The position numbers and the translations under genes are program-made. Positions 1 to 37,822 of a DNA stretch of 37,822 nt are shown piece after piece. This DNA comes from a virus. Its lineage: Duplodnaviria > Caudoviricetes. A model generated the notes under the pieces. It was not told the DNA's origin and did not search any database. It was given only the letters and a program-made list of their open reading frames with translations. Position 1 is the first letter of the stretch. Every line of letters begins with the position of its first letter. The stretch is taken from the IMG/VR virus record IMGVR_UViG_3300008117_000138, positions 1 through 37,822 of that record. One strand, given 5' to 3'.

Positions 1-186
1 CTTCTTTTGCATAAGTCTTACTTGACTCATAACACAATAGCTCATGAAGTATTTCATGCTGCGGTAAGAGTAACTGAGGATCGTGATATTACAGATGAAG
101 AGGCTCAGGCTTGGTTAGCAGGACATATTTCAGGAGTAATTTATAAGTTTTTACAAAAGAAGAAGCTACAAATAAAACATGGCTGA
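1..186 (+). CDS. Partial (5'-truncated) small zincin-like metalloprotease, HExxH
   Basis: Frame 1 is open from base 1: LLLHKSYLTHNTIAHEVFHAAVRVTEDRDITDEEAQAWLAGHISGVIYKFLQKKKLQIKHG*. It has an HEVFH motif and a downstream EEAQAWLAG helix. The TGA stop at 184-186 overlaps the next ATG (179). Not in the supplied ORF track. Confidence 0.75.
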   Translation, partial: LLLHKSYLTHNTIAHEVFHAAVRVTEDRDITDEEAQAWLAGHISGVIYKFLQKKKLQIKHG

Positions 187-3100
187 TAAAACACAGAACC
201 CCGGAGCTGTTACTAATACTTTTACAAAGGGTATGGTAAAAGACCTCAATGACACCTTTGTTGGTGAAGGTCTGTGGACTCATGCCCGTAATGCCGTGAA
301 TAACTCACACGATGGGCAGATGGGCGTTATAGGAAATGAACCTGCTAATCTGCATTGCATCACACTTCCGTATACTCTTATTGGCTGTATTCATCTTAAT
401 GATGACCAGTGGGTTGTCTTTACAACTAACAATATAGATTCTGAGATAGGTATCTTTGACGAGAGTGCTTGTTCTTATACAAAGGTTGTAAATGACAAGT
501 GTCTAAACTTTAAGACTAGTAATCTTATTACTGGTGCCTCACGTAGAAAATTTGATTGTAACAGATTAGTATACTGGGTAGATGGTCTTAATCCAGACCG
601 CTATATAGATATTAATGAGCCTCCGTTTAAGTTTAGAGAAACCATTGTAGACGGGTGTGCAACTAAAATATTACTTCAACCTTTGCAGCTTGATTGTGAA
701 AAAATCAGGATTGCCTCCTTGGTAGCACAACCTTGTTTAAATATAAAGAAAGGAGCTGGTGCAGGGACATTGGCTAACGGTTCTTATCAAGCATTGATAG
801 CTTACACTATTAATGGGGTAAGAGTAACAGACTACATGGGTGCAACTGAAATACAGCCCGTTTGGTCACATCAAAACGTTACAGGTTCTTTAGAGATAGA
901 AGTTATATCCGTAGATCAGACCTTTGATGAGTTTGAGTTAGTCATAATTTCAAATGTTAACCAACAGACTGTAGCTAAAAAAATAGGAATCTACTCAAGC
1001 AATCAAGGTAAAATATATGTAGACACAATTGGCCCTGAGCTTGTAACGGTGCCTTTAACTTTTGTATTACAAAGATCTGAACCAATTGAAAGATCTGATG
1101 CTATGTACAGTGTCAATGATTATCTTTTAAGAATTGGCATTAGATCAAAATATAAGTTTAACTATCAGCCTTTAGCTAATAATATTCAGACTCAGTGGAA
1201 TGCTGTTCAGTATCCAGCACAGTACTATTATAAAGGTGGAAACAACGCAGGCTATCTTAGAGATGAACAGTATGCGTTTTTTATTCGTTGGATCTACAAC
1301 ACAGGAGAACGTTCTGAATCTTATCATATTCCTGGAAGAGCTCCGTTGGCTACAGACACCCAACTTGACTTTGGTTCAGATGCTTATGAAGCTGCAGCTG
1401 GTCTTCAGCGTCAGCGTTGGCAAGTTCAAAATACAGCTACAGTAGACTCTATAACAACGTCTACTTTATCGGATGGAGGTGTTGTTATAGCTAGTGGTAA
1501 GATGGGCTATTGGGAAAGTACTGAAAAGTATCCTGATGATAAACAAGAAATATGGGGTACTCTTTGTGGTAAAAACATTCGTCATCATAAGATGCCTGAT
1601 GAAACAGTAAGTTCTTCATTAAGCCCTTTTAACTCTGACGGTAATAATATAGTAGTTCTTGGTGTATCATTTAGTAATATTCAACTGCCGGTAGACTTGA
1701 ACGGAAATGTTATTAGTTCTGTAGTAGGATATGAAATTTTAAGAGGAAGCAGAGAAGGTCAGAAGAGTATTATAGCAAAAGGACTTATTAATAATTTAAG
1801 GGAGTATGATATACCTGGGACAACTATTAAGGGATTATATCAGAACTATCCTTATAATGATCTTAGCTCAGATTTTTATTTAACATCAAGTCTTTCTATT
1901 ATAGATCCTGAAGCCGGCTCTGTGGTAAGTCCAACAGGTGATGATGCAGATTTGCAGAGTGAACCTAATGAAAATGGAATATCAAATAGAGAAGCAAGAC
2001 GGAGGCTTAGAGAGGCTAGACGTCAATTAAGAAGAAGTAGTGAAAACGGAGGTGTTCTATTAGACTATCCTTTGAGCTTATATAAGAAAGATTATCTTTC
2101 ATTTCATAGTCCTGATACTACTTTTACAAGACCGTTTCTTGGTATTACTGAATTAAAAGTATACCAAGAGGTATATGGTACTTCTAAAGGTAGTTTTACT
2201 ATACCATATAAGCATCCTAAGTTTAAGTCGGTAACAAACTTTGCTGGAATATTTTCAAGTGTTATAGGAATTATAAGTACCATAGGAAATGTTCTTTCTG
2301 CTATTGCTGAGAATGGTAATATAACATTAGGTAAAACTGAAAACTTACCGTACGAGAAAGTGTTGACTTTGTCTAAGGTTACAAACTTTCCTGTAGGGGG
2401 TTCATTTTTAGGTTCAGGTGTTACTATTCCTAACCCAGTTATTGTTGTTACTAATAGCATTATTGGAACTTATAATGTAAGCATGAGCGTAGCAATGTCT
2501 TATTTAGAAGCTACAGCAGTAGGAGAAAAAATTCTAAATATTATTTATGGTATGATACCAAGGCGTCAGAATGCATTGCAGTATGACTCTCATGGTTTCT
2601 ACAATAAAGGAAAGATTACACCTGAAGGAGATAGACGCTTTGAGATTAAGAACTCTACATACGTAGATTCTAATATTCAGAGCTTTAACTTTGACTATAA
2701 CATAAACAACGTTTTAAGATCTAACTACGTTTCACTTAATATATCACGTGATAAGCAGAATCCTACTGTAATTGATGACTCAAGATTTAGAATCAATAGA
2801 GCTAACGGAAAGATTAACCGTGTAGTAGATGCTACCATATCTGGACATTATGGAGCAGTAAAAGTGACTTTTCCATCTCAGTACGGACAGCTTGATCAGA
2901 TTAAGCAGGTACCTGTGTCACAATGCGTACATTCTATTAATACAGAGGTACCAAGACAAGTTACTGGTGTACTATTTAATGGGGATACCTATATTAATCG
3001 CTTTACAGAAAAGAACTCTTTCTTCTTCTTTAATTCTTGGTTAATGGGTGAGCCTGATGAAACAGAGTTTGATTATAGAAACTATGTAAACATAGCATAC

Positions 3101-4870
3101 CCAAGATTCTGGATAGATTCAGAAAGACCAAGTTTTGGTTTATTTAGCAGTGCTACCAACTATCGTCACTTAGACGAAAGAACAAGCTCAGCATTTTTTG
3201 TAAGTAAAGGGTATTTCTATCTTTTTAATTCCGGGGTACGCGACTTCTTTGTAGAAAGTGAGGTTAACTTGGCATATCGTGACTGGGAAGATCTAATAGA
3301 AAAACGTCACTACGACCCCTACAACTTCTCTGACTATAGATCTATGTTTAGATCTGATGTTATCAAGAGTACTAATTTTTACAAGTACGATTACTCTTTA
3401 AGTATTAGTAAGCTTTTTAACCAGTATGTGTCTTATGGAAACTTACTTCCAAGATACTATGATCCTAAAAAGTTTAATAGCTGTTTTACCTATTATCCTA
3501 ACCGGGTAATATATTCTTTACAGCAACAGTCGGAAGGAGTAAAAGATAACTGGAGAGTATTCCTGGCTAATAACTATAAGGATTTTAATTCACCGATTAC
3601 TTCTATAAAGCTTGTTAATAAAACAGGTGCATTGTTTATGATGGAGCGTCAGAGTCCGCTTCAGTTTATGGGCGTAGACCAACTTCAGACAGATGCAGGC
3701 ACTAAGATTACAGTGGGTGATGGTGGACTATTTAATCAGCCTTTGCAGAACATAGTTAACTCAGATGAGTCATATGAGTATGGAAGCTGTCAGAATAAGT
3801 TTGCCACACTAGGATGTACTCACGGTGTATTTTGGGTAAGCCAAAATCAAGGTAAGGTATTTCAGTATGCAGGTCAACTTAAGGAAATATCCAGAGACGG
3901 AATGAAATGGTGGTTTGCAAGATATTTACCTTCTGAACTTTTAAAGGTATACCCTGAGTATCCATTAAAGGATAACCCCGTTGCTGGCATTGGTGTACAA
4001 ATGATCTATGACAACACCAATGAAATAATCTATATCATTAAGAAGGATTACAAACCTAAGGTAACTAATCTGCTTTATGACGCAGGCGGTTTTTATAAAG
4101 TAACTACTGCTGGTAAAGTATACGTCCCGCTCACTGATACAAACAACTTTGAGAGTGCAAGCTGGACTATATCCTATGATCCAAAAAGTCAAACCTGGTT
4201 AAGTTTTCATGACTGGATTCCTAGCTTCTTAATTCCTGGTAAAGCTCATTTTATGAGCGTAAACATGAATTCTATATGGAAGCACAACGTACGTTGTGAC
4301 AAGTATACTAACTTCTATGGTATAGATTATCCTTTTGAAGTGGAGTTTGTTTCATCAACAGGGCAGCAAGTAGCATCCATGAGAAATGTAGAGTACCTGT
4401 TAGAAGCTTACAAGACTCACAATGAATGCCGGGATAAGTTCCATGTATTGGATCTAAACTTTGATCAGGCTATTGTTTATAACTCTGAACAGGTTTCTGG
4501 TTTATTAGAACTTGAATTAAAAAGCAAGGTTAATCCTGTGACGCTTATAAACTATCCTCAGATTCGTACTCAATCAATTGGGATTCATTACTCTAAAGAA
4601 GAGCAGAAGTATCGTTTTAATCAGTTCTGGGATATAACCAAGGACCGTGGGGAGTTTGCACCAGGAGTTAATATACCTATGTTTAATACTCGTCCTAATG
4701 GATATGAGTTTAACATTAACCCTGCATATGTAAATTATCAGAAAGCACCTTTAGAGCATAAGAAGTTTCGTCATAATGTAAACAAGGTCTTTCTACGTAA
4801 ACTGAAGAGTGATGATGTAAAATATTTATTTAAGATGTCTAATCAAAAGATTCTACAAAGTCTTAGGTAA
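179..4870 (+). CDS. Tail stabilisation / muzzle-like virion protein (crAss-like, P22 gp10-related)
   Basis: 1563 aa, beta-rich and aromatic-rich, with many Cys. N-terminal NTFTKGMVKD...ARNAVN...GNEPAN and C-terminal WTISYDP...WLSFHDW..P resemble crAss-like stabilisation proteins. It lies directly upstream of the cargo/RNAP genes, as in Crassvirales. Confidence 0.75.
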   Translation: MADKTQNPGAVTNTFTKGMVKDLNDTFVGEGLWTHARNAVNNSHDGQMGVIGNEPANLHCITLPYTLIGCIHLNDDQWVVFTTNNIDSEIGIFDESACSYTKVVNDKCLNFKTSNLITGASRRKFDCNRLVYWVDGLNPDRYIDINEPPFKFRETIVDGCATKILLQPLQLDCEKIRIASLVAQPCLNIKKGAGAGTLANGSYQALIAYTINGVRVTDYMGATEIQPVWSHQNVTGSLEIEVISVDQTFDEFELVIISNVNQQTVAKKIGIYSSNQGKIYVDTIGPELVTVPLTFVLQRSEPIERSDAMYSVNDYLLRIGIRSKYKFNYQPLANNIQTQWNAVQYPAQYYYKGGNNAGYLRDEQYAFFIRWIYNTGERSESYHIPGRAPLATDTQLDFGSDAYEAAAGLQRQRWQVQNTATVDSITTSTLSDGGVVIASGKMGYWESTEKYPDDKQEIWGTLCGKNIRHHKMPDETVSSSLSPFNSDGNNIVVLGVSFSNIQLPVDLNGNVISSVVGYEILRGSREGQKSIIAKGLINNLREYDIPGTTIKGLYQNYPYNDLSSDFYLTSSLSIIDPEAGSVVSPTGDDADLQSEPNENGISNREARRRLREARRQLRRSSENGGVLLDYPLSLYKKDYLSFHSPDTTFTRPFLGITELKVYQEVYGTSKGSFTIPYKHPKFKSVTNFAGIFSSVIGIISTIGNVLSAIAENGNITLGKTENLPYEKVLTLSKVTNFPVGGSFLGSGVTIPNPVIVVTNSIIGTYNVSMSVAMSYLEATAVGEKILNIIYGMIPRRQNALQYDSHGFYNKGKITPEGDRRFEIKNSTYVDSNIQSFNFDYNINNVLRSNYVSLNISRDKQNPTVIDDSRFRINRANGKINRVVDATISGHYGAVKVTFPSQYGQLDQIKQVPVSQCVHSINTEVPRQVTGVLFNGDTYINRFTEKNSFFFFNSWLMGEPDETEFDYRNYVNIAYPRFWIDSERPSFGLFSSATNYRHLDERTSSAFFVSKGYFYLFNSGVRDFFVESEVNLAYRDWEDLIEKRHYDPYNFSDYRSMFRSDVIKSTNFYKYDYSLSISKLFNQYVSYGNLLPRYYDPKKFNSCFTYYPNRVIYSLQQQSEGVKDNWRVFLANNYKDFNSPITSIKLVNKTGALFMMERQSPLQFMGVDQLQTDAGTKITVGDGGLFNQPLQNIVNSDESYEYGSCQNKFATLGCTHGVFWVSQNQGKVFQYAGQLKEISRDGMKWWFARYLPSELLKVYPEYPLKDNPVAGIGVQMIYDNTNEIIYIIKKDYKPKVTNLLYDAGGFYKVTTAGKVYVPLTDTNNFESASWTISYDPKSQTWLSFHDWIPSFLIPGKAHFMSVNMNSIWKHNVRCDKYTNFYGIDYPFEVEFVSSTGQQVASMRNVEYLLEAYKTHNECRDKFHVLDLNFDQAIVYNSEQVSGLLELELKSKVNPVTLINYPQIRTQSIGIHYSKEEQKYRFNQFWDITKDRGEFAPGVNIPMFNTRPNGYEFNINPAYVNYQKAPLEHKKFRHNVNKVFLRKLKSDDVKYLFKMSNQKILQSLR

Positions 4871-7800
4871 TGAACAAGCTATTACAACATATTATTAATG
4901 CTGGTGATGTAGACCACAAGATACTTCCTTCACTTCTGAAGATGGATGAAGGAGGAGAACTCATAAAACTTAAAGACTCTAAAGGTCGTGTGCGTGAGTA
5001 CAACACTGAGTCTCGTAAGTATAAACGCTTATATGACCAAGGTAAGATAGGCAGTTGGTCAAAGTTTGATCAAGGATCAGGTAAATGGGTATCTTCAGAT
5101 GCTTCAGATCCTAATGCAGAATTTGTTTCTTCCCCTAAAATACTTCCTGAGGTTGTTGTATCTTCTAAAGTTAAACCTAATAGTTTAGGTAGCTATTCAT
5201 CATCTTTTTATAAAGAGAACCCGTATGAAGACTTTTACAGAAATCGTTACCAGCAAGAAAAAGAAGAGTTTGAAAGTGCTCCAGGATGGGCACAACAGTC
5301 TGTAGGAGGATGGGATAGAGACTCTAGGCAGAAAAATGTAAGAGATCAGATTAATGAAGAGTACCAGAAAAAGTATTCTGACTATGTAGCTAGTAAGTTA
5401 ATTGGCAGAAATCCTCAAGGTAGCCAAAGTAGAGATACATGGTTATCTAACAAAAATTTTACTCCTAGAGAACTTCAAGTTCTTACGGGTAGTCAGAAAC
5501 TGCCACAGCCTAATCTTTGGGCACAAGGTGTACAGGGTCTATATAATACGGGAGACATGTTAACTTTTGGATCACTTCCTGAGTTAGCTATGCCCGGTAT
5601 TGCACGTTCAGAAGTACAGAACTATAATAATCCATTGCTTGCATTAGCACCTTTAAGCGTACCTGCAAAAATGGTTCAGTCTGTATATAAAGATAACTAC
5701 TCACTTGGAGATGCATTAGCTGGAAGACCCAATGATGCAGGCATTGCTGAAGATATTGCTACAGATCCTCTTACTTATCTGTCGTTTGGTACAAAACCCT
5801 TACTTACTGGTGCGGCTAGACTTAGTAGACTTTCTTCACCTTACTTAAATAGAGCAGCCAGATTTGTACCACAGGCTGTAAAAAACAATTTGCAGTTTTT
5901 AAAGAATACTAAAGGTACAGGTGTAACCCAGCTACCTGAAAGTGGTTACGTTTCTGGTTCATATGTTCCAGACTACATGAAAGGTGTAGAAGTAGTTGAT
6001 CCAGAAACCGGGGTAAGCAAAATTGTTTTTCAGCTTGAAGATGATATTTTACCTCCTCCACCAACAGAACAGTGGAATCTTATTGACTATAGTAATGTTC
6101 CTAGTTTTATTGATAACTTACCAGGTATTGTTAATAAACCTTCAACGTTATCAGTTTTAAAGAACAAGGCTTTAGCTTCTGGTACTAAATTAAAAAACAA
6201 ACTTTTTCCTGAAAACTATCATGACTACGGAAAACCCTTTGCAAATAGAAGGTATGACAGTTGGGCTCATGATATACATCCGGATCTTCCTGATGTCTTA
6301 CAGCCTGGAGAGTTAAAAAATCTTCATAAAGAAGCTATCAGACATTTTGGCGGTAGACAAGGTGTTTCTGATTTAGGACAGTTTGCTAATAAAAATATAG
6401 GACTATATGTAAGAGATAGACTTGCAAACAGAATTCCAAGTTATACCAAGCCAACTGTTGTAGATGAAACTACAGGGTTAATTAAGAACTATGGTCCTAA
6501 TAAAAAACACCCAAGTTTAGCAGGGAAAGATGCTGCTAATGAAATAATCTATCCGCAGCTAATGTATTCTCATACGTACGATCAAGCAAGATTAGATATA
6601 CTTCGTACCCCATATCAGAAGTGGGGATATGATATTTCTAAACTTAATCCTTCTCAATTAAACTTGATGGACTCATATGCTAGAGGATATAATGATTTTT
6701 TTAACAGTTATGGTAGAGGCTTTGCTAGCCCTATTAAAACTAAGACAGGAGATTTTTATGCTGATAAAGTACAGCAACTAAAAAATGCGGTAGTACAAAA
6801 TAAGTTTCCTGAAGCTACTCAAGTAAGAAGAGGAGAAGGTAACTATAATATCAATCTTTTAGATCCTATTACTTACAAGCCAACAGGTAAGGTTAAGTTA
6901 AAAAGTGATTTAGAAGTTGGTGATGTTTATAAGGATGATGGATTTTTATCTACTAGTTTAGACCGTAATTATACTTGGGGGGAAGATGTTGCATCTGAAG
7001 TAATTGATATTCCAGGTGGCATGAAACAGTCTTATGCATATCCTAACGCTATGTCTTCTTCTCCTTATGTAGATGAGCTAGAAGCTATACTTCCTCCTGG
7101 ACTTATAAGAAGAGTTGAAGAAGTAAGACTTCCTAATTCTGATGGTAGATTTTTAAATAATGCAAAGTTTAGAACGTCACTTATTAACCCGTATACTACC
7201 ACAGGACTCTTTTTAGGTGCCGGGGCATTAAAGCAAAAAGAAGAGGGTGGAGAAAATAAACAGTATAGTGGATCAAGTATTGTTGACTATTTAGCAACTA
7301 GAGGTTATAGCGGTAATAAGAAATTTAGAAAACAGCTTGCTCAAGAGTATGGTGTTGAAGGATATGATTATTCTGCAAGAAAGAATTTAGAGTTATTAAG
7401 TAAGCTCAGAGAAAATGATGATCTTCTTGAAGCTCATGAACAGAGTTTTGCTCCAGTTACGCCAGAAAGTTTAGAAGAATTAACAAAGGAAAGAACTAAA
7501 AGGATTGTTGAAACAGCTACACAAAGGGATGAAAGAAAGATTAGTCCTCAAGAGTTTAATCGTAGGATGAGCATGATGATGGGGTTTGATGTATCTCAAG
7601 GTATTCCAAGTGATAGGTTTGTTATTAATACACCTAAACTTTCTTTGTCTCCAAAAGTAAAGTATGATAAGTTTTCGCTTATACCAAGAATGGAGAATAA
7701 GAGTATTGATTTAAGTTCAACAAAGCCTGATAAACCAGAGGTTATACAACAAGTTGCACCACCTGTTGAGAAGCAGCCTGTTGTAAACAACACAGGATTT

Positions 7801-10122
7801 AGATTTGATTTAAACCCTACACAAAAACAGGGTATAAATCCTTTGCCGTTTTATAACCCATTTATACCGGGTAACATGACAGTGGCGGGTACCAATACAC
7901 CTGTTGCTCCAGCTACCGTAAATACTTCTAAACCACAACAAAAGCAAACTGTTATTGATAAACCTTGGTATGAAGATGCTTGGGACGCAGCATCATCTGC
8001 ATTGAATACAGCTGAAGATTATGCATCAGATGCATGGCAGGGTATTTCAACTGCTCCAGCTAAAGTTTCAAAATGGTGGTCAGACGGAATAAACAATAGT
8101 ATTCTGGGACAGGGTAATGTAACAATGAATCCTTATGGTTTTACTCCTCAAGGGGCAAAAGCAATGGCAGATGACTTAATGTCTATCATGCCTGAAGCTG
8201 TTCAAGATCTTTGGGAAAAAGCAAAAAATAGTAATGAAAGAAGTAAAGCTAAAAATAACCCAAGTCTTGTTGAAAGAAAAAGTGGTTTAGATCCTACTAA
8301 ACTAAAGTATGATCCTGTTTATATAACTGGTGACACTTTAAAAGACAATGCCAGAAGGTACCACATACCTGAGGTAATGGATCTGGATTACATGCGTTTT
8401 GGAGTAAGAAACCGAGGAGACTATTCTGAGCTAAACACAGAAGGTGCACCTATAACTACTTTTGAACCATTTGTAAGTTCTAAAAAATATTTTGCTACTA
8501 GTAAAGATCCTGCTAATGCTACATATATAGGTATATCTACGGACGGCAGGGTAAAAGTGGGCACAAAAGATAAATTTCAGGATAAAGAATATCAGATAAC
8601 TAGGTCTTATGGCAATAAAGTAATAGACTTTAACAGAGATGAAACAGGGAAGATAGTAAAAGTCCCTTCTAATCCTAAAGCTTCTAAAGAAACATTGTCT
8701 CCATCTGTAAAAGTACTTGGGGATGATGGTAAAGCAATAGACGGTAAATTAAGTTTATTGTTGCCTAGAGAAGGTAATCAGGAACAATCATATGACTTAG
8801 TAACAGGTGGTCGGTATATACTTCAAACACCAGATGGTAAAACAAAACTTGTTAGTGGATCACTTAAAAATATAGAAGATGAATTCTATAGGATGAAAGG
8901 TAAGCATCCATGGGTTAATGTTATTACACTTGACAATGGTTCATATTCAAGGGGTCTTAGAACATTTGATCAAAAGTTAACTAAAAAGGATCTCAAAGGA
9001 TATGACAACCAAAATACTGGTGGTGGGAACTTTGCTTATTTATTACCTGGTCAAAAGAAAACTAGATATGACTCCAAGTTTTTTGACTTTGAGCAGGAAG
9101 CTAAGAAAAAACTTCAGGCTAAATATCCAGGAAGGAAAGTAGAAATACGATTCCAGAATGAAGGACTATATGATGAGACTGGAGGACGTGATATTGAAAG
9201 TCAGATTAATATACAAAAAAAGGGAAATTCTAAGACGCCTGTATCTCTTCACAACTTTGGAGCTGCTCGTGACTATATTTTATATGTTGATGGTAAACCA
9301 ATAAATGCGGATGCTAATAAACAACTTTACAAAGATGTTCTTTGGAATGCAGCTGACGCAACCGGTACATATCATCTTGAAGACTGGGACCCCGCTCATA
9401 TATCACTTGCTAAAGAAGGTCAGAAGACTGCGTTTGATGAGCTTGCTAAAAAGTATCCTGATATCTGGGCTAATCCAAACTTCCAAAGAAGTCTAGAGTT
9501 TATTAATAAGAATAAGGCCAACCCTACGTACGAAGAGTACTTTGAAATGTTGAACAACATTGCAGAGTTTACTGGCCAGCCTAAAGTAACTGAGGTTATG
9601 AAAAGAAAAGGTTGGAAGTTTAATAAAGATGGCAAGATTGTAGATAAGAAAGGTAGGCTAGTTAATAAAGCCTCTGGAGGAGCTGTTATAGATCCTCGTG
9701 GTCAATGGGCTTATCCTGGTATGGATACTATAGTACCTACTGCCTCTGGGGATATTACTATGCAAGGTGTTCCTTATCCTGTATATGGAGAAGATGAAAC
9801 CGGCTATGGTCAAATGATGATGCCTGGAGGTGAGTATCAGTTTCCCGGTCAGATGGTGTATGAAACACCTATGATGAAATCAGGAGGTCAGCATGGAGGA
9901 CTAGACAGATGGTTTGCAGAAAGATGGGTGGATGTAAAGACAGGTAAACCATGTGGTAGACAAGAAGGAGAGAACAGAGCATATCCCGCATGTCGTCCTT
10001 CTAGAAGAGTATCATCTCAAACACCAAAGACTTCATCAGAAATGAGTCCAGCTGAGAAGGCTAAGTTTAAAAGAAGTAAAACTTCTTCACAGCGTATAAA
10101 CTATAATCATAAAAGAAATTAA
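4870..10122 (+). CDS. Polyvalent virion cargo protein (ADP-ribosyltransferase + DUF3597-like + M15 peptidase + small modules)
   Basis: 1750 aa, coupled to the upstream gene by a TAATG overlap. Recognisable motifs are listed as separate features. Modules are separated by MDEGG, KEEGG, KASGG and MKSGG. Confidence 0.8.
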   Translation: MNKLLQHIINAGDVDHKILPSLLKMDEGGELIKLKDSKGRVREYNTESRKYKRLYDQGKIGSWSKFDQGSGKWVSSDASDPNAEFVSSPKILPEVVVSSKVKPNSLGSYSSSFYKENPYEDFYRNRYQQEKEEFESAPGWAQQSVGGWDRDSRQKNVRDQINEEYQKKYSDYVASKLIGRNPQGSQSRDTWLSNKNFTPRELQVLTGSQKLPQPNLWAQGVQGLYNTGDMLTFGSLPELAMPGIARSEVQNYNNPLLALAPLSVPAKMVQSVYKDNYSLGDALAGRPNDAGIAEDIATDPLTYLSFGTKPLLTGAARLSRLSSPYLNRAARFVPQAVKNNLQFLKNTKGTGVTQLPESGYVSGSYVPDYMKGVEVVDPETGVSKIVFQLEDDILPPPPTEQWNLIDYSNVPSFIDNLPGIVNKPSTLSVLKNKALASGTKLKNKLFPENYHDYGKPFANRRYDSWAHDIHPDLPDVLQPGELKNLHKEAIRHFGGRQGVSDLGQFANKNIGLYVRDRLANRIPSYTKPTVVDETTGLIKNYGPNKKHPSLAGKDAANEIIYPQLMYSHTYDQARLDILRTPYQKWGYDISKLNPSQLNLMDSYARGYNDFFNSYGRGFASPIKTKTGDFYADKVQQLKNAVVQNKFPEATQVRRGEGNYNINLLDPITYKPTGKVKLKSDLEVGDVYKDDGFLSTSLDRNYTWGEDVASEVIDIPGGMKQSYAYPNAMSSSPYVDELEAILPPGLIRRVEEVRLPNSDGRFLNNAKFRTSLINPYTTTGLFLGAGALKQKEEGGENKQYSGSSIVDYLATRGYSGNKKFRKQLAQEYGVEGYDYSARKNLELLSKLRENDDLLEAHEQSFAPVTPESLEELTKERTKRIVETATQRDERKISPQEFNRRMSMMMGFDVSQGIPSDRFVINTPKLSLSPKVKYDKFSLIPRMENKSIDLSSTKPDKPEVIQQVAPPVEKQPVVNNTGFRFDLNPTQKQGINPLPFYNPFIPGNMTVAGTNTPVAPATVNTSKPQQKQTVIDKPWYEDAWDAASSALNTAEDYASDAWQGISTAPAKVSKWWSDGINNSILGQGNVTMNPYGFTPQGAKAMADDLMSIMPEAVQDLWEKAKNSNERSKAKNNPSLVERKSGLDPTKLKYDPVYITGDTLKDNARRYHIPEVMDLDYMRFGVRNRGDYSELNTEGAPITTFEPFVSSKKYFATSKDPANATYIGISTDGRVKVGTKDKFQDKEYQITRSYGNKVIDFNRDETGKIVKVPSNPKASKETLSPSVKVLGDDGKAIDGKLSLLLPREGNQEQSYDLVTGGRYILQTPDGKTKLVSGSLKNIEDEFYRMKGKHPWVNVITLDNGSYSRGLRTFDQKLTKKDLKGYDNQNTGGGNFAYLLPGQKKTRYDSKFFDFEQEAKKKLQAKYPGRKVEIRFQNEGLYDETGGRDIESQINIQKKGNSKTPVSLHNFGAARDYILYVDGKPINADANKQLYKDVLWNAADATGTYHLEDWDPAHISLAKEGQKTAFDELAKKYPDIWANPNFQRSLEFINKNKANPTYEEYFEMLNNIAEFTGQPKVTEVMKRKGWKFNKDGKIVDKKGRLVNKASGGAVIDPRGQWAYPGMDTIVPTASGDITMQGVPYPVYGEDETGYGQMMMPGGEYQFPGQMVYETPMMKSGGQHGGLDRWFAERWVDVKTGKPCGRQEGENRAYPACRPSRRVSSQTPKTSSEMSPAEKAKFKRSKTSSQRINYNHKRN
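6640..7190 (+). other. R-S-E class ADP-ribosyltransferase domain (VIP2/Alt-like)
   Basis: SYARGYNDFFNSYGRG (Y..Y..N..R helix), VRRG (Arg about 6829), GDVYKDDGFLSTS (STS 6949-6957) and DELEAILPPG (ExE 7075-7083), in the canonical order. Confidence 0.85.
7264..7410 (+). other. DUF3597-like small domain (often appended to cell-wall hydrolases)
   Basis: YSGSSIVDYLATRGYSGNKKFRKQLAQEYGVEGYDYSARKNLELLSKLR matches the recalled SIVDYL..R..LA..YG...Y..A..N..LL..L pattern. Confidence 0.65.
9170..9410 (+). other. Peptidase M15-family Zn domain (Ply500/L-Ala-D-Glu peptidase-like)
   Basis: GRDIESQINIQKKGNSKTPVSLHNFGAARD (SxHxxGxAxD; His 9250, Asp 9271) followed by WDPAH (His 9397). Confidence 0.8.
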
Positions 10123-10132
10123 GATATATCTC

Positions 10133-11617
10133 ATGGCAAACAAACCTAATAACCCAAGCCTCTGGTCTAAAGCTAAGTCTCTAGCCAAACAGAAATTTGA
10201 TGTCTATCCCTCAGCTTATGCAAATGGCTGGGCAGCTAAGTGGTACAAAGGTAAAGGCGGTACATGGCGTAAAGCCGAGTACGGTATGGAGGTACCATAT
10301 ATGGAAGATGGAGGTAAGCCTGAATGGCTTATAGAAGCTCAGCTTGAAGCACAGGGTTATTCTGGTAATGCTCTAGAGCAAAAGATGTCTTCTATGGCAG
10401 AAGGCGGTGAACCACAAAATGCTGGTTTTCAAGCATTGCCTGAGTATGTACAAGAAAAAATAATTAACAATATGGCTTTTGGTGGCTATATCCCTGATAT
10501 GGCTTATGGTGGTGCACAGCAAGCTGCTATTGCTATTGCCATGAAGAAAGCTGGCAAGAAACCAAAGTCTATGCAGAAGGGCGGAGAGCCCGATGGATCT
10601 ATGGCTCTTGGTCAAATTGATGCTGCTATTGATAAGTTACAGAAACTACGTCAGTTTATTCAGCCAGAATCAGACTTAGAACCATGGGTTAGCTCTAAAC
10701 TTACTCTTATGGATCATTATACAGATGCAGTATCTGACTATATGACTTATAACCCAGAAGCTCAAGAGATGCAAGGTCTGCCTATGGAGCAGATGAGAGA
10801 AGGGGGTATACCACAGCGTTACAGAAATATGGGATTTAACAAAGTGGGTGTTAAGAAGAATAGCACAAGACCCGGTAAGAAGTGGATGGTGTTAGCTAAA
10901 AAAGGATCTGATTATAAAGTTGTCCATGGTGGCTATGATGGTATGAAAGACTTTTCTCAGCATGGCTCTCAGAAACGTAAAGAAAACTTTTGGAATCGTA
11001 TGGGAGGAAAGAACTCTTCTAAAGCTACTGATCCGTTTAGTCCGTTATACTGGCATAAGCGTTTTGGTACTTGGCAAGACGGTGGTGAGATACCTGAAAT
11101 GAAAGCAGGAGGTTCTACTTTTTCTGGTAATGCATGGTATGAGATGGGTGGGATGCCTTTATATGATTATGCTTATGGTGGTTACATGCCTGAGATGTAT
11201 AAAGAGGGAGGTATTCATATAGACCCTGCTAAGAAAGGAACATTTAAAGCTCAAGCTACTCGTATGGGTATGAGTGTACAAGAAGCAGCTAATGCTATAC
11301 TAAATGCACCTAAAGGAAAGTACTCTGCAGCTATGCGTAAGAAAGCAAACTTTGCTAAAAACTTTGCAAAAGAAGAAGGTGGTGAACTACCTCAAGCAGG
11401 TAATGGTTGGATTGTTCCAGCAGCTCTTGGAGCTTTAGGTCTTGGTGCTATGATGTGGTCTAATAATAAACGTAAACAGATTGGTAATGCTGTTATGCCT
11501 ATGATGACTTCTGGAATAATGGAGGATGGCGGTCTTACACCTGGAGATGAAATAGAAGTAACTCCAGAAGAACTTCAGATGTTAAAAGACGGTGGTTACA
11601 CCTTTGAAATAATCTAA
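10133..11617 (+). CDS. Beads-on-a-string virion cargo protein made of small modules separated by Phi-x-x-GG motifs
   Basis: 494 aa with 13 Phi-x-x-GG motifs. Modules include PSAYANGW, LEPWVSSKLT..DYM, STRPGKKWMV...HGGY.GMKDFSQH (DUF5754-like) and GIHIDPAKKGTF...KKANFAKN, plus a hydrophobic segment WIVPAALGALGLGAMMW. Confidence 0.8.
   Translation: MANKPNNPSLWSKAKSLAKQKFDVYPSAYANGWAAKWYKGKGGTWRKAEYGMEVPYMEDGGKPEWLIEAQLEAQGYSGNALEQKMSSMAEGGEPQNAGFQALPEYVQEKIINNMAFGGYIPDMAYGGAQQAAIAIAMKKAGKKPKSMQKGGEPDGSMALGQIDAAIDKLQKLRQFIQPESDLEPWVSSKLTLMDHYTDAVSDYMTYNPEAQEMQGLPMEQMREGGIPQRYRNMGFNKVGVKKNSTRPGKKWMVLAKKGSDYKVVHGGYDGMKDFSQHGSQKRKENFWNRMGGKNSSKATDPFSPLYWHKRFGTWQDGGEIPEMKAGGSTFSGNAWYEMGGMPLYDYAYGGYMPEMYKEGGIHIDPAKKGTFKAQATRMGMSVQEAANAILNAPKGKYSAAMRKKANFAKNFAKEEGGELPQAGNGWIVPAALGALGLGAMMWSNNKRKQIGNAVMPMMTSGIMEDGGLTPGDEIEVTPEELQMLKDGGYTFEII
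10301..11533 (+). repeat. Dispersed protein-level repeat Phi-x-x-G-G (13 copies in this ORF)
   Basis: MEDGG, MAEGG, MAFGG, MAYGG, MQKGG, MREGG, WQDGG, MKAGG, YEMGG, YAYGG, YKEGG, KEEGG and MEDGG, read directly from the translation. Confidence 0.9.
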
Positions 11618-11620
11618 CTT

Positions 11621-13333
11621 ATGAAAATACGTATTACAGGAAAAAAGTTACCAAAAGCTCAGTGGGGCAACACGGGTTTGTTTCAAATGGGGCAGTCTTT
11701 ACAGAATGCCATGAAACTAAAACAGAATCCATTGTATGATCCTAATAATCCTGCTGTACAAAATCTAACAGGATCTGCTAGATTTCCTACAGGCTCCATA
11801 TCTCGTTTTGGGCCTATGTCATTGAATCTAGGTCCGGAACAGTATGCATTGACACAAGGATCTGATGGTATTTTAGATAGTTCAAGAGGATTTGTTACAG
11901 AAGAAGATACTAACGCTTTTGATGCATATGACTGGACAAAGGCTAAACAAGTTCCTGAGTATAATAATCTTATGGATGTATTTAATACAGGATCTAAAAA
12001 GCAGATGAGACAATCTGTTAAAGATTACAATAAACAGTTTGGAACAAATGTCAAAGGCCCAGGTCTATTTACTATGGGTGCTAAAGGCAGGGAAACAATG
12101 AATCATCTTTCAAATACTTTTAATAAGATAGGTGATGGTATAAAAATAGGTACTGTAATAGGATCTGCTATTACAAATCTTGCAGACGCTAGGAAAAAAG
12201 AAAAAGAGTTTAATCGTTGGAAAAGAAGTCAGCTTAACTCTGATTATTTATCTATGCCTGTTGAAGGTTCTCGTGGAGATTATGTAGCTAGCGGTTCTCG
12301 GTTTGGGGAATTTAGACCTGATGATTATGTTGTTAATAAAGGAATGTATACAGGACAGTTCTTTCCAAGAATGATGCAGTCAGGAGGTGTAATTCCAGAA
12401 GCATTATCATTTCCTATAACTCCTATGGAGGCTAATATAAGTACTGCACCAGCAGTTGAGCCTGAAGTTTCATCTTCTAAAGAGTCATCTTCTAAATCAT
12501 ATCGTTCATCTGGAGCTAATGAAGAAGCTGAACAAACATGGAGTGATATATCTAACGAGTATAAGGGAGTAGAGAACTGGGGAATATGGGGTGATGCAAG
12601 ACATAAGAAAACTAAAAGTGATCACAATAGTGGTGATGCATTAGACATTGGTATTTCTAGTGAAGATCAGGGTACTCAGATTGCTCAAAAACTAATTAAA
12701 GAAGCACAGGAAAGAAATATAAAGTACATCATTTGGAATAAAAAGATATGGAATCCTTCTGTATCAAATGACTGGAGACCTTACAGTGGTGATAGTCCTC
12801 ATACAGATCATGTACATGTAAGTTTTAATAGAAACCCAGAAACTCTTGGTCAGATATCGTTGACACACAACAACCCTTTAAACATACATCATGGCGACTT
12901 TTCTCAAAAGTATGGCGGCAAGCAAGGATCTAAAGATGGGGGTGGTTATGTAAGCATGTTCCCGGATCTAAATACAGGGATACAAGCTGCAAAAGATCTT
13001 TTGTTTGGACCTAATTATTCCAACCTGACTATTTCTCAGGCTAGAAATAAATGGGTAAAGGGTGATCCGGGTGTTACAAGTGAATCATCGTCACACATCG
13101 TAAAAGCAATAGGAGCTGATAAACGGATAAGTGAGCTAAGTGCTGCTGAAAAAGAACAGCTTCTTAAACTGTTTGCAAAGTGGGAAGGTAAGCAAGCTTA
13201 TAATAAGATAAAAGAAATGAAGTTGTTTGAAGAAGGTGGCCTAGTTTCTTATGCTCAAGATGGCGTATACGAGCTGACAGAAGATGAAATAAAATCTGTG
13301 TTAGCAGCCGGGGGTGAAGTAGAATTTATATAA
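11621..13333 (+). CDS. Virion cargo protein with tandem peptidoglycan hydrolase domains (M15-like Zn peptidase + lysozyme-like)
   Basis: 570 aa. SDHNSGDALD...YIIWNKKIW...HTDHVHVSF at 12578-12826. HNNPLNI...FPDLNTGIQAAKDLL...LTISQARNKW...AKWEG at 12866-13190 resembles NNPGNI-type virion lysozyme-fold proteins. Confidence 0.75.
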   Translation: MKIRITGKKLPKAQWGNTGLFQMGQSLQNAMKLKQNPLYDPNNPAVQNLTGSARFPTGSISRFGPMSLNLGPEQYALTQGSDGILDSSRGFVTEEDTNAFDAYDWTKAKQVPEYNNLMDVFNTGSKKQMRQSVKDYNKQFGTNVKGPGLFTMGAKGRETMNHLSNTFNKIGDGIKIGTVIGSAITNLADARKKEKEFNRWKRSQLNSDYLSMPVEGSRGDYVASGSRFGEFRPDDYVVNKGMYTGQFFPRMMQSGGVIPEALSFPITPMEANISTAPAVEPEVSSSKESSSKSYRSSGANEEAEQTWSDISNEYKGVENWGIWGDARHKKTKSDHNSGDALDIGISSEDQGTQIAQKLIKEAQERNIKYIIWNKKIWNPSVSNDWRPYSGDSPHTDHVHVSFNRNPETLGQISLTHNNPLNIHHGDFSQKYGGKQGSKDGGGYVSMFPDLNTGIQAAKDLLFGPNYSNLTISQARNKWVKGDPGVTSESSSHIVKAIGADKRISELSAAEKEQLLKLFAKWEGKQAYNKIKEMKLFEEGGLVSYAQDGVYELTEDEIKSVLAAGGEVEFI

Positions 13334-13353
13334 ATTAGTAATATCCAATACTT

Positions 13354-15426
13354 ATGAAATACAAAGTTAGAATTAAGAAAGCTCCAGACATGATGGCTTA
13401 TGGCGGTCAGACAAATTATGGTCTAGATCTTGGAGCTAGAAATGTTTATCAGGATATGGAAGATAGTCCATATGAGAGTGTTTCTAATACTCTGCAACCG
13501 GTAGACAGATCTATAGCAAATATAGAAGCCGAACTTGGTGAAACCGTTGTTGGTGATTTTGATCAAGATGGTCAGAATGAACACATGAAGATTGGGGGTA
13601 AACCTCACTCTCAAGGCGGTACACCGTTAAAAGTTCCTGAAGGGTCTTTTGTATTTTCTAAGACAAAGAAGATGAAGATAGGAGGACCAGTTCTTTCTAT
13701 GTTTGGTAAATCAGCTACAACAAAGAAAAAGTTTTCACCTGCTGAACTTGCAAGACAGTACGACATTAATAAGTATAGAGCTGTTTTAGATGATCCATAT
13801 GCAGATCAGATTTCTAAATCTACTGCTGCTAGAATGATTGATAGTTATGAAAAGAAGCTTGGAGGTTTGGCTCTTCTTCAGGAATCAATGAAAGGATTTC
13901 CTCAAGGTATTCCAAATATTGCTATGCCTTATCTTCAGACTATGATGCCGATGGGTCAGGAGCAAGAAGCACCTATGGCTAAATATGGCGGTTATTATTA
14001 TGATGAGGGAGGAGAGAAAGATGATGTACCTAGAAAAAAGATTTCACCAAAAGAAGTATCTTCTTATGAAGCTCAGGGTTATAAAAGAGTAGGTAATACA
14101 AATGTATGGAGAAAGACAACTTCAGGTAAAGACGTAAAAGATGTCGTTGTAACTCCTGGAGCTGCAGGTAGTTCAACTTCTGGTACCGCTGGTCAAATTG
14201 TTCCTGGTGGTAGAATTACTGGAGACGGTGGTTGGAAAGCCCCGGCAGGTTGTGGAAATTTATTGTACACACCTGAAGATGTAAAAGCAAGACCTGGATG
14301 TTATAATACATTCTTAAATAAGAATGGTTTTAAAGATGCTCCTGAGGAAGATTTGAAAAAGGGTCTTCTAGATTGGAAACGCGGTTACAGACCTACTTAT
14401 AAACCTGGAACACCTCCAACTAAAACTGATCCTAAGCCTGAAACTAAAACTTGTCCTGATGGACCAAATGGAGAAAAGTACACTATAGATCCAAATGATC
14501 CTACCAAGTGTATAAGAGTGTGGGAGAATACTGATGAGGTGTATACTGAAGATACGCCTAGAATTCCTGGTAAGATACCACCTCCTTCTAAAAGAGGTAA
14601 TGACTATCTACCGTTTTTTGGAACACAATTTATGGTTCCTCCTAAAAAGTATCATCCTTATGCTGCACCACTTAATGCTACAATACCTTATCCAACCTTT
14701 TATGATCCAAACCGAGAGCTTGCTGAATTAGCGTCAACTGAAAAAATGCAAGCTGAGTATATGGCTAATTTAGATCCTCAGGCTTACAATGCTCGTCTTG
14801 CTGCTTTGAATGCCCAAGGTGCTGAGCGTAAAGCTAGTACGATAGGTCGTTACCAGAATATGAATGTGGGAGTAGCCAATCAGTTTAGTCCAATGCAGAC
14901 TGACATTATGAACAAGATAATGGCTTATAGAGCTGATGCTATGGACAAAGTTGTTCACAATGCTCAGCAAGAAGATAAAGCTTATAGAAACTCTTGGAGG
15001 ACTCTAGGTAGAAATCTTGATCTTTATAATATAAATAGATACAAGTATAAAACTGAGAAGAATTTACTAAATGCTACAAATCCTTGGTATAATCTAGTAG
15101 ATGGTTTTGGTGGAGCTAACTTGGCTATGAAGCCAGGCGTTACTTGGAATGATATTGTCACAGGTAGAATACCTGGTACAGGATCTTCTTCCGCTGACCC
15201 TAAAGATGTAGAAGCCGAAGCTATCAGACTTAAAGGAACAGGACTGGATGCAGCTACTATCAATGAAATTCTCAGAAGAAAATATCCACAAGCGTCTACT
15301 TCTAGGTCTGGTGTATCTTCTTCAGCTAGAAATTATTTAAACATGACCATGCCTGGTATGACCAGTGGTTATAATGCATATCCATTTAGTACTGGAGGTT
15401 TTGACATTTCTGATTATGGAGACTAA
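13354..15426 (+). CDS. crAss-like virion cargo protein
   Basis: 690 aa. N-terminal ANIEAELGE...GKPHSQGGTP...FVFS module typical of crAss-like cargo proteins, a Pro/Gly-rich centre with 4 Cys, and a Gln/Asn/Ala-rich helical C-terminus. Confidence 0.65.
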   Translation: MKYKVRIKKAPDMMAYGGQTNYGLDLGARNVYQDMEDSPYESVSNTLQPVDRSIANIEAELGETVVGDFDQDGQNEHMKIGGKPHSQGGTPLKVPEGSFVFSKTKKMKIGGPVLSMFGKSATTKKKFSPAELARQYDINKYRAVLDDPYADQISKSTAARMIDSYEKKLGGLALLQESMKGFPQGIPNIAMPYLQTMMPMGQEQEAPMAKYGGYYYDEGGEKDDVPRKKISPKEVSSYEAQGYKRVGNTNVWRKTTSGKDVKDVVVTPGAAGSSTSGTAGQIVPGGRITGDGGWKAPAGCGNLLYTPEDVKARPGCYNTFLNKNGFKDAPEEDLKKGLLDWKRGYRPTYKPGTPPTKTDPKPETKTCPDGPNGEKYTIDPNDPTKCIRVWENTDEVYTEDTPRIPGKIPPPSKRGNDYLPFFGTQFMVPPKKYHPYAAPLNATIPYPTFYDPNRELAELASTEKMQAEYMANLDPQAYNARLAALNAQGAERKASTIGRYQNMNVGVANQFSPMQTDIMNKIMAYRADAMDKVVHNAQQEDKAYRNSWRTLGRNLDLYNINRYKYKTEKNLLNATNPWYNLVDGFGGANLAMKPGVTWNDIVTGRIPGTGSSSADPKDVEAEAIRLKGTGLDAATINEILRRKYPQASTSRSGVSSSARNYLNMTMPGMTSGYNAYPFSTGGFDISDYGD

Positions 15427-15433
15427 ACCTACC

Positions 15434-15484
15434 AAGTTTAGTTTTAAACTTCACAGATTTTTAAGTATATTATTAATGTAACCT
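15434..15484 (+). promoter_or_regulatory. Putative regulatory element: perfect inverted repeat followed by an AT-rich TATATTAT box
   Basis: AAGTTTA-gttt-TAAACTT (15434-15451), then TTTTTAAGTATATTATTAATGTA ending 4 nt before ATG 15485. This is the longest intergenic gap in the operon (58 nt). Confidence 0.45.
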
Positions 15485-18400
15485 ATGGCACAATACCTAC
15501 CCTATATTCCTGAAGTATTTCCGGAGCCGGCCCTGTATAAGCCCGACTTGAACTTCTTTGATAGGATGCTTCAAAGGAAACAGAATCAATTTGAACAGGG
15601 TTTAAATCAGGTAAAGTCTGCGTATAACTCTGTGTTAAATGCACCTCTTTCCGATAAAGCTAATGTTCCTTTAAGGGATGCATACATCAAACAGGCTCAA
15701 GAGAACCTAAAAATTATGGGTTCTTCGGATCTTTCTCTTCCTCAAAATATACAAGCTGCTCAGGGAATCTTCTCTCCTTTTTGGGAAGATGATTTTATTA
15801 GCAAGGATGCTTCGTTAACTAAGTGGTATCAGGGTGAGGCCTCAAAGCTTGCTAGCTGGAGAGATTCCCCAGATGAGAAGGTTCGTTCTAAGTACAATGG
15901 CATTGCTATGATGTATTTGAACAATGGCCTTAGTGCTCTTCAGAATGCTAACCGTAGTGCTGATGCCTACTCTAAAATAGAAAAGCGTCAGGCTGTACCA
16001 TTTACTAATATAGAGCAGTTCCTGCAGGAGCAGGCTAAAGGTCAAGGTCTTGAAATCAAGTATGATGATCCAAATGGAGCTTACTTGGTTGAAACTATTA
16101 ATGGTCAGCGTTCTCAGAAAAAATATAGTGTGTGGGCTCAAAGCTTGGTTGGGAATAACTTCTATGACCAGTTTAGAGTGACCGGTATTGTAGAAAAAGA
16201 AGAACGTGCTAAAGCTATTAAGAAAAGTAATCCTAATCTATCCGAACAAGAAATAGGTAACATTATTGCTAAAGATGTAGTAAGTGAACTACAACAAGGA
16301 TATAAAAAACGTACTGAAGAAGTTGATGTAGAATTATCTAGGGTTAACAGTCTTTTGACTAGTGTAGCTCAGGCTAATAATCCTGCAAACCAAAATCTTT
16401 TTGACAACCTTATTTCTGAACGTGCTAATCTTATAGCTCGTAAAGATGCTATTAATGAAGAGTATAAAAACTTTGATAAGGATACTAAGGACAGATTATT
16501 TAACACAGTAGTTGGAAATCCTGATGGATACTTTGCAACTCTTGCTAAACAGCGTCTAGTTGAAAACTGGGCTACAGGTCGTGCAAGCATTGAATCTAAA
16601 TTAATTAAAGAGAATGCAGCTTGGACTTCTGCTCAGAACTTAAACTTAAGGCAAAAAGAGTATGACTTAAATACTCAAAAAGCTATTTGGGATAGAGATC
16701 AGGACTTGTGGGAAAGGGAACATCCTACTGCAGGTAAAACTAACACAACAAGTGCTGCTAAACTTAAAGATGCCCAAGGTAATGATATAGAAGCTCCTGT
16801 TTTAGGTCAAGATAAAGAAAACTCTATAATGTATAGAGGGTTTTCTGGAATTGATATTACACGTAATCAGGCTACAGCTTTAGATTTGTTTAATCAACTT
16901 CAAAGTAAAGATTTTTCAGAAGCTCATAGTTTGATCTTTGATCAGCAAGGTATTCTCGGTTTAGCTAAAAATCTTGGGTTAACTCAAGAAGAAATAGCTC
17001 ATGTGGCTACAGCATTTCAAAAAGAAGTGGCTAGTGGTAATGCACATAAGTTTACTAAAGAGCAAACTGCTGCTGTAACAAAACTAGAAAAAGCACTAGT
17101 AGCTAATCAAGGAGTAAAGAATGCAGGTATTACATCATTAACAGGACCTGAAACAGCACGTAATGCTCTCATCGCATATGCTCAAGATTATTTTGCTCAG
17201 CGTAACAACCTATCAAAAGATGGCAATGATGTACCTCTTAACAATACTGAGTTTGAAGCATTGATGAGATACATGACTGGTGTAGAAAAACTGAGTAGGT
17301 ACACAGCTAATGAAAAAAACAGAGAAGACTTAATTCAGAAAAATATAGTTTCTAATAAAGAATATGCAAGTCTTGTTGTAGATCGTGGTGGTAAGAAAGA
17401 CCTTATAACTTTATCTGATCTTGCTAAGGATATGCCTACAATGGAGCTTAGAGAAAAGGCATCTAATGAACTAAGAAAGTTTAGTAAAGAAGATGTTGCT
17501 CGTATGTATATGTCAGGTAAGCTTAGCGGGACTAAAATGGGTGAGCTTGTAATTGATGGTAAAGTATATATACCAGAAAAGCTAAATGATATTTCAGGTG
17601 GCTTTGCAGGAAGAAATCCCATTGTAGCTTGGAATACCATGTATGCAGATGTTCTTACGTCAAAGTATGGTGAGTCAAGTGCTTTCAGCAAGCTTATGGA
17701 AAAAGCTAACCAGTCAATAGTTCCTAATCTTTTAATGTATAGAGAGCAGAGTGGTAAGCAAGGAACAGCATGGACATTATATTTTATGCCCAATAAAACT
17801 ATGGGGCAAGGAGACAGGGCAGCTCAGATTGTAGACCAGGCTCTTAACACAGCTAATGCAGATATATATGACAATGGTGCTGATCCTAAACAATTAGACA
17901 CTAAAACAATGGATGCCATTAGGGCTTTGTTGAAAAGTGAAAAGAACATGGAGGAGTACATTGGAGCTGAGTATATTCCTCAAGGAGTTAATGGTAAAAG
18001 AACTCTACGCATAGTGTTTAGTAAACCAATTTCAGAAGAAAGCAAGGCTGCTATTGGAAATGTAAATCTATCATCTATTTCTGGTCAAACATTTAATATT
18101 GTTCTTAAAGATGGAACAACAGCTCCTGCATTAGACGCTTTACCTAACAGCACTGGTTATCAAGTGTATGATATGATTGCAAGAGGTAAAGTATTTAAGA
18201 GTGATCCTGTTATAGAAGCCAGTGGTTTTAAATTTGCTATTACTCCTAATGTAATTACAAGTGAGGGTACTGCAGATGAGCAGCCTTCTTATGTTACAGT
18301 AGATCTTGAGTTCAATAATAGAGTAAATGAAAAAGATCCAAAATCTGGTCAGATGTTAACAACTGTGAAACCACAAAAGATATCTCAGGTTATTCAGCTG

Positions 18401-18589
18401 ACAGGGTCAACTGCAAAAAGTCCTGATGAGATTGTAGAGTACCTCTATGGTTTGTATTATCAGAACATGCTTGATAATAGAAACAGGCAACAGGAGTTTC
18501 AAAACTATATCAAGACAAATCAGAGTGGCTCACGAGCTGACTTTAATGAGCAGCTCAAAGCTCTTGGCCTTGGATATTTGATTAAATAA
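15485..18589 (+). CDS. Large helical virion/ejection protein preceding the vRNAP
   Basis: 1034 aa, no Cys, coiled-coil-rich N-terminal half. Its position matches the first of the giant cargo genes in crAss-like phages. No catalytic motif recognised. Confidence 0.65.
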   Translation: MAQYLPYIPEVFPEPALYKPDLNFFDRMLQRKQNQFEQGLNQVKSAYNSVLNAPLSDKANVPLRDAYIKQAQENLKIMGSSDLSLPQNIQAAQGIFSPFWEDDFISKDASLTKWYQGEASKLASWRDSPDEKVRSKYNGIAMMYLNNGLSALQNANRSADAYSKIEKRQAVPFTNIEQFLQEQAKGQGLEIKYDDPNGAYLVETINGQRSQKKYSVWAQSLVGNNFYDQFRVTGIVEKEERAKAIKKSNPNLSEQEIGNIIAKDVVSELQQGYKKRTEEVDVELSRVNSLLTSVAQANNPANQNLFDNLISERANLIARKDAINEEYKNFDKDTKDRLFNTVVGNPDGYFATLAKQRLVENWATGRASIESKLIKENAAWTSAQNLNLRQKEYDLNTQKAIWDRDQDLWEREHPTAGKTNTTSAAKLKDAQGNDIEAPVLGQDKENSIMYRGFSGIDITRNQATALDLFNQLQSKDFSEAHSLIFDQQGILGLAKNLGLTQEEIAHVATAFQKEVASGNAHKFTKEQTAAVTKLEKALVANQGVKNAGITSLTGPETARNALIAYAQDYFAQRNNLSKDGNDVPLNNTEFEALMRYMTGVEKLSRYTANEKNREDLIQKNIVSNKEYASLVVDRGGKKDLITLSDLAKDMPTMELREKASNELRKFSKEDVARMYMSGKLSGTKMGELVIDGKVYIPEKLNDISGGFAGRNPIVAWNTMYADVLTSKYGESSAFSKLMEKANQSIVPNLLMYREQSGKQGTAWTLYFMPNKTMGQGDRAAQIVDQALNTANADIYDNGADPKQLDTKTMDAIRALLKSEKNMEEYIGAEYIPQGVNGKRTLRIVFSKPISEESKAAIGNVNLSSISGQTFNIVLKDGTTAPALDALPNSTGYQVYDMIARGKVFKSDPVIEASGFKFAITPNVITSEGTADEQPSYVTVDLEFNNRVNEKDPKSGQMLTTVKPQKISQVIQLTGSTAKSPDEIVEYLYGLYYQNMLDNRNRQQEFQNYIKTNQSGSRADFNEQLKALGLGYLIK

Positions 18590-18608
18590 TAACTCTAAAG
18601 AGATATAC

Positions 18609-21600
18609 ATGTCCGTACCCAATAGTGTTATACCTGAAGCTTTACAGGGTGAATATTTTGATGACCCTATACTCTCCATTCCTGAACAGGAAACTGGAGT
18701 TTTTGATGTACTTAGTGCCGGTGATTATGGCGGAGCTTCAGCTAAATCAAGCATTAATTCTATAGAAAATAAACTTAGTGAGTTTGCAGGTTCTCCTACA
18801 AGTATTGAGACCTTGTCTGCACCTAGGTTTTTTGACTATGATGCTACTCAAGCCGATAGATACAAGCAGTCTAAATATTTTACTTCTATAGGCTTTGACC
18901 CTACAATTGGTAATGAAAACGAGTACCGTTATGGAGCACGTCAAACCTGGGGAGATGTATGGAAAAATGGTTTTTCTGGAATGTTTGCATTGGCCGGAAA
19001 TACCTATGTTGAAGGCTGGAAAGGATGGGGTCACTTAGCTGATGCTGTGGCTTCACAGGACTTTTCAAAACTTACAGGTACTGAAGATCAGCTTTTAGAA
19101 CAAGATAAAGCTACTAAAGATATACTTAATAAGTATGCAATATTCAGCACTCCTGAATCTGAAGAAGGTGTTTTTAACCGTAAGTTTTTTGGAGACATGT
19201 TACAACAGTCTGGATTTGCGGTTGGTACTATTGCTCAATTTCTTTCAGAAGAACTTATAACATGGGGGCTTTCTACAGAATTTTCTTTGGCTAAACTTGG
19301 AATGAGAGCTCCTGGTTGGGCAGGTAGAGTAGTATCTCATGCTGATGTAGCAGAGGATCTAGTTAAACTGGGTAATCCCGTATGGAAATCTAGAAGCTTT
19401 AATCAAGGTTTTGTACAAGCAGCTCGCCAATTTGTTCCTTTTGTAGACACTGCATATACAATGTCTAAGTATGGTAAGGCTGGTGCAGGAGCTTTACAGC
19501 TTGCTTCAATTGGAGTTGGTGGAGTAAGAAGGTTTTTGTCTGAAGCTAATATGGCTATGACAGAAGCTCGTATGGAAGCAGCTGGTACTTACGGTGAGCT
19601 ATATAATAAATTATATGACGAAGAGCTCAGAAAGACAGGCCAGGCTCCTATAGGTAGTGAGTTAGAAGCTATTAAAAATGCATCTATGGATGCTGCCTAT
19701 GATAACTTTAAAGTTAACACTGGCATCTTAATGGTTTCAAACCGTTTACAGTTTGACAACTTGTTCAGTCGTTTTGGGGCAGGTAGATCTTTCTTTGGAG
19801 CAACGGGTGAGTTTGCTGATGATGTACTAAAAGTTAGTGGCAAGTCTGCTGTAAGTGAGACAGGTGAAAAAACAATGAAAGCTTATGCAAAAGGTAAGCT
19901 GGGGACTTTTGGTTTATTGGGTGAAATATCTCGGGACTTTGGTAAAAGAACTGCGGCATGGGAGGCAACCAAATCTTTAGGTAGAAATTTATTTAAGTGG
20001 GAAACTACAGAGGGACTTCAGGAGTTATTTCAGGAAGGATCTAATAAAGGATTACAAGACTATTACTATGATATGTATCATGGTGCTAAAGGATACGATA
20101 GTAAGGCAGAGTCTATAATGGGCGGCATAGATAATCCATTTACTAATATCCAGGGTACAAAGACATTCCTTATGGGTGCTTTGACTGGTAGATTACTTTC
20201 TCCTATAAACTTTGCAGTAGGTAAGGCAAAATACTACTCCGGTACAACACGTGCTGAGAGAGCAGATAGGAAAACAAGATTAGATGAGTCTATTTCTTTG
20301 GTTAATGCTTTCTATGAAAAACCCGGTCTGTTTTTAAATGAGCATATTGCAAATGTAAAAGTTCAAGATCGTGCTGCTAAGAACATGGAAGAAGCCATCA
20401 AGAACCGTGACAAGTATGAGTTTGTAAACAACAAGGATGGTGCTTTTGCAAAGATGATGTCTGCTGCTATTAAGACAGACATGCACAAAGCCGTAATTAA
20501 TACTATCAGAGAATACGGTGATGCATTTAATGATGAAGAGTTTAAGCAGGCTTTTGGTCTGGATAAGACTCAGGAGAATATATCTTCTGTTAAAGACTAC
20601 TTTAACAAGGTAGCTGATGAAACTGAGCAATTCCACAAAACATGGAAGCAGCTTAAAGATAAGTTCGGAGATGCTGTTATGGTTGACTTATACAAAGAAG
20701 GAACTCCAGAACGTAAGATTGCATTAAGAGCTAAGCGTGCTTTGGATGATGCTATTGAAATCCTGGCTACGAATAATTATAAAGCTACTCGTTCTGCACA
20801 AAGAGCGGTAAATCTACAAACAGAAGTAGCAGCTATCCCAGGGATTGGAAGTAGTGTAGCAACTGCTTTCAGAAACATGGGAGCTATTCAAAATACTGAA
20901 AAAGAGATTGAGCTCTTAGAAAATGAAATCAAAAATCTAGAGAGTTCTGAGAAGAAAGACAAGGCTACTAAAGACTTAATCAAGTCTAAAAAGAATCAGC
21001 TTAAGTCTCTGAACAACTGGAAAGAAAATCATGAAGCCCTAAAGCTTAAGAATGTAAAACAGAAAAGGAAGTTTAAAAAAGCCATTTCTGCTTTTCAATC
21101 CTATTTGGTTTCAAAGAATATGGAGTCTGGAATAACTCAGGACGTTAAAGTTGATGAGGTAGAAGAAATTTATGAAAAGCTGATTGACTATGTAGAACTT
21201 AATAAAGATAGCAAGGACTATATAGATGCATATAATACACTTGCTAATCCAATCAAGTTTGTACAGGTTCACAAGCGTCTGCTAGATGCTATGGATGCTG
21301 CTGCTGAAAAGCTTAATCAGGAACATATTGCTGAAACAATTCAAGCTATTACTCAGAAAAAAGCAACTACTCCTGATGATCAAAAAGAAGAAGAAGCACC
21401 TGACTTTACTAAGTACATGCAGGATGCTTATGAAAGCATGAAAGGAGCTGGGCAAACCGACCTAAGTTTTGACGAGTGGGTTAATAGTCCTGCTGGTAAA
21501 ACTTTTACACAGTTATATAACAAGAAGTACAATAAGAATCAATCCTTAGCTGAAGAGGCTAAGGTGATGAAAGAAACACTTGCTACCATAAAAAAAGATA

Positions 21601-24600
21601 TTGAGGGAGCTGATACACTTACTCCAGAAATAATGGAGGATGTGTTTAATAGGCTTTCTATGGCTTTAGGTGTATCTATAGCTGAGGTAGAGAATGCATA
21701 CTTTGCTTATCAGGATACTTTAAAACCTGAAGAGGTAAAGCAGGCCTTGTTAGATATGGGTGTTAAAGAAGGTATGCCTGCAGAGCAGGTGGCTTCAATG
21801 ATGTCAAAATACTTGCTTCCTAAGTTTATAGATAACTTAATAGCAAATAATGGTCTTGCTAAGGCTAAACAACAGCAGGTAAATCCTGCTGATAACTTAG
21901 ACGTTATTGAATTGCCTTCTAGAAAGGTCAAGATGACCAAACCTAAACTCAACAAAGGTGAGAGTCTTATAGATGATGGTAAAGACGGTGTGTTTATTGT
22001 GAGGGGTGAAAACGGTCTGCACCAGATTATGGACTCAGATAGAAATGATCCTTTAGAAAGAAGCACTAGCGTAAGCTATGTAACAAAAGCAGAAGCCTTA
22101 GCTGCCCGTGATGAAATCATTGCTCAAAGAACAGAGAAAGATAAAAAAGACAGAAGCTTCTATGCTTTCAGTGGTAAAGATATCAGAGCTGGGTTGATCG
22201 TTACAGATAATAAAACTGGTAAAGAATATGTGGTTGCCACAAAGGGTGAGCCATTCTATGCTAACGAGGATAAAGACAAGAAGACTCCGCTCATTAGGCT
22301 AACGCTTCTACGAAACCGTCAAAGGACTAACAGTTCAATGATTGTGTCTAACCTTGATGGTTTTACTATTAAACAAAAAGTAGAGACCCAAGAGTCAGGG
22401 GAAGTAATTGACTCATCTGTGTTTAGACTAGTTCGTACAAATGAGCTCAGCCGAGTATACCCTCATATTAATAGAAATGCTAGCGAGTCTGAAGAAGCAG
22501 CTCAAAAAAGATTAGATACACTACTGAAAACTACAGATCCTAAAGAACTGGCTGCAGGTATTAGTATTAGAATAAGTGAAAACCCTAAGAATGATGCTTT
22601 AAAGAATGTGGCTGGAGGTAAGAAGACTAACGCCAATCTTGTACAAGCTAAAGAAAAATATAAAATACAGATTCTTTATAAGGGAAGCCCTATTGGCTAT
22701 CTAACAAACTATGACAACTTAAGATTTATGGCTGACAACGGTACTATTGTTCCGATGTCTAACCTTACTCTTGAGCAGTTCAGAAAGATTTTTGACAGTC
22801 AGGGTAAGGACCCAATGGCTCAAATGCAGGAGTTTAAGTCTAACTATAACTCTTCAAGAGCTGTATTTGCTGCACTAAGCAAGTTTGTAAAGCCAGGTCA
22901 GGAGGTTGAAATTACACCAGAGCAGGTAGCACAGATTATAAAGTTTAATGTAGGTACGGGTGAGTTTGACTTTGTAGAAAAAGGTGTGACATTTGATCAG
23001 CTTCCTTATAATACAATAGACGGCTATTACTATATTATTGACCGAAGTAAGCGTTATGGTAAAGGGTTTACCTTTAAGACTACTGAAATACCTATTACTA
23101 ATGCTACTGGTCAGGCTCGTAAAGATATTGAAAAGCAGATAGCTCAGGTAAGAGCTGTACGTGATACCACAGCCCAGTTAGGTAGGTATATTGCTGTAGT
23201 AAAAATGCCAAACGGAAATATCCGTTTTATTGAGTTAGCTACAGATCCAATGTCAGATGAGCAGTTGAATGACTTAGTTAACAAGCTTAACGAGCGTTCT
23301 GCTGTCACAAAAGAAAAGAACGTTGAGACTGGTGAAAATGATAAGAAAGAAAAGATCTATGTCCGTAAGAAGATAGACTACAATGAGGAAATTAACTCAG
23401 AAATTGCATCTACTTTATTTATATCTGTTCCACAACAAGGTATAGGTACTTATGTTGACTTTGCCTTGAATGACACAGGTAATCTTGAGCTTACTTTCCA
23501 TAAGAAAGTAGGTGACAAAGATATCCGTAGGCAGATATATGTTTATGGAAAAACCCTGGCAGACCCTGCAAAGTTTGCAAGTATAGATGATATGATCAAG
23601 CAGATAAATGCTGCTATAGAAAATCATGATAAGAACTATGCAAAGAATGAGTCTCACAAGATTGGGTTTACTCTAACCAGAGATAATTTTAAAATATCTA
23701 TACCAGATACTATTTCTATAAGCCAGGTAACCGGTAATGAAATTAAGTTTCGTACTGGTGTATCAGAGGATGTGGTAAAGAATGTACCGTTGTCTGTAAG
23801 AGCTATTACAGTTGACCCTGCTCCTTCTACTCCTCCTCAGTCTACGCAGGTTACTCAGTCTCAGCCCGCTACTAAGAATAAGGAGCTAACTGAGCAAGAA
23901 AAGCAAGCTATACGAGATAAGATAGCTCAGCAGTCTGGTGCCCCATCAGGTACTGGAATATCCCAGCAGCAAACAGAAACTAAACCTTCAAGTCAGAATC
24001 CAGCATTGGATCAGGCTATGTTGGAACATGATAGTTTGAAAAGGGATAAAGAGTTAGAAGTTATAAAACGTAGAGATGAAAAGATAGGCCAAGGTCTTGG
24101 TGGTGGCAAAGCTACAATAGAGGCTAATAATGAAGCTTCTGCTTTATTTGATAAAAAGATAAAGCAGGCTAAAGAAAAGATTAACCAGATAAAGAATGCT
24201 GGTAGGAATACTGCTTTAAAGATCACCAGTCGTCCAGTATTTGATCAAGGTAGTGTAGTAAACATTGATGAGTTTAGAAAATATATCAATCGTATACTTG
24301 GAGATAAGGTTTCTGTACAAGAGATGAATATTCTTGCTGATCGTCTTAAGAACGGTCAGATTACAGTAGGTAGATTTTTAACATACTTAGAGGCATTACA
24401 AAATGGGTCAACTTCTGTCAAAGGACGCATTGAGGTTGGTGCCAATACGCCTTTTAAATATCACGAGGCTTTCCATGCGGTGTTTCGTTTAATGCTTTCA
24501 GATACCCAGATAGATAAACTTCTTGCTTATGCAAAGATTGAGGTTTCTAAAAAAAGCATTAATGTAAAGTCTGAAATGCAGAAGATGCGTGAGCTTCACA

Positions 24601-27600
24601 CTATCTATGCAGAGATGTCTGATAAAGAACTGGAGGAAAGATTCTATGAAGAGTACATGGCTGACCGTTTTGAAGAGTTTAAAAACAACCAAGCTGAAAG
24701 TAAAACACTTCCTGGTATCCGTGGTTTCTTCCAAAAGCTTTGGGATTTTATAAAAAGTTTGTTTGCACGTGGTTCACGTAATGAGCTTATTAATCTGTTC
24801 CGTGAGATTGATCGTGGAGCCTATAGAAATAGTAAAGTACGGGATAACCGTTTTACCAAGCAAGATGCATTAAGTATTAGTGAGCCTGTGCTCAAAGCTA
24901 TTAAAGTTGGTGAAATAGACGTACTGGATGAAAACGGTATGTATATTACTATACCTAAGTATCTGTCTCAGCAAGAAGGTGACCAGCTTGCAAGCACTGT
25001 TGCTTCTATGTACCACATGCGAGTATTAAACAGCACTGGAAGTTACAATAAGAAAAAAGTGCTGGAAGATATTTTTGCAGACTTTGTAGAACTATACAAC
25101 CCAGATGGTTCTAAAAAAGAGTTTTACTTAAATGAAATGGATGGCTTGTATGAACAAGATCCTGAGCTGGCAAGAGAATACTATGAAAAGCTAAAACAGA
25201 AGTATGAAATCTTTGTTGAGGCTGATAACAGAAAGACTCTTGGTGAAGCTGTTGATGTTCACTTACGTATTATGGGGTATCAGCAGGAACTTGAAGATGA
25301 TGAGTTTGTTACAATGGAAGATGAATTTGGTTCTCGTGTGACTACAGACAACTGGAAAGAGACCCATTCAATTGGCGGATTTGGAAGCTTGAGTAAGTTC
25401 TTACGCCAATATATTGCTGCTACAACATTTACTGTTGATAACGATGAGTTTGGAAATACTCAGTTTGTAAACGGAGAGCCTCTTATTCAAGCTGTGAATG
25501 CTAATCTTGTGTATAATGGTGTTCTGAAAGCTGTTGCTAACATAACAGATCAGACTCAGTTTGTACGTAGATTACAACAGCTTAGAGATAATAATACTGA
25601 GACTGGTAAATTTCTTAATAAGTTTTTTAATGATGTAGACTTGACAGTTGATCCTGTCACAGGAGAGTTTACTGTAAATAATCCTAAGCAGGCTACTCTT
25701 TTCCAAATGGTTATTAAAGGGTTTCAGCAGTACACAGTTGACTATATCTTTATTAATAAAGACATCCGTAAGGGTAAAAAGATGTCTGCTCTTATGTTGG
25801 CTAACCGTATGGGAGAAGCCAAAGCTCAATTTACCCAGTGGCAGAACGCATATGTTCAGGTGTTTGAAACTGAAATTTTACGGTTAAAAAGCTCTGAAGA
25901 AAAGAGGGCTTTTGCAAAAGAAAGAACGGAAACACTTCAGGATCTTCTAACATATTTAGACCCAGGAACTTACATTTCAGACGAAGACTTACATATTGAG
26001 TCTCAAAGAATTAGTGATCAGCTTAAACAAGACCTGGGTATTTCTCTTTCACCATTGTTTATTAAGTTCTCTATAGCTTCTAAAAAGAAGGCTGATATTC
26101 GGACTGAAGCACAGCGTAAGCTTACAGAGTCTTACGCTGACATTGAAGGTACTACTATAGAGTCTGTAAAGCAGATTATTAAATCTATACAGGCTCTTGA
26201 GAACCCCTTTGCTAAGAACCTGGATAGTTTAAAGGAAGAGCTTATAGTTCTTCCTGGTGAAGAGCAGGACGAGCAGGATGCTGTGGATGATCTTGGGGAG
26301 GGCGGTAACGTAAGTCGTATTAACGATCTAGCTAAAGGTAATGCTATCTTTGATGAAACTGTATCTAGTACATCGTATAAGAACGCAGAAGGAGAACTAG
26401 TTTACGCTCACCAGTTGCCTACTTTCCATCTTGTTAAAGTAAACTCACTAAACAATGCAGAAACGTTAAATACAATATCTCAAGATGATTTTGTCTTGGG
26501 TAACATGTTGTTGGAATCAAATGAGTTTCGTCATTTATTAGGTGATCTTAAAGTAGAAAGAATAGAGGGTATGAAAAGCTCTATTCTGAATGAAACTGAA
26601 GATGGCAAGCTGATTGAAGACAAGACTATTTCTTCTAACCAGAATAAGGGTATTACATACGGCAGCTTTTCTGACCGTGAGTTTATAGTATCTCTGTTAG
26701 AGCTTTATAAGTATAACAAGGAGGTAAGGGGTGAGAAGGGTACTTTCTTTACAAGTCAGCATCTGATCAGGGTTATTGAAGCTTCTAACACCGGTGACAC
26801 AATTGGTCTTCCTATTGTTAAAGCAGTAGAGACAGATACAGACGGTAAAACTAAGCTTTCTAAAGAAGCAGTTATTACGCTTGCTAAAGAAGTAGCTCGG
26901 GAGTTTGCCAGAATCCAGAAAGTAAATCTGGAAATAAAGACAGGCATCTATAACGATGGTGAGATAGAAGGATACCATTATGCTGTTGATAGTAACGGAA
27001 ATAGAGACGCTAAGAAGAAACCCCGTGGTCTCAAGTTTTATAAGATGGCAAACATGCTTGGAAAGCAGCTTGCCGAAGAATTAGAGGCCAATGCTTTAGA
27101 TCCTTCATTTGATATTAATACCAAGATTGCCAAGATAAACTCACGTATCCAGGAATACTGGGGTGAGAAAATCAATGAGTTTGTGGACAAGCTGGATGAT
27201 CTTGGAGTAGTTACTAAAAGTAAGGATGAGGAAAACAACGAGACCATTATAAATAATCTTGTTGATGATTTTATAGTAACCGGTTTTGAGTCAAAGACAG
27301 ATGAGAACAAGAACATACCTGATGAGAAAAAGAATGGTAAGTTAAATTTGATTCCTGGTAATGTAAGACATAACCTTGGTCAGATCTTGATGAATGACTA
27401 TCTCAACACTTTGTCATTTAATCAGTTGCTATATGGAGATGAAGCCAAGGCCTTTAAAGATGACATTGATCAGGTTAAGCGTGCTAAAGGTGCTAACGGT
27501 TCTGGGGCTAGCTTAGAGTCTGTTATTCTTGCACCTGAGCTTGGTATTACTGAACAGTTTACTAAGTCTCACATATTGACATTCAATGATCCTAAGTACA

Positions 27601-30600
27601 AAGCTAAGTTTGCAGGTGGTTTAAAAGACAAGGCAGATGCTCAGTCTTACACTACAGTGAAGGGTATGAGGTATACTCTTTTTGGGCTTGGTCAACTTAC
27701 TGCTCGCAGAGCAGAGATATTAAATAAGATTGAAAAAGGTGAAAAGCTTAGCCCAGATGAGATCTTTGGTGACAATGGTCTGAAGTCAATAGAGGGCATG
27801 TTCAACTCATACAAGCTTGTATACTTTGACGGTCCTCAGTACATCAAGACTTCAACTGTAATGCTTACCAAAGAACTAACGTCTTTACAGGTTGATGGTA
27901 GGTGGATTGCCCGCCCAGGTTATGAAGAACTTCATGACTTGAGAGAGCGTATGGAAAGGTTTGAAACAGAGAACACTACAGTGACATTTGCTGCACCAAA
28001 ATCAGCTAGTAAGGGTATTAAGAGAAACATATTTGATTCTAGAACAGGTTTCAGACATGCCTCAGATGATAATTTTGTGGGTCAGAGTACTAAGTACTGG
28101 AGACTACAGCTGGTTAACCCATCTAATAAGATCCAGATAACAGATCCCACACAGGCTAAACAGATCATTATTGCTGAGCAGGATGACAGTACCCAAGTTA
28201 ACTTCATGGGTTCTAACACTACGGTAGGTGAACTAAAGAAAATCTATCTACAGGATACCGATCAACGTATTAAGAATAATTACTTCAGAGCACGTAATGA
28301 CATCTTTTCTATTGAACAAGGGTTTGAAGAACTAGGTAAGTCTATACAGCAGGATAAGATTACTGCCAAGCTTGAAAAGTTTCAAGACAGAGCTCTTGAA
28401 ACGCTTAGATCGTCCGGTGCTGACAGTCAACTGTTAGAGTTTTTCTCATTAGACGAGGAGACTGGCAAGCCTAAATATAACTTGAACAGCACTCTCACTC
28501 TTGAAAAGTATACTCAGCTATTCTTAGCTTACTTCTCTAAAGGTGTGATGAGTGAAAAGTCTCCAGGTCACTCTGTTGCTTTGATGTCAAACTTTGGCGT
28601 TAAAGTGGTAAAGCAGTTTACTGGAAGATTTGATGAAGAAGGTAATCCTATTGGTGAGGTAGTACAACGGTCTGTTGTAGAAAAAGATCCTAAAAAGTAT
28701 ATGAGGGCTAAGCGTTGGAACAATGACTTGGACCGTCAGTTTACAGATCTCAAAGAAGGAGATTTTTATATAGATGACTTGCGTCACAATGTACCAGAGT
28801 ATGATAAAAATGGCAAGATCATTGGTCGTTACTCAGAGTTTATAATGCCTCCTCACTTTATGGAGGATATGAATCTTAGACCGGGTGATAGAATTCCTGA
28901 TCATATTGCTAAAATGTTTGGCGTACGTATTCCAAGTCAGGACAAACACTCATTCATATCATTAAGAATGGTGGACTTTATGCCTGCTTACTACGGTTCA
29001 ACAGCAGTATTTCCTCACGAACTTATTGAGATTTCTGGAGCTGACTTTGACATAGATAAACTCTATATGCATATTGCTGATACCTATACAAAGGGTGGCA
29101 AGCGTGTGGCATATGGCTCTGCTAAAACAGCTGAAGGAAAGTTTGAAGAGTTTGTAAAGTGGAACTCAAAGAATAATAAGACATTCAAAGAAGAACTAAA
29201 TTCTAGAAAAGAAACTGATCCTGCGTATGCAGCAGTTCTTAAGAAGATAGCAGATCTTAAAAAGTTAGAAAAAGACATTGACAAAGCTTTTGAAAACATT
29301 CAAGAATCAGATGGTTCTATTCGCCAGGGCTTTGCAGCTGCTATTAAAAGTTCAAGACTTGTTGATGCTGTCAGACAGAAGTTATCAGGTATACCTGAGC
29401 TGAAGGAGTTTTCAGATGAGTATGGTCTTATAGAAGACACATATTTTGTTAGAGACCTGCAGGAAATGTTGAAGGCATTAGATGAAAAAGAGGAAAGAGA
29501 CTTTGTACTTAGTATGGGTACTCAGTGGTATAATGAATTTAATTCTATAGCCAGGGAGATGCAAGATATAGAAACAAGACTTATTCAGGATACTTTAAAG
29601 AGCATTGGCCTTCCTGCTACTTTTACAGCACTTGCTAGCTCTAAGACAGAGCTAAACAACGGTGTCTTGAATAACCGAATACTTGCACAGAAGATAGCTC
29701 TTCTTAACAATGAGCATATTACCAAAGGCGGTACTAGTGCTATTGGTTTTGAAGTGGCATCAGTAAAAGCACTTAGTGATCTATTAGATTCTAATACATC
29801 TGATAATCTTTTGGATCTTCTGTCAACAGGCGTTGATGAGGATGGAAATAAAATATATCCAAAAGGTTTGGCAGAGGTGCTTCTTGAAGGAGGATCTGAC
29901 ACTGACAGCTTAATTGGAAAGTACAAGGCCTACAAGAATAACAAGGAAGGTTCTAGAAATATTGGTCCTGCTGTAAATGCCATGCTTGTTTATGCTATTA
30001 TGAACAACTTTGGTATTAAGTTAAGGGATACTTATGTAGGATCAGATGGTAAGCAAGCTAAGATGTTTAAGTTCAAACTAAATGGGCATGTCTTTTCTGA
30101 CTACGGAAATACTAGAAGCTACAATTCTTCTACAGGTAAGTATGATTCTAACCAGCGTATATTCAATACAATATCTACATTGGTATCGGCTATGACCGAT
30201 AACGCTAAAGAGCGTCTGGCTGCACGTCTGGGTCTTAACATTGAGGCTGTTGGTTATGTATCTAATATGGTTGCCCAAGGTGTACCTCTTCGTTCTGCAG
30301 TTTTATTTATGCTTCAACCTGTTGTGCGTGAATACTTTGAGCAGACAAAGATTGCCTCTAACAATATTAAGACTGGTGCTGAAAGTCTGATATTCAAGTC
30401 TAATGTAGCCAAAGAGCTTCTTCAAAAATATCAGGAACGAGCCGGTGAAGAATATTCTAAAGAGGACTTAACAGATGACATACTGGTAAGTAACATAAAG
30501 GATAATGGTTCAAGTGCTACATACCAAGCTTCTGTAATGGAAGACTTTATGGGCATTATGAATCAAAGCCGTTATTATAGTGCCGTAGCCGGTATCTTAA

Positions 30601-32837
30601 AACTTACAAAGGGTCTTGGTACCAGCTTTGAAGAATATGATGCTATCAACGAAAAGATTGATATGCTAGGACTTAGAGTAAAAGATGACGGTAAGTTTGA
30701 AAAGTATCTAGATCCTATATATGGTGGCCCCCCTCCTTTTGACCTGCGTCAAATTATGATGGGCTACGATGATAGTAAGCCTTTCCATACATACATACAA
30801 GGTTATATTAAGATAGCTGATCAGATCAGTGAAATTAGTAAAGGCATGTTCCTGGAAAGAACAGCTGTCTTCAAGCGTATTGAGGAGATCATCAAAGCTA
30901 ACCTAAATGTCAGACCGTCTCTTAGAGAAAGATTTAATACAGAACTTAAGAAGGACCTTATATCTTATCTCTCAATCAAGGCTTACAGAAAATACTTAGC
31001 GGAGAGTGGAAGAACAGGTACTCTTTCTACTATGACAAATGCTCTTATCTATGATGAAGCAGCAGTAGCAAAGGGTGAGAACTTTATGGATATTGTAGAG
31101 ATAATGAGAACCATTAGACAAAAGCTTCCTAATAACTATCTTGCTAATCAATTCTTAAATGTAATCTCTACTAGTGTAGTAGATGCTGAATCTAAAGTAG
31201 CTTTAAACCCCAAGAACAGAGATGGTATTAATAAACTAGAAGCTAATACATGGGCTAAGCTGAGTGAATATCAGGTTGAGAAGCTTCGTGATGCTTTTGT
31301 TGATATCTATCAGTCTGATATGGACTTTGATGGTAAAGGCCGCAATGGTCGTGATATGGCAAATGCACTATTTAATTATCTTGTTGTAAAAGATGGTGCT
31401 CAGTTTAGAAGTGGTTCATTTATTAGGTATATACCTAACTTCATATTTACAGATTTCTTGAACAGTACTGGCAAAGCAAACGATGTGCTCAAGCTTTCAG
31501 TAACTGCAGATAACGTAGAGGAGTTGGATGAAGAATATAAAAAAGTTTTTGGTGTAACATCTCTGGAGTTGTTTAATGAGTTCATGACTAACTATGTAAC
31601 TCACACAGCTAACTCTTACTATGTAAGAAAGATGCTTATAAACAACAAATCTACTTTTGAGCCAACAGGTAACAAAAGCGTTGACAGCTTTGAACCTGCA
31701 TCACTGGTGGAAACAGAAAAAGGAATAAGTATAGATATCTTCCGCGGTACTAGAGATAAGCAGCAAGCTATAGCTGATATGAGTCTTGAAGATCAGGCAG
31801 GTATTACCTTTATGACTGATGAAGATTATATTGAGTATGTAACATCTTTGACTGAAGAGGAAAGAGAAGAACTTAAAGAGTCTAGAACTAAGAGTCGTAA
31901 GTTTAATGATGATGAGAAAGGAAGGTTTAAGAAAAACATGCAGTCACTCAGAGATAAAGGATTTATAAGTAACCCTTCTGGGCAGGTGATGTTTCCTTAT
32001 ATTATCAAAGTGAGTAGTGGTGACATGTTTAAAGCTGATCAGTACTACATTCTTAAGTCTGTAAGAAAGGCTAAAAAGAATATGGACAAGAACTTTGATG
32101 CTAAAAAGCTTATTCAAAAGGGTGAGCTAGTGCCACAAGGTATTGCTGCATTCTATGAGCCAGTACAAAGAACAGGTGCTGCTAAGACATTTAAGGGTGC
32201 GGCCATGTTTGATCCAATCCCGGAGACAGCTAAGCTTCCTAGGTACAGAGGTACTATTAGTAACAGTACTAATTTCAATCCATTTTATCAGACCAAGTCA
32301 GATGATCCTATTAAAGAAGAAAGCTGGATGCTCAATCATGGATTTCCAGTACAGCAAACAGCTGCTGATGCTAAAGTAGCTGCTGCTTCTAAACCCATAG
32401 ATACTGGATCTCGTAGTCCTAAGTCTATACTTTTAGAAGATTATGGTATTACAATGAAGATTGAACCTGGTAAAGGTGTTACCTTTGAAGGAGATGTCAT
32501 TGACATGCTTAAAGAAAATATGTCTGCTAAAGAGTTTGAAAAAATTGTTACTCCTGCAGATTTGCTAAAGACCTTAGGTTACATACCTAGTGCATCTGCT
32601 CCTAATGTGTCAACGTCTTCACAAGCTTCTGCAGAAAGTATTAAACCAGCAACTACGGATGGAAAGCCTGATATTGACGCAATTAAGCGTATGGTTGAAA
32701 GCAATCAGATATTTGGTACTCCAGGTTCACCTACAAGTGAAAAGACACCTCCTGTAGATCCTGAAGAAATAAAACGCAGGATTGAGATGATGTCTCGTGG
32801 ACAAAACCCTCTTAATGATGAGTGTGCGGGTGGCTAA
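18609..32837 (+). CDS. Giant virion-packaged RNA polymerase (crAss-like, two-barrel) fused to an ejection-type N-terminus and a zincin domain
   Basis: 4742 aa. FGVRIPSQ (Arg 28926) and GADFDIDK (DFDID 29043-29057) match the crAss-like vRNAP catalytic loop known from phi14:2 gp66. Further motifs are KRAKG, DAQSY, KSASK, RLQ and SAMTDNAKE. HEAFH at 24462-24476 has a downstream EEYMAD. The N-terminal ~550 aa contain Gly/Ala-rich hydrophobic segments. Confidence 0.92.
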   Translation: MSVPNSVIPEALQGEYFDDPILSIPEQETGVFDVLSAGDYGGASAKSSINSIENKLSEFAGSPTSIETLSAPRFFDYDATQADRYKQSKYFTSIGFDPTIGNENEYRYGARQTWGDVWKNGFSGMFALAGNTYVEGWKGWGHLADAVASQDFSKLTGTEDQLLEQDKATKDILNKYAIFSTPESEEGVFNRKFFGDMLQQSGFAVGTIAQFLSEELITWGLSTEFSLAKLGMRAPGWAGRVVSHADVAEDLVKLGNPVWKSRSFNQGFVQAARQFVPFVDTAYTMSKYGKAGAGALQLASIGVGGVRRFLSEANMAMTEARMEAAGTYGELYNKLYDEELRKTGQAPIGSELEAIKNASMDAAYDNFKVNTGILMVSNRLQFDNLFSRFGAGRSFFGATGEFADDVLKVSGKSAVSETGEKTMKAYAKGKLGTFGLLGEISRDFGKRTAAWEATKSLGRNLFKWETTEGLQELFQEGSNKGLQDYYYDMYHGAKGYDSKAESIMGGIDNPFTNIQGTKTFLMGALTGRLLSPINFAVGKAKYYSGTTRAERADRKTRLDESISLVNAFYEKPGLFLNEHIANVKVQDRAAKNMEEAIKNRDKYEFVNNKDGAFAKMMSAAIKTDMHKAVINTIREYGDAFNDEEFKQAFGLDKTQENISSVKDYFNKVADETEQFHKTWKQLKDKFGDAVMVDLYKEGTPERKIALRAKRALDDAIEILATNNYKATRSAQRAVNLQTEVAAIPGIGSSVATAFRNMGAIQNTEKEIELLENEIKNLESSEKKDKATKDLIKSKKNQLKSLNNWKENHEALKLKNVKQKRKFKKAISAFQSYLVSKNMESGITQDVKVDEVEEIYEKLIDYVELNKDSKDYIDAYNTLANPIKFVQVHKRLLDAMDAAAEKLNQEHIAETIQAITQKKATTPDDQKEEEAPDFTKYMQDAYESMKGAGQTDLSFDEWVNSPAGKTFTQLYNKKYNKNQSLAEEAKVMKETLATIKKDIEGADTLTPEIMEDVFNRLSMALGVSIAEVENAYFAYQDTLKPEEVKQALLDMGVKEGMPAEQVASMMSKYLLPKFIDNLIANNGLAKAKQQQVNPADNLDVIELPSRKVKMTKPKLNKGESLIDDGKDGVFIVRGENGLHQIMDSDRNDPLERSTSVSYVTKAEALAARDEIIAQRTEKDKKDRSFYAFSGKDIRAGLIVTDNKTGKEYVVATKGEPFYANEDKDKKTPLIRLTLLRNRQRTNSSMIVSNLDGFTIKQKVETQESGEVIDSSVFRLVRTNELSRVYPHINRNASESEEAAQKRLDTLLKTTDPKELAAGISIRISENPKNDALKNVAGGKKTNANLVQAKEKYKIQILYKGSPIGYLTNYDNLRFMADNGTIVPMSNLTLEQFRKIFDSQGKDPMAQMQEFKSNYNSSRAVFAALSKFVKPGQEVEITPEQVAQIIKFNVGTGEFDFVEKGVTFDQLPYNTIDGYYYIIDRSKRYGKGFTFKTTEIPITNATGQARKDIEKQIAQVRAVRDTTAQLGRYIAVVKMPNGNIRFIELATDPMSDEQLNDLVNKLNERSAVTKEKNVETGENDKKEKIYVRKKIDYNEEINSEIASTLFISVPQQGIGTYVDFALNDTGNLELTFHKKVGDKDIRRQIYVYGKTLADPAKFASIDDMIKQINAAIENHDKNYAKNESHKIGFTLTRDNFKISIPDTISISQVTGNEIKFRTGVSEDVVKNVPLSVRAITVDPAPSTPPQSTQVTQSQPATKNKELTEQEKQAIRDKIAQQSGAPSGTGISQQQTETKPSSQNPALDQAMLEHDSLKRDKELEVIKRRDEKIGQGLGGGKATIEANNEASALFDKKIKQAKEKINQIKNAGRNTALKITSRPVFDQGSVVNIDEFRKYINRILGDKVSVQEMNILADRLKNGQITVGRFLTYLEALQNGSTSVKGRIEVGANTPFKYHEAFHAVFRLMLSDTQIDKLLAYAKIEVSKKSINVKSEMQKMRELHTIYAEMSDKELEERFYEEYMADRFEEFKNNQAESKTLPGIRGFFQKLWDFIKSLFARGSRNELINLFREIDRGAYRNSKVRDNRFTKQDALSISEPVLKAIKVGEIDVLDENGMYITIPKYLSQQEGDQLASTVASMYHMRVLNSTGSYNKKKVLEDIFADFVELYNPDGSKKEFYLNEMDGLYEQDPELAREYYEKLKQKYEIFVEADNRKTLGEAVDVHLRIMGYQQELEDDEFVTMEDEFGSRVTTDNWKETHSIGGFGSLSKFLRQYIAATTFTVDNDEFGNTQFVNGEPLIQAVNANLVYNGVLKAVANITDQTQFVRRLQQLRDNNTETGKFLNKFFNDVDLTVDPVTGEFTVNNPKQATLFQMVIKGFQQYTVDYIFINKDIRKGKKMSALMLANRMGEAKAQFTQWQNAYVQVFETEILRLKSSEEKRAFAKERTETLQDLLTYLDPGTYISDEDLHIESQRISDQLKQDLGISLSPLFIKFSIASKKKADIRTEAQRKLTESYADIEGTTIESVKQIIKSIQALENPFAKNLDSLKEELIVLPGEEQDEQDAVDDLGEGGNVSRINDLAKGNAIFDETVSSTSYKNAEGELVYAHQLPTFHLVKVNSLNNAETLNTISQDDFVLGNMLLESNEFRHLLGDLKVERIEGMKSSILNETEDGKLIEDKTISSNQNKGITYGSFSDREFIVSLLELYKYNKEVRGEKGTFFTSQHLIRVIEASNTGDTIGLPIVKAVETDTDGKTKLSKEAVITLAKEVAREFARIQKVNLEIKTGIYNDGEIEGYHYAVDSNGNRDAKKKPRGLKFYKMANMLGKQLAEELEANALDPSFDINTKIAKINSRIQEYWGEKINEFVDKLDDLGVVTKSKDEENNETIINNLVDDFIVTGFESKTDENKNIPDEKKNGKLNLIPGNVRHNLGQILMNDYLNTLSFNQLLYGDEAKAFKDDIDQVKRAKGANGSGASLESVILAPELGITEQFTKSHILTFNDPKYKAKFAGGLKDKADAQSYTTVKGMRYTLFGLGQLTARRAEILNKIEKGEKLSPDEIFGDNGLKSIEGMFNSYKLVYFDGPQYIKTSTVMLTKELTSLQVDGRWIARPGYEELHDLRERMERFETENTTVTFAAPKSASKGIKRNIFDSRTGFRHASDDNFVGQSTKYWRLQLVNPSNKIQITDPTQAKQIIIAEQDDSTQVNFMGSNTTVGELKKIYLQDTDQRIKNNYFRARNDIFSIEQGFEELGKSIQQDKITAKLEKFQDRALETLRSSGADSQLLEFFSLDEETGKPKYNLNSTLTLEKYTQLFLAYFSKGVMSEKSPGHSVALMSNFGVKVVKQFTGRFDEEGNPIGEVVQRSVVEKDPKKYMRAKRWNNDLDRQFTDLKEGDFYIDDLRHNVPEYDKNGKIIGRYSEFIMPPHFMEDMNLRPGDRIPDHIAKMFGVRIPSQDKHSFISLRMVDFMPAYYGSTAVFPHELIEISGADFDIDKLYMHIADTYTKGGKRVAYGSAKTAEGKFEEFVKWNSKNNKTFKEELNSRKETDPAYAAVLKKIADLKKLEKDIDKAFENIQESDGSIRQGFAAAIKSSRLVDAVRQKLSGIPELKEFSDEYGLIEDTYFVRDLQEMLKALDEKEERDFVLSMGTQWYNEFNSIAREMQDIETRLIQDTLKSIGLPATFTALASSKTELNNGVLNNRILAQKIALLNNEHITKGGTSAIGFEVASVKALSDLLDSNTSDNLLDLLSTGVDEDGNKIYPKGLAEVLLEGGSDTDSLIGKYKAYKNNKEGSRNIGPAVNAMLVYAIMNNFGIKLRDTYVGSDGKQAKMFKFKLNGHVFSDYGNTRSYNSSTGKYDSNQRIFNTISTLVSAMTDNAKERLAARLGLNIEAVGYVSNMVAQGVPLRSAVLFMLQPVVREYFEQTKIASNNIKTGAESLIFKSNVAKELLQKYQERAGEEYSKEDLTDDILVSNIKDNGSSATYQASVMEDFMGIMNQSRYYSAVAGILKLTKGLGTSFEEYDAINEKIDMLGLRVKDDGKFEKYLDPIYGGPPPFDLRQIMMGYDDSKPFHTYIQGYIKIADQISEISKGMFLERTAVFKRIEEIIKANLNVRPSLRERFNTELKKDLISYLSIKAYRKYLAESGRTGTLSTMTNALIYDEAAVAKGENFMDIVEIMRTIRQKLPNNYLANQFLNVISTSVVDAESKVALNPKNRDGINKLEANTWAKLSEYQVEKLRDAFVDIYQSDMDFDGKGRNGRDMANALFNYLVVKDGAQFRSGSFIRYIPNFIFTDFLNSTGKANDVLKLSVTADNVEELDEEYKKVFGVTSLELFNEFMTNYVTHTANSYYVRKMLINNKSTFEPTGNKSVDSFEPASLVETEKGISIDIFRGTRDKQQAIADMSLEDQAGITFMTDEDYIEYVTSLTEEEREELKESRTKSRKFNDDEKGRFKKNMQSLRDKGFISNPSGQVMFPYIIKVSSGDMFKADQYYILKSVRKAKKNMDKNFDAKKLIQKGELVPQGIAAFYEPVQRTGAAKTFKGAAMFDPIPETAKLPRYRGTISNSTNFNPFYQTKSDDPIKEESWMLNHGFPVQQTAADAKVAAASKPIDTGSRSPKSILLEDYGITMKIEPGKGVTFEGDVIDMLKENMSAKEFEKIVTPADLLKTLGYIPSASAPNVSTSSQASAESIKPATTDGKPDIDAIKRMVESNQIFGTPGSPTSEKTPPVDPEEIKRRIEMMSRGQNPLNDECAGG

Positions 32838-32878
32838 TCTTTAGTAGTACTTCTAATATAAAATAAATCCAGATCCCT

Positions 32879-35779
32879 ATGCCGTGTCAGTTATTTAGAA
32901 CAAATGGTAAAGTTGATAAAGTACTGGCTCCTAATGAGAAGCCTTCTATTCTATATGAAGAAATCTTAAAAACTGTAAAACAGGAAGGTGCTCAGAAGTT
33001 TATTGATAGTATACCTTATTTAAAAGACCGTCTTGAAGATGGTACACTGCTGAACGAATCTGCAGAAGAGATTGCTGTTGGTATATGGAGTATTGCATAC
33101 AGCTCAGAGTATCAGACTTTTTTTACTAATCTGAATAAAACCTTGGGTGTGTTTGCTGATGAGAACGGGGAACCCAAGTTTGCTGTTTTTAAGAATAATG
33201 TATTAAACCAGAACAGTCGTTTTGGTAAAGTAAGTACTGGATATGTGCTAGATCCAGAGAAGGCCGAGTTTTTAAAGAAGGCTGGTAAAAGAGGTAATAA
33301 ACTTCAGCAAGCTATTGTAGAGGCCCTTGTAGAGAAGCCAGAAAATCCTGTAGTATTAGAACCAACCAATCACGTATATATAGACTCAGAAGGTGAAATA
33401 TACACTTCTGTGACTACTGCTATTAAAGGTAAGTTGGAAGATGACGCTTATGCTGCTAATCGTGCAATAGGGACGGCTGTAGATAAACTTCTACAAGGAA
33501 TTATTGCAGGAAAGAACTTCAAGGATTCTGCTTCTGATATAACAGAGATAGAGGAATCTGTCTTGAAAAATATCTATACTGTATTACAAGCTTATATAGA
33601 TGGTATTACTAGAGATGGATCTATTGTAGTTACGCAGGTAGCTTTGGGAGATCCTAGTTCTAAAGTAGCTGGATCACTTGATCTGCTTGTAATTACTCCA
33701 AGCGGTAGACTTCGGGTCATTGATTTGAAGGTATCAAAGAACTCAGTTAAGTCTGAAAACTATGATAAAAAGTATCCTGTAAAGGCTGGTTCTGTTTTTG
33801 TAGGGCAGACACTTTCTACAAGACAACAACATGGTATACAAGTAGGTACTTATAAAAAGCTTATTGAGCTTGCCGGTTTTGAAGTAGAGGACGTATCTAC
33901 TCTTCACTTAAAAGTTGATCTGGACAAATCCAATAAAGTAACAGATATAAACTGGGAAGGAGAAGTAAGACATCCTTTGTCAATTAATAGGGACATGGTG
34001 GATAAAGTAATACCTACTGAGGTAGAACCAAGAGACCGTTCTGCAGAGTTGAAAAAAGAACTTGGGAAAGACAACCCGGCTGATGATCCAGATTTTCTTT
34101 CTGAAGACGAAGCTAAACCTGAGAAGGAAGTATTCGGTGATATGTATGAACGCATGTATCAAGAGGTTAGAAAAGTTATAAACCTGTTTGAGACCAGGAA
34201 AAAGTATTTGGAAAGAATAAGGGAGGGTAAAACTAGTGTAGACAAGAACTTAATGATTGATAAGATTAATGAGTTGATTGTTATGATGGGATCTGAACTT
34301 AAAATGGACAGACCATCAGTAGCTTATGGTGCCTTTCTCAGATTTGCTACTCAAGAAATTAAAGACTACCTGAAACAGATAACTGATCCTAATGCATTAA
34401 ATGATCCTAACTATATAACACTATTACTTGAGGTAGATAAGTATATTGAGTCTTATAGAGGAATTGTAAATATCAAAGGTGCGGGAAGTAGAGAGCAGCA
34501 AGCTATGCTACTACAACTTCTTGATATACTTGATGATACAAAGGAAACTATTGATGATAATATAGAGCTCTATGTAAAAAAGGTTGTAAAAGATAATACG
34601 TCAAGAGACTTGTCTGAGGATGAGCTTAATAGTATTATGAAGGAGGTATACGATATACCTACTGAAGATTACTTTTTGGGGGATATGGCTACTTCTAAAG
34701 ATACATTACTAGCCATAGCAGATAAGATATATAAAGGAGCTGTTAACCGTGCTAAAGATAATACTGAGACTACTATTAGTCGTATTCAACAGTTTGGAAA
34801 CGCTTTGTTGAAAGCTGCAGGTATAAGTAAACCTGATAATAAGTTTTTTGATTTCATGAAGGTTTTTGATAAGGCTGGTAAGTTTACAGGTAGGTATGTT
34901 ACAAAGATTGGCTCTCAGTACTTTGACATGTATTACACGGTCAAGAATAAGATAACCGAGAAGAATGGTGAACGTAAGCAGTATATTCCGATTTTAGACC
35001 CAGCTAGTGCTAGACAAGAAGACTTGGATTATAACATTAAGCTTTTTTATGATAAAGCAAGTTGGAGAGAATTTAATAATGCTGAAATTCTAGGCCCTAA
35101 CGGAGCAGAAGATGGTAAATATCATAAGTATACTGACTCTTATAAAATTATTCGTAACCGTTATCAAGAACTAGTAGCTTATAACAGACCTGATGGAAGT
35201 GTTTTTTATAAGTGGGAAAAGAAGAGTGGTATAACAGATGAACAATATGAGCAATTCAGGTTAAAGTATTTTAATGAAGTAAACTACTGGGGTGCAGAGA
35301 TGGAAGCAGACGGCACTTTTAAAGGTAGGGTTACTTTAAAAACTGGATACTTTGTAAAGAGTGACTTTGTAGAAGTAAGAGATATTGCAGAAGATGGTAC
35401 AGATTTGCGTGATGCTAAGTATGTAAAGTTGATGAATCCAAAAACAGACCTTGAAAAGGCTCAGTCAGAATTTTATAAAGCTTGGGTTGAAGAATACCAA
35501 ACTGCATTAGAAAAACTTCCTCCTGAAGTAGCAGCTCAGATGCGTGGTAAAGTTGGTAGAGTTAGAGGGGCTTTCTTTGATGCATTAAGAAGCAAAGGTC
35601 CAGGCTTTACTAAAGCTGTGGCTAAAGCTATGAAGAATATGTTTACTGCTGACGCCTACACAAACCAAAGACTGGTAGATGAACTTGGACAGATAGACCG
35701 TGGTTTACCTCTTATGTATGTAGGCAAACTTCAGAACGAAGGAAGAGTGGAGTATTTAAAAAATGAGGTGATCTTGTAA
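32879..35779 (+). CDS. Giant virion protein, N-terminal part, with a PD-(D/E)xK (RecB-like) nuclease domain
   Basis: 966 aa. HVY...YTSVTT...GTAVD...AGSLDLL (Asp 33680)...IDLK (33722-33730)...QVGTY (QxxxY 33839-33853). N-terminal APNEKPS..LY....DENGEP motif of phage polyvalent proteins. Confidence 0.8.
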   Translation: MPCQLFRTNGKVDKVLAPNEKPSILYEEILKTVKQEGAQKFIDSIPYLKDRLEDGTLLNESAEEIAVGIWSIAYSSEYQTFFTNLNKTLGVFADENGEPKFAVFKNNVLNQNSRFGKVSTGYVLDPEKAEFLKKAGKRGNKLQQAIVEALVEKPENPVVLEPTNHVYIDSEGEIYTSVTTAIKGKLEDDAYAANRAIGTAVDKLLQGIIAGKNFKDSASDITEIEESVLKNIYTVLQAYIDGITRDGSIVVTQVALGDPSSKVAGSLDLLVITPSGRLRVIDLKVSKNSVKSENYDKKYPVKAGSVFVGQTLSTRQQHGIQVGTYKKLIELAGFEVEDVSTLHLKVDLDKSNKVTDINWEGEVRHPLSINRDMVDKVIPTEVEPRDRSAELKKELGKDNPADDPDFLSEDEAKPEKEVFGDMYERMYQEVRKVINLFETRKKYLERIREGKTSVDKNLMIDKINELIVMMGSELKMDRPSVAYGAFLRFATQEIKDYLKQITDPNALNDPNYITLLLEVDKYIESYRGIVNIKGAGSREQQAMLLQLLDILDDTKETIDDNIELYVKKVVKDNTSRDLSEDELNSIMKEVYDIPTEDYFLGDMATSKDTLLAIADKIYKGAVNRAKDNTETTISRIQQFGNALLKAAGISKPDNKFFDFMKVFDKAGKFTGRYVTKIGSQYFDMYYTVKNKITEKNGERKQYIPILDPASARQEDLDYNIKLFYDKASWREFNNAEILGPNGAEDGKYHKYTDSYKIIRNRYQELVAYNRPDGSVFYKWEKKSGITDEQYEQFRLKYFNEVNYWGAEMEADGTFKGRVTLKTGYFVKSDFVEVRDIAEDGTDLRDAKYVKLMNPKTDLEKAQSEFYKAWVEEYQTALEKLPPEVAAQMRGKVGRVRGAFFDALRSKGPGFTKAVAKAMKNMFTADAYTNQRLVDELGQIDRGLPLMYVGKLQNEGRVEYLKNEVIL

Positions 35780-37308
35780 ACAACCTGATAGCTTTTGCTA
35801 GTATGGCTGAAAACTATGAGGTAATGAGCAATATTGAATCTGATCTGCAGGCTATTGCTAAAGTAATGGATGACCGTGTTTACTATGAAGTAGATTCATT
35901 AGGTAACAAACTGATACGTAAAGGATCTAAGTTGACTAAAGACGATGAAGGCAAGCCTGTTATTAAAAGACCTGAAGATGTATTGGCAACTAAACGTCTT
36001 AGAAAGTGGTTTCAAATGGTTTATTATAATAATCAGGAGTTTAACCGTTCTACCATAGCCATGGTAGCTAAGCGTATTCAGAATTTGACTTCACTTAAAG
36101 GTGTCGGCTTTAACGTATTTGGAAATATTAACAACTACATAATGGCTCGTATCAATACATCTATTGAAACAGCCGGTGCGTTATATTACGACAGGTCTGC
36201 TGCAAATAGAGCTGTGCGGGAATACAATACAGATTATCTTCCTGGTGTATTTAGAGGGCTTGGTAAAAGTAGTGACTCATACTACATGAACAAGAAACCT
36301 AACAGTAAGTATGAAGCTCTTGTTGAGCACTTTCGTATGGTTAGAAAGTATCAAGCTGACGCAGGTAAGGTTGATGTAATGAGCTGGGCGTACTTGTTGC
36401 AAGAAGGAGGTGAATACAATGCACAGTCAAAGTCTGGTATAGCTATTTTGATGAGCAGACAGATTACTAATTCTAAGACAGGTGAGTCAATGTCTGTCTA
36501 TGATGCTTTTGAGTTTAATCCAAACACTGGTGAGCTGTCTTTAAAAGACGGATTTGAGATGTCAGATAAAGAGAGATACGATCTTAATAACTACATCCTT
36601 GAAGTGAATAAGCAAATACATGGTAACTATGCCTTTGAAGACAGGATGGTTATTCAAGAGACATGGCTAGGGCAGCTTGCTGCACAGTTTCATAAGTGGA
36701 TATATCCAGCTTATAAAGTAAGATTTAAAAAACGTTACGCAGATGAAAACCTAGGTGACGTAGAAGGTCGTTATGTAACTATTCTTAATCTTTTAAAATA
36801 TATCAAAGAGTCCGAAGGATCATTTTTAGAAAAGCTTAGAAGCGGATGGGAAGGTCTTGATGAGATACAGGTTAAGAATATGTATAAGAATCTTGCCGAG
36901 CTTGCTTTCTTTGCAGCTAGTTTTGCTATGTACGGGGTATTCAGAGCTCTTGCTGAAGGAGTAGATGATGATGATAGAACAATGAGACGCTGGTTAAACT
37001 TTATGGCTTATCAGCAAAGCCGGCAGATGATGGAGATATCTACAATGATGCCTGTTGTTGGATTTGAAGAACAGTATCAGATTGCTAAGTCACCAATAGC
37101 TATTTTAACAACTCTCAAAGATTTTGGAGAGGCTGTTAAAACTACTATGCTTATACCTTTTCCTCCATATGATAAAAACTATTATGAGCGTGGAGTTCAT
37201 GAAGGTGATTTAAAAGCTTGGAAAGAATGGAAAGATGTTATTCCTGCACTAAACGTGTTTAACAAATGGGAGGCATACGATCAGGTAAAAACTTTCTACA
37301 TAAAATAA
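35767..37308 (+). CDS. C-terminal part of the same giant virion protein (membrane-associated domain), separated by a frame disruption
   Basis: The frame is open from 35767 (GDLVNNLIAFAS) before the Met at 35803 and overlaps the last codons of the previous ORF in the -1 frame. It contains IHGNY...QFHKW...EGRY and hydrophobic LAELAFFAASFAMYGVFRALA (about 36892-36957). Confidence 0.7.
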   Translation, partial: GDLVNNLIAFASMAENYEVMSNIESDLQAIAKVMDDRVYYEVDSLGNKLIRKGSKLTKDDEGKPVIKRPEDVLATKRLRKWFQMVYYNNQEFNRSTIAMVAKRIQNLTSLKGVGFNVFGNINNYIMARINTSIETAGALYYDRSAANRAVREYNTDYLPGVFRGLGKSSDSYYMNKKPNSKYEALVEHFRMVRKYQADAGKVDVMSWAYLLQEGGEYNAQSKSGIAILMSRQITNSKTGESMSVYDAFEFNPNTGELSLKDGFEMSDKERYDLNNYILEVNKQIHGNYAFEDRMVIQETWLGQLAAQFHKWIYPAYKVRFKKRYADENLGDVEGRYVTILNLLKYIKESEGSFLEKLRSGWEGLDEIQVKNMYKNLAELAFFAASFAMYGVFRALAEGVDDDDRTMRRWLNFMAYQQSRQMMEISTMMPVVGFEEQYQIAKSPIAILTTLKDFGEAVKTTMLIPFPPYDKNYYERGVHEGDLKAWKEWKDVIPALNVFNKWEAYDQVKTFYIK

Positions 37309-37331
37309 GGAGGGACTCATAGCCCCTCCTT
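37307..37331. terminator. Probable bidirectional intrinsic terminator between convergent genes
   Basis: AAGGAGGG (37307-37314) pairs with CCCTCCTT (37324-37331). T-rich flanks on both strands, stronger on the - strand (TTATTTTAT). Confidence 0.7.
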
Positions 37332-37487
37332 GTTATACTTTACAAATCTCAAAAAGATAAAGATAACACCGAAGGATATTTCTGTAAAATACATCTTTTC
37401 TCCTTCTACTAGTTCAGATCCTTTTTGAAAAAAGATACCAAGCAGTGATCTGTAAGGACTGATTAGTTCTATACTAACGTTTATCAT
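37317..37487 (-). CDS. Small hypothetical protein (56 aa), hydrophobic C-terminal half
   Basis: MINVSIELISPYRSLLGIFFQKGSELVEGEKMYFTEISFGVIFIFLRFVKYNKEGL*. The ATG lies 3 nt after the stop of the upstream - strand gene. Below the ORF-track cut-off. Confidence 0.6.
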   Translation of the reverse strand: MINVSIELISPYRSLLGIFFQKGSELVEGEKMYFTEISFGVIFIFLRFVKYNKEGL

Positions 37488-37490
37488 GTT

Positions 37491-37822
37491 TTAATTTTTT
37501 ACAGTTACTTCAAAGGGATGTTTGCCAATGTAGCAATCTTCAGGCCATCCCATATGTCTTTTAAAGCCGTTTATGAGGCTTTGAATATTTGATGCTCCTA
37601 CTGGGTTGTGACTATGAACTGATACAGCTTTAAGCTGCAGGTTCTTTTCCTGGCAGAGGTCTACCAGCCATCGGGCACAGTCTAGCCCGGTATACTCTTT
37701 ATAAGACGCATAGTCTGGCTGCTGCCATCCTATCTCTAGCTTCTGTTTAAAGTAGTCTTCTATGTGCTCTTCTGCTAAGTCATGGTCAAAACTGATTAAA
37801 TCAGGAATGCCAAACTCAGAAA
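37491..37822 (-). CDS. Partial cyclic-phosphate-processing receiver-like (cREC) domain protein
   Basis: SEFGIPDLISFDHDLAEEH...TGLDCARWLVD...VSVHSHNPVGASNIQSLING...KN*. It has the ISFDHDL, TGxDCAxWL and VHSxNPVG motifs. The 5' end lies outside the window. Confidence 0.8.
   Translation of the reverse strand, partial: SEFGIPDLISFDHDLAEEHIEDYFKQKLEIGWQQPDYASYKEYTGLDCARWLVDLCQEKNLQLKAVSVHSHNPVGASNIQSLINGFKRHMGWPEDCYIGKHPFEVTVKN

Follow-up and report, generated by a model that had tools for sequence, protein, structure and literature searches.

Crassviruses are the commonest phages of the gut, and the locus analysed here raises the question of why one five-residue motif, (M/Y/F/W/K)-x-x-Gly-Gly, recurs along four of its neighbouring genes and what it does there. 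Our conclusion is that the motif is a real, conserved, protein-level punctuation of cargo of the C1 type. We propose further, with a probability of about 0.55, that it is a processing site from which modules are released inside the virion.

The C1 slot and its modules

The window, the whole stretch of DNA that was analysed, is a 37.8-kb fragment of viral record IMGVR_UViG_3300008117_000138:1-37822 with nine long ORFs on the + strand (Table 1). Its muzzle-type gene and DFDID polymerase place it in the Crassvirales or a close relative; a crassvirus capsid (PF23898) and rings (PF24228 and PF25702) were found in G001, a 97% complete relative, the window itself being a fragment without them. Relatives share an order in which the rings and muzzle are followed by two to four variable genes, then by a conserved gene and the giant polymerase. 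As this is the order of crAss001 gp43–gp47, the four window genes (ORFs A–D) occupy the slot of cargo protein C1 (gp45), and the C1 position between muzzle and C2 was held in 19 loci, in crAss001 and in Fpv3, with C2 assigned by synteny. ORFs A–D are likely to be an expanded, split form of C1. They resemble crAss001 gp45 (PMC10172136; PDB 7QOG chain M; PF25725) in genomic slot, motif, portal-binding domain and type of small basic module, whereas gp45 is one gene of 842 aa and the window has four, of 3504 aa, with enzyme modules. In the available text of the structural study, presence of C1 in the virion is established for crAss001 gp45 only (PMC10172136).

Table 1. Position and supporting evidence of features in the window.
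Feature	Position	Strand	Evidence or content
Muzzle (tail-tip) gene, ORF 179	179..4870	+	PHROG virion structural protein E 6e-67; crAss001 gp44 slot; upstream marker of cargo locus; motif not enriched
Cargo ORF A, 1750 aa	4870..10122	+	Motifs 4942, 7237, 9667, 9874
ADP-ribosyltransferase domain (predicted)	6637..7140	+	PF03496 E 3e-8; R 6826, STS 6949, ExE 7075
DUF3597-like segment directly after KEEGG	7270..7401	+	PF12200 E 8e-4, below cut-off
Likely M15-type peptidase	9226..9400	+	SxHxxGxAxD 9244 and DxxH 9388 seen directly; PF13539 only E 0.1
64-aa GQW module, KASGG to MKSGG	9682..9873	+	26 loci; no known family; Atlas best 0.79
Basic module, C-half of DUF5872	9889..10119	+	E 3e-13; free-standing gene in cyanophage P-SCSP2
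Cargo ORF B, 494 aa	10133..11617	+	14 motifs, 15 beads
ORF B motifs	10247, 10301, 10394, 10472, 10499, 10571, 10793, 11072, 11099, 11138, 11168, 11198, 11369, 11519		
Cargo ORF C, 570 aa	11621..13333	+	Motifs 12374 and 13226 flank exchangeable slot
ORF C slot, two likely cell-wall hydrolases	12389..13225	+	PHROG endolysin E 3e-4
ORF C slot residues	12617, 12800, 12869	+	M15-like SxHxxGxAxD; HxDHxH; NNPLNI (sequence)
Cargo ORF D, 690 aa	13354..15426	+	Punctuating motifs 13393, 13978, 13999, 15385
ORF D domain, residues 43-192	13480..13929	+	Sequence clusters, fold prediction, invariant residues
gp46 (C2)-position gene	15485..18589	+	No motif; downstream marker; assigned by synteny
Giant virion RNA polymerase gene	18609..32837	+	DFDID aa 3479; zincin-type HEAFH aa 1952; motif not enriched

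ORF A carries the R-S-E motif set of a predicted arginine-specific ADP-ribosyltransferase. The original prediction had this enzyme bracketed by MDEGG (4942) and KEEGG (7237); it does lie between them, but the bracket is a loose one of 765 residues and the match covers only residues 590–757. The SxHxxGxAxD and DxxH pattern of the peptidase is one that we take to be an M15-type signature. ORF B is divided into beads as had been proposed, four of them strongly basic (DUF5872 N-half, DUF5754), while the proposed counts of thirteen copies and beads of 5–90 aa gave way to those of Table 1, with beads of 9–93 aa. A Pfam search of 50 cargo ORFs from relatives returned only DUF5754, DUF5872, DUF3597 and DUF6973 and so provides no catalogue of cargo; an NCBIfam search gave nothing useful.

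Punctuation of module edges by the motif

Copies were counted as [MYFWK]xxGG in the window, with expectations from shuffled sequences, and as [MYFW]xxGG across the 19 loci. The six motifs that had been named at module edges (4942, 7237, 9667, 9874, 12374 and 13226) are all present, and the four cargo ORFs together contain 28 copies against 6.7 expected, a number reached in 0 of 1000 shuffles. Gene by gene, the predicted enrichment was significant in ORF B (14 vs 2.1) and ORF D (6 vs 1.4), which drive the pooled excess, and was not significant singly in ORF A (5 vs 2.3, p 0.08) or ORF C (3 vs 1.1, p 0.09). The other five window ORFs, muzzle and giant genes included, had 5 copies against 7.5 expected, in line with the claim that enrichment does not extend to them.

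The pattern had been picked after looking at the window, and it is for this reason that the test in relatives matters. The 19 loci comprise the window and those 18 of 38 viral loci in which both markers were present, after removal of two duplicates and of the cultured phages. Their C1-slot genes (54 ORFs) held 275 copies against 54.5 expected, about 5-fold, and the controls from the same loci gave 35 vs 23 (muzzle genes) and 5 vs 7.3 (gp46-like genes). The consensus in relatives was M/Y/F, Q/A/K/E, any residue, G, G. Genome-wide, 14 of the 16 strict motifs of G001 fell in its two C1 genes and none in its portal, scaffold or capsid; for a second relative, G003, 9 of 14 were in two C1 genes. On a relaxed reading crAss001 gp45 has eight copies (positions 17, 206, 260, 329, 370, 424, 559 and 825); there were none in gp44, gp46, gp49 or the capsid, and loose matches numbered four in gp47 and two in gp50. 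The motif is also present in the C1-slot proteins of DAC15, crAss002, Carjivirus communis, frurule, cr108 and cr126, with few copies in Fpv3 gp30 and 0–1 in three gp46-slot proteins of cultured phages. Within the window, the confidently folded domain of ORF D contains MKIGG twice (13585 and 13672) and KKLGG once (13852), and the GQW module contains MMPGG (9817); some motif matches are therefore not punctuation.

The position of the motif relative to homology supports the view that it marks module edges in genes of the virion cargo locus and that modules have been added, dropped and swapped there. In the 19 loci, 119 of 586 internal ends of homology blocks were within 8 aa of a motif (51 expected), rising to 137 of 556 (58 expected) when the motif itself was masked, while ends near other GG pairs numbered 51 against 49 expected and those in the muzzle and gp46-like controls 7 against 6.8. 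Eighty per cent of block ends lie away from any strict motif; part of the reason is that the cargo genes also contain single-Gly and Lys/Ala variants. Individual cases in homologous loci, the check suggested by the original prediction, agree with this. The ADP-ribosyltransferase segment is missing from a close relative (L011), and in another locus (L018) the homologues of ORFs A and B are fused through KEYGG, where the window has a stop and a start. The slot between MQSGG and FEEGG holds two likely hydrolases in the window, a lysozyme in P0069 and P0084, and nothing in L001. The ORF D domain occurs in 279 proteins, of which 124 start freely, 94 are fused and 61 were unclassified; in 71 of the 94 fused proteins a motif precedes the internal start by no more than 22 aa, against 1.8 expected, from lineages that are not independent. 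Modules have a boundary on either side, and some exist elsewhere as genes of their own; in P-SCSP2 each half of DUF5872 is such a small gene, and neither contains the motif. In the cultured isolate PhiCrAssBcn1 (95.5% identical), gp45 residues 266–375, equivalent to two modules, are missing and the junction lies inside motifs.

Processing, docking or a flexible joint

On our reading, the four C1-type genes are likely to encode strings of independent modules, and the precursors would be loaded at the portal, through the portal-binding domain and partner modules. A virion protease would cut at (M/Y/F)-(Q/A/K/E)-x-G-G joints after loading, releasing small basic head peptides, wall hydrolases and the ADP-ribosyltransferase for ejection. 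Least certain in this proposal are the enzyme and the bond. The portal-bound domain might do the cutting, as might the zincin linked to the polymerase or a protease of the host; a cut, if made, would more probably fall inside the motif or ahead of it than follow Gly-Gly. Two pieces of gp45 have been modelled in crAss001, residues 214–245 in the tail and 425–552 on the portal, 420 Å apart and in 12 copies each, for which Bayfield et al. propose a single chain, left uncut, that passes through the portal; the available text of that paper mentions neither the motif nor cleavage of gp45 (PMC10172136). Each modelled piece falls between two motifs. By its residue range, the portal piece begins at A425 of N-A-F-G-G and so covers G427-G428-W429. 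A cut after Gly-Gly as in adenovirus and ASFV, the systems that the original prediction cited, is doubtful because the model runs across G428-W429 and because neither a C48 nor a C39 protease turned up in five related genomes.

If the motif is a cut site, separate pieces would replace the published single chain of C1 running through the portal into the tail, and crassviruses would gain a maturation step that is absent from the available text of PMC10172136 and PMC6235969. It would also account for the swapping of hydrolases, ADP-ribosyltransferases and small basic peptides into virions, and would give boundaries for annotation.

Published MALDI peak lists from 13 crAss001 virion gel bands, as far as available (Shkoporov et al., PMC6235969), were matched to 29 crAss001 proteins. 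Only visible bands had been excised, their masses were inferred from order, and 12 were identified clearly or fairly and band 10 weakly. The portal (12 copies, 92.9 kDa) gave 11 peaks against 2.0 by chance and 5 of 8 Arg peptides, and gp47, gp49 and gp50 ran at full length. For gp45 (12 copies, 90.7 kDa) the best band had 5 peaks against 1.8, of which gp22/gp25 explain three, leaving two weak ones; over all bands 2 of 14 Arg peptides were found and the full-length protein was not evident. This would fit processing, but it counts for less because the motif-free gp46 was near-absent too (0 of 9 Arg peptides). Only two motif-spanning gp45 peptides were within the measured mass range and neither was seen. 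Of 42 semi-tryptic candidates, 4 coincided with a peak, a number not distinguishable from chance, and no gp45 cleavage product was identified in these peak data. Searches of five related genomes found no S78, C48 or C39 protease, Pfam on 109 G001 ORFs detected no head protease and only a tail S74 domain, and in the S77 search the control itself was silent.

Another possibility, which we regard as somewhat unlikely, is that the motif is an uncut, repeated docking tag whose aromatic residue or Met, with Gly-Gly, binds a capsid, portal or cargo surface and gathers C1-type proteins in the cargo zone. The tandem motifs of ORF B, 9–13 aa apart, would free no useful product if cut, motifs occur near protein ends, AFGG is ordered in the portal-bound gp45 piece and no known protease was found in the relatives searched, all of which would suit such a tag; it would, however, have no need to flank each module or to replace a stop and start, gp46 and the polymerase are packaged without it, and full-length gp45 was not evident on the gel. 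Only C1-type genes contain the motif, and the other cargo proteins, gp46 and the polymerase, lack it; it is thus no tag for capsid loading in general, although a capsid-loading tag had also been suggested.

It is improbable that the motif is instead an uncut hinge or unfolding joint in a long chain that threads portal and tail and tolerates module exchange. Gly-Gly is flexible, single-Gly variants occur and, in the published model, gp45 runs unfolded along the portal tunnel (PMC10172136). A hinge would, however, have no need of a constant hydrophobic residue three positions ahead of Gly-Gly; the remaining GG pairs are unlinked to edges (51 vs 49), and gp46 and the polymerase, equally ejected, lack the motif. 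A DNA recombination site or duplication by-product with no protein meaning is a most improbable explanation and is largely rejected as sole cause by codon diversity, for although two Gly-Gly codon stretches of similar sequence meet at the Bcn1 deletion and GGT is somewhat over-represented for the first Gly (72% vs 58%), the 275 copies have 239 different 15-nt spellings, the first residue alternates between ATG, TAT and TTT, and the second Gly matches background, a diversity that indicates selection on the motif as protein. Microhomology may still aid module shuffling.

A probable portal-binding domain, candidate proteases and known systems

Returning to the motif as a processing site, ORF D provides one candidate for the enzyme. 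Residues 43–192 matched 1574 clusters at 50% identity and fold confidently, and the invariance of E58, E60, E63 and H85 suggests a catalytic or metal site. Three weak lines of evidence liken this domain to the portal piece of gp45: an Atlas score of 0.92 with PF25725 (163 shared features), an hhalign E of 0.006, and a match to 7qog_M with Z 5.2 and rmsd 4.7 over 95 aligned residues. These agree with synteny and hint at homology to gp45 425–552; BLAST and a 7-sequence profile found nothing significant between the two, and the His and Glu blocks are in reverse order relative to gp45. The best rows of a fold search with a 229-aa model were helical hairpins (Z <=5.5), with no protease among the matches listed and the beta part barely tested. 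PDB sequence searches with two alignments gave nothing significant, and tblastn of the whole of ORF D against cultured phages gave no match, its N-part finding only Flavobacterium phages at E 0.2–0.7.

A more speculative proposal, and on balance an unlikely one, is that this portal-wing C1 domain (12 copies) represents a new protease family that cuts Phi-x-x-Gly-Gly joints at the portal, that crassviruses thereby run a plug-and-play injection cassette, and that a related module may cut lambda gpH. The residues behind this reading are an invariant His, three Glu and usually a Ser. A Ser-His-Glu triad in the ORF D domain was set aside, as the candidate Ser102 is not invariant and is replaced in 2 of 30 sequences. 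On its sequence, the polymerase-linked zincin is a second candidate protease; the available part of a phi14:2 preprint proposes that a zincin cuts the polymerase polyprotein.

Full-text literature searches, which lay mostly outside subscription papers, brought up no description of the motif. In T4, the head maturation protease gp21 (S77) cuts cargo that includes the internal proteins and Alt, at motifs that end in Glu. Head maturation in SPN3US and phiKZ is carried out by gp245, according to the part of the report available (PMC10052503). As with these phages, the locus encodes packaged cargo including basic peptides and an ADP-ribosyltransferase, with cleavage at short motifs here being proposed; unlike them, where capsid and scaffold are also cut by a protease encoded as a separate gene, neither feature was seen here, and G001 lacks the site in the capsid, scaffold and portal that a T4-type system would carry. 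The adenovirus protease and ASFV pS273R belong to clan CE and cut virion precursors at sites with a hydrophobic residue and Gly-Gly. The adenovirus site has one residue between the two, whereas the motif described here has two, and the five relatives differ from clan CE systems in having no C48 gene.

Profile comparison with the lambda tape-measure protein gpH gave no significant match (best E 0.16), and homology was set aside as a lead only. The C-terminal part of gpH does carry FATGG, YATGG and MRDGG, and cutting at FATGG (733) would give pieces of 80 + 12 kDa; gpH is cut to gpH*, with pieces reported, in the text available, as 78 + 14 kDa (PMC12617516).

Acidic modules and C1 layouts

ORFs B and C, two of the window's cargo genes in the slot of C1 (the crassvirus cargo protein, crAss001 gp45), terminate in similar acidic modules of 27-30 amino acids, each following a motif, and relatives retain this module, which is a candidate loading tag. 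Leptolyngbya phage Lbo-JY46, a cultured phage whose listed host is cyanobacterial, has in common with the window the muzzle, the GQW module, a motif-bearing C1 layout and the terminal module; it may offer a bench model. The C1 domain itself varies, one variant lacking the Ser and lying at the protein end (L022) and another having its blocks ordered as in crAss001 (L019). In lambda gpH, FATGG (733), YATGG (778) and MRDGG (842) are located around the presumed cleavage region.

Feature coordinates
Feature	Location	Remark
Conserved block	window 8300-9150	ORF A
Acidic terminal module	window 11534-11614	ORF B end, after motif
Acidic terminal module	window 13241-13330	ORF C end, after motif
ORFs 32879 + 35803	window 32879-37308	
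C1 layout carrying motif	L014:11992-16969	Lbo-JY46
C1 domain variant	L022:14258-14428	
C1 domain variant	L019:3458-10573	
gpH	L044:1043-3604	lambda
Arginyl-tRNA-protein transferase-like gene	L046:6756-7430	G001; PF04377
Tad2-like anti-defence gene	L046:8577-8873	G001

A conserved block in ORF A

The block in ORF A is common to the close relative L011. A Pfam search of ORF A gave no match for it; its LDNGSY may resemble a phosphodiester glycosidase motif.

Other genes

ORFs 32879 and 35803 appear to be two parts of a single gene, interrupted by a frameshift at around 35755-35770; another frame runs directly into ORF 35803. The frameshift could be either an assembly slip or real. In G001, a 97% complete relative, the terminase region is preceded by arginyl-tRNA-protein transferase-like and Tad2-like anti-defence genes.

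Follow-up and report, generated by a model that had tools for sequence, protein, structure and literature searches.

In PKS/NRPS assembly lines, short matched docking elements sit at the C-terminus and the N-terminus of successive proteins, and in chaperone-usher pili the N-terminal strand of a subunit completes the fold of its neighbour (donor-strand complementation). A bL9-N-like fold consists of a three-stranded sheet, with the first strand in the centre, plus a helix. In crassviruses, the cargo protein C1 (gp45) of crAss001 spans the tail barrel through the portal, and the order of ejection is likely set by packing together with interactions among the cargo (PMC10172136). Here, we analyzed a tail/cargo block of a crAss-like phage, a stretch of 37,822 nt (IMG/VR record IMGVR_UViG_3300008117_000138, positions 1 to 37,822; the window), in which consecutive cargo genes carry matched elements at their facing ends. 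We propose that an acidic end motif and a basic start strand would together make up one small α/β domain, each of two neighbouring genes encoding one half. Such a split-domain linkage, with physical binding as its prediction, is our best overall explanation (probability about two in three).

Matched gene ends in the cargo block

The cargo block begins 3' of a muzzle-like gene (Table 1), whose counterparts in phi17:2, FPSV and csAssE-Sib, identified by tblastn, carry the muzzle annotation. As for the Crassvirus cargo proteins, the cargo genes are placed between the muzzle and the giant protein genes, a position from which we infer that their products are present in the virion; cargo proteins of these phages are probably injected into the host. 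ORF 10133, with 14 Phi-x-x-GG matches, has the C-terminus PGDEIEVTPEELQMLKDGGYTFEII, ORF 11621 starts with MKIRITGKKLP and ends with DGVYELTEDEIKSVLAAGGEVEFI, and ORF 13354 (the anchor) starts with MKYKVRIKKAP. The end motif comprises 24 residues and is acidic, with a strand-helix-Gly-strand pattern, and the seams MEDGG, KAQWG, FEEGG and MAYGG flank the four elements. All four were found where the original prediction had placed repeated end/start pairs at two gene junctions.

Table 1 Features of the cargo block in window coordinates
Feature	Position	Strand	Remark
Muzzle-like tail protein gene	179..4870	+	PHROG virion structural matches; tblastn to phi17:2, FPSV, csAssE-Sib
1750-aa modular protein with ADP-ribosyltransferase domain	4870..10122	+	Neither junction half present
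First link of the proposed chain	10133..11617	+	End motif present, start strand absent
Seam MEDGG (Gly-Gly), upstream of end motif 1	11519..11533	+	
End motif 1	11543..11614	+	Matches DUF7210 positions 17-36 of 38, under family cut-off
Start strand 1 (MKIRITGKKLP)	11621..11653	+	Likely partner: end motif 1; modelled strand at residues 2-7
Middle link	11621..13333	+	Two predicted cell-wall hydrolase domains between start strand and end motif
Predicted zinc peptidase-like domain, VldE C-terminal domain fold	12512..12832	+	9flh: Z 13.5, rmsd 2.4, 101 aligned
Predicted lysozyme-like domain, Enc34 endolysin fold	12845..13249	+	7q47: Z 9.6, rmsd 3.5, 122 aligned
Seam FEEGG, upstream of end motif 2	13226..13240	+	
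End motif 2, GG subtype	13259..13330	+	Model: strand-helix-strand at 549-569
Chain terminus (anchor family)	13354..15426	+	Start strand in 181/188 relatives, end motif in 0
Start strand 2 (MKYKVRIKKAP)	13354..13386	+	Likely partner: end motif 2
Seam MAYGG after start strand 2	13393..13407	+	
AT-rich promoter-like conserved element	15434..15471	+	51/79 gaps of 56-61 nt
Gene 3' of anchor	15485..18589	+	Strand start in 0/163 relatives

An AlphaFold2 model of ORF 11621 was of low confidence (mean pLDDT 51, 15 sequences), and a structure search with it returned matches only to the two hydrolase domains. Residues 2-7 are modelled as a paired strand with pLDDT of at least 50, adjoining a region (7-192) below 50. 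The monomer names no partner for this strand and would show a non-cognate pair; as a sign of strand pairing it is only suggestive.

Co-occurrence of the two halves across relatives

In a first set of 98 loci plus the window, a start strand came next at 98 of the 109 unique junctions with the end motif, compared with 7 of 271 junctions lacking it. We then applied the model and pattern, fixed beforehand, to a held-out set of 159 new loci: a start strand followed the end motif at 151 of 172 junctions and was present at 10 of 286 others, the 21 misses being near-miss strands as judged by eye. The expectation that the C-terminal motif is always succeeded by an MK.RI-type start therefore held nearly always, and the pattern is family-wide and far above chance. 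At a threshold of at least 10 bits, the end-motif profile gave 534 matches on real ORFs and none on reversed ORFs; library-wide, 137 of 150 representatives possess the motif, 134 of them at the C-terminus. Of 285 junctions, 274 have Gly-Gly immediately ahead of the motif or at its start, against a background of 15% (the first Gly of the motif itself raises this figure), and 204 have a seam behind the start strand, against a background of 19%. Chains run to 1-3 links and terminate in the ORF 13354 family, whose patterns match, by estimate, 700-1,700 stored stretches in each collection. One junction is carried by the cultured phage Lbo-JY46, and the module can therefore be tested; searches for further loci gave no matches when ORF 11621 or the Lbo-JY46 anchor served as query. 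In an unrelated phage contig (L082), a family of 84-96-residue proteins ends in a similar motif that no start strand follows; this family was excluded from the coupling set described below.

The halves also disappear together. Both halves are present at 222 of the 237 unique anchor junctions and both are absent at 6; the 9 discordant junctions comprise three lysozyme-type insertions between the partners, two with an internal motif upstream and four near-misses. Both halves were lost twice, once in a clade of seven loci (SH-aLRT 99) and once in a further locus (L181), each lineage being nested among relatives with both halves, with the upstream junction of those genomes intact. The halves thus decayed jointly in two separate lineages. 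Independent occurrence across homologous loci, the outcome that would have spoken against the original prediction, is not what the held-out adjacency, the paired anchor junctions and the shared loss display.

Constraint and covariation at the protein level

DNA identity at the two window junctions is only 44% and 38%, and related junctions show silent differences in 27-29% of conserved-residue codons; on account of both, we place the constraint on the protein. The top cross-gene couplings (C-13/N-1, C-15/N+1, C+2/N+3, C+6/N-1, C-10/N-2 and C+5/N-2) have constant index sums on both motif strands. Antiparallel bands hold 9 of the top 15 couplings as opposed to 23% expected, with about 120 effective sequences of shared ancestry and bands drawn after earlier results had been seen. 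Judged from these sequence alignments, the couplings fit a start strand that would insert antiparallel between the two strands of the motif; direct polarity tests gave P values of only 0.09 and 0.07. The mean charge is -4.6 for the end motif versus +4.0 for the start strand, and C+4/N+1 pairs opposite charges in 80% and like charges in 2%. The covariation persists after permutation within positional classes, and the charge pattern is the same in all subtypes. We consider it quite probable that the end motif binds the start strand.

Relation to DUF7210 and to known folds

The end motif resembles the second half (Gly-strand-helix-Gly) of DUF7210 (PF23843), a small phage domain. Against the curated cut-off of 27 bits, end motif 1 scores 17 bits, end motif 2 gives no match and the motif of another locus (L037) reaches 22.4 bits. 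A comparison of the end-motif profile with a profile of 15 natural, intact DUF7210 members (hhalign probability 78%, E 1.8e-5) likewise covered the second half only. Intact members have their first strand in cis, whereas the crAss end motifs lack it: a search upstream of the motif for the first strand or hairpin found no strand-like match in 285 junctions (median score -6). The start-strand profile gave no significant alignment to DUF7210 (probability 0.2%), where the best strand score was 3.5 versus a cognate median of 19.9.

The original prediction had likened the combined start and end elements to a bL9-N-like mini-domain. Its split-domain idea gains from an end motif corresponding to the second half of DUF7210 without the first strand, and from couplings that would fit a missing strand supplied by the next protein. 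The putative L9 likeness would be one of topology: the central first strand of the bL9 N-terminal domain, the GINS B domain and the lambda gpFI N-domain fits the couplings, while Pfam and PDB sequence searches returned no match to any of the three. PDB sequence searches with end-motif, anchor, muzzle and DUF7210 queries yielded nothing meaningful, and the ESM Atlas returned only unnamed viral clusters, under 0.9.

Comparison with crAss001 gp45

The ORF 13354 anchor occupies the position of crAss001 gp45, and the two systems share the location after the muzzle, Gly-Gly seams and one common module (ORF 10133 residues 358-415 match gp45 374-421 with 26 bits at 53 of 55 positions). Homology between the anchor and gp45 was considered and was not significant (hhalign 0.5-1.4%, both within gp45 425-552). 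Unlike the locus described here, crAss001 gp45 is a single chain in a genome without the end motif; PF25725 (Crassvirus cargo protein C1, portal-binding domain) had no match in the window or in 29 anchors. csAssE-Sib has a strand-like start, yet its genome lacks the end motif.

Alternative explanations

Both motifs could be separate address tags for a third virion partner, such as capsid, portal, scaffold or tail wall, with adjacency inherited from gene origin. Multiple and internal copies would suit a repeated tag, and basic N-termini occur without an end motif on crAss001 gp45 and the phi17:2 anchor. One intact DUF7210 gene, by our ORF reading, lies just before the head-tail genes in the lambda FI position, and PMC13595911 describes gpFI as bridging capsid and terminase. 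Separate tags do not predict joint loss at one junction with the next one kept, register-consistent couplings, or the lack of an end motif in every one of the 188 anchors, and we regard this explanation as unlikely. The halves might instead bind as multivalent, low-specificity glue, or as an end-to-end clasp within one protein, condensing the cargo core with its order unfixed. Unbalanced copy numbers, the uniform charge pattern and a monomer model compatible with a non-cognate pair agree with this; the subtypes, however, follow position (134 of 135 of the aromatic type lead to an anchor and 92 of 93 of the acidic type to a non-anchor), although as a measure of cognate selectivity this tracking is confounded with orthology, and a self-clasp leaves first links without a start strand and anchors without an end motif unaccounted for. 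We judge it quite improbable.

It is very improbable that the junction is a genetic cassette, serving as a recombination seam or for translational coupling, that spread along the operon by copying and involves no protein contact. Seam-rich modular genes do fuse and split, and gaps of -1 to 4 nt are found at many junctions, but the low DNA identity, the many silent changes and the residue-level couplings speak against it, as does pairing that holds over gap lengths of -4 to about 60 nt, across inserted genes and across the promoter-like element of Table 1, which sits within one junction class in relatives. Scarcely credible, finally, is an RNA polymerase-binding element like that of SutA. SutA-RBD (PF20661), which PMC9300723 describes as a helix and a strand in which GG is conserved, weakly matches 23 of 70 end motifs (best E 1.6e-5). 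Four of six members examined, however, match at 13-16 of 35 positions with 14-17 bits against a cut-off of 29.3, two have no match, neither window motif matches, and the partner strand is left unexplained.

Proposed mechanism and meaning

Under the split-domain linkage, a cargo protein would insert its start strand between the two strands of the end motif on the protein before it. Interchangeable accessory cargo, for instance the wall hydrolases of ORF 11621, would thereby be tethered to the conserved anchor protein, and the tethered genes would act like the single long crAss001 gp45, their products being packed and passed through portal and tail one after another. If binding occurs, this role in ordered packing or ejection has a somewhat better than even chance; a function in stoichiometry or ejection order may be envisaged. 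We infer that junctions, which fall into about four types, have pairing preferences.

A strict head-to-tail 1:1 chain, as originally envisaged, is too simple, given that each half is also present within proteins and more than once. Internal copies were found in 24 contexts for each half, up to four end motifs occur in a single protein, and copy numbers are therefore unbalanced; the extra copies may give a branched chain. In fused ORF 11621+13354 genes an internal start strand persists, and no end motif precedes it. Internal translation starts were rejected, as DNA upstream of the 24 internal start strands resembles that of other internal Met codons (best upstream score 0.4 versus a true-start median of 7.1), as was stop read-through joining the halves, because junction gaps vary in all frames.

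Like PKS/NRPS docking domains, the module has matched short terminal elements on consecutive proteins in gene order, position-specific subtypes and complementary charge; it differs in being what appears to be one split domain on phage carriers, with internal copies, predicted binding and no sequence likeness found. As in donor-strand complementation, an N-terminal strand is predicted to complete the neighbour's fold and fix the order, but the pili use an immunoglobulin fold and a chaperone, whereas here a unit of about 35 residues is borne by unrelated cargo. Literature searches, at the level of listings and with few subscription papers covered, returned no description of the module, and relative to them cargo linkage by this split domain would be new.

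More tentatively, orthogonal split-domain clasps may constitute an assembly code: each first strand would complete the fold of the protein before, the portal would hold the last link, and gene order would program loading into the tail and the pull of wall hydrolases, effectors and channel proteins into the host, new enzymes joining the payload by gaining two tags. The module bears on how crassviruses select internal proteins and order their ejection. If true, it would offer a concrete interaction accessible with two short peptides and a source of several tiny orthogonal protein connectors, and it would explain how a highly variable payload stays attached to a conserved core.

Genomic setting and cargo position

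The window, a 37.8-kb fragment of its virus record, carries nine long genes on a single strand. ORF 179 (ORFs are named by start coordinate) encodes a muzzle-type tail protein with matches in phi17:2, Flavobacterium phages and csAssE-Sib, where it is annotated as muzzle; the best match is Leptolyngbya phage Lbo-JY46 (PP438436.1; 26% identity over 98%). In crAss001 (PMC10172136), cargo is encoded by genes downstream of the muzzle, and the cargo protein gp45 starts in the tail barrel, crosses the portal and reaches into the capsid. Since the window genes after the muzzle occupy the same position, we infer that they encode cargo.

Lbo-JY46, the best named match to the window muzzle, was deposited with a cyanobacterial host, which is unusual among crAss-like phages; a literature search found no paper on this phage. 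DUF5872 (table) also has a weak match at the start of ORF 10133. Complete crAss-like contigs of the same family (L263-L270) have been assigned to MAGs of unrelated bacteria and archaea, probably through mis-binning.

Coordinates of features in the window and in related loci (L handles)
Locus	Position	Strand	Feature
Window	4870-10122		Protein in cargo position; ADP-ribosyltransferase domain at residues 590-757, also DUF5872
Window	15434-15471		Conserved promoter-like element AAGTTT...GTATATT, before ORF 15485
Window	22881-22952		Second sub-threshold DUF7210 match (E 2.1e-4), in ORF 18609
L003	7221-7667		Small lysozyme-like gene without either tag, between junction partners
L004	5300-5704		As L003:7221-7667
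L050	9433-9894		As L003:7221-7667
L073	5579		Endonuclease-like gene directly after anchor gene
L083	7841-8482		As L073:5579
L003	9611-10141		As L073:5579
L082	8001-8291	-	84-96-aa protein family ending in similar motif
L286 (csAssE-Sib)	82-2147		Annotated diversity-generating retroelement adjoining tail fibre gene

An end motif is followed by a start strand

Both window junctions carry the elements that the original prediction described: a strand-helix-Gly-strand end motif (ORFs 10133 and 11621), a basic start strand opening the next gene (ORFs 11621 and 13354), and Phi-x-x-G(G) seams flanking both. In a profile search that gave 448 representatives with E of 0.001 or less, the end motif was nearly confined to C-termini: of the 150 representatives listed, 134 carry it there and 13, mostly repeat-driven matches, lack it. 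Among the first 98 loci and the window, using a start-strand pattern composed after those loci had been viewed, a basic start strand followed the terminal end motif at 98 of 109 unique junctions versus 7 of 271 without the motif. With model and pattern fixed beforehand, 159 further loci gave 151/172 versus 10/286, and the strand followed 12 of 15 genes with an internal copy only. In a third, distant set, the strand followed 35 of 37 end motifs found with the old profile and stood at 36 of 292 'no motif' junctions; by eye, 34 of these 36 were preceded by an ...IAAGADIEIL-type end motif, a divergent subtype that the old profile missed. A looser end-motif pattern, composed after the third set (background 1 of 486 gene ends), found both halves at 222 of 237 unique junctions with the anchor (the ORF 13354 family), neither at 6, and discordance at 9.

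Chain topology and rival explanations

The halves might act as unordered glue. The chains have direction: the start strand is absent from first links, middle links combine it with the end motif, and the anchor, as last link, has the start strand in 181/188 and the end motif in 0/188, with no start strand in the following gene (0/163). Chains hold one to three junctions of about four types, and type follows position. The junction might alternatively be a genetic cassette. Its conservation acts at the protein level, and pairing is kept across gaps from -4 to about 60 nt, despite lysozyme-type genes inserted between partners, and across the promoter-like element, which lies in 51 of 79 long gaps (56-61 nt) of one junction class of relatives.

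Other readings make both halves tags for a third partner, or have the end motif bind a polymerase. Across 285 paired junctions (108 effective), the top signals were C+5/N-2 and C-16/N+3 (positions in end motif/start strand), the former acid-base or hydrophobic-hydrophobic, and total covariation exceeded within-class permutations. A pseudo-likelihood model of 349 pairs (121 effective) returned C-10/N-2, C-13/N-1, C+5/N-2, C-7/N0, C+2/N+3, C+6/N-1 and C-15/N+1, and 9 of the top 15 couplings fell inside two antiparallel bands (expected 23%) that were chosen after earlier results and from an assumed topology. Because the bands were set late, the pairs share ancestry and direct strand-polarity tests were marginal (P 0.09 and 0.07), the couplings are support, not proof. 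In a quick tree of anchor domains (110 of 331 included), loci with neither half form a 7-locus clade (SH-aLRT 99) and also appear at two further positions: L181, and L270 on a long branch of unsure placement. The upstream junction is still intact in the clade and L181; in the clade, the end motif lacks its last strand and is now basic, and the partner lacks the start strand. The end motif occurs in just one of five named phages, Lbo-JY46, where the next gene opens with MKIRIIGLP; csAssE-Sib has a strand-like start and no end motif, which counts against strict dependence of the halves.

The endonuclease-like inserts in L073 and L083 share identical opening residues with the gene they precede.

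Fold and departures from a linear chain

End motif 1 matches Pfam DUF7210 at positions 17-36 of 38, under cut-off, and the end-motif profile aligns (probability 78%) to the latter half of 15 natural sequences of DUF7210 type, whose first strand lies in cis, often followed by Pro. Where these have the first strand, crAss end motifs have the Gly seam; the start strand resembles that strand by pattern, the alignment being non-significant. The predicted unit may resemble the bL9-N, GINS-B and gpFI folds. The giant ORF 18609 (4742 aa) holds a further DUF7210 match with an indistinct last strand, an internal match also seen in L001. In an AlphaFold2 model of natural ORF 11621 (15 sequences, mean pLDDT 51), strand 2-7 and strand-helix-strand 549-569 each reach pLDDT of at least 50 beside low-confidence linkers and would be a non-cognate pair if joined. 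The model's two confident domains are similar to the zinc domain of VldE and to the Enc34 endolysin, which makes wall hydrolases a probable part of this link. The abundant L082 family, from an unrelated phage, sits after a probable capsid gene and had no match in a Pfam search.

A strictly linear 1:1 chain is too simple, because end motifs and start strands also occur internally (24 contexts each), fused ORF 11621+13354 genes retain the inner start strand with no end motif upstream of it, and one protein has four end motifs. Branching, spare sites or release by seam cleavage may occur. Internal translation starts were ruled out for the 24 internal start-strand contexts. The anchor shows no more than a weak resemblance to the portal-bound domain of crAss001 gp45, and one ORF 10133 module matches gp45 374-421.

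Our preferred reading is that the two halves bind (probability about 0.72), most likely with the start strand slotting in between both strands that the end motif of the preceding protein supplies, so as to complete a DUF7210-like domain. The linking principle has precedents in PKS/NRPS docking and in the donor strands of pili; within the parts of the literature covered by our search, no description of such a module in phage virions was found. Given binding, it is reasonably likely that the split domain serves to attach variable cargo proteins to the anchor; the products of separate genes would then behave like a single long chain of gp45 type, with ordered loading and ejection.

Follow-up and report, generated by a model that had tools for sequence, protein, structure and literature searches.

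The locus studied here raises the question of why giant proteins that are nearly free of cysteine should keep a single one at each of two ends that face each other. The window (the whole 37,822-nt stretch analysed, coextensive with IMG/VR record IMGVR_UViG_3300008117_000138, a 29%-complete fragment) holds four such open reading frames (ORFs), together 7,243 residues. By count, the 1034-aa and 501-aa (35803–37308) ORFs contain no Cys, the 4742-aa RNA polymerase (RNAP) has only Cys4739, and the 966-aa ORF (32879–35779) has only Cys3. A preliminary description had reported just this by eye (two Cys in about 7,200 residues, fourth from the RNAP C terminus and third in the next ORF, the outer two ORFs being Cys-free), and the count bears it out. 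Genetic code tables 15 and 4 brought no improvement of these ORFs. If two Cys were placed at random, one would fall among the final 15 RNAP residues and the other among the opening 10 of its downstream neighbour with a probability of ~6e-6, for segment lengths picked after inspection of the data; the cross-genome count over 175 loci is therefore the real test.

The proteins belong to a known module. The RNAP profile A1 matches phi14:2 gp66 (6VR4; E 6e-15), and its N-terminal profile matches crAss001 gp47 (E 2.5e-59) and phi14:2 g067 (E 8.6e-31); phmmer with the window RNAP found no match in the PDB. The window thus has what marks the virion RNAP module of Crassvirales: a large single-chain two-barrel RNAP with the DFDxD motif, homologous to phi14:2 gp66, and beside it or fused to it a gp47/gp67-like part and a gp49/gp65-like part. 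Its proteins are homologous to phi14:2 gp67-gp66-gp65 and crAss001 gp47/gp50/gp49, the difference being that here the gp47 and gp50 equivalents are fused, which leaves one junction. Both of those cargo modules have been shown to be packed in the virion and ejected, and in some phages the RNAP-module proteins are described as fused into one polyprotein (bioRxiv 10.1101/2020.03.07.982082; PMC10172136); mutual protein interactions are described as likely to control the order of cargo ejection (PMC10172136). By analogy with these homologues, we infer that the module of the window is packaged and ejected too. The portions of these accounts drawn on here mention neither terminal Cys nor an inter-protein link, and our search of openly readable main texts did not find the Cys-pair rule stated for Crassvirales. 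The 1034-aa protein, which by profile search matches neither crAss001 gp46 nor phi14:2 g068, is outside the chain, because it has no Cys and the RNAP end facing it has none.

The four ORFs are in fact three proteins. Compared with locus L005, the window lacks 127 nt near 35766–35768; the same 127 nt are missing relative to contigs of three of four sequencing runs flagged as possible sources of the window, in which both flanks match and no other letters differ, the fourth run giving no contig. The 966-aa and 501-aa pieces agree at 99.8% and 100% with a database protein, P0001, which is 1518 aa long and has Cys3 as its sole Cys; the two are therefore one 1518-aa gene. The break between them is an artefact of assembly deletion; the preliminary Cys counts hold, and the listing of 966 and 501 as separate ORFs does not. 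The 501-aa piece matches crAss001 gp49 (E 2e-23) and phi14:2 g065 (E 6e-14) in profile searches. The same description called the junction RNAP/nuclease. The nuclease label has moderate support from sequence matches (PHROG 298 exonuclease at aa 147–345, E 6e-10; Pfam PDDEXK_1, PF12705, E 0.0055, below cut-off).

Features of the RNAP module in the window and their predicted roles
Feature	Position	Strand	Remarks
1034-aa Cys-free upstream protein	15485..18589	+	probably cargo protein C2, inferred by position
Virion RNA polymerase, 4742 aa; predicted first link	18609..32837	+	gp47-like and gp50/gp66-like parts fused; homology, Cys count
DFDID catalytic motif (aa 3479-3483)	29043..29057	+	
Tail peptide, polar, acidic end	32796..32837	+	sole RNAP Cys, fourth from stop; codon TGT 32823-32825
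gp49/gp65-like gene; predicted last chain link	32879..37308	+	1518 aa when intact; free C-end without Cys
Head domain, ~110 aa, family 1	32879..33208	+	beta-hairpin plus helices; carries Cys3, codon TGT 32885-32887
PD-(D/E)XK-like nuclease region (aa 147-345)	33317..33913	+	PHROG 298, PF12705

The survey covered 175 crAss-like RNAP loci, which fall into 117 clusters when their RNAP cores are grouped at 90% identity; the loci are the best 80 of about 500, with a bias to the clade of the window. Duplicates and loci not centred on the RNAP (L001–L004, L103–L110) were omitted from the counts, L019 and L020 were false matches, and L170 had no ORF. Where gp49 is a separate gene, the RNAP C-end carries a Cys in 147/149 loci (100 of 102 clusters being uniformly positive), as does the N-end of the ORF after the RNAP in 145/148 and that of separate gp49 in 130/132. 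The same holds one junction upstream, with a Cys at the C-end of separate gp47 in 29/31 loci and at the RNAP N-end in 32 of the 38 in which gp47 is not fused. Exceptions trace to frame breaks, to an insertion, to a fused protein that had been misclassified, and to a Cys that lies as far in as residue 20. Free ends have none (0/176 pooled; gp49 C-end 0/126, RNAP N-end with gp47 fused 0/37, fused C-end 0/13, gp47 N-end 0/2), and the interior Cys frequency in the same survey is 0.0002. Five fully fused proteins of 5,005–5,636 aa (L066, L071, L072, L085 and L186) contain no Cys at all, and a 69-row FastTree tree implies at least five changes between split and fused state. In L031 and L135 the RNAP is split at a new site (window aa ~3930–3970) and a new Cys pair stands at that site; in L016 an extra inserted protein of 384 aa has Cys at both ends; artefactual gene breaks have no pair. 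In an independent set of 81 head-bearing proteins of at least 600 aa, picked by the head profile and blind to the tail, a tail Cys occurs in 0/40 with the chain-ending gp49 domain and in 32/41 without it. The Cys pair accompanies the genuine breaks of the gp47-RNAP-gp49 module and is missing from free ends and fused forms. Co-conservation in split genes with loss on fusion was the test set by the preliminary description, and its idea passes it. Annotation gains a rule from this, since true breaks carry the pair and assembly breaks do not; it also corrects gene starts.

Chance survival, or a nucleotide-level junction signal (translational coupling or read-through) that incidentally spells Cys, is scarcely credible as an explanation of these counts. 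TGT does dominate (86/99 and 90/99), yet TGC is used too (13/99 and 9/99), and artefactual breaks lack the pair; the reading is already contradicted by the spread of codons and intergenic gaps (−13 to +500 nt) and by genes on opposite strands, between which the rule is kept. The crAss001 gp47 gene lies on the opposite strand, and its tail Cys is still present.

In CaaX and lipoprotein signals the Cys is fixed, at −4 from the C-end or directly after a signal peptide. The tail of the window, with its Cys at −4, resembles a CaaX end, and p-crAssphage gp47 has a C-terminal Cys followed by a gene without Cys, so that this one tail is without an evident partner; both would suit a sorting tag, the terminal Cys pairing not with one another but each with some other partner (a host oxidoreductase, another protein of the virion, or a modification of lipid/prenyl type). 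We regard this as very improbable. Unlike fixed-position signals, tail Cys range from −1 to −14 (only 15/99 lie at −4, against a CaaX-type signal), while those of the head lie at residues 3 to 8 with no preceding signal peptide. Fully fused proteins need no such tag, free ends never have one, and the tail type follows the head family of the partner; among independent pairs this last trend amounts to 3 same, 0 opposite and 2 without difference (p 0.25).

A small folded domain carries the head Cys and is reused at different junctions, including the start of the phi14:2 RNAP. The family-1 domain (AlphaFold pLDDT 93) resembles residues 2–94 of 6VR4 (Z 5.5, rmsd 3.1, 70 aligned; runner-up 2.9), and its profile matches the N-end of phi14:2 gp66 (E 1.2e-4). 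Cys3 is invariant in 21/21 alignment rows, rows that were selected for having it. Searches with the head gave nothing at E ≤ 0.001 in BFVD and PDB (Foldseek), no PDB sequence match (profile A3), nothing above the Pfam cut-off, no longer homologues and, by tblastn, no match in cultured phages. The family-0 head is modelled as three helices (pLDDT 80), with generic helical fold matches only (best Z 5.2). The alignment between families 0 and 1 is poor (hhalign probability 14%), and a common origin is therefore unsupported. When 13 fused proteins were scanned with the head profiles, no credible internal copy turned up, and matches of the family-3 profile were discarded, as this 2-sequence profile gave noise. 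Complex prediction for head domain plus tail peptide scored 0.19 against a mark of 0.32.

What the pair does is suggested by a precedent of known structure that bears the same signature. In the virion of cyanophage A4 (Anabaena phage A-4L), cryo-EM has revealed an intermolecular disulfide between gp27 Cys1715 and gp26 Cys5 (PMC12002296). By our count these are the only Cys of the two proteins, gp27 having 1717 residues; as in the window, they are adjacent giant ejection proteins with one Cys each, the upstream one at the C-end (third from last) and the downstream one at the N-end (fifth residue). Unlike the present survey, the A4 work, in the part drawn on, concerns one junction in one phage, with no RNAP and no comparison with fusions, and presents the bond as stabilisation (PMC12002296). 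Neither profile nor BLAST matched A4 gp27 and gp26 to crAss proteins or head profiles; these searches are weak and remote kinship is possible, but without detectable homology the precedent is one by analogy. Inter-subunit disulfides are also described in the crAss001 virion tail (PMC10172136). An intermolecular disulfide is the best reading of the pair, and a direct tail-to-head S–S bond in crassviruses is quite probable.

The preliminary description had left open a disulfide or a shared metal site, and only the former fares well. It counts against the disulfide that the rule is also kept by phages whose gut hosts are anaerobic and in which oxidation is thus less assured. A metal ion held by the two thiols, or a non-covalent contact at the same interface, would need no oxygen and so agrees with these gut phages, and the tails are net acidic. 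Still, we consider it improbable: none of 101 junctions has a second Cys close to that of the tail, a His lies within 12 residues of the tail Cys in 8/79 and 0/22 and after the head Cys in 9/79 and 1/22, no conserved Cys/His ligands occur near either Cys and none is invariant in the head alignment, although more distant ligands are conceivable, and the A4 precedent is S–S.

The head-to-tail disulfide model as a whole, joining the RNAP tail Cys to the head Cys of the next protein, is in our view probable. The disulfide would take the place of the peptide bond lost when a polyprotein is split. While the particle is assembled in the cytoplasm, which is reducing, the head domain would dock the preceding tail with no bond as yet; the docked pair would be locked when it is oxidised, either once the cell has lysed or within the periplasm. 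The linked 6,260-residue unit would be packed 1:1 and exit in order through the tail, the polymerase would then be released by thioredoxin or glutathione systems of the host, and loss of all other Cys would avoid wrong cross-links. Near-total Cys suppression is shared with the ejection proteins of Schitoviridae (N4 gp50-52, DEV gp71-73), which are Cys-free, a trait attributed to periplasm passage; they differ in their unrelated T7-like RNAP and, in the part of that report drawn on, in having no retained terminal Cys (PMC11445570).

That the purpose of the bond would be ordered ejection as one thread has, from sequence, a little under an even chance. The sequence fits a thread and a staple holding the packed complex alike. 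A disulfide serving to staple the cargo complex and fix its stoichiometry in the virion, the proteins being ejected separately or reduced before passage, accounts equally for all co-conservation counts, and the A4 bond is described as extra stabilisation of a helix-in-cleft contact in the pre-ejectosome (PMC12002296). We nevertheless think it unlikely: the pairs run strictly C-to-N, following the polyprotein order, and are interchangeable with gene fusion, as continuity predicts, and a mere staple could sit anywhere.

Returning to the disulfide thread, crassviruses might even use modular keyed couplers, several small head-domain families capturing matching tail peptides that are then disulfide-locked into an ordered megadalton injection train, which any protein provided with both head and tail could join; we advance this tentatively, as somewhat more doubtful than the thread itself. 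If true, genes could be divided at new positions, polyvalent domains of ADP-ribosyltransferase- or kinase-like type could be plugged in as effector modules, and the couplers would offer a redox-reversible polyprotein and a small, portable tag with which to load phage particles with cargo and to deliver proteins in order. Crassviruses are the most abundant human gut phages, and the rule bears on how they pack and eject ~0.7 MDa of polymerase-linked cargo in order.

The named phages crAss001, phi14:2 and p-crAssphage all follow the Cys-pair rule, and in the first two, which are cultured, it names exact residues. In phi14:2, g067, g066 and g065 have 4 Cys in 5,398 aa, every one at a facing end, with predicted pairs g067 C1797–g066 C3 and g066 C2179–g065 C3; in crAss001 the predicted pairs are gp47 C2339–gp50 C5 and gp50 C2404–gp49 C5. 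Counting against the model, the interior purge is relaxed in some phages, with 13 Cys per protein in cr7_1 and 21 interior Cys in L070.

Counting on the translated ORFs bore out the preliminary description, which had claimed just two Cys residues facing each other across the junction between the RNA polymerase protein (RNAP) and the next ORF: among the 7,243 residues of the four ORFs there are two Cys, both placed in the table. That description had also read the downstream region as two ORFs, of 966 and 501 aa. The lone Cys at residue 3 stands, but the ORFs are pieces of a single gene, intact in database protein P0001 (1518 aa, sole Cys at residue 3), which matches them at 99.8% and 100%. The related locus L005 has 127 bases more than the window at the break, and contigs from three of four sequencing runs bridge this place, longer by as many bases and with flanks otherwise identical. 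Because the run contigs and P0001 are intact at this place, the loss is likely an assembly artefact. Cys3 is the sole Cys in all 20 database proteins retrieved.

Terminal Cys codons and the gene break
Feature	Window position	Basis
Cys4739 of the 4742-aa protein	32823-32825	Cys count
Cys3 of the ORF after RNAP	32885-32887	Cys count
127-nt deletion splitting the 1518-aa gene into 966 + 501 aa	35766-35768	Run contigs; P0001 intact

Profile comparison shows a gp47/g067-like N-terminal part in the 4742-aa protein and marks the 1518-aa protein as gp49/g065-like; the catalytic-region profile of the RNAP matches phi14:2 gp66 (E 6e-15). The crAss001 homologues are virion cargo (PMC10172136), and we infer a virion location for the window proteins. 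In some phages the homologues are joined in one polyprotein (bioRxiv 2020.03.07.982082).

The preliminary description had looked to co-conservation of the terminal Cys, and this is what relatives display. RNAP-centred loci numbered 176, of which 175 yielded an RNAP ORF (117 clusters at 90%, 67 at 70%). To class the ends, profiles built on the N-part of gp47 and the C-part of gp49 were used, neither of which draws on the Cys; Cys was sought within 15 residues of the tail and 10 of the head. In this sample, skewed to the window's clade (each scan contributing the best 80 of about 500), ends facing a partner carried Cys at 147/149 RNAP C-ends, 145/148 N-ends of the ORF after RNAP, 130/132 gp49 N-ends, 29/31 gp47 C-ends and, where gp47 is not fused, 32/38 RNAP N-ends, while the four classes of free ends gave 0/126, 0/37, 0/13 and 0/2. 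At 70% clustering (n=56), RNAP C-ends were all-yes in 54, all-no in one and mixed in one. An interior Cys frequency of about 0.0002 predicts a Cys in <0.4% of such end segments; among other complete 200-900-aa ORFs of these loci (n=72), 9 had a head and 14 a tail Cys. Among the exceptions, L142, L057, L053, L146 and L133 are fragments of an RNAP intact in a sister locus, in L183 the gp49 frame is broken, the L073 Cys is residue 20, and L065, judged by length and neighbours, is a gp47-fused protein overlooked by the gp47 profile. The last, L051, has an insertion, yet a Cys-ended frame directly precedes gp49; here about 2 kb of other sequence (L051:13700-16220) breaks the RNAP end, by either misassembly or insertion.

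The comparison of relatives shows a rule: Cys at facing ends where the genes are split, and none where they are fused. The loss predicted on fusion is seen in five complete, fully fused proteins (5,005-5,636 aa), all with 0 Cys, and a FastTree phylogeny of 69 RNAP cores, to which long-branch warnings apply, requires at least five changes between the split and fused states. In L031 and L135 the RNAP is cut where that of the window is unbroken (about aa 3930-3970), with Cys flanking the new cut on each side; this internal split (L031:11518-14097 and L135) bears a third head/tail type. An extra 384-aa protein in L016 has Cys at both ends. Lying between RNAP and gp49 (L016:13831-14985), it has a degenerate zincin-like motif, a head of family 0 and a tail of family-1 type, and the gene after it begins at a GTG overlapping its stop. 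The gp47 of crAss001 retains its tail Cys though its gene is on the opposite strand.

The rule is obeyed by phi14:2, DAC15, cr50_1, cr7_1, cr3_1, cr127_1, p-crAssphage and crAss001, at the readable ends of IAS (one break has ambiguous bases), and by crAss002 if gp33 starts at Met33. That start yields the usual Cys3, and the annotated start of gp33 (L193:9738-22475) is probably 32 codons too early. Two counter-cases were met: many interior Cys in some relatives, and p-crAssphage gp47 (L022:5069-7642), outside the RNAP module, whose sole Cys is second from the C-end and has no partner Cys in the following gene.

Residues 1-110 of the protein after the window's RNAP form a confidently predicted fold (pLDDT 93), whose single match with Z ≥5 among 48,161 solved chains is phi14:2 gp66 residues 2-94 (a middling Z of 5.5, rmsd 3.1, 70 aligned; runner-up 2.9). 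The sequence profile also matches the gp66 N-end (E 1.2e-4). Because fold and profile agree, a common head module begins gp49 in the window and RNAP in phi14:2, each opposite a Cys-ended partner. With a cut-off of E≤0.001, a profile search yielded 1,307 representatives; the following figures concern the 150 matches listed. The domain lies at the N-end in 141, all with an early Cys, as expected since the profile contains that Cys. The unbiased part of the search is the tail Cys among the 81 listed proteins of ≥600 aa: 0/40 with a chain-ending gp49 domain versus 32/41 without; interior Cys amount to 8 over 29,479 residues. Both end Cys are missing in 6/9 listed proteins whose best head match is internal or offset. 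ART-PolyVal occurs in 4/7 two-ended proteins scanned, with Kinase-PolyVal additionally in one. A 720-800-aa family (P0032, P0057, P0062, P0069 and kin) has both-end Cys in 22/23; two members scanned gave no Pfam match, and the gathered RNAP loci held no homologue. Cys-free internal partial family-1 heads precede ART-PolyVal in polyvalent proteins (P0022, P0123; L100, L184), a possible origin of the module.

Head families at 115 junctions number 79, 22, 3 and 2, plus nine singletons. Tails preceding family 0 are helix-favouring and those preceding family 1 polar; a leave-cluster-out classifier predicted the head family from the tail in 68/79 and 19/22 cases and ordered 7/7 within-genome pairs correctly, six of which have one common gene layout. 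An independent-pairs test of tail type against head family gave 3-0-2 (p 0.25). Tail-head keying is suggestive only.

Cys modification signals have a fixed position, and the terminal Cys, variable in position at both ends, are unlike them. No additional Cys or conserved His lies close to the tail or head Cys at the junctions examined. Cyanophage A4 gp27/gp26 resembles the window pair in having the same terminal-Cys signature, and there a tail-to-head bond is already known, Cys1715 of gp27 to Cys5 of gp26 by cryo-EM (PMC12002296). PMC10172136 and PMC11445570 respectively describe inter-subunit disulfides in crAss001 virions and Cys suppression in Schitoviridae ejected proteins. Crassvirus ejection proteins are termed unresolved in PMC13434306. 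A direct tail-to-head disulfide in crassviruses is probable. Ejection as a single thread released by reduction is a more tentative proposal, its main rival being that the bond acts as a packing staple. The literature searched, which covered few subscription papers, yielded no account of an order-wide rule that alternates with gene fusion.

Elsewhere in the window, aa 590-757 of a 1750-aa protein (4870-10122) form an ADP-ribosyltransferase-like domain (PF03496, E 3e-8), and its only two Cys lie within a C-terminal DUF5872. Short repeated motifs ending in GG (for example MxxGG) were read off the translations of four adjacent ORFs at 4870-15426.
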